Positions 1 through 64,000 of a stretch of 64,000 bases of DNA are shown piece by piece. The notes below the pieces were generated by a model. That model did not search any database. It was not told the origin of the DNA and saw nothing but the letters and a program-made list of their open reading frames with translations. Numbering within the stretch: position 1 is the first letter of the stretch; each line of letters starts with the position of its first letter. The position numbers and the translations under genes are program-made. The DNA is from Polyangia bacterium. Its GTDB lineage: Bacteria > Myxococcota_A > Polyangia > Fen-1088. The DNA is taken from positions 3,521 to 67,520 of the forward strand of contig DASXOE010000048.1 of NCBI GenBank assembly GCA_036494575.1. Reading direction: 5' to 3'.

Positions 1-1
1 G

Positions 2-943
2 ATGTTGTGCGGGTGGCCGCCGTTCACGTCGGCGGGCCACGGCGAGCTCCTCCACCTGCACATCGCCGTCCCGCCCGTGCCGCCGCGCTCGTACAACAAG
101 AACATCTCGGAGGCGCTCGAGGCCGTCATCCTCAAGACCCTCGCGAAGCAGCCGGACGCGCGCCAGCAGACGATGCGCGAGCTCGAGCGCGCCCTGCGCG
201 GCCTGCGCACGGACGCCCTCGCGATCCCCGACGGGGGCTCACGCGCCGCCGCGCCGCGGGTCGCGTCGGGAACCGCCCCCGCCGCCGTCCAGACCACGTT
301 CTCGGCGGCCATGGGCACCATCGAGCCTTCGACCCAGAAGATGCGGTCGTCGGCTTGGCGCTGGGTCGCGGTGCTCGGCGGGCTCGCGCTCGCGGGCGTC
401 GCCGCCAGCGTGATCTTCGGCCGCGGCGCCGCGCCGTCCCGCTCGCGCCCCGCGACCAAATTCACCACCGCGGCCGAGGCGGCGCCGCCTTTGCCCGCCG
501 CGCCTTTGCCCGCCGCGCTTTTGCCCGCCGCGCCTTTGCCCGCCGCGCCGGCACCTCCGTCCGCGCCTGCCGCGCCTGCCGCGCCGGCACCGCCGCCCGT
601 GCCCGCTCCACCGGCGCCAGCGAAGGCGGCCGTCGCCATCTCCTCGGAGCCGCCGGGCGCGCGCGTCGTGCGCGCGAGCGACGGCGCCGACATCGGCGTC
701 ACGCCGTTTCGCGAGTCCTGGCCCGTGGGCGCCGGCGTCGAGAACCTGCGCATCGAGCTGCCCGGCTACCGGCCCGAGCCGTTCGTCGTGCCGCTCGACC
801 GCGGCGTCGATCTCCACTTCGTGCTCGACAAGCTCCCCGCGCCACCTTCCGAGAAGAGGCGCGCGCGTCGACACGCCACGCCCGCGACGGCGACGCCGCC
901 GGTGCCCGTCGACGAACCCGACCTGGAGCCGGCCCTGCTGTGA
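2..943 (+). CDS. Ser/Thr protein kinase, C-terminal part (5' end lies outside the window), followed by a TM helix, a Pro/Ala linker and a PEGA-like domain
   Basis: The ORF is open from the window edge. 'GWPPF...ISEALEAVILKTLAKQPDARQQTMRELERAL' looks like the C-lobe of a Hanks-type kinase. It is followed by the hydrophobic helix 'WRWVAVLGGLALAGVAASVIF', a Pro/Ala-rich stretch, and 'ISSEPPGARVV...GVTPF...LRIELPGYRPEPFVV' (PEGA-like). Confidence 0.8.
   Translation: MLCGWPPFTSAGHGELLHLHIAVPPVPPRSYNKNISEALEAVILKTLAKQPDARQQTMRELERALRGLRTDALAIPDGGSRAAAPRVASGTAPAAVQTTFSAAMGTIEPSTQKMRSSAWRWVAVLGGLALAGVAASVIFGRGAAPSRSRPATKFTTAAEAAPPLPAAPLPAALLPAAPLPAAPAPPSAPAAPAAPAPPPVPAPPAPAKAAVAISSEPPGARVVRASDGADIGVTPFRESWPVGAGVENLRIELPGYRPEPFVVPLDRGVDLHFVLDKLPAPPSEKRRARRHATPATATPPVPVDEPDLEPALL
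488..547. repeat. 4 x 15-bp in-frame tandem repeat (cctttgcccgccgcg) encoding (A)PLPAA units in the kinase linker
   Basis: Four consecutive 15-mers were read directly at 488-502, 503-517, 518-532 (one mismatch) and 533-547. Confidence 0.9.
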
Positions 944-997
944 CGAGCGCTGCTCCGTGAGCGTGGGTGCGCTTGGGAACGAACGCGACCCGGCGAG

Positions 998-1804
998 CTA
1001 CTGAATCTCGAGGAGCTCGAGCTCGTACACCAGATCGCCTTTGGGTTGCCCGCGCGCCGCTTGCGCCCCGAAGGCAAGGTCGCGCGGGATCCACAGCCGC
1101 ACCTTGTCGCCGACGCCCATCTGCAAGAGCGCCTCGCGCCACCCGCGCATGACGCCGGTCATCGGGAAGATCGCCGGGTGGTGCGCCATCACCGACGATT
1201 CGATGAGGCGGCCGTCCGCGCTCCAGCCCGAGAAGTCCAGCTTCACCTGGTTGGCATCCTGAGGGTGCTGGCTGCCCTTGCCCTTCTTGAGCGTCTCGAT
1301 CACCAGGCCCGATGAGGTCCTCCGCGCGCCGGCCGGCGGCGCCTTCAAGTCGCTGGGCGTGGGCGGCGCCGCGACGATCTCGTAGAGCTCGATGTCGAGC
1401 GTGACGTCGACGGACGGGGGCGCGTCGTCGTCGTCGGGGCGGAACGTCAGGCGCGCGGGCACCCACACCCGACACAGCTCGCCGGGGACCATCTTCTTCA
1501 AGGCCTCCGCGACGCCGGGGAACGCCGTCACGAGACATTGGCTCTGGGGGTCCCTCCAGCGGCGCGTGTCCGAGAGGAACGTGCCGTCGCGCTTCCAGGC
1601 GGAAAAGTGCAGCTTCACGCAGTCATTGGCGCGCGGGTGCTGCCTCCCGCGCCCGCGCCGCAAGATCTCGATGGCGACGCCCGACGGAGTCTTGAGCGCG
1701 CCGGCGGGCGGAGCCGCGACGTCGTACGGCGCCGGGAGCTGGCCCGGCGCTGCAGGGGGCGCATTCGCGGCGAGGCAGAGGACGAATGCGAGCGCGGCGA
1801 TCAC
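998..1804 (-). CDS. Secreted FKBP-type peptidyl-prolyl cis-trans isomerase with two tandem FKBP domains
   Basis: GTG start at 1804 and a hydrophobic N-terminus 'IAALAFVLCLAANA'. There are two internally repeated halves: 'GVAIEILRRGRGRQHPRANDCVKLHFSAWKRDG' and 'GLVIETLKKGKGSQHPQDANQVKLDFSGWSADG'. Each is followed by a 'V..W.P..L.FG'-type FKBP C-terminal segment. Confidence 0.8.
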   Translation of the reverse strand: MIAALAFVLCLAANAPPAAPGQLPAPYDVAAPPAGALKTPSGVAIEILRRGRGRQHPRANDCVKLHFSAWKRDGTFLSDTRRWRDPQSQCLVTAFPGVAEALKKMVPGELCRVWVPARLTFRPDDDDAPPSVDVTLDIELYEIVAAPPTPSDLKAPPAGARRTSSGLVIETLKKGKGSQHPQDANQVKLDFSGWSADGRLIESSVMAHHPAIFPMTGVMRGWREALLQMGVGDKVRLWIPRDLAFGAQAARGQPKGDLVYELELLEIQ

Positions 1805-1911
1805 CCGCGGCGTGCCAGCTTGAAGTAGTCGAGCGTGACGCGCTCGTTGCCGTTGGTGACGTTGCCGCTGAAAATGTCATACGCGCCGCCGCAGTCCTGT
1901 CTCGAGCTCAT
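1801..1911 (-). CDS. Small ORF (36 aa, MSSRQDCGGAYDIFSGNVTNGNERVTLDYFKLARRG), translationally coupled to the FKBP gene
   Basis: The ATG at 1911 is preceded by 'GAGGAAGGGGGCCAC'. 32 of 36 codons end in G/C (counted). Its TGA overlaps the GTG start of the FKBP gene (GTGA at 1801-1804). I recognised no homology. Confidence 0.35.
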   Translation of the reverse strand: MSSRQDCGGAYDIFSGNVTNGNERVTLDYFKLARRG

Positions 1912-3016
1912 GTGGCCCCCTTCCTCTCGAAGCCGGCCATCGGCGCGACCGCCAAGAATGCGGCGCAATTGCTCAGTCGCGTTCGGACGGTAAGTGTCGT
2001 TTCCAGCCTTGTCAACGCCGCGACGCTCTCGGCGGGGACGAGAATTCAGCTGCCGCACCCCGTCGACGCGGCTTCATCGGGACTCGTTTCTACAGTTGTT
2101 CGGGTCGGGTGAAGACACGTCCGCTATGATCACATCGTGAAGTTACCCCTCGTGGTCGCGGCGATCGTGACCCTCGGATACGGCGGGCGTGCCCTCCAGA
2201 TGCCGAGCAATGGGTCCGGTCCGGGACCGCAAAGCGCCTCGACGACAGTGACCCGTCTTTGATCCAGGCGCGCGACGCCTTCGTCGCTTCGGGCCTCGAC
2301 ATCCGAGCACTCATCGCCGCCGTGACGACGACGGACGCGTTTCTCACGCCCTAGACTGCGCGCCCCGCGGCGCTGCTTCGAGCGATTGCGCGCGCTCGGA
2401 TTTCGTACTATCGCAGCATCAGAGCGCATGACTTCGAGAGGCGGCGGGCACTTGACGTTGGTTCGCGGCGACCCAGATCAGTTCGGTGAAGGCGAGCGGC
2501 ATGGCTGACGGCGGCGACGGCGGATCGGCCCGCGAGGTTGGCCCGTGGGATGGGTGGGTCGATCGCCGCGGAAACGCATGCTCGCTGCGCGAAATTCGCG
2601 GACGGCCTGTCGTCATCGCCGTTTCGCGCGCATTGCCGCTCGATGACGACGCGACGACGGCGCCGCTGCGCGCCGAGTTACGCGGGCTCGGCGCCGCGCT
2701 CGTCGCCGTGACGCCCCGGGGCGTCACGTTGCTCCAACCCGACGATGCGAGCGAGCCCCTGCGTCGGAGCCAAGAGCTGGATCAGACGAAGGCGGCGCGC
2801 GGGCTGCGCGTCGCGCTGGGATGTGTCGAGGGCGCCGATGCCGACGGCGCCGACGACGAGGACTGGCCGTTGACGCTGATCATGCTGGACGAGGACGGGC
2901 CGGCATGGCGGTGGAACGGCCCGGCGCCCCGCTCGGACGACGTCGGGACGCTGCTTCATGCGCTCCGCCGCGCCGCCGAGCTCGGCTCGTCGACGGCGCC
3001 CGCGGAGGGCTTGACC

Positions 3017-3577
3017 ATGACGCGGCGAACGATGTTGGCCGCTTCGCTGGCCGCGGCGCTCGCGGCGGCGCTGGCGGAGCCGCGTGCAGCGGGCGCCTCG
3101 CCGGCGGTGCCGGCCGGCGCCGGCCCGGTCACGCTCGAGGTGAACGGCACGAGGCACACCCTCGCCATCGAGCCGCGCGTGACGCTGCTCGATGCCCTGC
3201 GCGAGCACCTTGGGCTGCCCGGGACGAAGAAGGGCTGCGATCACGGACAGTGCGGCGCGTGCACGGTCCTCGTCGACGGGCGCCGCATCAACTCGTGCCT
3301 GACGCTCGCGATCATGCAGCAGGGCACGAAGATCACGACGATTGAAGGGCTGGCGCGCGGCGCCGAGCTGCATCCGCTGCAGGCGGCGTTCCTCGAGCAC
3401 GATGGCTTCCAGTGCGGCTACTGCACGCCCGGTCAGATCATATCGGCGGTCGGCCTGCTCGCTGAGGGGCACGCGCGGTCGGCCGACGACATCCGCGAGC
3501 AGATGAGCGGGAACCTTTGCCGTTGCGGCGCGTACCCGAACATCGTGGCCGCCATCGAGAGCGTGCGGAAGGGCTGA
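3017..3577 (+). CDS. (2Fe-2S)-binding small subunit of a xanthine dehydrogenase/aldehyde oxidase family enzyme, with a twin-arginine signal (PaoA-like)
   Basis: '[20 protein letters not shown]' is Tat-like. '[12 protein letters not shown]' and '[13 protein letters not shown]...CRCGAY' are the two [2Fe-2S] motifs. The start is uncertain because the frame stays open and coding-like back to 2486 (see findings). Confidence 0.85.
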
Positions 3578-3581
3578 GCGC

Positions 3582-4565
3582 ATGCGGCCGGTTCGCTACC
3601 TCAAGGTCACGACGGTCGACGCGGCGGTCGCGGCGACGCGCGCGGCGCCGGACGCGGCCTTTCTCGCGGGGGGCACCTCCCTGATCGATCTCATGAAGCT
3701 CGACGTGCTCGACCCGGCGGAGCTCGTCGACGTCAACGCGCTGCCGCTCGCGAAGATCGAGGTCGCGCACGACGGGCTGCACGTCGGCGCCATGGTGCGG
3801 AACAGCGATCTGGCCCGGCACCTCGACGTGGTCGCGCGCTACCCGTTGTTGTCGGAGGCGTTGCTCGCGGGCGCGAGCCCGCAGCTGCGCAACATGGCGA
3901 CCGTGGGCGGCAACCTGCTACAGCGCACGCGCTGCTACTACTTTCGCGATCCGGCCACCCCCTGCAACAAGCGCGCGCCAGGCGCGGGCTGCGGCGCGCT
4001 CGACGGCTACAACCGGATGCACGCCGTGCTCGGCACGAGCGACAAGTGCATCGCCGCGAACCCCTCCGACATGTGCGTCGCGCTGCTGGCGCTCGACGCC
4101 GTCGTTCACACGCGCGGGCCCGCGGGGCCGCGCCAGATCCCGATCGCCGAGTTTCACGTCCTGCCCGGCGAGCACCCCGAGCGTGAGAGCGTGCTCGCGC
4201 AGGGCGAGCTCGTCACGGGCGTGAGCCTGCCCGCGCGGCCGGAATTCGCGCAGTCGCGCTACCTCAAGGTGCGGGACCGCGCGTCGTATGCGTTCGCGCT
4301 CGTCTCCGTGGGCGCGGCGCTGCGCATCGAGGACGGCGTCGTGCGCGAGGCGCGGCTCGCGCTCGGCGGCGTCGGCACGAAGCCGTGGCGCGCCGTCGAG
4401 GCCGAACGCCTGCTCGTGGGGCAGCGCCCGGAGCGCGCGGCCTTCACGCGCGCCGCCGAGGCCGCGCTCGCGGGCGCGAAGCCGCGCAAGCACAATGCCT
4501 TCAAGGTGCCGCTCGCGCGCCGGGCCATCGTGCGCGCCCTCGCGACGGTGAAGGGGGCCACGTGA
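3582..4565 (+). CDS. FAD-binding medium subunit of a xanthine dehydrogenase/aldehyde oxidase family enzyme (PaoB/CoxM-like)
   Basis: 'FLAGGTSLIDLMKL', 'ATVGGNL' and a 'CNKR.PG.GC' segment are typical of the FAD_binding_5/CO_deh_flav_C subunits. The gene lies between the Fe-S and Mo subunit genes. Confidence 0.85.
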   Translation: MRPVRYLKVTTVDAAVAATRAAPDAAFLAGGTSLIDLMKLDVLDPAELVDVNALPLAKIEVAHDGLHVGAMVRNSDLARHLDVVARYPLLSEALLAGASPQLRNMATVGGNLLQRTRCYYFRDPATPCNKRAPGAGCGALDGYNRMHAVLGTSDKCIAANPSDMCVALLALDAVVHTRGPAGPRQIPIAEFHVLPGEHPERESVLAQGELVTGVSLPARPEFAQSRYLKVRDRASYAFALVSVGAALRIEDGVVREARLALGGVGTKPWRAVEAERLLVGQRPERAAFTRAAEAALAGAKPRKHNAFKVPLARRAIVRALATVKGAT

Positions 4566-6835
4566 GCGCCGACGACAAAGCCGGCGCCGCGCCCGCCCTG
4601 CCGCTGCGGGGCGATCCCATCGATCGCGTCGACGGCCGCCTCAAGGTCACGGGCGCGGCCGCCTACGCCGCCGAGGTCGACGTGGCGCGCGTCGCCCACG
4701 CGGTGCTCATCGTCAGCTCGGTGGCGCGCGGGAGGATCACGCACATCGACACGAGCGCGGCGCGCGGCGCGCCGGGCGTGCTGGCCATAATCACCCACGA
4801 AAATGTCGGGCCCGTGCCGCGCCAACCGGATCTCGCGCACAAGGCCTCCCAGGGCGATCGCGTGCTGCAGATCTTCGAGGACGACCTCGTGCGCTACAGC
4901 AACCAGCCCATCGGCGTCGCCGTGGCCGACACGCTCGAGCGCGCGCGCCACGCCGCGCGCCTCGTCACCGTGCGCTACGAGACCGAGCCGCCGACCGTGA
5001 GCCTGCCCGAGTCCTCCGAGGCCGAGAAGCCTTCTCCGCCGCGCGGCGCCGACCCGTCGCAGAAGCAGCCGCTCGACTTCATGCGCGGCGATCCGGCCGT
5101 GGGGCTTGTCGCGTCCGCCGTCCGCGTCGACCACGTCTACACGACGCCGTTCGAGACGCACAACCCGATGGAGATGCACGCCACGATCGCCGCCTGGCAC
5201 GGGCCGCAGCACCTGACGGTGTACGATTCGACGCAAGGGATCTTCGAGGTCCGCCGCAAGCTCGGCGCGTCGCTGGGCATCCCCAAGGAGAACGTCCGCG
5301 TCATCTCGAAGTTCGTGGGCGGCGGGTTCGGCAGCAAGGGCTCGTGCTGGTCGAACGTCGTCATCGCGGCGCTGGCCGCCCGCCACGTCAAGCAGCCCGT
5401 GAAGCTCATGGTGTCGCGCCCGCAGATGTTTGGGCTCGTGGGGTTTCGTCCGCAGACGCGCCAGCACGTCGTGCTCGGCGCCGCGAAGGACGGCCGGCTC
5501 ACGCTCATCCGCCACGAGAGCCGATCGAGCACGTCGCGCTTTGACGAGTTCGTCGAGCACACGACGGCGCCCACGCGCGCGCTCTACTGGTGCCCGAACA
5601 TCCACACGAGCGAGCGGCTCACGCCCCTCGACACGGGGACGCCGCAGTTCATGCGCGCGCCGGGCGAATCGACGGGCAGCTTCGCGATGGAGTGCGCCAT
5701 GGACGAGCTCGCCGTGGCCATGGGGATCGATCCCGTGGAGCTGCGGCTGCGCAACCACGCCGACGCCGATCCGGAGTCGGGAAAGCCGTGGTCGTCGAAG
5801 TCGCTCAAGGCGTGCTACCAGCGGGCCGCCGAGCGCTTCGGCTGGCGGCGGCGCGATCCGCGGCCGGGCTCGATGTCGACGTCGACGAAGGAAGGCAACC
5901 AGCTCGTCGGGTGGGGGATGGCGACGGCCACCTATCCCGCGCACCAGCGCGGCGCCAAGGCGGGAGCGACGCTGCGCCCCGACGGGACGGCGTCGGTCAA
6001 GGCGGGCTCGCAGGACATCGGCACGGGCACCTACACGGTCATGACCCAGGTGGCGGCCGAGACGCTGGGGCTGCCCCTCGCGCGCGTGACCTTCGATCTG
6101 GGCGACACGGACATGCCGGAGACGCCGGGGTCGGGCGGCTCGACGACGGCGGCCAGCGTGGGCTCGGCGGTCCGCCTCGTTTGCCTCGCGCTGCGAGAGA
6201 AGCTCGCCGCGCTCACCGTGGGCGACGCGCGCTCGCCGCTCACCGGCGGCGCGGCCCGCGACCTGCGCCTCGACGGCGCGCGCGTGACGCTCGCGGGCAG
6301 CGGCCGCGCCGAGGCCCTCGCGGCCGTCTTCGCGCGCAACAAGCTCGAGACGCTCGAGGTGACTCAGGAGGCGAAGTCCTTCGAAGGGCGGCGCGATTTC
6401 GCGACGCGTTCTTTCGGCGCTCAGTTCGTCGAGGTGCGGATCGATCGCGACTTCGGCGAGGTGCGCGTCGCGCGCGTGGTGAGCGCCTTCGCCGCCGGAC
6501 GCATCCTCAACGCCAAGACGGCGCGCAGCCAGTTCATCGGCGGGATCGTGTGGGGCATCGGCATGGGCCTGCACGAGCAGACCGTTTACGACGAACGGCT
6601 CGGACGCGTCATGAACGCCGATCTGGCCGAGTATCAGGTCCCCGTGAACCTGGACGTGCCGCCCGTCGACGTCATCTTCGTCGACGAGGACGATCCTCAC
6701 GTCAATCAGGTGGGCGTCAAGGGCATCGGCGAGATCGGCATCACGGGCGTCGCCGCCGCCATCGCGAACGCCGTCTACCACGCCACGGGCAAGCGCGTGC
6801 GCGATCTGCCGATCACCCCGGACAAGCTGCTGTGA
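4562..6835 (+). CDS. Molybdopterin-binding large subunit of a xanthine dehydrogenase/aldehyde oxidase family enzyme (PaoC-like)
   Basis: The GTG at 4562 overlaps the upstream stop (GTGA). 'IDRVDGRLKVTGAAAYAAE', 'GGGFGSKG', 'MRAPGE' and 'GSQDIGTG' are characteristic blocks of this family. Confidence 0.9.
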   Translation: MSADDKAGAAPALPLRGDPIDRVDGRLKVTGAAAYAAEVDVARVAHAVLIVSSVARGRITHIDTSAARGAPGVLAIITHENVGPVPRQPDLAHKASQGDRVLQIFEDDLVRYSNQPIGVAVADTLERARHAARLVTVRYETEPPTVSLPESSEAEKPSPPRGADPSQKQPLDFMRGDPAVGLVASAVRVDHVYTTPFETHNPMEMHATIAAWHGPQHLTVYDSTQGIFEVRRKLGASLGIPKENVRVISKFVGGGFGSKGSCWSNVVIAALAARHVKQPVKLMVSRPQMFGLVGFRPQTRQHVVLGAAKDGRLTLIRHESRSSTSRFDEFVEHTTAPTRALYWCPNIHTSERLTPLDTGTPQFMRAPGESTGSFAMECAMDELAVAMGIDPVELRLRNHADADPESGKPWSSKSLKACYQRAAERFGWRRRDPRPGSMSTSTKEGNQLVGWGMATATYPAHQRGAKAGATLRPDGTASVKAGSQDIGTGTYTVMTQVAAETLGLPLARVTFDLGDTDMPETPGSGGSTTAASVGSAVRLVCLALREKLAALTVGDARSPLTGGAARDLRLDGARVTLAGSGRAEALAAVFARNKLETLEVTQEAKSFEGRRDFATRSFGAQFVEVRIDRDFGEVRVARVVSAFAAGRILNAKTARSQFIGGIVWGIGMGLHEQTVYDERLGRVMNADLAEYQVPVNLDVPPVDVIFVDEDDPHVNQVGVKGIGEIGITGVAAAIANAVYHATGKRVRDLPITPDKLL

Positions 6836-6859
6836 CGAGACCGCCTGGCAGACCGTTCC

Positions 6860-8038
6860 ATGAGTGAGCTGCGCGCCTTGATGGCGGCGGCCCGTGCGCT
6901 CCGCCGGACGAACGCGCCCTTCGTCACGGCCACGCTGGTCTCGGTCAAGGGGTCGTCCTACCGGCGCCCGGGCGCGCGGCTGCTCATCGCGGACGATCGC
7001 TGGATCTGCGGTTCCGTGAGCGGCGGCTGCCTCGAACGCGATCTCGTGCGGCGCGCCTGGTGGCGGACCGCCGACGGCCAGCCTGCGCTCGTCTCGTACG
7101 ACTCCACGAACGACGGCGACGACGATCTCGGTTGGGGCATCGGCCTCGGGTGCAACGGCGTCGTCGAGCTGCTGCTCGAGCGCGCCGGCGTGGGCGCCGC
7201 CGCCGTCGACGCCCTGGATTTCATCGACGGCTGTCTCGCGGACGAGCAGCCCGGCGCGCTCGTGACGCTCTTCCGCTCGCCGCGCGGAGACGGAGCTGCG
7301 GCCGAGATTGCGCTCGGCGCCTGTCTCGCGGTGCGCGCGGACCGGCCGCTGCTGTCGAGGCTCGGCTCGCTCGTGCCCGCGGTGCACGAATCGCTCGCGT
7401 GCGAGGCACGCGCGGTCCTCGCGACGCCGGGCGCTCGTCCGTCGACGGTCGCGCTCGCCGGCGGCGCCGAGGCCCTCGTCGAGCGCGTCGAGCCGCCGCC
7501 CCATCTCTTCGTCATGGGCGCTCGCCCCGACGCCGTGCCGGTCGTGCGGGCGGCGCGCGCCGTGGGCTGGAGGGTCACGGTGTGGGCCGGGCCCTCTTCC
7601 GCCGAGGCGCGACGTCAGCTCGCCTCAGCCTCCCGCATCGTGGCCGGGCCGGCCCGCGACCTGGCGGCCGACGTGGCCGCCGCTCATCGGCCCGTCGCCG
7701 TCGTCATGACCCACGACGTCGACCGCGACCGCGAAGCGCTCGCGATGCTGCTGGCGTCACGCTGCCCTTACGTCGGCGTGCTCGGGCCGCGCGCCCGCAC
7801 GGACAGATTGCTGGCCGCGCTGGGCGCGCCCTCGCGTCCGGGGACGCCGCTCGCGCAGCGGCTGCACGCCCCCATCGGGCTCGCCCTCGGCGCCGAGACG
7901 CCCGACGAGGTCGCTCTGGCGATCGTCGCGGAGATCCAGGCCGTCGTCGCGGGCGAGGTCGTGGGTCACCTGCGCGACCGCCCCGGGCGCATTCACGCGG
8001 CGCCCGCGGTGGAGCAACACCGCGAGGCGGCGGAGTAG
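6860..8038 (+). CDS. XdhC/CoxI/PaoD-family molybdoenzyme maturation chaperone
   Basis: The N-terminus 'ATLVSVKGSSYRRPGARLLI...GSVSGGCLE' and the Rossmann-like 'HLFVMGARPDAVPV' second domain fit this family. The gene sits directly after the Mo subunit. Confidence 0.85.
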   Translation: MSELRALMAAARALRRTNAPFVTATLVSVKGSSYRRPGARLLIADDRWICGSVSGGCLERDLVRRAWWRTADGQPALVSYDSTNDGDDDLGWGIGLGCNGVVELLLERAGVGAAAVDALDFIDGCLADEQPGALVTLFRSPRGDGAAAEIALGACLAVRADRPLLSRLGSLVPAVHESLACEARAVLATPGARPSTVALAGGAEALVERVEPPPHLFVMGARPDAVPVVRAARAVGWRVTVWAGPSSAEARRQLASASRIVAGPARDLAADVAAAHRPVAVVMTHDVDRDREALAMLLASRCPYVGVLGPRARTDRLLAALGAPSRPGTPLAQRLHAPIGLALGAETPDEVALAIVAEIQAVVAGEVVGHLRDRPGRIHAAPAVEQHREAAE

Positions 8039-8041
8039 CGC

Positions 8042-8632
8042 GTGGCGTTCGCGATCGGGTGCGCCGTGCTGGCCGCCGGCGCGTCGAGGCGGCTCGGACG
8101 CCCCAAGCAGCTCGTGCTCGTCGACGGCGTGCCGCTGATTCGCCACGTCGCGATCGCGGCCGTGCGCTCGCGCTGCGCGCGCGTCGCGATCGTGCTGGGC
8201 GCGAACGCCGCCGAGGTCGCGCCCACGCTCGAGGGCCTCGACGTCGAATGTGTCGACAACCCCGACTGGGCGGAGGGCATGGCGGCGTCCGTGCGCGCCG
8301 CGGCCGCGTGGGCGGGCCGCCACGCGCTCGACGCTCTGCTCCTGGCGGTCGCCGATCAGCCGCGTCTCTCGTCGCTCCACCTCGACGCCCTGATCGCCGC
8401 ATCGAACGACGGCGAACGAGCGGCGGCATCCGCCTATGGTGGGCAGCTGGGCGTGCCGGCGCTCTTCCCAAGGAGCTGGAACCCGCGGCTCGCGCTTCTC
8501 CGCGGCGACGCCGGTGCGCGCCATCTCTTGCGCGCGTCCGAGGAGCTCGTCGCGCCCGTCGCGTGGCAGGCTGGCGCTCTCGACGTCGACCGGCCCGAAG
8601 ACCTGAGCGCTATCCGCGTCGGCGACGCGTGA
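8042..8632 (+). CDS. MobA-like NTP transferase (molybdenum cofactor cytidylyl/guanylyl-transferase, MocA-like)
   Basis: GTG start. 'GCAVLAAGASRRLGRPKQL' is the LAAGxSxRxG nucleotide-binding signature. It is the last gene of the molybdoenzyme operon. Confidence 0.8.
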   Translation: MAFAIGCAVLAAGASRRLGRPKQLVLVDGVPLIRHVAIAAVRSRCARVAIVLGANAAEVAPTLEGLDVECVDNPDWAEGMAASVRAAAAWAGRHALDALLLAVADQPRLSSLHLDALIAASNDGERAAASAYGGQLGVPALFPRSWNPRLALLRGDAGARHLLRASEELVAPVAWQAGALDVDRPEDLSAIRVGDA

Positions 8633-9710
8633 CGCCGACGGCGCCGAGCAACGCGAGCATCGACGCGAGGCCGAGGCCCGAGGCATCGCCCGCTCCGCCC
8701 GCGGCGGCGCATCCGCCCGACGCGCGGCCGTGTGCCACCGCGCCCGTGCCGGCGGCGCCCGCCGTCGCGACGCCGGCGGCGCCCGTCGGGCTGCCCGCGG
8801 CGCCGGTCGCTCCGGCCTCGCCGGAGCCCGCCGCGCCGGTCGCATCGGCGCCTCCCGTCGCGCCGCCCGCGCCCGCGGCGCCGGTCTCGTCGACGGCGCC
8901 GTCCGTCTTGGCCGCGTCGGCAGGAGCGCCGCCGTCGCCCTGCGTGGGCGCTCCGATCTGAGCGTCGGCGAGCGCGTCCGCCTCGGCGAAGTCGTCCAAA
9001 TAGATCGTGTCGGTGAAGTTCGCCACCGACCTGCGATGGAGGCCGGTCTGGAAGAAGAGCGGGTTCGCGTCGGCCTCCGTCTGGGTCTTGTAGTTGGTCA
9101 CGACCTGCTGGCCGTCGAACCAGACGTCGATGATGCCCTTCGTCGGATCGGTCGACCAGTGAACGTGCATGGCGACCTGGTGCCACTTTCCGATCGAGAA
9201 GTCAGCCATCCAGACTTTTGTCGCGCCCAGGCTCCCGCGACCGACGCCGAAGCCGATGGTCGTGCCGCCGCCCGCTTTGGGCTCGACCCAGAAGTCGCTC
9301 ATGTTCACGAAGCTCGAGGCCGACTCCCAGAACGCGAACTCGTTCCTCACGCCGGCGTCGGCGGGCATCATGTAATACCCGGACAGCCACGTGTCCTTGT
9401 TCGCGCCCGTGAGCGTGCTCTGGTGCTGGATGTCGACGCGATTCTGGCCTCCGCTGAAGGTGTCGTCGGGGTGTACGGTGATCTTGCAGGCGAGCGTCCC
9501 CGAGTGGACCTGCTCGCCCAGCACCTCGACGTTCTTGCGGGTGCCCTTCGTGGCGTTGATGCCGGGACTCCACTCGGACAGATCGCCTTTCTCGAAGGTC
9601 GCCGTCCAGACCACCGCGCCATGGGCCGTCCCCGCGACCGGGAGCAGGCCGAAGAGCGCCACCAACAAGACTGAGCACGAGCGAACGAAGCTCTTCATCC
9701 CCATCGACAT
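8610..9710 (-). CDS. Secreted concanavalin-like/polysaccharide-lyase-fold protein with a Gly/Ala-rich linker and a MYXO-CTERM-type sorting tail
   Basis: The start was trimmed to the ATG at 9710 ('MSMGMKSFVRSCSVLLVALFGLLPVAGTAHG' is a signal peptide). The central region 'GQNRVDIQH...FAFWES...WHQVAMHVHWS...IDVWFDG' resembles the heparin-lyase-I-like jelly-roll family; that part of the call is weak. The C-terminus 'GGCAAAGGAGD..LGLASMLALLGAVGVTRRRRG' is MYXO-CTERM-like. Confidence 0.65.
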   Translation of the reverse strand: MSMGMKSFVRSCSVLLVALFGLLPVAGTAHGAVVWTATFEKGDLSEWSPGINATKGTRKNVEVLGEQVHSGTLACKITVHPDDTFSGGQNRVDIQHQSTLTGANKDTWLSGYYMMPADAGVRNEFAFWESASSFVNMSDFWVEPKAGGGTTIGFGVGRGSLGATKVWMADFSIGKWHQVAMHVHWSTDPTKGIIDVWFDGQQVVTNYKTQTEADANPLFFQTGLHRRSVANFTDTIYLDDFAEADALADAQIGAPTQGDGGAPADAAKTDGAVDETGAAGAGGATGGADATGAAGSGEAGATGAAGSPTGAAGVATAGAAGTGAVAHGRASGGCAAAGGAGDASGLGLASMLALLGAVGVTRRRRG

Positions 9711-10045
9711 TCCCGATGCCGGTCGCCGAGAAACGGCTCGCCGCGAACGACGCCGGGCGGCAAACGACGCGCGCCGGCACGAACGGCTCGCCGGCGCAGG
9801 CGCGCGCTTTGGCGCGTCAGGGCAGCGTTCGCGCGCCGGGCTCGAGGTCGGCGAGGTCGGATTCGCGGAGCGCCTTTTCGTCCGTGAAGGCCACGCCGAC
9901 GACGGCCCGCACCTTCCCGCTCGCGTCATGGACCGGCAAGGCGACGAGGCCCCGCGCGCCGACGGCACGCGCGCAGTCCCCCGCCGCCGGCCCTCAGCAT
10001 GACGTCGCTCTATGGGGCGTCGCGCTCGATGTACACTGGGAGCGC

Positions 10046-10747
10046 ATGATGCAGGTCCGTACCGCGCTCAAGCTGGGGCGCGTCTCCAACCTGCCGACGG
10101 TGTGGACGAACGTGCTCGCGGGCGTGGCGCTGGCGGCCCTCGAGCCGACGTGGCGCGCGGTCGTTCCCGTGGCCGTCGCGGTTTCTTTGCTCTATGTCGC
10201 GGGTATGTACCTGAACGACGCCTTCGATCGCGGCTGGGACGCCCAGCACCGGCCCGAGCGGCCCATCCCCGCTGGCGAGGTCGACGCGCGCACGGTGTTT
10301 CTCGCGGGCTTCGCCCTGATGGCGGCCGCGCTCGTGCTCCTCCTCTTCGCGATGAGCGCGCGGGCGTTCGTCGCGGGGCTCGGGCTCGCCGGTTTGATTC
10401 TCCTCTACGACGTCACGCACAAGAAGACCCGGCTCGCCCCGCTCGTCATGGGACTGTGCCGCGTGGCCGTCTACGTCGTCGCCGCCTGCGCGGCCGCGCC
10501 CCGTGTGGCGCCGCCCGTCTACGTGGGCGCGACGTTCTTGTTCTTTTATCTCGTGATGCTGTCGATGGTCGCGCGTGAGGAGACGACGAACCCGAAGCTG
10601 CCCCGCTTGGTCGCGCGGCTCATCGCCGGCATCTCCCTCGTCGACGGCGCACAGCTCCTCGTCATCGGCCATACGTGGCCCGCCCTCGCCTGTGTGGGCG
10701 CCTTCGTCCTCACGCTCGCCCTGCAGAAGCGCGTCGCGGGAACGTAG
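10046..10747 (+). CDS. UbiA-family aromatic prenyltransferase (polytopic membrane protein)
   Basis: The start was trimmed to 'MMQVRTALKLGRVSNLPTVWTN'. It has the Asp-rich motif 'YLNDAFDRGWD' and multiple hydrophobic helices. Confidence 0.8.
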   Translation: MMQVRTALKLGRVSNLPTVWTNVLAGVALAALEPTWRAVVPVAVAVSLLYVAGMYLNDAFDRGWDAQHRPERPIPAGEVDARTVFLAGFALMAAALVLLLFAMSARAFVAGLGLAGLILLYDVTHKKTRLAPLVMGLCRVAVYVVAACAAAPRVAPPVYVGATFLFFYLVMLSMVAREETTNPKLPRLVARLIAGISLVDGAQLLVIGHTWPALACVGAFVLTLALQKRVAGT

Positions 10748-10887
10748 CTAAGCTAAGACGAGAAGACGTGCGAGAGGACCGCGTCCTTGACCTGGCGCGG
10801 GTCCCGACGTGCGTGCGCGGCTCACCCACCCAGAAGGTCGGCTCGACGCCCGCGGCGATGCCCGCGGCGGCCATGGCCTGGTAGTCA

Positions 10888-11544
10888 TCATCCGGCGGTG
10901 CTCAGGATCAACGCCGCGTCGTCGGGCACGGGGCGGGCCGCCGCGCGGCGCTCGGTCGCGTAGGACTCGACCATGCGGCGCAGCTCGGGCGTCACGCGGC
11001 GCGGGAGATCTTGAATGCGCCGAAGCGACACCTCGGAGAACAGACACTTGAGGACCATCTGGTTGAAGGCCTCCTCGGAGAACTGGCGCGCCGGGAACGG
11101 GTTCTCGCACGCGATGGCCTCGACGACCGAGACGGCGTTGCTGCGCACGGCCTCGACGGCCACCGAGACGAAACGCTCGGGCGCGGGCAGGTGAGACAGC
11201 GCGCGCATGACGGCCTGACGCTCGCGCAGATCGCCCGTCGAGTAGAGCTCGTTGATGAGCGCGGCGTGCGCCTCCGGCAGGCGCGCCGCGAGGGCGCCCT
11301 GCAGCAGCAGCGTGCGCCCAAACTCGTCGGCGCCCCAGCCCTCGGGGAAAAACGGCAGACGTCGCTCCTCTTCCGTGGGCGACCCGAGCCGCGCCTGCCC
11401 GAGACGCCGCCCCGCGCCGCTCCACATGATGAGGAACGCGTCGGTCGCCTCACCCTTGGCGCGCACCTTGTGCAGCGCCTGGCGAAACCAGCTCGCGCCC
11501 TCCTCGGGGAGTCGCGACGTGAGGATTGTCTCCAGCGAAGTCAC
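10888..11544 (-). CDS. Hypothetical helical protein (possibly EboA-like; recalled from memory, unverified)
   Basis: The 507-aa track ORF was trimmed to the GTG at 11544 because its upstream half overlaps the SMP-30 gene in another frame. The coding-like sequence is 'LYSTGDLRERQAVMRALSHLP...CENPFPARQFSEEAFNQMVLKCLF'. It is the last gene of a minus-strand operon. Confidence 0.6.
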   Translation of the reverse strand: MTSLETILTSRLPEEGASWFRQALHKVRAKGEATDAFLIMWSGAGRRLGQARLGSPTEEERRLPFFPEGWGADEFGRTLLLQGALAARLPEAHAALINELYSTGDLRERQAVMRALSHLPAPERFVSVAVEAVRSNAVSVVEAIACENPFPARQFSEEAFNQMVLKCLFSEVSLRRIQDLPRRVTPELRRMVESYATERRAAARPVPDDAALILSTAG

Positions 11545-11582
11545 GATCTTGTTCCGCTCGGGCGAACCCGCTCGCCCAACCT

Positions 11583-12506
11583 TTACCCCGCGAAAGGCGT
11601 CTCCGCCACGCCCTTTACGCCCGGGCGCAGCGCGAGCAGGCTGCCCGCGAGCGGCTCCTCGGCGAGCTGGGCCTCCGAGAGCGTCGCGCGCATCGTCGTG
11701 ACGTAGAGGACGTCGAGGCCCGGGCCCCCGAACATGACGCTCGTGCCTCGCGAGACGGGCAGCTCGATGACGCGCTCGAGCTTGCCGTCGGGCGCGTAGC
11801 GCGCGAGCCGGCCGAACATCGGCTGCGCGCTCCACACGTGCCCATCGGCGTCGACCGTGAGGCCGTCGGGGAACGCGCTGTCGTGCGGCTCGAGCGACAC
11901 GAAGACGCGCCGGTTCGAGACGTTGCCCGTCGCCGCGTCGAAGTCGTAGGCGAAGATGCGGTGCCGGAAGCTCTCCGTGAAGTACATCGTCTTGCTGTCT
12001 GGGCTCCAGCCGAGGCCGTTCGAGCAGCAGATGCCCTCCTCGACGCGCACGGGATTCAGATCGGGGCCGAGGCGGTAGAGGCTGCCGATGGGGTGATCCC
12101 ACTCGACGTCGCCCATCGTGCCGCCCCACATCCGCCCCTGGCGATCCGTCTTGCCGTCGTTGAAGCGATTGCCCGGCTTGTCGGGCTCGGGCTCGGCGAG
12201 CTTCTCGAGCTTGCCGGTCCGGGGATCGAAGAACGCGAAGCTGTTGCGCAGCGTGAGGATGAGCCCCGCGCCCGCGCGTGCGCGCGGCGCTATCGACGTC
12301 ACGAGCTCCGGCAGGTCGAAGCTCTGGTTCGAGCCGTCCGCCGGATTGAAGACGTTGAGCTGCTTTCCGACGATGTCCGCCCAGTAGAGCCGCTGATCGG
12401 CGACGGACCACACGGGTCCCTCGCCGATCAGCGCTTTCGCCGAGAGCACGCAGCTGACGTCGCTGCGCGTCGGCTTGACCCCATGATCGAGGTTGGTTCG
12501 ATTCAT
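11583..12506 (-). CDS. SMP-30/gluconolactonase/LRE-family lactonase (paralog 1)
   Basis: 'IGEGPVWSVADQRLYWADI', 'NRFNDGKTDRQGRMW', 'SNGLGWSPD', 'PDGLTVDADGHVW' and 'FGGPGLDVLYVTT' are the six-bladed propeller signature blocks. Confidence 0.85.
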   Translation of the reverse strand: MNRTNLDHGVKPTRSDVSCVLSAKALIGEGPVWSVADQRLYWADIVGKQLNVFNPADGSNQSFDLPELVTSIAPRARAGAGLILTLRNSFAFFDPRTGKLEKLAEPEPDKPGNRFNDGKTDRQGRMWGGTMGDVEWDHPIGSLYRLGPDLNPVRVEEGICCSNGLGWSPDSKTMYFTESFRHRIFAYDFDAATGNVSNRRVFVSLEPHDSAFPDGLTVDADGHVWSAQPMFGRLARYAPDGKLERVIELPVSRGTSVMFGGPGLDVLYVTTMRATLSEAQLAEEPLAGSLLALRPGVKGVAETPFAG

Positions 12507-12516
12507 GGGTCGCGGG

Positions 12517-13857
12517 CTAGACGAGCCGTTCGGGCTTGAAGCCGCCCTTGGACTTGTCACGCAGCCAGATACCGCCGAAGACGATGAGCAGGATGGCCGG
12601 AAGGATCGCGACGACGCGGAACGACTGGGCGGCGGCGGCGTTGTCGATGGCCGTCCGCGCTGCGTCCGTGAGGGCCTTGTAGGCCTCGGGGCTGCCCGCG
12701 GCCTTGATCTTCGCGTCGTCGAAGATCTTCCCCATCTGCGGCAGCACGAAATAGATCGACAGCGATCCCGCCGAGCCGACGAGGCCCATGAGGAAGGCGC
12801 CTCCCTTCGGATAGCGCTCCGACACGGAGGCGAGCATCGTCGGCCACATGTAGCATACGCCCGTGCCCCAGATCGTCGCCGTGAGGAAGCCCGTGACGGG
12901 CGAGTTCGCGTTCGACAGCGCGAACAAGCCCACGGAGGCGAGCAGGCACGAGAAGAACAGCAGGCCCACCGACGAGAGCTTGTGGACCATGGTGCCCGCG
13001 AAATGTCGCATCACGAACATGAGGCCGGCGACGTAGACCTGCAGGAGGATGCCGCGCATACCGACGGTGTTCGAGAGAGACAGGTCGACCCACTGCCCCG
13101 GCGCGAGCTCGGCCGCCGAGGTGAGGAACATCGCGAGGAACCACAGGATGAAGCCGGGGCGCAGCGCCTCCTTGTACATGTCCGTCGTCGTGACGCCCGC
13201 GGCGACGCGCTCCGTCTTGGGGAACGTCGTCCCCATGAGCAGCACGAGGATCCCGACCGCCGGGATGAGGAGCAGACCGAACTCGACGCGCCATCCGAGG
13301 CCGATCTTGCTGGCGCCATAGCCGAGCAGACCGCCGACGATCATCCCGAACGGCCACCAGGCGTGCAGCACGTTGAGCCGGTGCACCTTGTCCTCGGGGT
13401 AGATGGCGGTCGTGAGCGGGTTGATGACAGTCTCCGAGCAGCCCCACCCGAAGCCGTTGATGAACATGCCAATGCCGACGATCGTGGCCGCGCCCGGGCC
13501 GGAGGCCAGCCGGTCGGCCCCGATGACCAGCAGCGGTCCGACGATGTAGCTGAGGCCGCACATCCCGGTCATGTTGCGCATGCCGATCGCGTCGACCATG
13601 GCGCTGCCGAGGAACACCCAGAACGCGAACCCCAGGAAGGCGTAGCTCAGCACGTTGCCCACCATCGTCGCCGACGTCAGCGGGTTGATCGGGTCGAAGA
13701 GCTCCGTCTTGAGGTCGCTGGCGATGCTCGTGCGCAGCGCGAAGCTCATACTGGTCGTCGCGAGGCACAGACAACACAGGACGAAAAGCTTGCGGACGTT
13801 GATTCCGGCGTGGCTAGGCGCCACGGCGGACGTTGGAATTGCGTTTGTCGACTCCAT
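12517..13857 (-). CDS. MFS transporter (sugar/H+ symporter-like, FucP/GluP-type)
   Basis: The ATG at 13857 is preceded by 'AGAGGGGAGA'. About 12 hydrophobic segments are visible, plus the 'GMFINGFGWG' and 'LHAWWPFGMIVG' blocks. The stop lies 10 nt upstream of the lactonase start. Confidence 0.85.
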   Translation of the reverse strand: MESTNAIPTSAVAPSHAGINVRKLFVLCCLCLATTSMSFALRTSIASDLKTELFDPINPLTSATMVGNVLSYAFLGFAFWVFLGSAMVDAIGMRNMTGMCGLSYIVGPLLVIGADRLASGPGAATIVGIGMFINGFGWGCSETVINPLTTAIYPEDKVHRLNVLHAWWPFGMIVGGLLGYGASKIGLGWRVEFGLLLIPAVGILVLLMGTTFPKTERVAAGVTTTDMYKEALRPGFILWFLAMFLTSAAELAPGQWVDLSLSNTVGMRGILLQVYVAGLMFVMRHFAGTMVHKLSSVGLLFFSCLLASVGLFALSNANSPVTGFLTATIWGTGVCYMWPTMLASVSERYPKGGAFLMGLVGSAGSLSIYFVLPQMGKIFDDAKIKAAGSPEAYKALTDAARTAIDNAAAAQSFRVVAILPAILLIVFGGIWLRDKSKGGFKPERLV

Positions 13858-14106
13858 GAGTCTCCCCTCTTCGCTGTTGGATGAATTCAGGGCAACAGAA
13901 CGGCAAAACGGACTGGTTCCGAAGGTCCAGCGCAAGTCAGGACGCCATCGTTGACGGATGGCCCTTTTCCCGCGGTTTCGGCGACTTCGGGGCCGACATT
14001 ACCCCATTCGGGCCGGGAGGCAACCGCTACGTGAAGGTCCCCTCGGGCGTCGTCCGAACTTCTGCGAACCGCGGATTTTTGGGCCTGATTCGCGACGCTT
14101 CGACGT

Positions 14107-15342
14107 CTACTTTAGATCCGTCTCGGACTCGTTCATGATCTTGATGCTCGAGACGTTCACGCCGCAGGGCGGAAACTCGTTGGGCGTGAAGAAGTTGTCC
14201 GAGAGCCTCGAGTAGTAGTTCTCGCCGTCCTTGAGCGTCGTGTCGTCGGCGGCCGGGATGGGCACGGAGATCTTTTGCGGCAACACCTCGCCGCGCAGGC
14301 CTTCGATGGTGGCCTTGATGGCGATGGCCGACAACCCGGGCGAGTCGCCGAGCGACAGGCCCTTGCCGCCCTGGCTCGCCCACTTCGCGATGAGCTTGCG
14401 CGCGCCGTTCTCGGCCTCGGTGGCAACGGGGATGGGCTTGTGGCCCGCCTCGATGAGCGCGCGGATGGCGCCCGTCGAACCGCCCTGCACCATCATGGCG
14501 TCGAACTTGTGATGGGCGGCGACGGCTTGCGCGACGGCGCGCTGCGCTTTGGCGTCGTCCCAGCTGCCCACGACCTCGAAGATCTCGTACCGCTTTCCTT
14601 TGGCCCCGAGGACCGCGCGGAAGGCCTGATGGCGATCGCGCTCCGTCGAGTTGCCCTCGAGGCCGCGCACCTCGAGCACCTTGCCCTTGCCGCCCAGCTG
14701 CTTGTCGATGAACTCGCCCCATTGGCGGCCCATCGATCCCTGATCCTCGTTCACCTCGAGGACCTTGTCGGTGTCGAGGATGCCGTCGAAGGGCACGATG
14801 AGGACGTTGCGCTTGTTGGCGAGCTCGATGACGTGATCGAACCCGCGCGGGCTCACCGCGAGCGTCACGATGCCGTCGAAGCCCTGGCGGATGAAGTCCT
14901 CGATGGCCGCGAGCTGCGCGTCGAGGTTCGTGCCCGTGGAGACGACCTTGAACTCCTTGATGAGCGGCGCGACGCTCGGATCCTTCGCGAAGGCCTTGGC
15001 GGTCTTCACCATCTGGATGCGCCAGGCGTTGCCGACGAAGCCGTTGACGAGCGCGATGCGAAAAGGCGGCTGGCGCGCTGGCCACTTGAGAAATTTCGTG
15101 TCCTTCGACCAGGGCGCGAAGCACTCGGGCAGCGTCCCCGGGCCGGGCACGACCTTGGGCCCGGTGCCGTCGACGACGGGCGTCGAGCTCGGCGCCGCGC
15201 CCGGGGCGGGCGCGGACGCGTCCCCGACGCCGAGGAGCTCCATGACCTTGTCGCACCCGCTCGCGCTCGGAAGCCCGATCGCGATGAGGAGGCCCAGTGC
15301 GCTTCGAACACCCTCGCCTGCGCGGAGCTTGCGGTTCGGCAT
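14107..15342 (-). CDS. Periplasmic-binding-protein type I sugar-binding lipoprotein (ABC-type SBP fold) with no cognate permease or ATPase in the window
   Basis: The ATG at 15342 is preceded by 'AAAGGGGA'. The lipobox is 'LPSASGC'. 'IALVNGFVGNAWR', 'DGIVTLAVSP' and 'VPFDG' are typical of ribose/xylose-type SBPs. Confidence 0.85.
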   Translation of the reverse strand: MPNRKLRAGEGVRSALGLLIAIGLPSASGCDKVMELLGVGDASAPAPGAAPSSTPVVDGTGPKVVPGPGTLPECFAPWSKDTKFLKWPARQPPFRIALVNGFVGNAWRIQMVKTAKAFAKDPSVAPLIKEFKVVSTGTNLDAQLAAIEDFIRQGFDGIVTLAVSPRGFDHVIELANKRNVLIVPFDGILDTDKVLEVNEDQGSMGRQWGEFIDKQLGGKGKVLEVRGLEGNSTERDRHQAFRAVLGAKGKRYEIFEVVGSWDDAKAQRAVAQAVAAHHKFDAMMVQGGSTGAIRALIEAGHKPIPVATEAENGARKLIAKWASQGGKGLSLGDSPGLSAIAIKATIEGLRGEVLPQKISVPIPAADDTTLKDGENYYSRLSDNFFTPNEFPPCGVNVSSIKIMNESETDLK

Positions 15343-15361
15343 GTCGCTGTCCCCTTTCGGC

Positions 15362-16252
15362 TTAGAGCGCGAACAGGTTCGCTGGAACGCCTTGTACATC
15401 GTCGAGCTCGATCGCGTAAAGCGACCCCGCGCAGACGTCTTGCCGGTCTTCGTCGGGAGACGACATGAGATACCGCGCCGAGGTCACGAACAAGGTCCGC
15501 AGGTCGGGCCCACCGAAGGTCGGGCAGCTCGGCCGGCTCACGGGCAGCTCGAGCACGCGCTCGATCTCGCCCGTCGGGGCGTAGCGCACGACGCGGTGCC
15601 CTCCCCACTCGGCGTTCCACAGGTAGCCTTCGCTGTCCGTGCAGCTGCCGTCGGGCACGCCCTTGTCGGTGCGCGCGAGCGGCTGCCACGTCGTGGGCAG
15701 GCCGCCGCCGTCGAGCGTCGTCCACTCGATGACCTTCGTCATGGAGTCGGCGAAGTACATGCGGTTGCGAGCCTGATCGAAGCAGATCGAGTTGCTCACG
15801 CCGATGCCGTCGCGCACGGCGCGCGCCTTGCCGTCGCCCGTGACGCACCAGAGCCGGCCGTTCCTGGCCTCCTCGTCATGCTGCATCGAGCCCACCCAGA
15901 AGCGACCCGCGCCGTCGACCTTGCCGTCGTTGAGCCGGTTCGCGGGCCGATCGCCCTCGAGGACCGCGACCTCCTCGAGCGACGCGAGCCCGCGCGCCGG
16001 GTCGAACCAGATGATCCGATCCTGGTGCGTGGCGATGAGGCCGCCCGAGCGGCACTCCGCGAGCGAGCCCGTGAAGCGCTCGAGCTGCCAAGACTCGAAA
16101 GACGTCTCGCGAGAGGCGCCGCCGCGCCGCGGTCGGTACCCGTGGACGCGGCGCGAGACGATGTCGACGAAGTAAAGGCGCTGCTCGCGCTCAGACCAGA
16201 CGGGGCCCTCGCCGAGAACGCAAGGCGGGACGTCGAGCTTTTCGATGCGCAA
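15362..16252 (-). CDS. SMP-30/gluconolactonase/LRE-family lactonase (paralog 2)
   Basis: 'LGEGPVWSEREQRLYFVDI', 'NRLNDGKVDGAGRFW', 'VPDGSCTDSEGYLW' and 'FGGPDLRTLFVTS'. Confidence 0.85.
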   Translation of the reverse strand: MRIEKLDVPPCVLGEGPVWSEREQRLYFVDIVSRRVHGYRPRRGGASRETSFESWQLERFTGSLAECRSGGLIATHQDRIIWFDPARGLASLEEVAVLEGDRPANRLNDGKVDGAGRFWVGSMQHDEEARNGRLWCVTGDGKARAVRDGIGVSNSICFDQARNRMYFADSMTKVIEWTTLDGGGLPTTWQPLARTDKGVPDGSCTDSEGYLWNAEWGGHRVVRYAPTGEIERVLELPVSRPSCPTFGGPDLRTLFVTSARYLMSSPDEDRQDVCAGSLYAIELDDVQGVPANLFAL

Positions 16253-16279
16253 GAACGCTCCAGAGCGGCGCGCGGAGAC

Positions 16280-17554
16280 CTACCAGAAGTAGTTGACGCC
16301 CACGCCCCCGAAATTCATGTTCTGGAGCTCGCCGTAGTGCCACTTCGACGTCCAGCGCATGTACTCGGCGGTGAAGACGATCGTGTCCATCTTGTGCGAC
16401 AGGACGGCGTGGAACTCCTGGTTCTGGGCAAGGATGCTGTAGGCGCTCGTGATCTTGTCGTCGGCCGTGGGGCGGACGAAGAGGGCCCCGCCACCGACGG
16501 CCAGCGCCGTCCCCTGGTAATCGTAGGCCACGTTTCCGAAGAAGCCCCGGAAGAGGCGCGTCTCCCCCGTCCCGTCGAAGGCGATCGGGTAGGTCGGGTC
16601 TTCGGTCTCCAGAGGCACGTGCGTGCCGATGCCAGCGCCGGTCCAGCCGCCGCCAGCCACCGTCAAGCCAGCGACGTCGACGATCCCCGCGCCCATGACA
16701 CCCCAGACGTTGAGCTTCTGCATGGTGGCGTCTTGCTTCTCGGGCTGGTCGGACATGCCCTGGCCGATGAGGCGCAGGCGGGTCGCTCCGAACGTATGGT
16801 CGTAGCTGAGCTCGGCGTCGATACGCGGGACCGGCGTCAGGAGGTAGTTGGTCTGCGAACGGGTCGGGTCCACGACGGCGACCTGAAGCTGGAAGCCGCC
16901 GATGCGCGGCGAGATGTAGCGCATCTGCGCGTCGAAGCCCGCGTACAGCGGACCGGCGCCGACGGACCCGCATCCGATGACGGACGAGCTCAACGTGCAG
17001 GGGTTGCCCACACCAAAGCGGTAGGCGATGAGGACGACCTCGGCCGAAGCCGATCCGAAGATGGAGAACATGCGTCCGAACTTCAGAGAGCCGTACGGGG
17101 TCACGAGCGACGCCCAGGCCTCGCGGAAGTCGACCCCCTTGGACGGAGACTGGCCGCGGTCGCTGCTGATGTCCTCGAGGTTGACGGCCATGAGCGATTC
17201 CACGTGCACCTGGTCGCTGATCCTGCGATTGACGCCAAAGCCAATCTGGGTTCCCACGAAGCCGCTGCGCAGGCGGGAGAGCGTGACGGTCGGCGCCCCG
17301 CTGCCTGACGTCTGCACTTGCGAAGTCAGGAACTTCCCCCCGAGCAACACGCCTCCCTGTGGATTCAGCGAGGACGGATCTCCGTCGCCCGTCGTCAGCT
17401 GATAATGCGCGGCGATGAGCCCGGTCGTATAGATGCTCCAGCCGTTGTCGTCGAAGAACGTCACGTTGGCGGCGGCGCGACCGGAGCTGAGGAAGACGGC
17501 GGCGAGCGCCATCGCAGAGGCGAGCCTGAGGGTCGATGCGCGGAGTCGTCTCAT
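16280..17554 (-). CDS. Outer-membrane beta-barrel porin-like protein
   Basis: The start was trimmed to 'MRRLRASTLRLASAMALAAVFLSSGRAAA' (signal peptide). Amphipathic beta-strand patterns alternate throughout. The C-terminus '...GGVGVNYFW' ends in aromatic residues, as in OMPs. Confidence 0.65.
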   Translation of the reverse strand: MRRLRASTLRLASAMALAAVFLSSGRAAANVTFFDDNGWSIYTTGLIAAHYQLTTGDGDPSSLNPQGGVLLGGKFLTSQVQTSGSGAPTVTLSRLRSGFVGTQIGFGVNRRISDQVHVESLMAVNLEDISSDRGQSPSKGVDFREAWASLVTPYGSLKFGRMFSIFGSASAEVVLIAYRFGVGNPCTLSSSVIGCGSVGAGPLYAGFDAQMRYISPRIGGFQLQVAVVDPTRSQTNYLLTPVPRIDAELSYDHTFGATRLRLIGQGMSDQPEKQDATMQKLNVWGVMGAGIVDVAGLTVAGGGWTGAGIGTHVPLETEDPTYPIAFDGTGETRLFRGFFGNVAYDYQGTALAVGGGALFVRPTADDKITSAYSILAQNQEFHAVLSHKMDTIVFTAEYMRWTSKWHYGELQNMNFGGVGVNYFW

Positions 17555-17570
17555 CGTGCTTCTCACCCTT

Positions 17571-17600
17571 TCTGACCTTGTCTGACGTTGTCTGATCTTC
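17571..17600 (-). promoter_or_regulatory. Three phased 10-bp direct repeats (gene strand: ATCAGACAAC / GTCAGACAAG / GTCAGAAAGG) in the leader just upstream of the porin RBS
   Basis: Read directly. The plus strand is tctgaccttg tctgacgttg tctgatcttc at 17571-17600, 17 nt from the start codon at 17554. Confidence 0.3.
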
Positions 17601-17859
17601 GGGAAATACAAGGTCTCCGGACACATAGACGCACAATTGCGTACAGAAGCGCGCGTCTTATAACACCGCCGCCCGGAAAAGTGACCCCAAATTGGGGCGG
17701 CGGGGTCTTCGTACCTGAAGCCCAGGCCGGGGCCGTGCAAAAGGCCGCCGCGAGACGCAACACTAGTGCTACTCCACCCAGTACGATAGATTCCTCAAGT
17801 AGGTGTTCGGAGCTTAGGCACGCACAGACAGCTCCTCACCGCGTCCCCCAGGAGGTTTT

Positions 17860-19692
17860 ATGTTCTCTCCCCGTCACTCGAAGACCCGTTTCCTATTCTT
17901 GTCGTCCCTGCTCTGCTTCGGCGCGGGAGCGACCTCTCTCAACTGCGGCTTCGGCAACACGACGGCGTCGCCGCAAGGTGCTGCGGGGACCAGCGGGAGC
18001 GGCTCTGCCGGCTCGACGGGCGCGGCGGGCACGGGCGGACCCGGCGCCGCAGGCGCGGGTGGACCCGGCGCGGCGGGCGCGGGCGGACCCGGCGCGGCAG
18101 GCGCGGGCGGACCCGGCGCAGCGGGCGCGGGCGGACCTGGCGCAGCGGGCGCGGGCGGACCCGGCACCGGGGGCGTGGGCGGACCCGGCACCGGGGGCGT
18201 GACGGGTGCGGCCGGCGGCAACCTCAACCCCGGCGCGACCTTCATGAACTATGAGCTCACGGGCAGCATGCCCAAGCTGAAGGCGGTCATTCCCACGACT
18301 CACGGAACGCTCAGCTATACGAAGACGGTCATCAACGAGCAGTTCTGGGCCGAGAGCTGCTCGATCGCGGACTACAACCACGACGGCATCGCGGACCTCT
18401 CGGCGGGCCGAAGATGGTACGAGGGCCCCGATTTCAAGAAGGTGCATATCTATCGCGGCGGCCACGACGCGTTGCCGAGGGCGGGAGCTTCCGCCGAGCT
18501 CGTCGACGGCGTCTCGGACGACTGGGCGGACTATCCGTGGGACATGGACGGGGACGGCTGGCCCGACATCATCAACATCGCGTCCTCGGACGCCGAGGAG
18601 ACGGTCTCGCTCCTGCCGAGGCCGCAGACGCACGCGACGGCGTTCTGGTACAAGAACCCCGGCGTCGCTGCGATGTTGTCTGCCGACCCGGCCGGTGTCG
18701 CCGGCCAGAACTGGGCGTCGCACATCATGCACACCGACGTTCGCCAGGAGCAGCACGGCATGGTCGACGTCGACGGTGACGGCAAGCCCGAGATCTTCGG
18801 GGCGTGCCGGGACTGCGTGCCCACCCAGACCAAGGGCTACTACTACCAGCCCGATTGGACGAACCCGACGGGGCCTTGGAAGTACCAGGCCGTCACGCCC
18901 AAGGACATGTACCCGTTCCCGTTCGGCGGGACCGGCTGGCTGCACGGGATCGGCTTCGGCGACGTCAACATGGACGGAAAACCCGACCTCCTGGAGCGTG
19001 GCGGAGTCTGGAAGCAACAGGCCAGTCCTTCGTTCCCCGGCGGCGCGACGACCTCGAGCATCTCCTCGTGCACGTCGAATCCCGGGTCGTGCGGGTGGGT
19101 CAACACTCCTCTGTGGAACGGAGACCCGGGCGGAAACCAGGGCGGCGCGCACATGTACGCCTACGACATCGACGGTGACGGTGACATCGACATCTTCAGC
19201 GCCGACTGGGCCCACGGCCAGAATCTGGCTTGGTACGAGAACACCTCGCCGGACCCCAAGACCCCAACGTCCTTCGTGAAGCACTACTTCATGAAGAGCA
19301 ACAGCGCGGCCGACCTGGCCGCCTACGGCCTCTTTTTCACCGAGCCTCACGCGGCGCAGGCCGTCGACATGGACGGCGACGGCGTTCCCGACATCGTGAC
19401 GGGCAAGATGCGCTTCGCCCACCCCTATGACCAAAACGATCCCGATCCGGACGGCGAGCCCTATCTCTACGTCTTCAAGACCGTCCAGGAGATGCACCCG
19501 GGCGTGTCCGGAAAGGCGCACTTCGAGCCTCATTTGGTCGACGGCTCGCCCACCGCGGCCGTGGGCGCCACGGGGATGAATGGCGGCGTTGGCGTCGGTC
19601 GTCAGCTCGCGGTCGGGCAGATCAACACCGACGGCATCCCGGACATCTGCATTTCATCGAAGCTGGGTCTCTACGTCTTCTACGGAAAGTAG
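17860..19692 (+). CDS. FG-GAP/VCBS-repeat lipoprotein with a Gly/Ala/Pro-rich repeat linker
   Basis: RBS 'CAGGAGG' and a lipobox-like 'SLNCG'. There are seven Ca-binding-like FG-GAP loops: 'DYNHDGIADL', 'DMDGDGWPDI', 'DVDGDGKPEI', 'DVNMDGKPDL', 'DIDGDGDIDI', 'DMDGDGVPDI' and 'NTDGIPDI'. Confidence 0.85.
   Translation: MFSPRHSKTRFLFLSSLLCFGAGATSLNCGFGNTTASPQGAAGTSGSGSAGSTGAAGTGGPGAAGAGGPGAAGAGGPGAAGAGGPGAAGAGGPGAAGAGGPGTGGVGGPGTGGVTGAAGGNLNPGATFMNYELTGSMPKLKAVIPTTHGTLSYTKTVINEQFWAESCSIADYNHDGIADLSAGRRWYEGPDFKKVHIYRGGHDALPRAGASAELVDGVSDDWADYPWDMDGDGWPDIINIASSDAEETVSLLPRPQTHATAFWYKNPGVAAMLSADPAGVAGQNWASHIMHTDVRQEQHGMVDVDGDGKPEIFGACRDCVPTQTKGYYYQPDWTNPTGPWKYQAVTPKDMYPFPFGGTGWLHGIGFGDVNMDGKPDLLERGGVWKQQASPSFPGGATTSSISSCTSNPGSCGWVNTPLWNGDPGGNQGGAHMYAYDIDGDGDIDIFSADWAHGQNLAWYENTSPDPKTPTSFVKHYFMKSNSAADLAAYGLFFTEPHAAQAVDMDGDGVPDIVTGKMRFAHPYDQNDPDPDGEPYLYVFKTVQEMHPGVSGKAHFEPHLVDGSPTAAVGATGMNGGVGVGRQLAVGQINTDGIPDICISSKLGLYVFYGK
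18034..18201. repeat. 7 x 24-bp in-frame tandem repeat (ggcggacccggcgcngcnggcgcg) encoding GGPGAAGA units
   Basis: Seven consecutive 24-mers were read directly. The last two diverge to GGPGTGGV. Confidence 0.9.
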
Positions 19693-19962
19693 CCGAGCGC
19701 GTCGCCACCGTGGTCTTTCGGCTGCCTTGGGGCGGCGATGCGTTCGTCGTACCCTTCGTGCACCACGGGTTCTCTGGACCCGTGCGGCGCTTTCGGGGTA
19801 AAGGAAGCTATATTTACCGCTTCCGTTTCTCGTTTCGTCCCGTTCAGGAGGTCACATCATGTCGTTGCGCCGTTCTTTGACCCGACTCGCACCGTTCGTC
19901 GCGGTCGCGCCGACAGGAGGATAGGGTCTCGAAGGAGACGCCTATTGGCAGGAGCACCAACT

Positions 19963-21438
19963 ATGACGGACAAGCTTGGCGCGTACCGGGAACGACTGCT
20001 CGGAGTTACAATCTCCATCCTATTTTTCATGGGTTGCAGCAGCCCATCCCCGGGGGGCACCAGCGGGACCAGCGGATCGAGCGGCACGGCGCCTGGAAGT
20101 GGAAGCAGCGGCAGCTCGGGATCGGCAGGTGCCGGTGGGGCGGGCGGCGGGCTCAAGGACGCCGGCACCGGCGGTGGTGGGACCGCCGGCGGGGGGCAAG
20201 ATGGCGGACAAGACAGCGGGCAGGACAGCGGGCCCTTCGCGTGCCCCACCCTGCCCGCCCCGGGTAGCTGCGCGCCCCCGGTCGACATCCGGTGCCCCTA
20301 CCCGAAGCTGAGCCAAACGGGCTGCATCGATCCGAGCCCCTTCAGCGATCCCAAGCTCCCCATCAAGATGGCGAGCGTCGTCGTTCCCTACGAGGTCAAC
20401 AGTCCTCTCTGGTCCGACGGCGCGCTCAAGAGCCGCGGCATGAGGTTGCCAACGGGGGGCAAGATCCACGTCAAGGACTGCGTCCAGAACCCAACGGAGT
20501 GCGGCGTGCTCGATCCGGCCACCTTCAAGTGCTGTCTACCTCCGGCAGACGACGGCAAGTGGGTTTTCCCCGCCGGCACCGTGATGGTCAAGAACTTCAT
20601 GTTTCCGGACGCGAGCCGGCCCTCCGGATACAAGCTCGTCGAGACGCGGCTCTTCGTCCACATGGACCATGTCGTCCAGGTGGAAGGGGTAAAGACCGAG
20701 TGGGTGGGCTACGGCTATCAGTGGGACGACGCCCAGACGGACGCAACCGTCATCGGCGGCCTGGTCGACGGCAGCGACACGGGCGTGAGCGTCACGTTTC
20801 ACGTCGCGCCGACGGCGAGCGCCGCCCCGCAGCCGATCACCTGGGATTACCCGAGCCGGCTCGATTGCATCACTTGCCACACGCCGATCACGCCCGCGAC
20901 GACGCCCGTCAGTGGCTACACCCTGGGGCCCGAGACGATTCAGATGAACCGAGTCGCCACGGGCGACACGATGAACCAGATCGACAAGCTCGCCGCGCTG
21001 GGCGTGTTCGAGGCGGCGCCCGTCAAACCCTACAAGGCGCCCCTGGTGGCGCCCTACCCCGGACAGTCGGGCTCGCCCCCGCAGACGGCGACGCTGGAAC
21101 AGCGGGCGCGCTCGTACTTGCACGCGAACTGTGCCTTCTGCCATCGCCCGGACGGCAAGTGGAACGGGTTCGACGTTCGCTACGACGTGCCGTTCAAGAG
21201 CACGGCCCTTTGCAACGCGGCGCCGGGGAAAGGCGACCTGGGCGTGACGGGAGCGACGCTCCTCACGCCCAAGAACCCGATGAGCTCTCTCGTGTGGCTG
21301 CGGATGCACGCTCCCGTCGGCACCGCGACGAACGGAGGCACCGGACGCATGCCGGAGATCGCTAGCTCCGTGGTCGACACCCAGGGCACGGATCTCATGA
21401 GCCAGTGGATCACCTCGATCCCGGCTTGCCCGATGTAG
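19963..21438 (+). CDS. Lipoprotein with two CxxCH haem-binding motifs (dihaem c-type cytochrome-like)
   Basis: The start was trimmed to 'MTDKLGAYRERLLGVTISILFFMGCSSP' (lipobox), followed by a Gly/Ser-rich linker. 'CITCH' is at 20866-20880 and 'CAFCH' at 21130-21144. 'YLHANCAFCHRPDG' is typical of secreted haem-c domain proteins. Confidence 0.7.
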   Translation: MTDKLGAYRERLLGVTISILFFMGCSSPSPGGTSGTSGSSGTAPGSGSSGSSGSAGAGGAGGGLKDAGTGGGGTAGGGQDGGQDSGQDSGPFACPTLPAPGSCAPPVDIRCPYPKLSQTGCIDPSPFSDPKLPIKMASVVVPYEVNSPLWSDGALKSRGMRLPTGGKIHVKDCVQNPTECGVLDPATFKCCLPPADDGKWVFPAGTVMVKNFMFPDASRPSGYKLVETRLFVHMDHVVQVEGVKTEWVGYGYQWDDAQTDATVIGGLVDGSDTGVSVTFHVAPTASAAPQPITWDYPSRLDCITCHTPITPATTPVSGYTLGPETIQMNRVATGDTMNQIDKLAALGVFEAAPVKPYKAPLVAPYPGQSGSPPQTATLEQRARSYLHANCAFCHRPDGKWNGFDVRYDVPFKSTALCNAAPGKGDLGVTGATLLTPKNPMSSLVWLRMHAPVGTATNGGTGRMPEIASSVVDTQGTDLMSQWITSIPACPM

Positions 21439-21473
21439 CAAAATCCGCTCTCTTTCTTCAGCACGAGGCGAAA

Positions 21474-23318
21474 ATGACCATGAAGCTCACCAAGGCGTCC
21501 GTAGGGCTCGCGGGGATCCTCGCACTGTTCGCGTGCTCGCCGTCGGGGAGCGGGAACCCAGGCACTGGCGTGGGGACAGCTGGCGCTGGGACGGGCGCGG
21601 CTGGCGCCGCGGGCACGACGGCGGGCGGCGGCGGCGCGGGGACGATGGGCGAGGCCGGCGCGGGAACGGCGGGCGCCGCGGGGACCACGGGCGCGGCCGG
21701 TGCGGCTGGCGCGGCCGGGACCGGCGCCGCGGGGACCGGGGGAGCGGCCGGGACGGGCGTGGCGGGCACGGGGCCGGCCGACGAGTCGGTGCTCGAAAAG
21801 GGAAAGCGTCCGTCGCGAGACGGCAACTACGTTCAGCCCATGCTGACCACGGCAGCGGCGGCGAAGGTGATGCCGGACACGACGTTCAACGCGGCCGCGA
21901 CCTTCAACGGACAGATATACGCCTCGCCCCTTTATCTGGCGAAGGGCCCTGGGGGGATGGGGATCTTCATCGCCGCCACGACGAACAATGACGTGAAGGC
22001 ATTCGACGATACGGGCAAGCCGGTCTGGACGCGTAACTTCGGCACGTATTCGTCGAGCGGGGTCTTCATGCCCAAAGGCGTCATGGGCACGCCGGTCATC
22101 GACCCCGCGGCTGGCGCCGACGGATTCGCGACGATCTACGCCTGCGCCCCTGCCGCCGCGGCGCCCGGTGGCAAGATGGATCACTACGAGGTCCACGCGA
22201 TCTCCGCAAAAGACGGAACCGAGCGGACCGGTTGGCCGGCGAAGCTCGACGGCACGATCATGGCGAAGAACGACGGATTGAACCGTCCTTTCGTCCCAGG
22301 CAACCACGCGCAGCGTCCAGCGCTGTCACTGGTCAACGGCGTCGTGTACGTCGGATTCGGAGGCCCCTTCGGTGACATCGGGACCTACTACGGCTGGGTC
22401 ATCGCGGTCGACACGAAGAACCCGGCGACCGTCGCCGCGTGGTCTACGCGTCTCATGGGCGGCGCCATTTGGTCGCCGGGCGGCTTCGCTTCCGATGGCA
22501 ACGGCGTGCTCATCACGACGGGCAACTACTGGCCCGGCCGTTTCACGGCGCCCATGACTTACGGAGACACCGAATCGATCATTCGGATCACCGGAATGCC
22601 GAACGCGCCGGTTCGGAGCGGTGCGTACTACCCCGTGCGCTGGAAGCAGATAGACACCGACGACCAAGACTTCGGCGCGTCCAGCGTCATGCTCCTGAAC
22701 GTCCCTGGCTCGACCCATGGCAGCTATGCGGTGAGCGCGACGAAGGACGCGCACCTCTACATCGTCGGCAGCGCGATGCTCGGCATGGACGGCGGGGGCG
22801 GCGAAGACGTCGACCTGACGCTCTCGGCGAGCAACCACTCCGCGCGCGTCTCCCCCGTGGCCTACACGACCGCCACCGGAATCCACTTCGCCCTCACCGT
22901 CGACCGAGGCCCGTACATGGGATGCCCAGCCGGCTCGAACCCGGACCCCGCCATGGCCGTCCTCATGGGCTTCACGGTGACCCCGGGCAATCCCATCACC
23001 GTGACCCAGAACTGGTGCCTCACCATCGGGGGCCCGACGATGTTCGACGATGGCACGATCAGGAACCGGAGCGCCTCTCCCCTCGTCACGACCACGGACG
23101 GCATGAGCCAACCGATCGTGTGGGTCGCAGGGAGCTCGTCGCAAACCGCGGCCGGTACGACGGCGAATTTCCTCTACGGCGTCGACGGGGAGACCGGCAA
23201 GGTCCTCTACATGGGCGGCAATTGCCCGGGCATTCGCCAGTGGACGACTCCGATCGCGGTCAAGGGGCACATCGTCTTGGGCGGCGACGGCCGCCTTTGC
23301 TCGTGGTCTCCGCATTAA
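21474..23318 (+). CDS. Lipoprotein with a PQQ-like/BamB-like beta-propeller domain
   Basis: 'MTMKLTKASVGLAGILALFACS' has a lipobox, followed by a long Gly/Ala/Thr linker. Repeated 'G..VW' and 'A.D..TG' type propeller-blade motifs are present ('VKAFDDTGKPVWTRNFG', 'HAISAKDGTERTGW', 'LYGVDGETGKVLY'). Confidence 0.7.
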   Translation: MTMKLTKASVGLAGILALFACSPSGSGNPGTGVGTAGAGTGAAGAAGTTAGGGGAGTMGEAGAGTAGAAGTTGAAGAAGAAGTGAAGTGGAAGTGVAGTGPADESVLEKGKRPSRDGNYVQPMLTTAAAAKVMPDTTFNAAATFNGQIYASPLYLAKGPGGMGIFIAATTNNDVKAFDDTGKPVWTRNFGTYSSSGVFMPKGVMGTPVIDPAAGADGFATIYACAPAAAAPGGKMDHYEVHAISAKDGTERTGWPAKLDGTIMAKNDGLNRPFVPGNHAQRPALSLVNGVVYVGFGGPFGDIGTYYGWVIAVDTKNPATVAAWSTRLMGGAIWSPGGFASDGNGVLITTGNYWPGRFTAPMTYGDTESIIRITGMPNAPVRSGAYYPVRWKQIDTDDQDFGASSVMLLNVPGSTHGSYAVSATKDAHLYIVGSAMLGMDGGGGEDVDLTLSASNHSARVSPVAYTTATGIHFALTVDRGPYMGCPAGSNPDPAMAVLMGFTVTPGNPITVTQNWCLTIGGPTMFDDGTIRNRSASPLVTTTDGMSQPIVWVAGSSSQTAAGTTANFLYGVDGETGKVLYMGGNCPGIRQWTTPIAVKGHIVLGGDGRLCSWSPH

Positions 23319-23381
23319 TAAGCGCGCGCCCGGCAGCTCGACGCCTGGATCAACGCTCGGCCGTTGAAGTAACCTACGGCG

Positions 23382-24041
23382 GTGGCTTCTCCCGCAGGTC
23401 CCGAACCCGGTCCTCTCGCGTCCTTACGCGCCCACCGCCTCGTCCCTGTCGTCGCGATCCGCGACGCCGACGCGGTCCTGGGGCTCGCAGAGGCGCTCGT
23501 GGCGGGTGGCCTGCCCCTCATCGAGATCACGCTGCGCACGGAGGCAGCCCCGGAGGCTCTCCGGCGCGCGTCCACCGTGAAGAACCTCGTCGTCGTCGCG
23601 GGGACCGTTACGACACCGGATCATGTCAAGCTGGCTGTCGACTGTGGCGCCAAGATGATCGTGAGCCCCGGGCTCAACACGCGCGTCGTCGAGTATTGTC
23701 TCGCGCACGATCTGCCGGTCGTGCCCGGCGTCTGCACGCCCACGGAGATCGAGACGGCGCGCAACCTCGGCCTCAAGACGCTGAAGTTCTTCCCCGCCGA
23801 GGCCTACGGTGGCGTGCGCACGCTCAAGGCGCTCGGCGACGTCTACAAGGACTTCAGCTTCGTGCCCACGGGCGGCGTCAATCTGCAAAATCTGGGGGAC
23901 TACCTCAAGCTCCCCATCGTCCTGGCGTGCGGCGGCTCCTGGATGGTCCCCGCCGACGCCATCAACGACCGCCGCTTCGGCGACGTCGAAAAGCTGGCCC
24001 GCGACGCCGTCGCGCTCGTCGAGACGCTCGCGCTGGCGTGA
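23382..24041 (+). CDS. eda: 2-dehydro-3-deoxyphosphogluconate / 4-hydroxy-2-oxoglutarate aldolase
   Basis: 'VPVVAIRDADAVLGLAEALVAGGLPLIEITLRT', 'VAGTVTT...GAKMIVSPG', 'PGVCTPTEI' and 'LKFFPAEAYGGV...FVPTGGV' match KDPG aldolase blocks, including the Schiff-base Lys context 'LKFFPA'. Confidence 0.85.
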   Translation: MASPAGPEPGPLASLRAHRLVPVVAIRDADAVLGLAEALVAGGLPLIEITLRTEAAPEALRRASTVKNLVVVAGTVTTPDHVKLAVDCGAKMIVSPGLNTRVVEYCLAHDLPVVPGVCTPTEIETARNLGLKTLKFFPAEAYGGVRTLKALGDVYKDFSFVPTGGVNLQNLGDYLKLPIVLACGGSWMVPADAINDRRFGDVEKLARDAVALVETLALA

Positions 24042-24071
24042 CGGCCGTCGGGGCGTCCCGCCCCACCCCCG

Positions 24072-24401
24072 TCAGGGCGCGCTGGCGAGGAGGTCGTAGC
24101 CGCGCCAGAGGGCCTTCTTCGTGAGGCCCGAGAGCTTGGGCCAGGCCACGTCGTGGTCGGCGCTCTTGGACCAGAGCCGGCGGTTCGCCTCCGAATCGAA
24201 GACGAAGTTGATCTGGTAGTTCAGCTCGGTCGGAGAGGCCTCGATCTCGGCGGCCTGCGCGGGCGCGTAGAACCGGAGGAGCTTGACGTTCTGAAAGCCC
24301 TTCTGCTTGCGCAACGCGGGCTCGAAGACCTCGGCGTAGGTCTTCTCGAACGCGGCGCGCTTGTCGTCGGCGACTTCAAAGAGCAGCTGAAAGAGAATCA
24401 T
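24072..24401 (-). CDS. Small ABM/Dabb-like (ferredoxin-like alpha+beta) protein
   Basis: 109 aa. 'MILFQLLFEVADDKRAAFEKTYAEVFEPALRKQKGFQNVKLL' resembles antibiotic-biosynthesis-monooxygenase-fold proteins. Its start lies 26 nt inside the upstream gene. Confidence 0.55.
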   Translation of the reverse strand: MILFQLLFEVADDKRAAFEKTYAEVFEPALRKQKGFQNVKLLRFYAPAQAAEIEASPTELNYQINFVFDSEANRRLWSKSADHDVAWPKLSGLTKKALWRGYDLLASAP

Positions 24402-25446
24402 GCGTCCCTCCTGCCGGCGTTTCTACCATGCGGCCGAGCAGCACGGCCGCTTGGTCAGGCGCAGGGGCGGGACTTCCCAGCAGGTCAGCCACGATCTGGC
24501 TCGCGGCGGCGTAGGTGAAGCCGGAGCGCTCCCAGGTGCCCTCGAGCGGGAACGGATCGAAGGGCTCGACGAGCATCAGATTCCCGCCCGCGGGCGCCGC
24601 CTCGAGGCCGAGCAGCGCCGCGACGCGTTCGGCATTGTCGACGTAGGCGGTCACGACGGGCGGCAGGGCCGCGTCGAGGAGCGCCGCTGCCCCCGCTCGG
24701 CCGGTCAGGGCGAACGGTGCGCCGCAGCCGCGCAAGGCCGCCAGCGCGCCAGGCACGCCGTGCGGGTGGGCGAAGCCGAGGGCCCGGTGGGCCTCGGCGA
24801 AGTCGTAGTCCTCGGCCCAGCGCCGCACGAGGCGCGCACGGTGGACGGCCACGACGGGCCCGTGCGGCTCGCGTTCGAGGAGCTCCTCGCGGTCGAACAG
24901 GTCGAGGAGCCGCGAGACGTACCCGGGGTCGGTCGCCGCCTGGGCAGCGAGCCTCCGGACGCCGAACGGCGGGACGCCGTCGACGAGCGCCCGCACGAGC
25001 CGGCTGGCTTTGGCGGCGTGCAGCGAGCGTGTCGAGCGCGGCGCCGCCCAGGGGCTGCGGTCCTCGCCGCGCATCTGGATGAGGACCGTGGGCCGCTCGA
25101 GCACGAGGCGCATGTTGCCGCACAGGTCCACGTACCCGAGCCCCTCCTCGGCGAGCCGCTCACGGGTTCGGGCGCCCAGGAAGGGCGCGATGAGCACGAA
25201 GGCGTCGGCGGCCGCCGACTTGAGCGCCGCCGCGACCTGGGGCACGAGGCGCGGATCGAGCTGCCGGCGCGCGCCGATGGCCAGCGCGGCGCAGGTCCCG
25301 GCGGGCGTCCGGATGATCAGCCGGGCGGCCGAAAGGTCGTTGGTCTTGACGGAGACCGTCGTCGTCCAGTGGCCGGGGAGGCAGCGCTGAATCTGCTCGA
25401 CGGCCTGGCGCAAGACCACGTTGTCACTGGGGGCAGCGTTGCTCAT
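24376..25446 (-). CDS. Hypothetical protein (N-terminal nuclease-like fold?, central wHTH-like segment, C-terminal domain reminiscent of AbiEi-type antitoxins; all tentative)
   Basis: The start was trimmed to 'MSNAAPSDNVVLRQ'. The sequence is coding-like throughout. 'FVLIAPFLGARTRERLAEEGLGYVDLCGNMRL', 'RLAAQAATDPGYVSRLLDLFDREELLER' (HTH-like) and 'YVDNAERVAALLGL...NLMLVEP...AAASQIVADLL'. Confidence 0.6.
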   Translation of the reverse strand: MSNAAPSDNVVLRQAVEQIQRCLPGHWTTTVSVKTNDLSAARLIIRTPAGTCAALAIGARRQLDPRLVPQVAAALKSAAADAFVLIAPFLGARTRERLAEEGLGYVDLCGNMRLVLERPTVLIQMRGEDRSPWAAPRSTRSLHAAKASRLVRALVDGVPPFGVRRLAAQAATDPGYVSRLLDLFDREELLEREPHGPVVAVHRARLVRRWAEDYDFAEAHRALGFAHPHGVPGALAALRGCGAPFALTGRAGAAALLDAALPPVVTAYVDNAERVAALLGLEAAPAGGNLMLVEPFDPFPLEGTWERSGFTYAAASQIVADLLGSPAPAPDQAAVLLGRMVETPAGGTHDSLSAAL

Positions 25447-25600
25447 CTTGGACAACAGCCTCACTCCGGACAACGGTCGGGTCAAAAAAGCCGCCGTTTC
25501 CGCGCCCCTCCCTCACACGGTTGTGGCTGAGACGGCGCCACCTCGGGTAAAGTGACACCTCAGCCTCGCGTCGCCGGGCCCGCGCGTCAGGGAGACGTTC

Positions 25601-28378
<2,778 letters not shown>

Positions 28379-28442
28379 TGCACTCCTGAGCGCACTCCTA
28401 GAGCGAGCCCGGCCGCCCGACTGATGGTAACTTCATCGACCG

Positions 28443-30119
28443 ATGGCGAAGCACGGCCGCTACAAGATCGTCCGGAAGGTTGCGGACGGCGGCATGGCCG
28501 AGATCTTCCTCGCGATGCAGCTCGGCCGCGAGGGCTTCCAGAAGCCCGTGATCCTGAAGCGGATCCACAGCACGATCTACGCGGATCCGCAGTTCCGTAA
28601 CATGTTCATCGACGAGGCCCACATCTCGATGGGCCTGTCGCACAGCAACATCGTGCAGATCCTCGACCTCGGCGTCGGCAGCGGCCGCTATTTCCTCGTC
28701 ATGGAGGTCGTCGACGGCTGGGACCTCGGGAGGGTGCTCCAGCGCGCCGCGATGGCGGGGACGCCGTTGCCGCGCGAGCTCGGCCTGCACGTCACGGCCG
28801 AGGTCTGCCGCGCGCTCGCCTACGCGCACGGCAAGATGGACGCCGCGGGCGAGCGGCCGCTCGGCATCGTTCACCGCGACGTCAGCCCCCAGAACATTCT
28901 CCTCTCGGAGCAGGGCGAGGTGAAGCTCACGGACTTCGGCATCGCCAAGGCCATGGGCAAGCGCGAACAGACGGGGACGGGCGTCGTGAAAGGAAAGGTG
29001 GCGTTCATGGCGCCCGAGCAGGCGCTCGGAAAGACCATCGACGCGCGCTCTGATCTCTTCGCGCTCGGAACGGTGCTCTACCAGCTCATGGTTGGCGTGC
29101 GCCCGTTCGAGGCGCCCACGGATCTCGAGGTGCTGCTGCGCGTGCAGCGCGCCGACTTCCGTCCCGCCGAGGTCGCGGCGCCGGATCTGCCCACGCACGT
29201 GAGCGCGATCATCGGGCGCGCCATGCAGCTCGATCCCGACATGCGTTACCAGAGCGCCGAGGAGATGCTCAACGACATCGAGCAGGTCCTGCGCACGGTG
29301 TTCAATCCCGTGGGTCAGACCGAGCTCAAGCGCTGGCTCGCGGCGCTGGGCGCGCGTGACGGTCAATTGCCCATGGCCAAGGGCGCGCAGACGCCTCCGC
29401 CCGGGCGCCTCCCGGGCACGGGCGAGATGGAGGGCAAGGACGTCGTCCTGGAGGAGGTCGACGGCGAGGAGGCCACGTCGCTCGCGAGCATCGACGGGCC
29501 CGGCGGCGAGATGCGCCAGCGCATGACGCGCCCGCGCGCCGCCGAAGAGCTCGCGCTGCCGGTGCCGCACGACGACGAGTCGGCGCTGTCGGGCCGCATG
29601 AGCCCGCTCGAGTTTCCGCTGCCGCTGTCGGACACCGAGGAGCGCCCCGGCCGGCGGCGCGTGCGTAGCGGCGGCGGCTTCTCTACGATTCTCTTCGGGT
29701 TGTTGCTCATCGGCGGCGCGGCGTTCGCGGGCCGTTACTTCGGGCTGCTGCGAGAGAAGCAGGGCGCCGACGAGCCGCCGCCCGCGACCGTCAGCCCCGC
29801 CAAGACGGCTGAGGCCGAGGCGAGCAAGGCCGACAAGCCGCGGCCCGCTTCGGAGAAACACGCCGTCGCGGCGGCGGCGTCGTCGACCGGGACGGGGCAC
29901 GACGGCGGAGCGGCGGCCACGACCCACCTCGCGGCGCGCAAGGCCGAGGCGGCCGAGCCCGCGCGCGAGCCGCCGCGCCATCCGCGGGGTCCCTCCGAGA
30001 AGCCCGAGCACCTCCGGCGCATCGACGAGCTCAAGAGCATGATGGCCCCCGATCCGTCGCTCGACCCGATACCCACGCCGAGCGAGCCGCCGCCCGCGCC
30101 GGCTCCTGCGAATCCCTAG
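28443..30119 (+). CDS. Hanks-type Ser/Thr protein kinase with a C-terminal TM helix and a Pro-rich tail
   Basis: 'GGMAEIFLA', 'VILKRI', 'IVHRDVSPQNILL', 'LTDFGIAK' and 'APEQ'. The later hydrophobic segment is 'FSTILFGLLLIGGAAFAGRYF'. Confidence 0.9.
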   Translation: MAKHGRYKIVRKVADGGMAEIFLAMQLGREGFQKPVILKRIHSTIYADPQFRNMFIDEAHISMGLSHSNIVQILDLGVGSGRYFLVMEVVDGWDLGRVLQRAAMAGTPLPRELGLHVTAEVCRALAYAHGKMDAAGERPLGIVHRDVSPQNILLSEQGEVKLTDFGIAKAMGKREQTGTGVVKGKVAFMAPEQALGKTIDARSDLFALGTVLYQLMVGVRPFEAPTDLEVLLRVQRADFRPAEVAAPDLPTHVSAIIGRAMQLDPDMRYQSAEEMLNDIEQVLRTVFNPVGQTELKRWLAALGARDGQLPMAKGAQTPPPGRLPGTGEMEGKDVVLEEVDGEEATSLASIDGPGGEMRQRMTRPRAAEELALPVPHDDESALSGRMSPLEFPLPLSDTEERPGRRRVRSGGGFSTILFGLLLIGGAAFAGRYFGLLREKQGADEPPPATVSPAKTAEAEASKADKPRPASEKHAVAAAASSTGTGHDGGAAATTHLAARKAEAAEPAREPPRHPRGPSEKPEHLRRIDELKSMMAPDPSLDPIPTPSEPPPAPAPANP

Positions 30120-30126
30120 AGGCCTC

Positions 30127-30318
30127 TCAGCGCTTGTTGCTGAAAGGGCGGACGACGCCTGGTTTCCGCGGCCCGAGGCCGATCTCCGCCGCGATCTCGC
30201 GCAGCAGACGCGCGAGCTCACGCACCTCGGCCTCGGGCGCCGGTGTGCCGGTCGCGATGCGATCGGCGATGAAGTCCGCCTTCTCGCTCGCGACGGTCAC
30301 GCGATCCTTGGACGACAT
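30127..30318 (-). CDS. Small hypothetical protein (63 aa)
   Basis: ATG at 30318. Third positions are almost all G/C. The sequence is 'MSSKDRVTVASEKADFIADRIATGTPAPEAEVRELARLLREIAAEIGL...'. No homology recognised. Confidence 0.4.
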   Translation of the reverse strand: MSSKDRVTVASEKADFIADRIATGTPAPEAEVRELARLLREIAAEIGLGPRKPGVVRPFSNKR

Positions 30319-30348
30319 TCCGTACGTTCCCAATCGACGGGTAGCCGG

Positions 30349-30606
30349 CTACTGACGCGTCTCGTTCCGTGGACGGTCCAGGGCTCGCGCTGCGTCGAAG
30401 CCTTCGTCGAAGCCTTCGACGCCTCGGAGGTCGCGTCTCGCGCCGACGACGCGAAGCAAGAGCGCCACGAGGGCCGGGCTGGCCATGACGGCGTCGCCAT
30501 CGTCCGAGAGGCCTCCCACGGCCTCGTCCAGGTCGTCGCAGGCGGCCTCGAGGGAGGCGCGCGCGGTCGCGAGCGTGAGGGGCCCGGTCACGGAGGCGCT
30601 CTTCAA
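30349..30606 (-). CDS. Small acidic hypothetical protein (about 85 aa; start uncertain)
   Basis: The distal part of the 157-aa track ORF has coding-like third-position bias. The TTG at 30606 is the most upstream plausible start. The N-terminal Arg/Pro-rich part of the track ORF was discarded. Confidence 0.3.
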   Translation of the reverse strand: MKSASVTGPLTLATARASLEAACDDLDEAVGGLSDDGDAVMASPALVALLLRVVGARRDLRGVEGFDEGFDAARALDRPRNETRQ

Positions 30607-30842
30607 GAGCGGGCCCCGAGCGGCCGGGAGACGACTCGCCGGACGCTCCGACCCCGCTGGGACACGCAATACATCCTCTTTCTTGGGCCGAAACCGGAGA
30701 GATCGCAAGATTTCTTTCGGATGACGCGGTCGACCTCGCGGGTCGCAGGTCCGGCGAGACGGACGAACCGGCGCTGGGTTTTTCGTTCTGGGCCCGAGCC
30801 GTGTCTGTTTGTGCGCTCGCAAGAGCGACCAAAGGAGAGCGG

Positions 30843-31853
30843 ATGAAACGGCTGACTTCGATGTGCGCGCTGGTGGGATTGATGGCCGTCTTCGCGGGGA
30901 CGGGCTGCCGCAAGACGGACGACGAGGCCTTTCGCGCCGGCGTGCCGACGCGCGAGGCGGTGACGCTCCACGTGGCGGGCGTGCCCGACGACGGCGGCGG
31001 CGCGAGCGGCGCCGTGACGAGCGCTCTCGTTGGGCAGAAGGCCGATACGTACACGCTCACGCGCGTCGTGACGGCCGTCGTGAATGGGGGGACGTGGGCC
31101 GTGCTGACGCTCGTCAAGACTGTGGTGTCCTTCCCGGCGACCACCGCCTCTCACGACGTGGCGGTCTGGGGCCCGCACACCGACCCGCTCTCGCCCAACA
31201 CCTGGCGCCTCACGGTGACCCGCCTCGGGCCGCACGAGTTCCAGTGGCTCTTCGAGGGGCGCGACAAGACCAAAGGCGACGACGCGTTCCTCGCGATCAT
31301 CACGGGCACGCACACGGCGGCGGTCGACGCGCAGGACGATCCCATCGAGGGCTTCGGCAGTGGCAGCTTCACGATTGACTGGGACAAGGCGGCGATGCTG
31401 CCCGAGCACGACACGAACGTCGGCCGCGCGGCCTTCACCTACTCGCGCCTCACGACCGACGCCGTCGTGACGGTGGACGTCGACTTCACGGGCATCCGCG
31501 ACGACAAGACCTCGGAGATCTTCGACGCCAAGTACCGCTACACGTCGACGCCCGGGCAGGGCGGTAAGCTCCGCTACGCCGAGGACAAAGACAACGTGCC
31601 GGCGCCAGGCAATACGGGGACGGCTAAGGAGCACTTCACGATCGAGAGCCGCTGGACCGAGCAGGGCGTGGGCCGCTGCGACCTCCAGGACTCGGGCGGC
31701 GACCTCATGAGCACGATCGCGCACGCCTCCGAGTGCTGGGATTCCAATTTCGACAGCGTCTACCGAGATCTCGAGTACCCCGACCCCGCGGGCAACTGGG
31801 GCGCCGAGAGCGCTTGTACCGGCTTCCCAACGGCTGAATACCCAAACCTTTAA
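30843..31853 (+). CDS. Hypothetical lipoprotein (paralog of 35045-36013)
   Basis: RBS 'AAAGGAGAG' and the lipobox 'FAGTGC'. It shows collinear similarity to the lipoprotein at 35045-36013 (see findings). Confidence 0.75.
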   Translation: MKRLTSMCALVGLMAVFAGTGCRKTDDEAFRAGVPTREAVTLHVAGVPDDGGGASGAVTSALVGQKADTYTLTRVVTAVVNGGTWAVLTLVKTVVSFPATTASHDVAVWGPHTDPLSPNTWRLTVTRLGPHEFQWLFEGRDKTKGDDAFLAIITGTHTAAVDAQDDPIEGFGSGSFTIDWDKAAMLPEHDTNVGRAAFTYSRLTTDAVVTVDVDFTGIRDDKTSEIFDAKYRYTSTPGQGGKLRYAEDKDNVPAPGNTGTAKEHFTIESRWTEQGVGRCDLQDSGGDLMSTIAHASECWDSNFDSVYRDLEYPDPAGNWGAESACTGFPTAEYPNL

Positions 31854-31996
31854 AATGGGAACCCTGAGAGGGTTCCCATACCCTCCAAGTAACCGGCTCC
31901 GGCGGGCGAAGCCCGCCTGCGGCTCTAAAATGGGAACCCTGAGAGGGTTCCCATACCCTCCAAGTAACCGGCTCCGGCGGGCGAAGCCCGCCTGCG
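31851..31996. repeat. Two tandem copies of a 75-bp unit, each carrying two short GC-rich hairpins
   Basis: Copy 1 is 31851-31925. Copy 2 starts at 31926 and is identical for 71 bp. The copy 1 hairpins are GGGAACCCT-gag-AGGGTTCCC (31857-31877) and GGCGGGC-gaa-GCCCGCC (31901-31917). Confidence 0.9.
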
Positions 31997-32001
31997 CCTT
32001 C

Positions 32002-32039
32002 GTGTTGAGGTGCTCACGTTGTGTTGAGGCGCTCACGTT
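32002..32039. repeat. 2 x 19-bp direct repeat (GTGTTGAGG[T/C]GCTCACGTT) ending 6 nt before the ECF sigma start codon
   Basis: Read directly at 32002-32020 and 32021-32039, with the ATG at 32046. No Shine-Dalgarno sequence is visible between them. Confidence 0.85.
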
Positions 32040-32045
32040 GATCAT

Positions 32046-32597
32046 ATGAGCGAAACTGGTAGCCGACCCATTTTGAAGCTCGTCGCCGGCGGGAAGGCCG
32101 ACGACACGCGGGCGGCGCTGCGCGAGCTTTACGCGGCGTATGGCGGCAGCGTCTACGGGCGCTGCCAGTATCTGTTACGCGACCGGGTCAAGGCCGAGGA
32201 CGCCATGCAGGACGTGTTCGCGAAGGCTCTCTCGCACTGGGGCGAGTTCCGGAGCGAGTCGTCGCCGCTGACGTGGCTCATCAGAATCGCGACGCATCAC
32301 TGCCTCAACGTGCAGCGCGCCGAGCGCGCGCCCTGGCACAAGCTCTTCGCGCGGCAGGAGCGCGCCCGCGCCGAGGGTCACGGCGGCCCCCAGCTGCTCG
32401 AGGATCGCGACACCGTGCGCAACCTGCTCGCGGGGCTCGACCTCGAGACACAGCAGGCGGCCATTCACTACTTCGTCGACGAGATGACGCTCGAAGAGGT
32501 CGCGAAGGCGCTGGGTCGGTCGGTGCCGACGGTTCGCAAACGACTGGAGAGCGTGTCGGCCCTGGCCGGACGGAGCATGAAGGAGATCGAGCCATGA
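32046..32597 (+). CDS. ECF-type RNA polymerase sigma-70 family factor
   Basis: 183 aa. Region 2 is 'LYAAYGGSVYGRCQYLLRDRVKAEDAMQDVFAKAL...WLIRIATHHCLN'. Region 4 is 'AIHYFVDEMTLEEVAKALGRSVPTVRKRL'. Confidence 0.9.
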   Translation: MSETGSRPILKLVAGGKADDTRAALRELYAAYGGSVYGRCQYLLRDRVKAEDAMQDVFAKALSHWGEFRSESSPLTWLIRIATHHCLNVQRAERAPWHKLFARQERARAEGHGGPQLLEDRDTVRNLLAGLDLETQQAAIHYFVDEMTLEEVAKALGRSVPTVRKRLESVSALAGRSMKEIEP

Positions 32598-33421
32598 GCG
32601 CGCAGATGCAAGACAGGCACGTGGGAGAGCTCGCGCTGCGCCGGCTTCGCGCCGGCGAAGCGGTTCGAAACGAAGCGGTTCGAAACGAAGCGGTTCGAGA
32701 CGGGGCGTCGCCGGAGAGCGCCGCGCACGCCGAGACGTGCGCGGATTGCCGCGCGCGACTCAAGTCGTTCGACGACGAGCAACGCCGGTTCGAGCAAGAG
32801 ATCTCGTTCGACCGGTTCGCGGCGGGCGTGACGCGCGCGGCGCGCACGGCGGCGCCCCGCCGCGGCGCGCCGCTTCGCACCGTGCGCTTCATGCTCCCCA
32901 CCTTGAGCCTGGCCGCGGGCATCGCGCTGTTCGTCGGCGTCACCGCGAGGCGCGAGCATCTTCCGAGCTCGCACAACTCCGTCAAGGGCGGCGCCGCGAT
33001 CACTGTGCGCGTCTCGGCGGGCGACACCGGACCCCAGCGCTTCGCCGCCGAGAGCGCGCCCGAGGCCCTCGCGCCCGGTGAGCGCGTGCGCATCGGCTAC
33101 CAGCCGGGGGCGCGCCGCTATCTGCTCTCGCTCTCGATCGACGAGGCGGGTGAGGTGACGCCGCTCTACCCCGAGGTGGGCCGGAGCGTGCCGGTGGGCA
33201 AGGCCGTGGGCGCGGGTCTGCGCTACCTGCCCGACAGCATCGAGTTCACCGACGCGGGCGCGGAACGGCTGTTCGTGATCCTGAGCGATCAGCCCATCGA
33301 CGTCGACGCGGCCCGCCGCGCCGCGCGCACCTCGTTCGCGCGCGCCAAGGGCGATATCCTGCACATGCCGGCGCTCGAGCTGCCCGGAGAGCAGTTCCAG
33401 CGGACCTTCATCAAACCCTGA
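32594..33421 (+). CDS. Anti-sigma factor (zf-HC2-like N-terminus, one TM helix, DUF4384-like extracytoplasmic domain)
   Basis: The ATG overlaps the sigma stop (ATGA at 32594-32597). 'HVGELALRRL...HAETCADCRARL' is H-x-C-x2-C-like. The TM helix is 'FMLPTLSLAAGIALFVGV'. The C-terminal 'ERVRIGYQPGARRYLLSLSIDEAGEVTPLYPE...ERLFVILSDQP' resembles DUF4384 (from memory). Confidence 0.8.
   Translation: MSAQMQDRHVGELALRRLRAGEAVRNEAVRNEAVRDGASPESAAHAETCADCRARLKSFDDEQRRFEQEISFDRFAAGVTRAARTAAPRRGAPLRTVRFMLPTLSLAAGIALFVGVTARREHLPSSHNSVKGGAAITVRVSAGDTGPQRFAAESAPEALAPGERVRIGYQPGARRYLLSLSIDEAGEVTPLYPEVGRSVPVGKAVGAGLRYLPDSIEFTDAGAERLFVILSDQPIDVDAARRAARTSFARAKGDILHMPALELPGEQFQRTFIKP
32657..32701. repeat. 3 x 15-bp in-frame tandem repeat (gaagcggttcgaaac) encoding EAVRN-EAVRN-EAVRD in the anti-sigma N-terminal domain
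   Basis: Read directly. The third copy has one mismatch. Confidence 0.9.
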
Positions 33422-33456
33422 CTTTCGATGATGAACGGAAGCTCGGCCGGCGTCGC

Positions 33457-35055
33457 ATGAACATGAAGCGGACAAGCCTCGCCGTCGCCGTCGCCGTCGC
33501 CGTGGGGCTGACGGCCTCCGCGGCGCGCGCCGATGGCCTGCACCGGTTCGCCGTGATCGTGGGCAACGACACGGGTGGGAGCGACACGCGGCCGCTCGTG
33601 TATGCGCGCGCCGACGCGCGCAAGGTCTACGACATCCTCACGCGCCTCGGCGGCGTGCGCGTCGACGACGCGCAGCTCGTCCTCGACGGCAGCGCGCAGG
33701 ATCTACTGGCGGCGCTGGCCGGAACCGAGCGCCGGGCCGCCGACGCGCACGCGCGCGGCGAGCGCACTGCGCTCATCCTCTACTACTCGGGCCACGCCAA
33801 GGACGGCGCGCTTCGGCTCGGCGACACGCGGCTGCCGCTCGACTCGCTCAAGGCGCGCGTCTCCGCCTCGCCCGTCGACGTGCGCATCGCCATCCTCGAC
33901 TCGTGCCGTTCGGGCGAGCTCACGCGCACGAAGGGAGCGCGGCGCGCGCCCGCGTTTCAAATCCAGGCCGAAGGCCCGCGCGACGCCAAGGGCCTCGTCA
34001 TCCTCACGTCGAGCTCGTCCGACGAGGACTCGCAGGAGTCGGACCTCGTGGGCGGCAGCTACTTCTCGCACCACCTCGCGAGCGGGCTGCTCGGCGGCGC
34101 CGACAAGTCTGGCGACGGCCGCGTCACGCTCTTCGAGGCTTACGCCTATGCCTACGATCGCACGGTGGCGGACACGGCCGAGACGGCCGCGGGCCCGCAG
34201 CACCCGACGTTCAGCTACGACCTCGCGGGCAACGGCGATCTCGTCCTCACCGACGTCGCCGCGCGGCGCGAGGGCATCTACCTTCCCCGCGAGGCGCCCG
34301 GCGGGGTCTATTACCTCGTGGACCGACAGGGCTTCGTCGCCGCCGAGATCGTCAAGGAGGCGAGCGACCGGCGCATCGCGCTGCCGCCCGGCCGCTATCG
34401 CGTCAAGCGCCGCCTCGCCGATCGACTGCGCGTGGGCGAGCTCGAGGTGGCCGCGGGCCAGATGAGCACTCTCGACGAGAGCCGTCTGCGCGACGCGCCG
34501 TTCACCGACGATCCGGTCAAGGGCGCGATGCGCGTCGACGTCTCGCGCTGGTCCGTGGGCGTCGGCGGTGGGTTCCAGGCGGTCTTCGACGCGCCCACGC
34601 GGCAGAGCCTTTTTCCCGCCACGGGGCTCGTGGGCGTCGACCTGCAGCTCCGGAGCTTCTTCCGGCGCGACTGGGTCTGGGGCCTCGACGCCGCGGGCGG
34701 GGGTGCCAACGGCGTCGTGACCCTTCCACCGTCAGGGACGGCGGCACCCTTCCGGTTCAGCGAGCTGTCGTTCGCGTCCTCGCTCGTCGTCGAGTGGCCA
34801 CACCGTCTGCTGACGCCGTTCGTGGGCGGCCGCCTGGCGCTCCTGCTCATGACACGCCGGTTCGACGCGGACGCGTTTCCCGCGCAGTACTTCTCGACGC
34901 TGTCGCCCGGGCTCGTGGGCGGCACCACCTGGCGCGTCGCGCGCAGCTGGGGCGTCGTGCTGCGCGCGCGCGTGCACTACCTCCTCTACAACGTAGATGA
35001 AAACCGCTCCCTGGGATTCTGGGAGCTCGCCACGGCGGTGTCATATGATCTCTGA
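33457..35055 (+). CDS. Secreted caspase-family (peptidase C14) protein with a C-terminal putative beta-barrel domain
   Basis: The signal peptide is 'MNMKRTSLAVAVAVAVGLTASAARA'. 'FAVIVGND', the catalytic His context 'LILYYSGHAKDG' and the catalytic Cys context 'IAILDSCRSGE' are present. The C-terminal ~190 aa has alternating amphipathic strands. Confidence 0.85.
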   Translation: MNMKRTSLAVAVAVAVGLTASAARADGLHRFAVIVGNDTGGSDTRPLVYARADARKVYDILTRLGGVRVDDAQLVLDGSAQDLLAALAGTERRAADAHARGERTALILYYSGHAKDGALRLGDTRLPLDSLKARVSASPVDVRIAILDSCRSGELTRTKGARRAPAFQIQAEGPRDAKGLVILTSSSSDEDSQESDLVGGSYFSHHLASGLLGGADKSGDGRVTLFEAYAYAYDRTVADTAETAAGPQHPTFSYDLAGNGDLVLTDVAARREGIYLPREAPGGVYYLVDRQGFVAAEIVKEASDRRIALPPGRYRVKRRLADRLRVGELEVAAGQMSTLDESRLRDAPFTDDPVKGAMRVDVSRWSVGVGGGFQAVFDAPTRQSLFPATGLVGVDLQLRSFFRRDWVWGLDAAGGGANGVVTLPPSGTAAPFRFSELSFASSLVVEWPHRLLTPFVGGRLALLLMTRRFDADAFPAQYFSTLSPGLVGGTTWRVARSWGVVLRARVHYLLYNVDENRSLGFWELATAVSYDL

Positions 35056-36013
35056 ACGGCGGCTGCTCTCGCTCTCGGTGGCGTTGGCTTGCGCGGCGCT
35101 CGTCGCCGCCGGGTGCGGCAATTACTCGAACGAGGATCTCGAGTTCATGAACGCGCTGCCGGAGAGCAGCGACCTGCGCGCCAACATCCCGCCGCGCTCG
35201 AGCGCCCTCGAGCCGGCCGACGAGGCGGAGCTCGCGCGCGAGACCCACACGGTGACGACGGGGTTCAACGGCCTGCTCATGGCGCTCGTCGGGATCGTCG
35301 ACACGGTTCGCAGCTATCCGCCCACGACGCGAACGCCCGACGGGCGCATCTGGGGGCCGTTCCCCGCCGATCGCGCGAAGATGAAGAACCTCGACTGGCA
35401 AACGCGCATGATCGTGAGCCGTCACCCAGGAGCGGCCGATCAATTCGACTATGAGATCTCCGTGCACCACGCCCCAGGCGCGGACACGGATTGGCCTCTC
35501 TTCGTGAGCGGTTGGTTCCAGGCCGGGCACACGGCGCGCCGGGGCGTGGGCCACGTCGAGCTCGTCACGGCCGCCGTGCGGGCCGAGGGCCTGGACGTCT
35601 CGGATCTGGGAATGCTCGACCACCTCGAGATCGACTACGACACGCTGGACGATCCGATCACAATCACCATGAACGTCGCCAATTTGCCTGACCCGAGCAC
35701 CCCCGATCCGGCCGGCAAGGTGATTTACACGTATCGCGCCAACGCGGAGGGCCAGGGTGAGATGACCTTCGACCTCTTCGGGCAGATCGTGCCGGGTCCG
35801 GCCAGCGAAGACGTGAGAGTCGTGAGCCAGTGGCTGAGCACGGGCGCCGGTCGGGCCACGCTCACGGTCGTAGCGGGGGATGGCATGGGCTCGCAGCAGA
35901 TGGAGTGCTGGGACAGGTCATTTCGGGCGACATTCAACGCCAAGCCATGGTCGACCGGAGAGGACGTGCCGGGCGACCCGACGGTGGCATGCCCCGTGAT
36001 TCCCACCCTTTAG
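35045..36013 (+). CDS. Hypothetical lipoprotein (paralog of 30843-31853)
   Basis: The start was trimmed to 'MISERRLLSLSVALACAALVAAGC' (lipobox). It overlaps the caspase gene stop by 11 nt. Confidence 0.75.
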   Translation: MISERRLLSLSVALACAALVAAGCGNYSNEDLEFMNALPESSDLRANIPPRSSALEPADEAELARETHTVTTGFNGLLMALVGIVDTVRSYPPTTRTPDGRIWGPFPADRAKMKNLDWQTRMIVSRHPGAADQFDYEISVHHAPGADTDWPLFVSGWFQAGHTARRGVGHVELVTAAVRAEGLDVSDLGMLDHLEIDYDTLDDPITITMNVANLPDPSTPDPAGKVIYTYRANAEGQGEMTFDLFGQIVPGPASEDVRVVSQWLSTGAGRATLTVVAGDGMGSQQMECWDRSFRATFNAKPWSTGEDVPGDPTVACPVIPTL

Positions 36014-36183
36014 GTGACCGACGCGCCGCTTGGGCCATTCTGCTCGGGCGGCGTCGGCGGTGCGTCGTTAGGGCAAGCGTCGGCAGGAACGATGGAATCC
36101 CAGGATGGATTCGGGGGCTGGTTCCAGGGTATGATGTTGTCTCACCACCCGATAGCCGCCCCCGCGGAGAAGGACCCCACCCT

Positions 36184-36516
36184 TTGGCCGAGCACTTTCG
36201 ACGAATCGACCCTCGATATGAGCGCCAGCTCGATGTCGAGGTCGTGGCGGATGGGAAGAAACACACCTCCCGCACCGTGAACATCTCGCTCGGCGGGCTC
36301 TTTTTGGACTCGTCGACGCCGCTCGAGCTCGGCGTGACGGTCCAGCTCCGATTTCAGCTTCCCACGCAGCCGGAGCCCGTCGAGGTGGCCGGCGACGTCC
36401 GTTGGGTCGTCAAGAAGGACGGCAACCACTCGGGCATCGGCATCCGCTTCCAGGGCCTGCGCGCGCGCGACGTCTGGGCCCTGAACCAGTTCTTTCAGTC
36501 TAGTTCGGGCCCCTGA
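36184..36516 (+). CDS. PilZ-domain (c-di-GMP-binding) protein
   Basis: 'RRIDPRYER' (RxxxR) and 'NISLGGLFL' (D/NxSxxG) are separated by the usual spacing. The start is tentative: TTG at 36184, 9 nt after 'GGAGAAGGA'. There is no in-frame ATG closer to the domain. Confidence 0.65.
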   Translation: MAEHFRRIDPRYERQLDVEVVADGKKHTSRTVNISLGGLFLDSSTPLELGVTVQLRFQLPTQPEPVEVAGDVRWVVKKDGNHSGIGIRFQGLRARDVWALNQFFQSSSGP

Positions 36517-36646
36517 GAGGGTCCCGCGCCCCCTGCTCCTGCCCACCCTCCATCCCACCACTCGCCACGCTCGGCCTCGCCGCGCCCCCGGCGGCGGCTC
36601 GAACGAGCGAAGCTCGTCCTCGCCGCGGCTGCGGTGTTCGCCGCGG

Positions 36647-39034
36647 TTAGCGAAGGCTGTCCGGGAGAAGCGGGGAGGGCGCGCTCGTGTACGTGACCCA
36701 GAGCTGGTGGGCGGCGCGCGTCATCGCGACGTGCAAGAGGCGGCGCGCGTCGTCGCCCGTGCCGTAAGACGACGCGTTGACGTCGAGCAGGATGACGATG
36801 TCGAACTCGAGCCCCTTCGTCTGACGCACGTCGGTGACGTCGATGCCGGGCGTGAAGGAGAAGTCCTGGTCGGCGACGAGCCTCAGGGCCGGGACCTCGG
36901 CGCGCGCAAGGGCGTCGTAATACAGCAGGGCCTGCTCCGGGTGGCGCGCGAGCAGGGCCACCGACGCCTCGGGCTCGGCGCGCACGAGCTCCTTGAGCGC
37001 GTGCGAGAGGAACTCCGTGCATTCACCGGCCGAGCCGAAACCAAAGGCTTCGACGGGCGCGCCGGCGCGCGGCGCGACCGGGCGCACGTCGCCCTGGAGC
37101 GGGCCGAGGACGTGCTCGGCCAGCTCGACGATCTCGCGCGTCGAGCGGTAGCTCACGCGCAGCGGCTCGATGCGCTCGTGCGCGATGCCGAGATCGTCGA
37201 GGAGCGCGGCCCAGTTCGAGAAGCCGTGCTCGGGCGCGATGGCCTGCGCCGTGTCGCCCGCGAGGGTCACCGAGCGTTGCCTGCTCGTCGTGTCGAGGAG
37301 CACGGCGAGCTCGAGCGGTGAGAAGTCCTGCACCTCGTCGACCATGAGGTGCTCGTAGGCGAGCGGCGCCATCCCTTTGGGGCCCGGGAGCGGCCCGCGC
37401 TGGAGCTGGTAGATCCTCAAGAGCAGGGCGTCGTCCTCGGCGTCGAAGGCGAAGCCCTCACCGTCGTCCTCGAGCTTGCCGCCCGTGCGCAGGCGCTCGC
37501 GCGCGACGCACCAACGGTGCAGGTCGTCGAGCTGGCCGTCGGAGAAGACGCCCGACGCGTGCGTCGCGAAGCCGGCGCGCAGGGCCTCGCGATCGGTGAG
37601 GAGCGCGGCCCACTCGCCCGTGACGTCGCGCGTGCGGGAGCGCAGCGCGCGCCCGACGTGCTCGAGCGCCGTCCTGACCGGAGGATCGAGCGCTGCGTCG
37701 CGCACCCACGTCGCGAAGGCCGTGACGCGCGCGTCGACGGGGCCGCCCGCCGCGGCCGCGTCCCAGGCCGCGAGCGCGTCGGTGACGGCCACGCGCGCCG
37801 CGGGCTCGGCGGCGAGACGCGCGAGCTCGGCGCGACACCACGCCGTGAGGGCTGTCTGGCGGTCGACGAGGATGCGCAGCATTGCCCCGTGCGACTTGGC
37901 GCGCATGACGACGGACGGCGTCTCGTCGGTGACGGGCACGTCGAGCAGCGGAAGCGCCAGCTTGCGCTTCTCGTGGGCCCAGGCGGAGAAGGTCAGGACC
38001 GGGACGCCCTCGACGTCGAGCGCCGGCAGCACGCGCGACACGTACGCGGCGAGCGCGCGCTGGTACACGATGATGAGCATCTTGTCGGCGCGGAAGCGGC
38101 GCGGCTCGGCGAAGGCCAGGTAGGCGATCCGGTGCAGGCCGATCGTCGTCTTGCCGCTCCCCGCGGAGCCCTGCACGGCGATGAGGCCCGACGCCGGCTG
38201 CGTGATGAGCTCGAACTGGCGCGGGTCGATGAGCGCCGCGATGGCGGGCAGGTGGCGGTCGGGGCGGCGCTGACCTTCGTCGTCGAGCCCCAAGCGGCCG
38301 CGCACGGCGGGCGCCGCGGGCTTGGGCGGCAGCGGCCGCGTCGGCAACATCGTCGCCGTGCTGCCGTCGCGCGCGATCTGGAGCTTGGCCTGCTGGGCGG
38401 CGACCTGCCGCCACGCGCCCGTCTTGAAGTCGCGGCTGAACGTGCCCTGAGGCGAGGCCACGCGCCGCAGCTCCGAATCGACGATCGCCACCGTGCGGCG
38501 CGCGAGGACCTCGCCCTCGACGAGCCGATCGCCGAGGCGCTCCTCGTAAAGGTCGCCCTCCTCGTAGCGATAGAACAGGCGCGAGACGGGCGCGTTGCGC
38601 CAGTCGACGATCTGGACGCCGCCGCCCGGCTCGACGTAGCTGCGCGCGCCGATGAGCACGTCCCGCCGCTTGCCCGATTCCTCGAGGCGCAGGTGGCCGA
38701 AGTAGGGCGATTTGCGATCGACGGGGGGGCTGTCGCCCTTGCCGCGCTGACGGGAGAGCGCTTCGATGCGGTGCATCTGCTCGAGGATCGAGCCCTGGTC
38801 CTCGGGCTTGGCCTCGGCGAGCGCGTCGCGCAGCTCGATGAGCGAGCCCGCGTCGTCGACGGGCGCGCGGCTCTTGCGCGGCGCCGCCCCGTCGAGCTTA
38901 CGCAGGACGACCGACAGGAGCTGCTGCTCCTCGACCACGATGGGCGCCGCCTCCTCCGCCTCGGGCGGGATCGCAGCGTCTCCTCCCGCCGCCGGGGACG
39001 TTTCGTTCTGCGGATCCAAGAGATCGGCCAGCAT
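36647..39034 (-). CDS. UvrD/Rep-superfamily helicase of the HelD/helicase IV type (RNA-polymerase-associated ATPase-like)
   Basis: The start was trimmed to 'MLADLLDPQ'. The N-terminal region 'SPYFGHLRLEE...VQIVDWRNAPVSRLFY' is HelD-like. Walker A is 'GSAGSGKTTIGLHR', with 'LMVDEVQDFSPLELAVL' and 'HVAMTRAAHQLWV'. Confidence 0.85.
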   Translation of the reverse strand: MLADLLDPQNETSPAAGGDAAIPPEAEEAAPIVVEEQQLLSVVLRKLDGAAPRKSRAPVDDAGSLIELRDALAEAKPEDQGSILEQMHRIEALSRQRGKGDSPPVDRKSPYFGHLRLEESGKRRDVLIGARSYVEPGGGVQIVDWRNAPVSRLFYRYEEGDLYEERLGDRLVEGEVLARRTVAIVDSELRRVASPQGTFSRDFKTGAWRQVAAQQAKLQIARDGSTATMLPTRPLPPKPAAPAVRGRLGLDDEGQRRPDRHLPAIAALIDPRQFELITQPASGLIAVQGSAGSGKTTIGLHRIAYLAFAEPRRFRADKMLIIVYQRALAAYVSRVLPALDVEGVPVLTFSAWAHEKRKLALPLLDVPVTDETPSVVMRAKSHGAMLRILVDRQTALTAWCRAELARLAAEPAARVAVTDALAAWDAAAAGGPVDARVTAFATWVRDAALDPPVRTALEHVGRALRSRTRDVTGEWAALLTDREALRAGFATHASGVFSDGQLDDLHRWCVARERLRTGGKLEDDGEGFAFDAEDDALLLRIYQLQRGPLPGPKGMAPLAYEHLMVDEVQDFSPLELAVLLDTTSRQRSVTLAGDTAQAIAPEHGFSNWAALLDDLGIAHERIEPLRVSYRSTREIVELAEHVLGPLQGDVRPVAPRAGAPVEAFGFGSAGECTEFLSHALKELVRAEPEASVALLARHPEQALLYYDALARAEVPALRLVADQDFSFTPGIDVTDVRQTKGLEFDIVILLDVNASSYGTGDDARRLLHVAMTRAAHQLWVTYTSAPSPLLPDSLR

Positions 39035-39088
39035 AATGGTGGTCGATCGCGATGTCACCTGGGTAGCAAGGGGCCCGGAAAACCCAAA

Positions 39089-39880
39089 ATGACCGACGGA
39101 CACCAGGACGAATCTACGGCCGTGCCAGAGCCGCGGGAGCCACCCGTGTTTGGCGCGAAGCGGGCGCTGCGGATCTTGATGGCATTTCTCGGCGTCCAGC
39201 TGGCCGTCGCGGTCGTCGTCGGCGTCTTCGCGGCGGCTCACGTCCTCACGGAGGGTGGCCGCGCGGCGCCCGGGGGCATCCAGCCGTCAGGCATCCAGAT
39301 CGACCTCGGCGTCTTGCTGGCCGCGGCCTTGGTCGGCACGCTGCTCGCGGGGGTGGCGGTGCTGCGCATGCTCCGGCGGTCTTTCGGTGAAGCGGGCGGC
39401 GACGCCGTGCGGGTCGAAGTGGGCTGGACGCCGGCCTCGGGCCGCGATTGCGCGGGCGCCGCGCTGACTGGCTTCGCGCTCATGGTGGCGTTCGCCGTCG
39501 TGGGGGCCGCGCTCCCTGTGCGTCCACACGCCTTGGGACCCCTGGCGCGCGCCGTGGGCGCGGGCGGCTGGGCGCGCCTGGCGTGGGCCGCGCTGGCCGT
39601 CGGCGTCGCGCCGCCGGTCGAGGAGCTGGTCTTTCGAGGCGCCCTTTACGCGGGCCTCGCGCGTTCCTGGCGGCCCGCGTGGGCAGCGCTCGTGACGACG
39701 ACGGTCTTCGTGGCCCTCCACGCCACGGAGATCGGCGCCTACTGGCCGGCGTGGATCGCGATCGCGCTGCTCGGCGCCTTCGCTCTGCGCGCGCGCCTCG
39801 CGACGGGCTCCTTGCTGCCGGCGATCGCGCTCCATGCGAGCTACAACCTCGGCCTCGTGCTCATCGCATACGCGCGGTGA
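39089..39880 (+). CDS. CPBP-family (CAAX/Abi) intramembrane glutamic protease
   Basis: The start was trimmed to 'MTDGHQDE'. It has several TM helices and the motifs 'VEELVFRGAL' (EExxxR), 'FVALHATE' (FxxxH) and 'LHASYNLG' (HxxxN). Confidence 0.85.
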   Translation: MTDGHQDESTAVPEPREPPVFGAKRALRILMAFLGVQLAVAVVVGVFAAAHVLTEGGRAAPGGIQPSGIQIDLGVLLAAALVGTLLAGVAVLRMLRRSFGEAGGDAVRVEVGWTPASGRDCAGAALTGFALMVAFAVVGAALPVRPHALGPLARAVGAGGWARLAWAALAVGVAPPVEELVFRGALYAGLARSWRPAWAALVTTTVFVALHATEIGAYWPAWIAIALLGAFALRARLATGSLLPAIALHASYNLGLVLIAYAR

Positions 39881-39981
39881 CCCGCGCGCTTCCAGTGGGC
39901 CCGTCGCGCTTCGCGGCGTGCAGACCGGCCGCCGGCGAAACTCCGACTGCTGAGAGCCAATCTGAGTTACGGTTTTTCGCG

Positions 39982-40572
39982 ATGAAGGGGCTCCTCATCG
40001 CCGCCGCGACCGCGGCGCTCGTCGTCGCCGGCGTCTACGTGCTGAACGCGACCGACGAGCAGCCTGTCGGCGCGCCCGCAGAGAGCACCGGTCAGATTCC
40101 CACGCCGCCCGACGCGGGCTCTCTGCGCAATCAGTTGCTCCACTCGACGCCGCAGCAGCTCGGAATCACGCCCGTGCGCGGCGTGTGGGGCGTGCTCATG
40201 GAACGCGGCTACGCCAAGGGAACGGCGACGATCATCGCGCTCGCCGACGGGACGGCGAGCATGTACCTCAGCACGGGCGGCGCCGTCGCGGGCGGCAGGG
40301 CCTATCCGCCGGCGCACGCCGCCGCGCTGAAGCTCTGCGAGCAGGCGGCCGAATCCTCGACAGAAACCGTCGCGGCGCAGGACTTTCCGCCGCCCGCGAA
40401 GGGACGCGTCCGTTTCTACGTCCTCACGACGGACGGCGTGCGCGTCGCCGAGGACGACATCTTGCCCCGCGCGACGGACGGCGGGCGCGATCCGCTCGCA
40501 CCGCTGCTCGCCGCGGGCGACGCCGTGCTCGACGGCCTCAAGGACGCCACGAGCAAAGGACTGATTCGCTAG
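39982..40572 (+). CDS. Hypothetical membrane-anchored protein
   Basis: 'MKGLLIAAATAALVVAGVYVL' is an N-terminal anchor. The third-position bias is coding-like. No homology recognised. Confidence 0.6.
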   Translation: MKGLLIAAATAALVVAGVYVLNATDEQPVGAPAESTGQIPTPPDAGSLRNQLLHSTPQQLGITPVRGVWGVLMERGYAKGTATIIALADGTASMYLSTGGAVAGGRAYPPAHAAALKLCEQAAESSTETVAAQDFPPPAKGRVRFYVLTTDGVRVAEDDILPRATDGGRDPLAPLLAAGDAVLDGLKDATSKGLIR

Positions 40573-40580
40573 GGGTCGCG

Positions 40581-44306
<3,726 letters not shown>

Positions 44307-44316
44307 GCTTCGGGTC

Positions 44317-45270
44317 CTATTTCTTCTTATGGGTCTGTTTCGGCTTGGTCGCGAAAGCGGTGACGACCTGAAAATAAGGCGCGCGCCGTTCGCGCGAGGT
44401 CACGTCGCAGGTCTCGACCTCGAGCCCTGTCTTTCCTAACAGGCGCCCGACGGCCGCGGGCGAGAAGCCGGCGTGCACGTGGCCGTAAGCCGACGTCACG
44501 TCGAGGTGCTCGTGCTCGCCCAGCGTGACGAGGGCGAGGGTGCCGCCCGGCCGCAGCACGCGCGCCGTCTCGGCGAGGGCGCCGCCCGCCTGCTTGAGGA
44601 AGGGCAGGACGTTGAGGAGCAGAACCTGGTCGAACGACGCGTCGTCGAAGGGCAGGTCCTGCAGGTCGGCCACGCGGCAGCGCGCGTTGGCGTGCCCCGC
44701 GAGGCGCACGCGCGCGGCGTCGACGAGCGTCTCGCTGACGTCGACGCAGGTGATGGTGCGCGCGCGCGGCGCCACGAGCTGCGCCGTCGCGCCGTCGCCC
44801 GCGCCGGCGTCGAGCACGTCGCCGAGGCGCAAGAGCCCGATCATGCTCCCCGCGAGGGCCTCCCAGGTCCGCCCCGGAGAGTAGTGCCGCTCCATCTCGC
44901 CTGCCACGGACTCGGGCCAGCGCGCGGCCGCCCGCCGCGCGCGCAGTTGCGCCGCGCAGCGCTGCTTGTCGGCGGCGAGCTGCTCGTCGTCGAGCGCGCC
45001 CGACACGAGCTGCCAGAGCTTGCGCGCCTGTCCCGGCATCTCGCCGTTCGAGAGGCTGTAGAACGTCGACCCGCCCACGCGCTTGTCGCGCACGAGCCCC
45101 GCCTCGCGCAGCTTCCCGAGGTGCGTCGACACGCGCGACTGCCCGAGCTCGGTGATGCTCGTCAGCTCGTTGACCGTCAGCTCGTGCTCCGCGAGCAGCG
45201 CGAGCAGGCGCACGCGCGAAGGCTCGGCCAGCAAGCCGAGCAGGTCGGCCGTCGAGTGGAGCGTTTCCAT
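44317..45270 (-). CDS. ArsR-family wHTH regulator fused to a class I SAM-dependent methyltransferase domain
   Basis: The start was trimmed to '[60 protein letters not shown]' (ArsR HTH). 'VLDAGAGDG' is the SAM motif I. The stop lies 10 nt upstream of metH. Confidence 0.85.
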
Positions 45271-45330
45271 ATCCGCGTATCCTGATTGATAGATAGCAGA
45301 AAGATGCCTCCGCGGCAAACGCCGGCCGAG

Positions 45331-46746
<1,416 letters not shown>

Positions 46747-46823
46747 GAACCAGCGATCTATAGCGCGAAATGCGGTGGTTTTGGCGGTTGCTCGCGTGCG
46801 GCGATCGGAACATCATCGCGCCG

Positions 46824-47609
46824 ATGCGATGCTCCAGTCTCGCCGGGACGGCGCTGGCCCTCATGCTCTTCGCCGCCCGCGCCCAAGCCGCGCCCGAGTG
46901 GATCTACCGCGGCCTCACGCTGCCGCGCGGGGACATCGCGCTCGATCTCGGCCTCGGCTATGGCCAAGAGCCCGCCGGCGCCAACCGCTCGATCGGCGGC
47001 TTCGGCATGAACCTCGAGATAGCGGCCGGCGTGACCCACGACCTCGAGCTCGGCTTTCGCACGGGCGTGCGCTTCGACGACGACGGACAGGCGACGCACG
47101 CCGACGTCTACGGCCGGACGTTCGACACCGAGACCTATGACGTCGGCGGCGATCGCATGGCCAACCCCGAGCTGCGCATGCGCTGGACGGTCGCGCGCGG
47201 CGCTCTGGTCCACCTCGGCCTCGAGGCGCGCGCCTACCTGCCCGTCGCGACTGGCACGTACTTCGGCGTCATGTTCGGCGTCCCTCTCGCGCTCCGCCTC
47301 GGCAGCGTGCGCATCGACACCGGCCTCTACGTGCCGATCATCTTCAGCGACCCTACGACGACAAGCATCGTCAGCATCCCGATCCACGTCTGGATCCAAG
47401 CCTCGCCGACGTTCTGGCTCGGACCGCTGCTCGGCATTCAGATCGACAGCCCGGGGAGCCACAACGCCTATCCGTTCGGCTTCGGCCTCGGCTCGGCGCT
47501 GAGCCGGCAGGTCGACCTTCGCGCCTGGGTCCTCTTCCCCGATCTGAACCACGACGAGGCGGCGCGTACCTTCGGCGTGGGCGTGGGGCTGCAGATTCGT
47601 TTCGAGTGA
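46824..47609 (+). CDS. Hypothetical secreted protein, probably an outer-membrane beta-barrel
   Basis: The start was trimmed to 'MRCSSLAGTALALMLFAARAQA' (signal peptide). It has alternating beta-strand patterns and a C-terminal 'GVGVGLQIRFE'. Confidence 0.55.
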   Translation: MRCSSLAGTALALMLFAARAQAAPEWIYRGLTLPRGDIALDLGLGYGQEPAGANRSIGGFGMNLEIAAGVTHDLELGFRTGVRFDDDGQATHADVYGRTFDTETYDVGGDRMANPELRMRWTVARGALVHLGLEARAYLPVATGTYFGVMFGVPLALRLGSVRIDTGLYVPIIFSDPTTTSIVSIPIHVWIQASPTFWLGPLLGIQIDSPGSHNAYPFGFGLGSALSRQVDLRAWVLFPDLNHDEAARTFGVGVGLQIRFE

Positions 47610-47631
47610 GATCGGGTATCCTCGTTCGGTC

Positions 47632-49569
47632 ATGGTGGACGAGTCAGAGGGGGCCAAGGGGGGGCCGGCGGTCGGGGGCGTCGCCAATCGACTCGAGCTG
47701 TTCTTCGATTTGTCGCCCGACCTGCTCTGCATCGCCGCGCTGGACGGATATTTCCGGCGCCTGAATCCGGCGTGGGAGCGCGTGCTCGGCTACCCGCTGG
47801 CCGAGATCTACGCCATGAGCTGGCTGGAGCTCGTTCACCCCGACGATCGGGCCCGTACGTTGTCGGACTTCGGGCGCGCCGACAAGTCGGGCACGATGTT
47901 CTTCGAGAACCGCTATCGCCACCGCGACGGCTCTTATCGTTGGCTCGAGTGGAGCGCCATCCAGGTCCCCGACGATCGCGGGTACTACGCGGTCGCGCGC
48001 GACGTCACCGAGCGGCGCGCCGAGCAGGAGCGCCTGCGCGCGAGCGAGGCGTACAAGATGGCCGTACACGAGGCTTCGACGGATCCGATCGTGGCGCTCG
48101 ACGGCCAGGGGCGCGTGCTGGACTTCAACGCGGCGGCCGAGCGCGCGTACGGCTACAGCGCTGGGCAGGTCGTGGGGACCTCCTTCGCCGAGTTCGCCGT
48201 CCCGCCCGACCGGCGCGCGGCCTTCGGGGCGGACCTCGTCCGCTTCGGCAAGGCCGAGGGGCGCATCGTCGAGTTCCGCGTCGAGCAGGTCGGCTTGCGC
48301 GCGGACGGTTCGCGCTTCCCCTTCGAGCTGACCGTGACGCGGCTCGAGGGCGGCCCGTCGGTCTACATGGCGTTCATCCGCGATGTCACCGACGCCAAGC
48401 GCGGCGAGGAAGAACGGCGCAGCCTCGAGGATCAAGTCCGCCAGGCGCAGAAGATGGAGGCCGTCGGGCGTCTCGCGGGCGGCGTCGCGCGGGACATCAA
48501 TGAGCTCCTGGGAGCGATTGCCGGCTTCGCGGACGTCGCCGGCTCCGCCGCGCCCGCGGGCGGGCTCGCGCGGGAGCGGCTCGAGAAGATGAAGAGGGCC
48601 TCGGAGCGCGCCGTTAGCCTCGTCGATCGGCTGCTCGCCTTCGGCCGCCGCCAGTCGCTCGCGCCACGGGTCACCGACGTCAACGCCCTCATCCGCGAGC
48701 TCGAGCTCGTCGTGCGTGGCCTCATGCGCGACGACGTTTCGCTCCAGCTCGCGCTCGACGACCGCGTCGCGCGCGTCAAGGCCGATCCGACGCAGCTACA
48801 GCAAGCCCTCGTCAACCTCGTCGTCAACGCGCGGGAAGCCATGCCGGCGAAGGGCAGGCTGCGCCTCACGACGAGCAACGTCGACCTCGAGGCGGCAAAT
48901 CTGCCTTCGGGCGTGGAGGCCAACGCCGGTCCGTACGTCCGCATCACCGTGGAGGACAATGGCCTGGGCATGAGCCGTGACGTCGCGTCTCGGGCCTTCG
49001 AGCCCTTCTTCACGACCAAGGAGTCGACCGGGGCGTCGGGGCTCGGCCTGTCGACGGTGTACGGGATCATCGCTCAGAGCGGCGGCTTCGTCCGCGTCCA
49101 GTCGGCGCCCGGGCGGGGCACGATCGTGCAGGTGTTGCTGCCCGCCGTCGAAGAGCCGCGTGAGCGCGTGGCCGCGGCGGCCTCGGCATCATCGACCACG
49201 ATCTTGCTCGTCGAGGACGAGGAGGCGGTGCGGCAGCTCGTGCGCCGTATCCTCGAGAGCCACGGCTACAAGGTGCTGCTCGCGCGCCACGGCGGCGAGG
49301 CCCTCGAGCTCATCCACCAGGTCGACCTGCCGATCCAGCTCCTCCTCACCGACGCGGTCATGCCCGTGTTGAGCGGACCCGAGCTGCTCCGGCGCGCCAT
49401 CGCGCTGCGCCCCCAGATGAAGCTCGCCATCATGTCGGGCTACACGGATCGTCCGGCCGTCACGGGCGTGCCGTTCATCGGCAAGCCGTTCACGCCCGCC
49501 GAGCTCGAGCGGCGCGTGCGCGAAATCCTCGACGCGCCGCCGCTGGCGGCGCATCCATCGGCGAAATGA
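47632..49569 (+). CDS. PAS-PAS hybrid sensor histidine kinase-like protein with a C-terminal receiver domain; the H-box phospho-acceptor His is replaced by Arg
   Basis: There are two PAS-like blocks ('NPAWERVLGY', 'RYRHRDGSYRWLEW', 'FIRDVTD'). The HATPase N/G boxes are 'NLVVNAREAM', 'DNGLGM' and 'GASGLGLS'. The REC domain has 'ILLVEDEE...LLLTDAVMP...GKPF'. The H-box reads 'LAGGVARDINELL' instead of the usual '...AHDFNNLL'. Confidence 0.88.
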   Translation: MVDESEGAKGGPAVGGVANRLELFFDLSPDLLCIAALDGYFRRLNPAWERVLGYPLAEIYAMSWLELVHPDDRARTLSDFGRADKSGTMFFENRYRHRDGSYRWLEWSAIQVPDDRGYYAVARDVTERRAEQERLRASEAYKMAVHEASTDPIVALDGQGRVLDFNAAAERAYGYSAGQVVGTSFAEFAVPPDRRAAFGADLVRFGKAEGRIVEFRVEQVGLRADGSRFPFELTVTRLEGGPSVYMAFIRDVTDAKRGEEERRSLEDQVRQAQKMEAVGRLAGGVARDINELLGAIAGFADVAGSAAPAGGLARERLEKMKRASERAVSLVDRLLAFGRRQSLAPRVTDVNALIRELELVVRGLMRDDVSLQLALDDRVARVKADPTQLQQALVNLVVNAREAMPAKGRLRLTTSNVDLEAANLPSGVEANAGPYVRITVEDNGLGMSRDVASRAFEPFFTTKESTGASGLGLSTVYGIIAQSGGFVRVQSAPGRGTIVQVLLPAVEEPRERVAAAASASSTTILLVEDEEAVRQLVRRILESHGYKVLLARHGGEALELIHQVDLPIQLLLTDAVMPVLSGPELLRRAIALRPQMKLAIMSGYTDRPAVTGVPFIGKPFTPAELERRVREILDAPPLAAHPSAK

Positions 49570-50084
49570 CCGAAGGGCCTTCCACGGAGCCGGCGCGGGC
49601 GCGCGAGCTCATCGCACGGCTCGGCCTCGCGCCCCATCCGGAGCGCGGCTACTACGTCGAGACCTACCGTTCGCCGCTCGTGCTCGCAGGCTTGCCACAC
49701 GGCGCGCCGCGAGCCGCGAGCACGGCGATCTATTTCCTGGTGACGCGGACGGAGCCGACGACGTTCCTCCACCGGCTGCGCTCCGACGAGGTCTTTCACC
49801 TGTACGAGGGTGGCCCGCTCGACGTGCTGCTCCTACGCGACGGCAGCGCTGGTGAGGTGGCCCGCCTCGGACGGGACGTCGCGGCGGGCGAGCGGCCGCA
49901 GCTCGTCATCCCGGCGGGCACGTGGTTCGCCGTGGAGCTCGCAGCGGAGGCGCCGCACTGTCTCTTCGGCTGCACGGTCGCGCCGGGCTTCGACTTCGCC
50001 GACTTCGAGCTCGCCCGCGGGCCCGAGCTCGCGGCGCGCTTTCCGGCTCACGCCGCGCGCATCGCGCGCATGGCGCGGCCGTAG
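49566..50084 (+). CDS. Cupin-fold protein (DUF985-like)
   Basis: The ATG overlaps the kinase stop (ATGA at 49566-49569). 'HPERGYYVETYRS', 'TAIYFLV', 'FHRLRSDEVFHLYEGGPL' and 'GCTVAPGFDFADFEL' are typical of the DUF985 cupin family (from memory). Confidence 0.75.
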   Translation: MTEGPSTEPARARELIARLGLAPHPERGYYVETYRSPLVLAGLPHGAPRAASTAIYFLVTRTEPTTFLHRLRSDEVFHLYEGGPLDVLLLRDGSAGEVARLGRDVAAGERPQLVIPAGTWFAVELAAEAPHCLFGCTVAPGFDFADFELARGPELAARFPAHAARIARMARP

Positions 50085-50102
50085 CCGTGACAGCCCCGGC
50101 CC

Positions 50103-50873
50103 TCAGTCGCGCCGGCGACCGCCGAAGATCCGAAGCAGCATGAGGAAGAGGTTGATGAAATCGAGGTACAGCATGAGGGCGCCCCGGAGCGCGGCCTTGC
50201 GGCCCTGGTCACCCGAGACGTCCGTCATGGCGGCGAGCTGCTTGAGCTTGGCCGTGTCGTAGGCGGCGAGGCCCGTGAAGACGATCACGCCCATGAAGGT
50301 CGTCAGCCAGTAAATGGCGGGGCTGCCCAGGAAGAGGTTCACGATCGACGCCAGCACGAGGCCGATGAGGCCCATGAAGAGGAAGCTGCCCATCCCGTCG
50401 AGGTTGCGCTTCGTGAGGTACCCGTAGGCGGACAGGCCCGCGAAGGCGCCAGCCGTCACGAAGAACGTGCCCGCGATCGAGGCGCGCGTGTAGACGAGGA
50501 AGATCGTCGAGAACGTCACGCCGGACAGCGCCGCGTAGGCGAAGAACATGAAAGCCGCCGTGCCGGCGCTCACGCGCGAGAGCAGCCCCGTGAAGGCGAT
50601 CACCATGACGAGCTGCGCGATGACCAGCAGCATCATCACGCCGCGGTTCATCACGAAAAGCTCGAGCGCGGCCGGGCTAGAGGCGACGAGCAGGGCCACG
50701 ACGCCGGTGACGGCCAAACCCAGCGCCATGATTTGATAGACGCGCCTCAGAAAGCCGTTCGCGACCTCCGCCGAGACATTCGCGCCGCCGGCCGTGGTGC
50801 CCCCGAAGGCGCCGAAGCCGCTCCCGACGTTCACCCGTTCGCTATCTCTCGCGATCCACGCCATGAGCTTCAT
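50103..50873 (-). CDS. Bax inhibitor-1/YccA-family membrane protein
   Basis: It has seven hydrophobic segments, with 'FLRRVYQIMALGLAVTG' near the N-terminus and a basic C-terminal tail 'LRIFGGRRRD'. Confidence 0.85.
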   Translation of the reverse strand: MKLMAWIARDSERVNVGSGFGAFGGTTAGGANVSAEVANGFLRRVYQIMALGLAVTGVVALLVASSPAALELFVMNRGVMMLLVIAQLVMVIAFTGLLSRVSAGTAAFMFFAYAALSGVTFSTIFLVYTRASIAGTFFVTAGAFAGLSAYGYLTKRNLDGMGSFLFMGLIGLVLASIVNLFLGSPAIYWLTTFMGVIVFTGLAAYDTAKLKQLAAMTDVSGDQGRKAALRGALMLYLDFINLFLMLLRIFGGRRRD

Positions 50874-50998
50874 CTAGCACGGCGCCGCGCCTCGCGCACG
50901 CGGCCCGCCGTCGCGTGAGTGCCTGATTTTCATGGGGCAAACCCGCGGCCGCACCGGGTTTCGGGGGTGCGGTCTTCATCCTCGGAGATCGGGCGCGT

Positions 50999-51664
50999 AT
51001 GGTAACGTCGGCGGCCGTTTTGATGACGGCTCGCATGATCTCCGCGCAGGAAGCACTGCAACGTCTCCAGGAAGGGAACATCCGCTTCACGCTCGACGTG
51101 CGTGGGCCGGATGCCTTCCTGAACCAGAGCCGGCGCGAGGAGCTCAAGAACAACCAGGAGCCCTTCGCGATCATCCTCGGCTGCGCCGACTCGCGCGTCC
51201 CCGCGGAGATCGTCTTCGACCAGGGGTTGGGCGATCTGTTCGTCATCCGCATCGCCGGGAACATCGTGGCGCCCTCCGGCATCGGCAGCGTCGAGTTCGC
51301 GGCGTCGCGCTTCGGCACCCGCCTCGTCGTCGTGCTCGGGCACTCGCGCTGCGGCGCCATCCTCGCGACGCTCGAGGAGCTGCGCCGCCCCACGGAGAAC
51401 CAGTCGCGCAACCTGCGCTCGATCGTCGATCGCGTGCGGCCGTCGGTCGAGGGCCTGCTCGCCGCCGACCCGCGGCCTGACCTCGACGCCGTCGTCAAGG
51501 AGGCCGTGCGCGCCAACATCCGCGCGTCGGTACGGAACCTGCGCAAGGGCTCTGAGATCCTCGAGCAGCTCGTCCAGGACGGCAGCCTCACGATCGTGGG
51601 CGCCGAGTACTCGCTAGAGACCGGCGTCGTCGAGTTCCTCGACGGCGCCCTCGAAGCGAGCTGA
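50999..51664 (+). CDS. Beta-class carbonic anhydrase
   Basis: 'ILGCADSRVP' (CxDxR) and 'VVLGHSRCGA' (HxxC) are the zinc ligands, with 'VIRIAGN' between them. An alternative start is the ATG at 51035. Confidence 0.9.
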   Translation: MVTSAAVLMTARMISAQEALQRLQEGNIRFTLDVRGPDAFLNQSRREELKNNQEPFAIILGCADSRVPAEIVFDQGLGDLFVIRIAGNIVAPSGIGSVEFAASRFGTRLVVVLGHSRCGAILATLEELRRPTENQSRNLRSIVDRVRPSVEGLLAADPRPDLDAVVKEAVRANIRASVRNLRKGSEILEQLVQDGSLTIVGAEYSLETGVVEFLDGALEAS

Positions 51665-53107
51665 TCAGCGCGGCGTTCCGAGCGCGCGCGCCGCTTCGCG
51701 GAACGTCTCGACGGCGGGCGTCGGGCGGCGCGTCAGCGCGGGGTCGTGCGCGAAGTCGATCGTGAAGAGTCCGAAGCGGCCCTCGTACCCGTGCGACCAC
51801 TCGAAGTTGTCGATGAGCGACCAATGAAGGTAGCCGATGACGTTCACGCCCTCGCGGCGCGCGCGATCCATGGCGTAGATGTGGGCGCGCAGGAAGTCGG
51901 GGCGGCGGTCACCCCGCGCGTCGGCGACGCCGTTCTCGGTCACGAAGAGGGGCCAGGGTGACGCCCCGTAGCGTTTGAGCACGCGGTAGAGGCCCTCGGG
52001 ATAGATCTCCCAACCCATGTCGCTCGTGGGGCGGTCCGGCGCCGTCGTGGGCTCGTAGCGCTTGGCGCCGAAGAGGTGGCCCACGGTGAGCTCGTGCGTG
52101 TAGTAGTTGATGCCCAGAAAATCGAAGCTCCCGGCGAGCGCCGGAAAGGGCTCGTCGATCTCGAGCACGCGCGGCAGCTTGGCGTGCACGCGCCCGCGCG
52201 CGACGGCGTCGAGGAATTGCTGGTTGTAGAAGTCGTCGGCGACGTTCGCGGCGAGGTGATCGATCGGGTTCCACGAGCGCGGGTCGAAGACGCGCACGTT
52301 GTGGGCGATGCCGATGCGGGTCGCGTGGCCGTCGCCGTCGGCGTCGAGGCGATCATTCGCGCGCAGCGCCTCGGCCATCAAGCCGTGCGCCCGCTCGAAC
52401 GCCGCGAGGGCGCGCACGGCGCGCGCCGGGTCTTTCGCGCCCGGCGGCCACTGGCCCGCGAGGTAGCCCTTCGCGACGTAGACGTTGGGCTCGTTGAGCG
52501 TGATCCACCAGTCGACGAGATCGCCGAAGGCCGCGCCCGCGCGCCCCGCGAACGCGGCGAGCGCCGCCGGCGCGCCCGGCCAGTCCCAGCCGCCGCGCGC
52601 CGCGACCCAGGGCGGCAGCGTGAAGTGGTAGAGCGTGACCATCGGCTCGACGTGCGCGGCGCGCAATGCGACGAACATCTCGCGGTAGCGGGCGGCGGCC
52701 GCGGCGTCCCACGCGCCCTCCGTCGGCTCGAGCCTGCTCCACTCGACGCCGAGGCGGTACATGTTCGCGCCGAGCTGCCCGAGCGCCGCGACGTCGTCAC
52801 GCCAGAGGTTCCACGAGTCGGCGGCGCGCGCCGCGCTCGCTCGGCCCGCGACGTGGGGCGTCCCGTCGGGGTAATGGCCCGGCTCCCACGTCGTCCAGTC
52901 GGTGCGCGCGCCCCCTTCAATCTGGTACGCCGACGTCGCGACGCCCAGGAAGAAGCCGCGCGGCGCGCCCTCGAGCATGCGGTGCGCCGCAATCTCGGCG
53001 GGCGAAAACGCGAGCGGCCCGTCGCACGCCGCCGCCAATGCCGCGAGCAGGGCGGCCGCGAGGCTGCCCGCGAGCCCGCGGTCGCTCCTCCCTGGATGTC
53101 GGCCCAT
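51665..53107 (-). CDS. Glycoside hydrolase family 1 (beta-glucosidase-like) with a lipoprotein-type signal
   Basis: 'TLNEPNVY' carries the acid/base Glu and 'VTENGVAD' the nucleophile Glu, with 'YHFTLPPW' between them. The start was trimmed to 'MGRHPGRSDRGLAGSLAAALLAALAAAC' (lipobox-like). Confidence 0.85.
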   Translation of the reverse strand: MGRHPGRSDRGLAGSLAAALLAALAAACDGPLAFSPAEIAAHRMLEGAPRGFFLGVATSAYQIEGGARTDWTTWEPGHYPDGTPHVAGRASAARAADSWNLWRDDVAALGQLGANMYRLGVEWSRLEPTEGAWDAAAAARYREMFVALRAAHVEPMVTLYHFTLPPWVAARGGWDWPGAPAALAAFAGRAGAAFGDLVDWWITLNEPNVYVAKGYLAGQWPPGAKDPARAVRALAAFERAHGLMAEALRANDRLDADGDGHATRIGIAHNVRVFDPRSWNPIDHLAANVADDFYNQQFLDAVARGRVHAKLPRVLEIDEPFPALAGSFDFLGINYYTHELTVGHLFGAKRYEPTTAPDRPTSDMGWEIYPEGLYRVLKRYGASPWPLFVTENGVADARGDRRPDFLRAHIYAMDRARREGVNVIGYLHWSLIDNFEWSHGYEGRFGLFTIDFAHDPALTRRPTPAVETFREAARALGTPR

Positions 53108-53169
53108 GAACGCGTCGATGATACGCGCCAACTGGAACCTCGGCAGGGCTCGCGGTAAGACAACCCACC

Positions 53170-53787
53170 ATGGCGACCACCGCGTCCCCGAGCTCACCCG
53201 CGCCGCGGCGCCGGTCGATCATCCGGCGCTTCTGGGGCTTCATCATGTTCCTGCTGGCCTTCGGCGCCGCGGGGCTGGCCGCCTACACCTTCTTGCAGCT
53301 CCAGCAGGAAAGGAACGAGCGCGCGCTGCTCGAGAAGAAGATCGCCGACTGGGACCCGAAGTTCGACGCGTTCAAGAACGCCGTGCGCGACATCGATCGT
53401 CACCTGTCGTCGGTCGTCTTCCAGGAGATCGACCTGCCGGGCGCGGGTTGGCAGCCCATCGCGGGCGGGTTCTACGTCATCGATCTCGCGGTCACGCCGC
53501 ACGGCAAGGGCGTCAACGTCCTCGGTAAGGTCATCAACCCGACGTCCGTGACCCACGAAGGCGCGCAGCTCTCCATCAAGATCGGCGCGCACAAGGCAAC
53601 CTTCACGCTCCCGCGCGTGCCGCCCGCCGTCGCGCAGCCCTTCGAGGTCACGCTGCCGGATGTGCCTCCCGCCGACGCGCGGCGCGCCTACTTCGCGCTC
53701 GACAGCTCGACGATCTCCTTCTCGAGCTCGACGACGCGCAAGGGCCCCGGCGCCGGCCCCGTCGACACCGACAAGCTACTCAAGTAG
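53170..53787 (+). CDS. Hypothetical membrane-anchored protein
   Basis: The N-terminal anchor is 'FWGFIMFLLAFGAAGLAAYTF', followed by a coiled-coil-like segment. The bias is coding-like. No homology recognised. Confidence 0.55.
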   Translation: MATTASPSSPAPRRRSIIRRFWGFIMFLLAFGAAGLAAYTFLQLQQERNERALLEKKIADWDPKFDAFKNAVRDIDRHLSSVVFQEIDLPGAGWQPIAGGFYVIDLAVTPHGKGVNVLGKVINPTSVTHEGAQLSIKIGAHKATFTLPRVPPAVAQPFEVTLPDVPPADARRAYFALDSSTISFSSSTTRKGPGAGPVDTDKLLK

Positions 53788-53816
53788 GACCGTCGACCTT
53801 CAGCGAGATCGTTGGC

Positions 53817-56057
<2,241 letters not shown>

Positions 56058-56101
56058 GCGCCGATGGTACCAGGCCCGCGCGCCCGAGCGGGCTCCTCAG
56101 C

Positions 56102-57733
56102 TCAATCGGCGCAGACGATGACCTGGCCGCAGGAGCTCTCGCCCGCCGCGACGATGCCGCCCGAGGGCGACCAGGCGACCGACACGGGCGTGAACATGGG
56201 CACCTTGGACACTCGGTTCTTGCGCGTCGCCGCGTCCCAGATGCCGACCTTCCATTCGTCCATCGGATCGCCCGCCGAGATCGCCAGGTATTTCCCGTCG
56301 GGCGAGAACTTGACCGCCTTGATGCTCTCGGCCGCGCCCGCCGTGTCGGGCACGGTGATCGGCGTCCCCGACGGCGCGCCGTTCGCGGGCGGGGGGATGG
56401 TCCAGAAGCTCACGACGCCGTCGATGCCGCCGGCGACCAGGTTCTTTCCGTCGGGCGAGAACGACATGCCGTAGACGCCCAACATGTCGGCCGAGACCGT
56501 GATGATCGTGGGCGTCGTATGGCCTGGTACGACGTTCGCGATGTTGCCCATGCCATCGTCGAAGCCGACGGCCAGCCACTGCTCGTTGGCCGACATGACG
56601 GGCGAGAGCGCGAGCGTGAAGCCGGCCGAGCCCGTCTGGACCGACGACGCCGCCGCGGGGCCCGCGCCGATGTCGTGGCGGCTCAAGAGGCCGCTGTAGT
56701 CGACGGACCACAGGTGCAGGCTGTCGGAGGTGAACGCCAAGGCCTCGATGTCGTCGCCGTGGCCGGCGAGGTTCGTGATGCGCTCGAACGTCGTCGCGTC
56801 GAGCAGCTGGAGCTGGCCCCCGTTGGAGCCGACCGCGAGGAGCTTGCCGTCGGGGGAGAAGGCGACGTACCCCTGACCGGCGGATTGCACGACGTGCCCC
56901 TCGGGCGCGGGCACGTTCCCGGTCATCTTCCAGATCTTGACGCGGCCGTCGTCGCCGGCCGTGGTCAGCAGACTGCCGTTCGCCGAGAAAACGACGTCCC
57001 AAACGTGGACGGTGGAGTCTCCGCACGGGGCCGCCTCGATGTGGCTGTACTCGGTGCACTTCGCGAGGCTCGGCGGCGAGACGATCTGGATCGCGCCCCC
57101 GGCTCCGGTCACGCCGGCAGCGCCCGACATGCCGGCGGCGCCGGCGGCTCCGGTCATGCCGGCGGCTCCGGTCATGCCGGCGGCGCCGGTCATGCCCGCA
57201 GCGCCAGTCATCCCGGTGGCGCCCGACGTGCCGGCGGTGCCCGACGCGCCCGCGGCGCCCGAGATGCCCGCGGCGCCTGTCGCGCCTGCCGTCCCCGCCG
57301 CGCCTGCGGCGCCATTTGCCCCCGCGGTCCCCGTCGCGCTCGCGCAATCCTTCGCGGGCTTGAGCCCGATCGAGGCGTTCGCGGTTGCCCCCGCCGCGCC
57401 GATCATCGCCTGGCCCGTTCCGCGAACGCACGTCGACGCCGCCGCGTTGGTGGCCGCCGCGTGGAGCACGACCATTCCCGTGAGGTCCGACGACACGTAG
57501 ACACCGAAGACGACGGACTGGCTCGAAAGGCCGCTCGTGAGCGCGAACACCTTGGCGCCGTCCGTCGCGGCCTCGATCGTCAAGGTCTCCAGCGTGGGAT
57601 CGTCCGGGGTCGCCGTGACGGAGACCAAGATGAGCGACTCCTTCTTGCCGCAGCTCTGCGCGCCGAGGGCCGCCAATGCGAGGACGGCCAGGCCGAGCAA
57701 GGTTCGCTTTCCACGCACCGCGAGCGCCGTCAT
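56102..57733 (-). CDS. WD40 beta-propeller lipoprotein with a collagen-like Gly-X-Y stalk (module copy 1)
   Basis: The 773-aa track ORF was trimmed to the ATG at 57733 ('MTALAVRGKRTLLGLAVLALAALGAQSC', lipobox). The ATGA overlaps the upstream gene stop. WD-like blades include 'FSANGSLLTTAGDDGRVKIWK', 'FSPDGKLLAVGS', 'FSPDGKNLVAGGIDGVVSFW' and 'FSPDGKYLAIS'. Confidence 0.8.
   Translation of the reverse strand: MTALAVRGKRTLLGLAVLALAALGAQSCGKKESLILVSVTATPDDPTLETLTIEAATDGAKVFALTSGLSSQSVVFGVYVSSDLTGMVVLHAAATNAAASTCVRGTGQAMIGAAGATANASIGLKPAKDCASATGTAGANGAAGAAGTAGATGAAGISGAAGASGTAGTSGATGMTGAAGMTGAAGMTGAAGMTGAAGAAGMSGAAGVTGAGGAIQIVSPPSLAKCTEYSHIEAAPCGDSTVHVWDVVFSANGSLLTTAGDDGRVKIWKMTGNVPAPEGHVVQSAGQGYVAFSPDGKLLAVGSNGGQLQLLDATTFERITNLAGHGDDIEALAFTSDSLHLWSVDYSGLLSRHDIGAGPAAASSVQTGSAGFTLALSPVMSANEQWLAVGFDDGMGNIANVVPGHTTPTIITVSADMLGVYGMSFSPDGKNLVAGGIDGVVSFWTIPPPANGAPSGTPITVPDTAGAAESIKAVKFSPDGKYLAISAGDPMDEWKVGIWDAATRKNRVSKVPMFTPVSVAWSPSGGIVAAGESSCGQVIVCAD
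57095..57331 (-). repeat. Coding Gly-X-Y triplet array (26 uninterrupted triplets, Pro-free), including an 18-bp tandem sub-repeat (GMTGAA x4)
   Basis: The translation 'GTAGANGAAGAAGTAGATGAAGISGAAGASGTAGTSGATGMTGAAGMTGAAGMTGAAGMTGAAGAAGMSGAAGVTGAGG' has Gly at every third residue. 18-mers of the type cggtcatgccggcggcnc are seen at about 57151-57222. Confidence 0.85.
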
Positions 57734-58389
57734 TCGCACACCACTCCCATGGGGCAGGACGGCCTTGTCGCCCCCCCCGTCGCGATCACCGCGCCGACGA
57801 CGGCACCGGCCGCGACGACGCCAACGATGCCCCAGAACCACCACCGCGTGTAGAAGGGGTGGTCGGCCGCGTCCAGCGGGGGCGGCGACGTTCGCGCGAG
57901 CGCGACCGCGGGCTGATTCACCGTTGGTGGCGGCGCCGCCGGCAGCGCCCTCGGCGGAGGCGTCAGCGGCGCGACGGGGGCGGGCGCCGCCGCGTGCTCT
58001 TGCTCGACGCTCAGGGCCTCCATCTCCGCGATGTAACCTTCGATCTCGGCGCGCTCGTCGGGCGAGATCTTGTCCTTGCCGGACTTCGTCTTCGCCAGGT
58101 AATCCTGGAATGCGTCGATGGCTTGCCGGGGCTCGCGCATCTTCTGGCGACAGCGCCCGATGTTGCGCAGGTAGGCCGGGTGCAGCGTCTCGGCGTACAG
58201 CTTCGCGAAGGCCTCCAGCGCTTCGTCGTAGCGGCCCGCGGCGAACGACTCGCGCGCCTTCATTTCGAGCTCGTTGCGGTGGTGCTCGGCGTACGCCGGA
58301 CGCGTCATGGCCACCGCCGACACCGTCACCCAGAGGAGGACCATGCCCACAACGCCCGTCCGCCCCGTTCTCTTCAGCAAGCCCGACAT
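57730..58389 (-). CDS. Signal-peptide / TPR-like helical / Pro-rich / C-terminal TM protein (module copy 1)
   Basis: 'ARESFAAGRYDEALEAFAKLYAETLHPAYLRNIGRCRQKMREPRQAIDAFQDYL' is TPR-like. 'HPFYTRWWFWGIVGVVAAGAVVGAVIA' is a TM helix, followed by the Cys-containing tail 'SCPMGVVCE'. Confidence 0.7.
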   Translation of the reverse strand: MSGLLKRTGRTGVVGMVLLWVTVSAVAMTRPAYAEHHRNELEMKARESFAAGRYDEALEAFAKLYAETLHPAYLRNIGRCRQKMREPRQAIDAFQDYLAKTKSGKDKISPDERAEIEGYIAEMEALSVEQEHAAAPAPVAPLTPPPRALPAAPPPTVNQPAVALARTSPPPLDAADHPFYTRWWFWGIVGVVAAGAVVGAVIATGGATRPSCPMGVVCE

Positions 58390-58500
58390 GCCACGAAAAC
58401 CAGTAAAGCCTCAGGCGAAGCACGAGTCAAAGGCGCCGCGGCGATGTGACGCACCCGCCGGCAGCGGCCGTCCTCGACTGTCGCTCGCGGGGCCTCCCGC

Positions 58501-60162
58501 TCAATCGGCGCAGATGACGATCTTGCCGCAGGCGACCTCACCCGCCGCGATGATCTTCCCGTCCGGGGAGAAGGCGACGGAGAGCGGGTAATACGTCGGC
58601 ACCTTCGAGCCACGCGCTCCACGGCTCGCCGCGTCCCAAATGCCGACGTGTCCACCGTCGAAGTTCGTACCGATCGCCTGCGCGAGGAAGCGGCCGTCGG
58701 GTGAGAATGTCATCCCGTTGGCGGCCAGGGGATTGCCTCGCGAGTCCATCGTCGTGATCATCGCCCCGACCGGTCGTGGGGACGCAGGGGGCGGCACGGT
58801 CCAGAAGCTCGTGACGCCGTCCTCGCCGCCGGCGGCGAAGGTCTTGCCGTCGGGCGAGAACGCGCCCGCGAGCGTCGCGTACGCGAGATCCGTGCCGGCG
58901 TCGCTCGTGATCGTGAGCGCCATCGTGGGCGTCACCGTGGCGCCCGCGAAGTTCAAGAGGTCGGCGAAGCCGTTGCTGTAGCCGACGCCGACCCACAAGG
59001 CCGTCGGCGTTTGCACGGGCGAGACCGTCAGCGCATAGGCCCCGTTCGGGAGCATGACCGTCTTCGTGGGCGCGTCCGTGCCGACGTTGTGCACGGTCAA
59101 GATGCCGTCGGTGTCCGCAGCGAAGAGCTGCTTGCCGTCGGGCGAGAACCCAACGCCTTCGACGTGGCCCGTCTGTCCCGTGGGTGAGCTCACGACCGCC
59201 CAGGTCGTCGTGTTGTGCACGGTGATCTGCCCGTTGCCGGACCCGACGGCGAAGAACTTGCCGTCCGCGGAGAAGGCCATGTAACCCTGACCCATCGTCG
59301 AGAGCTCGTGCCCTTCGGCCGTGGGTACGGCGCCAGTCATCTTCCAGACCTTGATCCGGCTGTCTTCGCCCGCGCTGAGCAGGAGCTTGCCGTCTGGCGA
59401 GAAGGCGATCGAAAATACGCGCCAGTCTCCGGCGCCGCCCTCGGTGCACATGCCCACGATGTGATCGTATTCGGTGCACTTCGTGAGCGACGGCGGATCG
59501 ACGAGCACGGGCGGTGCGTCGGCGCCGCTGTCTTGGCCGGCCGTCCCCGTCGTGCCCGCGGTGCCTTGCGCGCCGCTGGCACCGCCGTCGTTGCCGGCCG
59601 TGCCCATGGTGCCGGCCGTGCCTTGCGCGCCCGCGGTGCCCTGAGTTCCGGCGGCGCCTTGCGCGTCCGCGGTGCCCGCCGCGCCCATGGTGCCCGCGGT
59701 GCCCATTCCCGAGGAGCCGCTGCCGGCGGCGCCCGTCGAGCCAGAGCAGGACTTCGAGACCGTCAGCTCGATCGGTGCGGCGTCTGTCGTGACGCCCGCT
59801 GACGCGATCGTGACGTGCCCGGAGCCCTCGTAACATCCCGCTGACGCCCCCGCCCGCGCCGTCGCCTCGACGGAGACGTCGCCCGTGACGCTCGATGGAA
59901 CGTAGACGCCCAAGACGAGCGGCGTGCCGGTGAGCCCGCTCATGAGCGTGAACGTCTTCGGGGCCACGCTCCCGACCGTGAGGACGAGCGTCGTGAGGTT
60001 CGCGTCCGCAGGGCTCGCCGTGAGCGAGACGCGCACGAGGGACTTCTTGTCGCCGCAGCTCTGCACGCACAGCGCCGCCAGCGCCAGGGCCGCGAAGGCG
60101 CCGGCCCCGCCGCGCCCTGACGGTCCGCGGGCGCGCGCGGGGTTCTCGCGGGCCGAGCTCAC
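58501..60162 (-). CDS. WD40 beta-propeller lipoprotein with a Gly-rich collagen-like linker (module copy 2)
   Basis: The track ORF was trimmed to the GTG at 60162, which overlaps the upstream stop (GTGA). The lipobox-like signal is 'ALALAALCVQSC'. It is collinear with 56102-57733, including the shared ending 'CG.(I/V)(V/I)(I/V)CAD'. Confidence 0.8.
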   Translation of the reverse strand: MSSARENPARARGPSGRGGAGAFAALALAALCVQSCGDKKSLVRVSLTASPADANLTTLVLTVGSVAPKTFTLMSGLTGTPLVLGVYVPSSVTGDVSVEATARAGASAGCYEGSGHVTIASAGVTTDAAPIELTVSKSCSGSTGAAGSGSSGMGTAGTMGAAGTADAQGAAGTQGTAGAQGTAGTMGTAGNDGGASGAQGTAGTTGTAGQDSGADAPPVLVDPPSLTKCTEYDHIVGMCTEGGAGDWRVFSIAFSPDGKLLLSAGEDSRIKVWKMTGAVPTAEGHELSTMGQGYMAFSADGKFFAVGSGNGQITVHNTTTWAVVSSPTGQTGHVEGVGFSPDGKQLFAADTDGILTVHNVGTDAPTKTVMLPNGAYALTVSPVQTPTALWVGVGYSNGFADLLNFAGATVTPTMALTITSDAGTDLAYATLAGAFSPDGKTFAAGGEDGVTSFWTVPPPASPRPVGAMITTMDSRGNPLAANGMTFSPDGRFLAQAIGTNFDGGHVGIWDAASRGARGSKVPTYYPLSVAFSPDGKIIAAGEVACGKIVICAD

Positions 60163-60830
60163 TGGCAACCCCCGGGGGCCGTGCACGGCGGCTGGGACGT
60201 CCCGCTCGAGAGCGCGACCGCCGTCGCGATCCCACCCAGCGCGACGACGCCCACAGCGGTCCAGAACCACCAGCGCGTGTAAAACGGGTGGCTCTCCTCG
60301 GGCGGCTGCGGCGGCGGCGCCGCAGCCAGCGCCGCAGCCGGCGGACTCTCGACGGCGACGGGCAGGGGAGCCGCGGGCGGCGGCGCAGGCGCCACGGGCA
60401 TGGCCGGGAGTGGCGTCACGGGGGGCGCCGCGGCGCGCGCATCCTGCTCCCGCAGGGCCCGCATGTCTTTGATGTATCCGTCGATCTCCGCGCGCTCGTC
60501 GGCCGAGATCTTGTCTTTGCCCGACTTCGTCTTCGCGAGGTAATCCTGGAACGCGTCGATGGCCTTCTGCGGCTCGCGCATCTTTTGGTGACAGCGCCCG
60601 ATGTTGCGCAGGTAGACGGGATGCAGCGTCTCGGCGTAGAGCTTCGCGAAGGTCTGCAGCGCCTCGTCGTAGCGCCCGGCGGCGAACGACTCGCGCGCCT
60701 TCATTTCGAGCTCGTTGACCTGATGGTCGGCGGCCCGCGCCGGATGTGCCGCCGCGAGCGTCACCAGCAACGTCCCCAGGAAGACGGCACGCCCAGCGCT
60801 ACCAGCGACCTTCTTCGTTAAGCACGACAT
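60159..60830 (-). CDS. Signal-peptide / TPR-like helical / Pro-rich / C-terminal TM protein (module copy 2)
   Basis: It is near-identical to copy 1 over 'NELEMKARESFAAGRYDEAL..FAKLYAETLHP.YLRNIGRC.QKMREP..AIDAFQDYLAKTKSGKDKIS.DERAEI'. It shares the 'HPFYTRWWFW' TM helix and the Cys-containing tail. Confidence 0.7.
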   Translation of the reverse strand: MSCLTKKVAGSAGRAVFLGTLLVTLAAAHPARAADHQVNELEMKARESFAAGRYDEALQTFAKLYAETLHPVYLRNIGRCHQKMREPQKAIDAFQDYLAKTKSGKDKISADERAEIDGYIKDMRALREQDARAAAPPVTPLPAMPVAPAPPPAAPLPVAVESPPAAALAAAPPPQPPEESHPFYTRWWFWTAVGVVALGGIATAVALSSGTSQPPCTAPGGCQ

Positions 60831-60898
60831 TTAGGTCGAAAACAGTAAGGCCTGGGTGGGGGGCGAGTCAAAGTCCGCCGTTGTACACTGCGGCGCCC

Positions 60899-62869
60899 AT
60901 GCCTTCGCCTCGAGACGACGTGTCGTCAGATATGGCTTCGCGCGGTGTGGCGTCGCTCGATATGGCTTCGCGCCTCGGTGACGTCGACATCCACCTCTTC
61001 GCCGAGGGGACGCACGGCCGGATTTACCAAAAGCTCGGCGCGCACGTCGGGAACGAGGGCGGAAAGGCGGGCACCCGCTTCGCCGTGTGGGCGCCCAACG
61101 CCGCGCGCGTCGCCGTCATCGGCGACTTCGAAGGCTGGGGCCAGGCGCCCGTCGCGCTCGCGCTGCGTCCGGGCGCAGGCATCTGGGAGGGCTTCCTGCC
61201 CGGCGTCCTCGACGGCGCGCACTACAAGTACCGCATCACGGCGCAAACCGGCGACTACCGCGTCGACAAGGCGGACCCTTATGGTTTCCGCTGCGAGCTG
61301 CCCCCCGCAACGGCCTCGATCGTCTGCAGCCTCGATCGTCACGCCTGGCAGGACGCCGCCTGGATGGAGACGCGGCGCGCGCGCAACGCCTTCCAAGCGC
61401 CCGTTTCGATCTACGAGGTGCACCTCGGCTCGTGGATGCGCGTGCCTGAGCAGGGCAACCGCTGGCTCACCTATCGGGAGCTCGCGCCCAAGCTCGCGGC
61501 GCACGTCACGGCCTGTGGCTTCTCGCACGTCGAGCTGCTGCCGGTCGCCGAGCACCCCTTCTACCCGTCGTGGGGCTATCAGGTGACCGGCTTCTTCGCG
61601 CCGACGTCGCGCTACGGCACGCCCGAGGACTTCATGTGGTTCGTCGACTACCTGCACGGGCGGGACATCGGCGTCATCCTCGACTGGACGCCGGCGCACT
61701 TCCCCACGGACGAGCACGGGCTCATCTACTTCGACGGCACGCACCTCTACGAGCACGCCGACCCGCGCAAGGGCATCCACGCCGAGTGGGGCAGCGCGAT
61801 CTTCAACTACGGCCGCAACGAGGTGCGCAGCTTCCTCATCTCGAACGCGAACTTCTGGCTCGACCACTATCACGTCGACGGGCTGCGCGTCGACGCCGTC
61901 GCGTCGATGCTGTACCTCGACTACGGGCGGCAGGGCGGCGACTGGGTGCCGAATCAATACGGCGGGCGCGAGAACCTCGAGGCCATCCAGTTCCTGCGCA
62001 CGTTCAACGAGTCGACCTACCGCGACCACCCCGACACGCAGACGATCGCCGAGGAGTCGACGTCCTGGCCCATGGTCTCGCGGCCCACGTACACGGGCGG
62101 GCTCGGCTTCGGCATGAAGTGGGACATGGGCTGGATGCACGACGCGCTCGAGTACTTCGAGCAAGATCCCATCGGGCGGCGCTATCACCACCACAAGCTC
62201 ACGTTCCGCAGCGTGTACTTCTGGAGCGAGAACTTCGTGCTGCCGCTTTCGCACGACGAGGTCGTGCACGGCAAGCGCTCGCTCGTCGAGAAGATGCCGG
62301 GCGACCTGTGGCAGCGCTTCGCAAACCTACGCCTGCTCTACGGCATGATGTGGGCGCAGCCGGGGAAGAAGCTGCTCTTCCAGGGCTGCGAGTTCGGTCA
62401 GTTCAGGGAGTGGGCCCACGACAGCAGCCTCGACTGGAACCTGCTCGGCGAGACGGCGTTCCACACGCAGCTCATGGCGTACGTCGGCGAGCTGAACCGG
62501 CTCTACCGGACCCACGCGGCGCTGCACGCGCGCGACGTGGGCGTCGAGGGCTTCGAATGGATCGACGCCAACGACGCCGAGAACAGCGTGTACTCCTTCC
62601 TGCGCCACGGCCGGGGCGAACGCGAGGTGCTGCTCGCGGTGTTCAACTGCACGCCCATCCCCAGGCGCGACTACCGCATCGGCGTCCCCTTCGCCGGCCG
62701 CTGGAGGGAGCTGCTCAACAGCGACTCCGAGATGTTCGGCGGCAGCGGCCTCGGCAACCTGGGCGCCGTCGAGGCGGAGATGCTGCGCTGCCACGGCCGC
62801 GAGGCGTCCGTGCGTCTCACGCTTCCGCCGCTCTCGGCCACGTACTTCGTCCCCGAGCAACCCCGGTAA
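60899..62869 (+). CDS. glgB: 1,4-alpha-glucan branching enzyme
   Basis: 'FAVWAPNA', 'YKYRI', 'IYEVHLGSW', 'GVILDWTPAHF', 'DGLRVDAVASMLY', 'EESTSWP' and 'LPLSHDEVVHGK' are GH13 branching-enzyme blocks. The start is ambiguous, with ATGs at 60899, 60932 and 60962. Confidence 0.93.
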   Translation: MPSPRDDVSSDMASRGVASLDMASRLGDVDIHLFAEGTHGRIYQKLGAHVGNEGGKAGTRFAVWAPNAARVAVIGDFEGWGQAPVALALRPGAGIWEGFLPGVLDGAHYKYRITAQTGDYRVDKADPYGFRCELPPATASIVCSLDRHAWQDAAWMETRRARNAFQAPVSIYEVHLGSWMRVPEQGNRWLTYRELAPKLAAHVTACGFSHVELLPVAEHPFYPSWGYQVTGFFAPTSRYGTPEDFMWFVDYLHGRDIGVILDWTPAHFPTDEHGLIYFDGTHLYEHADPRKGIHAEWGSAIFNYGRNEVRSFLISNANFWLDHYHVDGLRVDAVASMLYLDYGRQGGDWVPNQYGGRENLEAIQFLRTFNESTYRDHPDTQTIAEESTSWPMVSRPTYTGGLGFGMKWDMGWMHDALEYFEQDPIGRRYHHHKLTFRSVYFWSENFVLPLSHDEVVHGKRSLVEKMPGDLWQRFANLRLLYGMMWAQPGKKLLFQGCEFGQFREWAHDSSLDWNLLGETAFHTQLMAYVGELNRLYRTHAALHARDVGVEGFEWIDANDAENSVYSFLRHGRGEREVLLAVFNCTPIPRRDYRIGVPFAGRWRELLNSDSEMFGGSGLGNLGAVEAEMLRCHGREASVRLTLPPLSATYFVPEQPR

Positions 62870-62974
62870 ACCAGCCGCAAACTCCATTACTTATGGCTCA
62901 TTTTCTGGACCGACGATGGGTGGCCAGCGAGAAGTTCTCGACACTGGATACTTCGAGTCGTATCATAGGCTCAA

Positions 62975-63490
62975 ATGAGCCAATCGACGGCAGCGGTCAA
63001 CGAGCCCTCAGGCCGGAAGGCTGGTCACTCTCCGAACGAAGGTCTGCCGGCCGCCAACGATGTTTTTCTATTTCGAAAGCTCTTCGCCTTGACGCTTCTG
63101 CAACGGGTTCAATTGGTGAAGGCCGGTGTTTCGGCGAGGTGGTTCGTCAAGGTCTCTGGTCGAGTGGCAATGCCAAAGGACAAGCTCTACAAGACCATTG
63201 GCGTTGCGAAGGCGACCATCACGCGAAAGTCTCACGACAATAGAAGGCTCGACCTAAACGAGAGCGAGCGTGCCATGGCCATAATGGTGTTGCTCGGTCA
63301 AGTCGAGTCGATGATTGCCGAGTCTGGTGCGGCCCAGGATTTTGATGCTGCGACTTGGACGGCCAATTGGCTGGACAGTCCGCAGCCAGGCCTTGGAGGA
63401 CGCCGTCCGGGCGACTTGATGGACACGGCTGACGGGCGCGCTTTGGTCTCTGACCTCTTGGCTCGGATGCAGTCGAGCGCGTATACGTAG
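62975..63490 (+). CDS. Xre-like antitoxin of a RES-Xre type II toxin-antitoxin pair (DUF2384/MbcA/ParS-like)
   Basis: The C-terminal 'ATWTANWLDSPQPGLGGRRPGDLMDTADGRALVSDLLARM' matches the toxin-binding DUF2384 signature (W...P...LGG..P..L). The gene lies 3 nt upstream of a RES gene. Confidence 0.8.
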   Translation: MSQSTAAVNEPSGRKAGHSPNEGLPAANDVFLFRKLFALTLLQRVQLVKAGVSARWFVKVSGRVAMPKDKLYKTIGVAKATITRKSHDNRRLDLNESERAMAIMVLLGQVESMIAESGAAQDFDAATWTANWLDSPQPGLGGRRPGDLMDTADGRALVSDLLARMQSSAYT

Positions 63491-63493
63491 CTC

Positions 63494-63967
63494 ATGGTGG
63501 CTGTCTGGCGCATCGCCACTGACACCCCGATGTATCTCGCCGACGACCTGTCCGGGCGTGGCGCCGAGACGACAGGAGGGCGTTGGAATCAGAAAGGAAC
63601 GCCAATGCTCTACGCGTCGTCTACGCGAGCGCTCGCCTGTCTTGAGACCTTGGTACATCTCGCCGGTAGCGATCCCTTGCCGCTGAATCGGTACCTCGTC
63701 GAGCTGGCGTTTTCAGAGGAGATTTGGAAGAAACGAACGATCCTCGACTCCGCGACGCATGTAGGTTGGGACGCCGAGCCCGCTGGGAAGATCTCCCTAG
63801 AATGGGGAGATGAATGGGCGCGTTCGAAGGTGAGCCTTTTGGCGGAGGTTCCGTCGGTCATCGTGCCCGAGGAGGCCAACATCCTCGTCAATCCGTCTCA
63901 TGCTGACATCTTCAAAATCAGCACCAAAAAACAGCGTCGATGGTCCTATGACATGCGCCTGGGATGA
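63494..63967 (+). CDS. RES-domain toxin (NAD+-targeting enzyme family)
   Basis: 'AVWRI......GRGAETTGGRWNQKGTPMLYASSTRALACLETLVH' has the conserved Arg, Glu and Ser in the usual order. The size (157 aa) and its position after the Xre antitoxin fit the family. Confidence 0.85.
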   Translation: MVAVWRIATDTPMYLADDLSGRGAETTGGRWNQKGTPMLYASSTRALACLETLVHLAGSDPLPLNRYLVELAFSEEIWKKRTILDSATHVGWDAEPAGKISLEWGDEWARSKVSLLAEVPSVIVPEEANILVNPSHADIFKISTKKQRRWSYDMRLG

Positions 63968-64000
63968 GGCCGAGGCCTGGACGGACCCATATCAGTGGGC

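Follow-up and report, generated by a model that had tools for sequence, protein, structure and literature searches.

A conserved lipoprotein, ECF sigma, anti-sigma and metacaspase-like protease operon of Myxococcota that probably relays a signal across the cell envelope

Operons that combine a sigma factor with a metacaspase were noted in a 2012 survey by Asplund-Samuelsson et al. (PMC3501461), which reported MXAN_4949-4953, 6681-6684, 7214-7216, and 7454-7456 in M. xanthus and further examples in Haliangium, Sorangium, Anaeromyxobacter, Ralstonia, and Fibrobacter. According to Table S2 of that survey, the four M. xanthus operons consist of a sigma factor, another gene, and a metacaspase, and in at least two operons the middle gene is predicted to encode a membrane protein; a role of metacaspases in developmental cell death was speculated upon. 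A literature search for functional studies on six M. xanthus locus tags (four sigma genes and two caspases) found none. Systems of a similar kind have nevertheless been characterised. DdvA is an M. xanthus anti-sigma factor with a periplasmic caspase-family domain; according to the proposed model, it provides its own site-1 protease activity before RseP acts (PMC11506125). Craspase (Cas7-11/Csx29) cleaves the anti-sigma-like protein Csx30, which binds an ECF sigma factor through its N-terminal domain and, in one group of Csx30 proteins, carries DUF4384 as its C-terminal domain (10.1101/2022.08.17.504292; PMC10028731). DUF4384 is also documented in fusions with orthocaspases/caspases and other proteases, an association that the first-pass annotation of the locus described here had stated correctly. 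That annotation had also known of no characterised system with the composition of this locus, which remains true in that no experiment on the operon was found, but overlooks the operons listed in 2012 as well as the characterised DdvA-DdvS and Craspase-Csx30-RpoE systems.

In the window (the whole stretch of DNA that was analysed, 64,000 nucleotides in length), six open reading frames, all on the plus strand, had been described as one compact block. They encode LipoA, a 336-aa lipoprotein recognised by its lipobox and the first gene of the operon (30843-31853), an ECF (group 4) sigma-70 factor of 183 aa (32046-32597), a single-pass anti-sigma factor of 275 aa assigned by orthologue alignment and Pfam (32594-33421), a secreted metacaspase-like protease of 532 aa (33457-35055), LipoB (previously Lipoprotein A'), a 322-aa LipoA paralogue translationally coupled to the caspase (35045-36013), and a 110-aa PilZ-domain protein that is a neighbour only (36184-36516). 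All six positions and the three junctions read as originally given: the sigma and anti-sigma genes share ATGA at 32594-32597, the caspase ATG (33457) follows the anti-sigma stop (33421) after a gap of 35 nt, and the LipoB start (35045) overlaps the caspase stop (35053-35055) by 11 nt.

The gene neighbourhood was compared among 80 related loci from Polyangia and Myxococcia, including Corallococcus, Myxococcus, Archangium, and Vitiosangium. In every locus of sufficient length, LipoA, the ECF sigma factor, the anti-sigma factor, the caspase, and LipoB keep the same order and strand, and the arrangement is therefore far beyond chance; the synteny of sigma, anti-sigma, caspase, and lipoproteins on which the cassette idea had been made to depend thus extends over two Myxococcota classes. 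Spacing is typically -4 nt between sigma and anti-sigma (the 4-nt overlap occurs in most of 71 loci), about 0 nt between anti-sigma and caspase, and -11 or -4 nt between caspase and LipoB, with one of these two overlaps in most loci. In Myxococcia, the five genes remain together after the flanking genes have been lost. The sixth gene, separated from LipoB by 170 nt, does encode a valid PilZ-domain protein (Pfam PilZ 8.9e-18, 65 bits with a cut-off of 22.5; motifs RxxxR as RIDPR and NxSxxG as NISLGG), but its membership in the cassette did not hold up, as it is found only in loci of the Polyangia clade, alongside shared UvrD and Ser/Thr kinase flanks, and is absent from all Myxococcia loci. The earlier view of one functional unit is hence supported for the LipoA-sigma-anti-sigma-caspase-LipoB set by synteny, the 4- and 11-nt overlaps, and an operon-specific promoter-like motif, and has to be given up for PilZ.

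This promoter-like motif is bipartite, with a T-rich CTTTC-GTTT element, about 11 nt, and then GC-GTGTC (30777-30809, plus strand), and is located 34 nt ahead of the LipoA ATG, which is itself preceded by an AAGGAG ribosome-binding site. A PWM built without the window sequence had a single match in the 64 kb (score 28.9 versus a maximum of 13.1 in 20 shuffles). In 65 related loci the motif precedes LipoA, and just 2 further occurrences were detected in ~1 Mb; high-GC metagenome contigs yielded 13 exact matches, 12 of them directly upstream of LipoA orthologues. Its upstream element, being T-rich, is unlike the common GGAAC. The motif is presumed to be the autoregulated ECF promoter of the operon, and we infer that it is recognised by the operon's own sigma factor; the operon is probably autoregulated.

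Between LipoA and the sigma gene, a tandem repeat scan revealed a window-specific intergenic insert (31851-32040, plus strand). It contains the 75-bp hairpin repeat noticed earlier, which is indeed a perfect tandem of 1.9 copies (31851-31996) with two strong hairpins per unit, and a 19-bp direct repeat (32002-32040; 2.1 copies), with 5 nt left between it and the sigma ATG. The RNA fold z-score of the insert is -4.4, and no Rfam family was matched. The LipoA-sigma gap is 192 nt in the window versus a median of 28 nt elsewhere, and the hairpin core of the repeat was absent from all 80 related loci; the repeat-bearing spacer is specific to the window's lineage.

The sigma factor matches Sigma70_r2 (9.4e-14) and Sigma70_r4_2 (1.2e-6) in Pfam and TIGR02937 in NCBIfam (79 bits, cut-off 42.9), which confirms its assignment as an ECF sigma, and the nearest solved structures are SigH, SigE, SigK, and SigW. 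In the anti-sigma factor, a cytoplasmic zinc-type motif, H45-x3-C49-x2-C52 (32726-32749), is followed by a predicted membrane helix at approximately aa 105-125 (32906-32968). The protein carries the H-x3-C-x2-C motif of the zinc-binding anti-sigma (ZAS, zf-HC2) family: C49 and C52 do not vary among 31 orthologues, conservation of H45 is at least 90%, and 17 of the 31 match zf-HC2 in Pfam (best 1.2e-5). The window protein itself has no Pfam match to zf-HC2, probably because of an in-frame 15-bp tandem repeat (3.1 copies, 32656-32702, plus strand) that encodes NEAVR three times in the cytoplasmic domain and constitutes a 17-aa insertion unique to the window in the 31-orthologue alignment.

The putative periplasmic domain of the anti-sigma factor (aa 159-234; 33068-33295) had been said to resemble DUF4384. 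In the window protein, the match to this family (PF14326) covers model positions 2-81 of 81 and reaches 16.9 bits versus a cut-off of 27 (E 0.007), whereas 23 of the 31 orthologues match it in Pfam at E<0.05 (best 1.3e-5), as do five of eight proteins in an anti-sigma set that includes paralogues; many orthologues are named 'DUF4384 domain-containing protein' by NCBI. The resemblance thus stands at the family level and falls below the Pfam cut-off for the window protein, whose domain is a divergent DUF4384 relative and not a clean member. The top PDB matches of the anti-sigma factor, both non-significant, were DdvA and ChrR. Only seven columns are invariant across paralogous anti-sigmas, two of which are lysines flanking the periplasmic domain. 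Specifically, the juxtamembrane pair K131-G132 (32984-32989) and K274, which belongs to a conserved C-terminal K274-P275, are invariant in paralogues of 22-30% identity, some of which have lost the cysteines of the zinc motif.

The caspase begins with a Sec signal peptide (aa 1-25), followed by a C14 domain (aa 30-216; 33544-34104) that matches Pfam Peptidase_C14 at 38.8 bits (cut-off 21.4), a conserved middle domain (~aa 255-357), and what is predicted to be an outer-membrane beta-barrel of eight strands (aa 365-531; 34549-35049). Its YYSGHA and LDSCRSG motifs align with HYSGHG and FDSCHSG in a profile alignment to metacaspase-1 (7qp0), and His113 (33793-33795), Asp148, and Cys150 (33904-33906) are invariant in orthologues. 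These features point to a metacaspase-like protein with the catalytic dyad kept, and the earlier description of an extracytoplasmic caspase with an intact His/Cys pair is well founded in the signal peptide, the predicted barrel, and the invariant His113 and Cys150. In metacaspases and the paracaspase MALT1, an Asp two residues before the catalytic Cys forms part of the S1 pocket and is associated with cleavage after Arg or Lys. The same specificity is predicted for the window protease from its invariant D148-S-C150.

Although the AF2 model of the whole caspase is weak (pLDDT 57, from only 12 similar sequences), it has eight C-terminal strands of 10-19 residues with pLDDT ~70-85. Foldseek related this barrel to NspA, the OmpA transmembrane domain, Ail, and OmpX (E 3e-6 to 2e-4; TM ~0.6, normalised to target), and the N-terminus of the caspase to MALT1 and metacaspase-9. 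The barrel sequence had no match in Pfam at E up to 10. Barrels of this kind end in a residue that is hydrophobic or aromatic; among 79 caspase orthologues, 49 end in L or F and 18 in P. Based on the model and OmpA-type topology, the caspase is probably tethered to the outer membrane via an OmpA/NspA-like barrel and faces the periplasm.

LipoA and LipoB had been taken for paralogues, and they are (24% identity, E 1e-11); they have in common an ECWD motif and two C-terminal Cys, which are conserved. Their lipoboxes end in GTGC (LipoA) and AAGC (LipoB), the +2 residue is mostly Gly in orthologues, and the lipobox Cys is present in 68/75 LipoA and 69/75 LipoB orthologues. LipoA matched nothing in Pfam, NCBIfam, or the PDB sequences. 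Its AlphaFold2 model (pLDDT 88, pTM 0.84) consists of one long helix and 13 strands, and a Foldseek search of this model against the PDB returned nothing significant (best E 0.1). The two lipoproteins are without recognisable relatives outside their own family.

The tie between the caspase and the sigma/anti-sigma pair was also observed outside the orthologous loci. Seven paralogous caspases were sampled (identity 42-43% over aa 28-357 for the two that were compared), and all of them adjoin an ECF sigma factor and a protein of 248-276 aa. Six of these seven proteins were readable; each aligns over its whole length with the window anti-sigma factor and keeps the DUF4384-like domain. Accessory genes vary among the paralogous modules and include a patatin, an RHS/teneurin-like protein, and a 407-410-aa repeat protein. 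None of these modules has the lipoproteins or the barrel, which implies that they cannot be essential to a shared core mechanism. The repetition of the trio in these modules supports a connection that goes beyond inherited synteny.

Taken together, the operon probably relays a signal across the cell envelope. Its best reading, which we put forward tentatively, is an autoregulated five-gene, envelope-spanning ECF module with the caspase as the site-1 protease of the anti-sigma factor, a cleavage step that we infer. The conserved promoter upstream of LipoA would drive LipoA, sigma, anti-sigma, caspase, and LipoB. The anti-sigma factor would sit in the inner membrane, hold the sigma factor through its cytoplasmic HxxxCxxC domain, and expose its DUF4384-like domain to the periplasm, into which the protease domain of the exported, barrel-anchored caspase would project from the outer membrane. 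In response to an envelope signal, the caspase would cut the periplasmic part of the anti-sigma factor, for which K131-G132, next to the membrane on its periplasmic side, and the C-terminal K274 are candidate sites. Such a site-1 cut would expose the anti-sigma factor to the intramembrane protease RseP, and the sigma factor would be freed. LipoA and LipoB would most likely serve either as sensors or as adaptors and gatekeepers of the protease. It counts against the cleavage reading that the caspase and the anti-sigma factor would be on short tethers in opposite membranes, and that the conserved lysines of the anti-sigma factor could be structural. The weak overall caspase model, the barrel without a sequence-family match, the sub-cut-off DUF4384 score of the window protein, and the lack of lipoproteins and barrel in the paralogous modules also weigh against it.

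ECF operons often include their own target genes, and the adjacency of the caspase consequently fits an effector role equally well. The DUF4384-like domain might then sense some other envelope signal, and the anti-sigma factor would stay uncut; the caspase and lipoproteins would be the regulon output, a set of envelope proteins centred on proteolysis and used in remodelling, quality control, predation, or development. The restriction of the motif essentially to this operon suggests that the operon's own products may be the main output, and the accessory genes that differ among paralogous modules resemble variable effectors. However, it is the other genes that vary, the caspase being the sole constant partner of the sigma/anti-sigma pair in all seven paralogues, and the recurrence of DUF4384 with caspases in unrelated settings argues for a direct relation between domain and protease. 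We regard a pure effector role as somewhat unlikely. The logic could also be reversed, such that the DUF4384-like domain of the anti-sigma factor tethers the caspase or inhibits it as a pseudo-substrate; the output would be proteolysis of other envelope substrates, possibly LipoA and LipoB, and sigma release would merely replenish the components. The same co-occurrence of caspase and sigma/anti-sigma genes applies here, the operon appears self-contained, and in the orthologue group of the window the two lipoproteins are partners that are both conserved and specific. Such an arrangement is nonetheless improbable, as no inhibitor-like feature was identified, paralogous modules exist without lipoproteins, and contact between proteins of opposite membranes would be needed just as in the cleavage model.

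By analogy with DdvA-DdvS, Craspase-Csx30-RpoE, and the metacaspase suggestion of 2012, the operon might instead serve in anti-phage defence or programmed cell death. Analogous sets of caspase-family, anti-sigma, and ECF proteins act in defence, caspase_w_EACC1 of NCBIfam matches the caspase weakly and below threshold (57 bits versus a cut-off of 140), and the developmental cell-death speculation of PMC3501461 points in the same direction. Yet the surrounding genes are housekeeping ones (MetH, malic enzyme, and GlgB), PADLOC gave only a marginal 17-bit match on the sigma helix-turn-helix, and no CRISPR-like array was found in the 64 kb, Cas genes (including Cas7-11) being outside that search. 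Moreover, defence islands usually vary, whereas this cassette belongs to the stable core and keeps its synteny in two classes, and a defence or death function is distinctly improbable. Finally, the adjacency could be inherited gene order without joint function, and close relatives do share unrelated flanks as well (Ser/Thr kinase, PilZ, and UvrD), a sign of plain synteny in this region. This is already very unlikely, however: the five genes persist together in Myxococcia, the overlapping start and stop codons are conserved, and independent paralogous copies repeat the trio at other loci.

The operon, with its preferred reading as an envelope-spanning ECF module with a site-1 caspase, may be set against several known systems. 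In the Rcs system, the outer-membrane lipoprotein RcsF, together with OmpA-type barrels, signals across the periplasm to IgaA in the inner membrane. Rcs has neither a protease nor a sigma factor and shows no homology to the operon, and the analogy is one of layout only. In the E. coli SigmaE-RseA-RseB-DegS-RseP system, removal of the inner-membrane anti-sigma factor starts with a periplasmic site-1 cut and continues with RseP, and the site-1 cut is gated by accessory periplasmic proteins that respond to the state of the outer membrane. Its site-1 protease, DegS, is an inner-membrane serine protease, whereas the candidate in the window would be an outer-membrane cysteine protease, and no relationship of RseA or RseB to the DUF4384-like domain, LipoA, or LipoB was detected. 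The type III-E Craspase-Csx30-Csx31-RpoE system resembles the cassette in its caspase-family protease, its ECF anti-sigma-like target, and DUF4384. It is, however, cytoplasmic, RNA-guided, and CRISPR-linked and uses a TPR-CHAT protease, while the window has no CRISPR-like array, its protease is of the C14 type without TPR, and both the protease and the DUF4384-like domain are predicted to be extracytoplasmic. DdvA-DdvS, from the same phylum, likewise has an ECF sigma factor held by a single-pass zinc-type anti-sigma factor and a caspase-family His-Cys protease. In DdvA this protease is a fused TPR-CHAT domain acting in trans within a dimer, whereas that of the window is a separate C14 protein with a predicted outer-membrane anchor, and the 275-aa anti-sigma factor has a small DUF4384-like domain in place of TPR-CHAT; DdvS controls a CBASS/CRISPR defence island, and PADLOC found no defence genes at the window locus, its marginal sigma match aside. 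The survey of PMC3501461 listed gene neighbours only, leaving aside the anti-sigma/DUF4384 identity of the intervening gene, the barrel, the lipoprotein pair, the promoter motif, and a mechanism. The operons that it described, with an ECF sigma factor, an intervening gene, a metacaspase, and often a lipoprotein, are of the same kind as the window cassette, which is very probably an orthologue of one of them.

The operon lies in a window of about 70% G+C, and all six open reading frames that the first-pass annotation had placed there are present on the forward strand: a lipoprotein gene (LipoA, 30843-31853), an ECF sigma factor (32046-32597; Pfam Sigma70_r2 at 9.4e-14 and Sigma70_r4_2 at 1.2e-6), an anti-sigma factor of 275 aa (32594-33421), a caspase of 532 aa (33457-35055), a second lipoprotein gene (LipoB, 35045-36013) and a PilZ gene (36184-36516; Pfam PilZ domain at 8.9e-18). 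The proposed junctions were also confirmed, with an ATGA overlap between the sigma and anti-sigma genes (32594-32597), a 35-nt gap before the caspase ATG at 33457, and a caspase stop codon (35053-35055) that overlaps the LipoB start at 35045 by 11 nt. A scan of one genome per species with the caspase alignment yielded 80 related loci, including Polyangia metagenome-assembled genomes at 64-89% identity as well as cultured Myxococcia at 56-62% (Corallococcus, Myxococcus, Archangium, Vitiosangium, Citreicoccus, and Hyalangium). In every sufficiently long contig among these loci, LipoA, sigma, anti-sigma, caspase, and LipoB were found by tblastn with the window proteins in this order on one strand. 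In the related loci, the median spacing is 28 nt between LipoA and sigma and 2.5 nt between anti-sigma and caspase, whereas most loci have -4 nt between sigma and anti-sigma and -11 or -4 nt between caspase and LipoB. The same tblastn analysis revealed that the PilZ gene, a UvrD-like helicase, a Ser/Thr protein kinase, and a MopE-like protein are kept beside the operon only in the Polyangia clade, the last two only in some of its loci. Thus, the earlier proposal of a six-gene unit holds for five genes, PilZ is ruled out as an operon member because of this restricted occurrence, and all four neighbors represent ordinary local synteny.

The window represents a core chromosomal context, in which the operon is surrounded by housekeeping genes such as the B12-dependent methionine synthase MetH (40581-44306, minus strand), a malic enzyme/PTA fusion (53817-56057, minus strand), and a GlgB-like branching enzyme (60746-62869), besides an FG-GAP repeat protein (17860-19692) and a PAS-PAS hybrid histidine kinase with a receiver domain (47632-49569). 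Upstream are the genes for the MopE-like protein (25601-28378), a secreted Cys-rich protein of 925 aa that combines six repeats of the MopE type with a weak VWA-like N-terminus and ends in an Arg-rich tail, and for the Ser/Thr kinase, which has a C-terminal membrane segment (28443-30119). No CRISPR-like array was found in the 64-kb window, and PADLOC reported no defense family except one marginal 17-bit match on the sigma factor. G+C falls to 62% in the last 2 kb of the window. GC-rich tandem repeats with periods of 18-57 bp were observed within long-ORF stretches at 18019-18189, 21582-21773, 57093-57344, and 59521-59695; if coding, they would specify Gly/Ala/Pro-rich low-complexity segments.

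The caspase assignment is firm: Peptidase_C14 matches residues 30-216 with 38.8 bits against a cut-off of 21.4, the His/Cys dyad is intact as first reported, and His113, Asp148, and Cys150 are invariant across the orthologue alignment. In a profile alignment, the HYSGHG and FDSCHSG motifs of metacaspase-1 (7qp0) coincide with the catalytic motifs of the window caspase. The Asp two residues before the catalytic Cys is the S1-pocket residue of metacaspases and paracaspases, and the presence of Asp148 at this position predicts, from family knowledge, a preference for cleavage after Arg or Lys. The enzyme carries a Sec-type signal peptide and lacks a lipobox. Computed on a shallow alignment, its AlphaFold2 model is weak as a whole (pLDDT 57). 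Two regions of it are usable: the caspase core and residues 365-531, where eight long strands reach pLDDT values of approximately 70-85. Foldseek matched the N-terminus to MALT1, metacaspase-9, and procaspase-6, and the strands to NspA, the OmpA membrane domain, Ail, OmpX, and OprF (E values from 3e-6 to 4e-4, target TM of approximately 0.5-0.6), whereas Pfam searches of the middle domain and of the barrel alone gave no match at E values up to 10. Because both ends of OmpA-type barrels face the periplasm, the modeled topology suggests that the protease domain most likely lies in the periplasm, with the outer membrane as its anchor. More than 1300 homologs of the caspase were detected in databases; the best 120 are of equal length, and the organism-named ones among these 120 belong to Polyangia.

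The anti-sigma factor had been described as carrying a DUF4384-like extracytoplasmic domain, which stands at the family level and is weaker for the window protein itself. In the latter, DUF4384 is the sole Pfam match and covers the whole model (residues 159-234, E value of 0.007), but its 16.9 bits fall below the cut-off of 27; when each of 31 orthologues was searched, DUF4384 was detected in 23 (best 1.3e-5) and zf-HC2 in 17 (best 1.2e-5). The alignment of these orthologues shows a conserved H-x3-C-x2-C motif (H45, C49, and C52), one hydrophobic helix at approximately residues 105-125, a linker of variable length, then an N-R-x-K-G motif with invariant K131, a beta-rich domain, and a conserved C-terminal F-L-K-P with invariant K274. 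Searched by itself, the window protein gives no zf-HC2 match, probably because of a 17-aa insertion (NEAVR three times) in its cytoplasmic sigma-binding domain, which is encoded by an in-frame 15-bp tandem repeat of 3.1 copies (32656-32702) and is absent from orthologues. In NCBI, the orthologues are called 'DUF4384 domain-containing', 'zf-HC2 domain-containing', or 'ACP synthase', of which 'ACP synthase' appears to be misannotated, as domain content gives it no support.

The two lipoproteins are indeed paralogs (24% identity, E value of 1e-11), and have in common a lipobox, an ECWD motif, and a pair of C-terminal cysteines. Neither has a Pfam or NCBIfam match, and a PDB search with the LipoA profile found no sequence match. 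The family has approximately 400 database matches; among the 120 best listed, the named relatives are from Myxococcota and are annotated as hypothetical proteins or lipoprotein, none with a Pfam domain. The LipoA model from a 112-sequence alignment (pLDDT 88, pTM 0.84) consists of a long helix followed by 13 strands, and Foldseek against the PDB returned nothing significant (best E value of 0.1, porins, with TM below 0.25). With such a highly confident LipoA model and no solved relative, LipoA and LipoB are structure targets.

The canonical ECF promoter pattern (GAAC, 14-19 nt, CGT or GTC) is missing upstream of LipoA in nearly all loci. Dyad counting identified the actual promoter-like motif, which is bipartite (CTTTC(T/C)GTTT, approximately 11 nt, GC(C/T)GTGTC(C/G)AT) and precedes LipoA by roughly 30-160 nt in almost every locus. 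A weight matrix from which the window had been withheld found a single match in the 64 kb (30777-30809; score of 28.9 versus a shuffle maximum of 13.1), and in approximately 1 Mb of related loci it found 65 sites upstream of LipoA and 2 elsewhere. The exact pattern occurred 23 times in a metagenome collection, 13 times in contigs of at least 67% G+C and otherwise in low-GC DNA; 12 of the 13 high-GC matches are directly 5' of LipoA-sigma-anti-sigma(-caspase) sets (the thirteenth could not be evaluated). Retention of such a T-rich motif in 70% G+C DNA across two classes argues that it is the operon promoter and that LipoA is the first gene. As ECF sigma factors are usually autoregulated, we infer that the motif is recognized by the operon's own sigma factor. 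In one Myxococcales genome (locus L037), a second strong copy (8460-8492, score of 33.9) is located shortly before LipoB, within the 3'-terminal part of the caspase gene, and may be an internal LipoB promoter.

The LipoA-sigma spacer of the window (192 nt) is an outlier because of a repeat insert, which comprises 1.9 perfect tandem copies of a 75-bp unit (31851-31996), the top-scoring tandem repeat of the whole window with two strong hairpins per unit, and then a 19-bp repeat of 2.1 copies (32002-32040) ending 5 nt 5' of the sigma ATG. None of the 80 related loci contains the hairpin core of the 75-bp repeat, and an Rfam search of 30500-36800, repeat insert included, gave no match. A small mobile or REP-like element may have inserted here recently, and it could uncouple LipoA from the downstream genes. 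Two other Polyangia lineages (loci L003 and L005) have their own GC-rich hairpin, GGGCCCGGGG...CCCCGGGC, in this spacer, unrelated in sequence to the window repeat; structured elements may recur at this junction and could, for example, set the LipoA:sigma expression ratio. The non-coding stretch between the kinase and LipoA (30120-30842) is unusually long (approximately 720 nt) and contains a 12-bp repeat of 2.2 copies (30393-30418); the promoter-like motif accounts for its last 70 nt.

Among 1.84 billion representatives of clusters at 50% identity, the caspase profile identified 2553 caspase clusters at E <= 1e-30, many of which are 510-814 aa long and matched only over residues ~6-360; the four organism-named clusters among those sampled are from Myxococcota or Deltaproteobacteria. 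The genomic context was analyzed for six paralogous caspases, with locus L071 as a seventh. An ECF sigma factor and a protein of 248-276 aa adjoin the caspase in all six paralogs, five of which show the order sigma, 248-276-aa protein, caspase on one strand with tight or overlapping genes, while in the sixth the sigma pair is divergent from the caspase. All six readable intervening proteins of the seven loci align end to end with the window anti-sigma factor (22-30% identity). DUF4384 was detected in five of the eight sequences of this alignment, whose invariant columns number only seven, including the juxtamembrane K-G (K131-G132 in the window) and the C-terminal K274. The paralogous modules do not have LipoA and LipoB, and their caspase C-termini are unrelated to the window barrel. 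The core therefore consists of sigma, anti-sigma with its DUF4384-like domain, and caspase, to which the orthologue group of the window has added the lipoprotein pair and the barrel.

Accessory genes of the paralogous modules encode a repeat protein of 407-410 aa with GxQ-type repeats (L108 and L110, 35% identical between the two), a patatin-like lipase (L112), or a giant RHS/teneurin-like protein (L107). A relationship between LipoA and the 407-aa protein was rejected, as profile comparison shows none. Small genes divergent from sigma in two paralogous loci have no homology to each other. In L071 (23-4620, minus strand), the caspase has an extra helical insert and is separated from the sigma pair by a plus-strand unit, which apparently includes an NlpC/P60-like peptidase as judged from sequence only.

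The best-supported reading is that the operon is an autoregulated trans-envelope ECF module in which the metacaspase acts as site-1 protease. Tethered to the outer membrane, the enzyme would cleave the anti-sigma factor at site 1, within the DUF4384-like part in the periplasm, with LipoA and LipoB as possible sensors or adaptors. The make-up of the operon, its protein domains, and their conservation are established, and the location and cleavage preference of the caspase are predicted from a model and family knowledge. That the caspase cleaves the anti-sigma factor is a hypothesis, drawn from how consistently the two recur together, from the conserved lysines, and from precedent. In the main rival reading, the caspase and both lipoproteins would form the output of the regulon and not its input. 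A wider proposal, which appears rather doubtful at present, is that the trio forms a phylum-wide, multi-copy class of trans-envelope signaling systems, in which the metacaspase would be the dedicated site-1 protease of an ECF anti-sigma factor and DUF4384 the domain recognized and cut by caspase-family proteases; here the protease would be outer-membrane-tethered and gated by two lipoproteins of previously unseen fold, so reporting outer-membrane state or envelope geometry. If true, this would provide the first defined physiological role for bacterial metacaspases and explain the presence of DUF4384 on Csx30 and orthocaspases. The operon offers a concrete and testable role for a metacaspase, that is, regulated proteolysis of an ECF anti-sigma factor, and an outer-membrane-anchored cysteine protease acting on an inner-membrane anti-sigma factor may be a new signaling layout. 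Tractable hosts are available since orthologues occur in the cultured genera Myxococcus and Corallococcus, and M. xanthus is an established genetic model.

The gene association itself is already known. Four of the five metacaspases of M. xanthus are in operons with sigma factors (MXAN_4949-4953, 6681-6684, 7214-7216, and 7454-7456), and such operons are also present in Anaeromyxobacter, Haliangium, Sorangium, Ralstonia, and Fibrobacter; the M. xanthus operons comprise a sigma factor, a metacaspase, and between them a gene that in at least two operons is predicted to encode a membrane protein, and two of the operons also include a lipoprotein (Asplund-Samuelsson et al. 2012, PMC3501461). The module is not an isolated case: the caspase family has more than 2500 clusters (50% identity) at E <= 1e-30, and M. 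xanthus alone has four such operons. For six of the M. xanthus locus tags, those of the four sigma genes and of two caspases, a literature search gave incidental mentions only and no functional work. Caspase and DUF4384 do not appear in the main text of the ECF reclassification paper. DUF4384 has been reported fused to orthocaspases; the function of these bacterial metacaspases is still cryptic in the literature searched, and cell-death roles are mostly suggested. The operon had initially been presented as a system without a characterized counterpart: the idea is reasonable and the finding real, but the theme is known and the association was published in 2012.

Two known systems pair a caspase-family protease with ECF regulation. 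In the DdvA-DdvS pair of M. xanthus, a periplasmic TPR-CHAT protease is fused to the ECF anti-sigma factor DdvA and was proposed to carry out the site-1 cleavage of DdvA itself before RseP acts; in the type III-E CRISPR system, Craspase cuts the anti-sigma-like Csx30, which is bound to RpoE. Compared with both, the window operon has no TPR-CHAT domain, no fusion, and no CRISPR-like array, and membership in the DdvA or type III-E families was rejected as these defining features are absent. Site-1 proteolysis by a separately encoded metacaspase would tie together DdvA, Craspase-Csx30, and the DUF4384-protease fusions.
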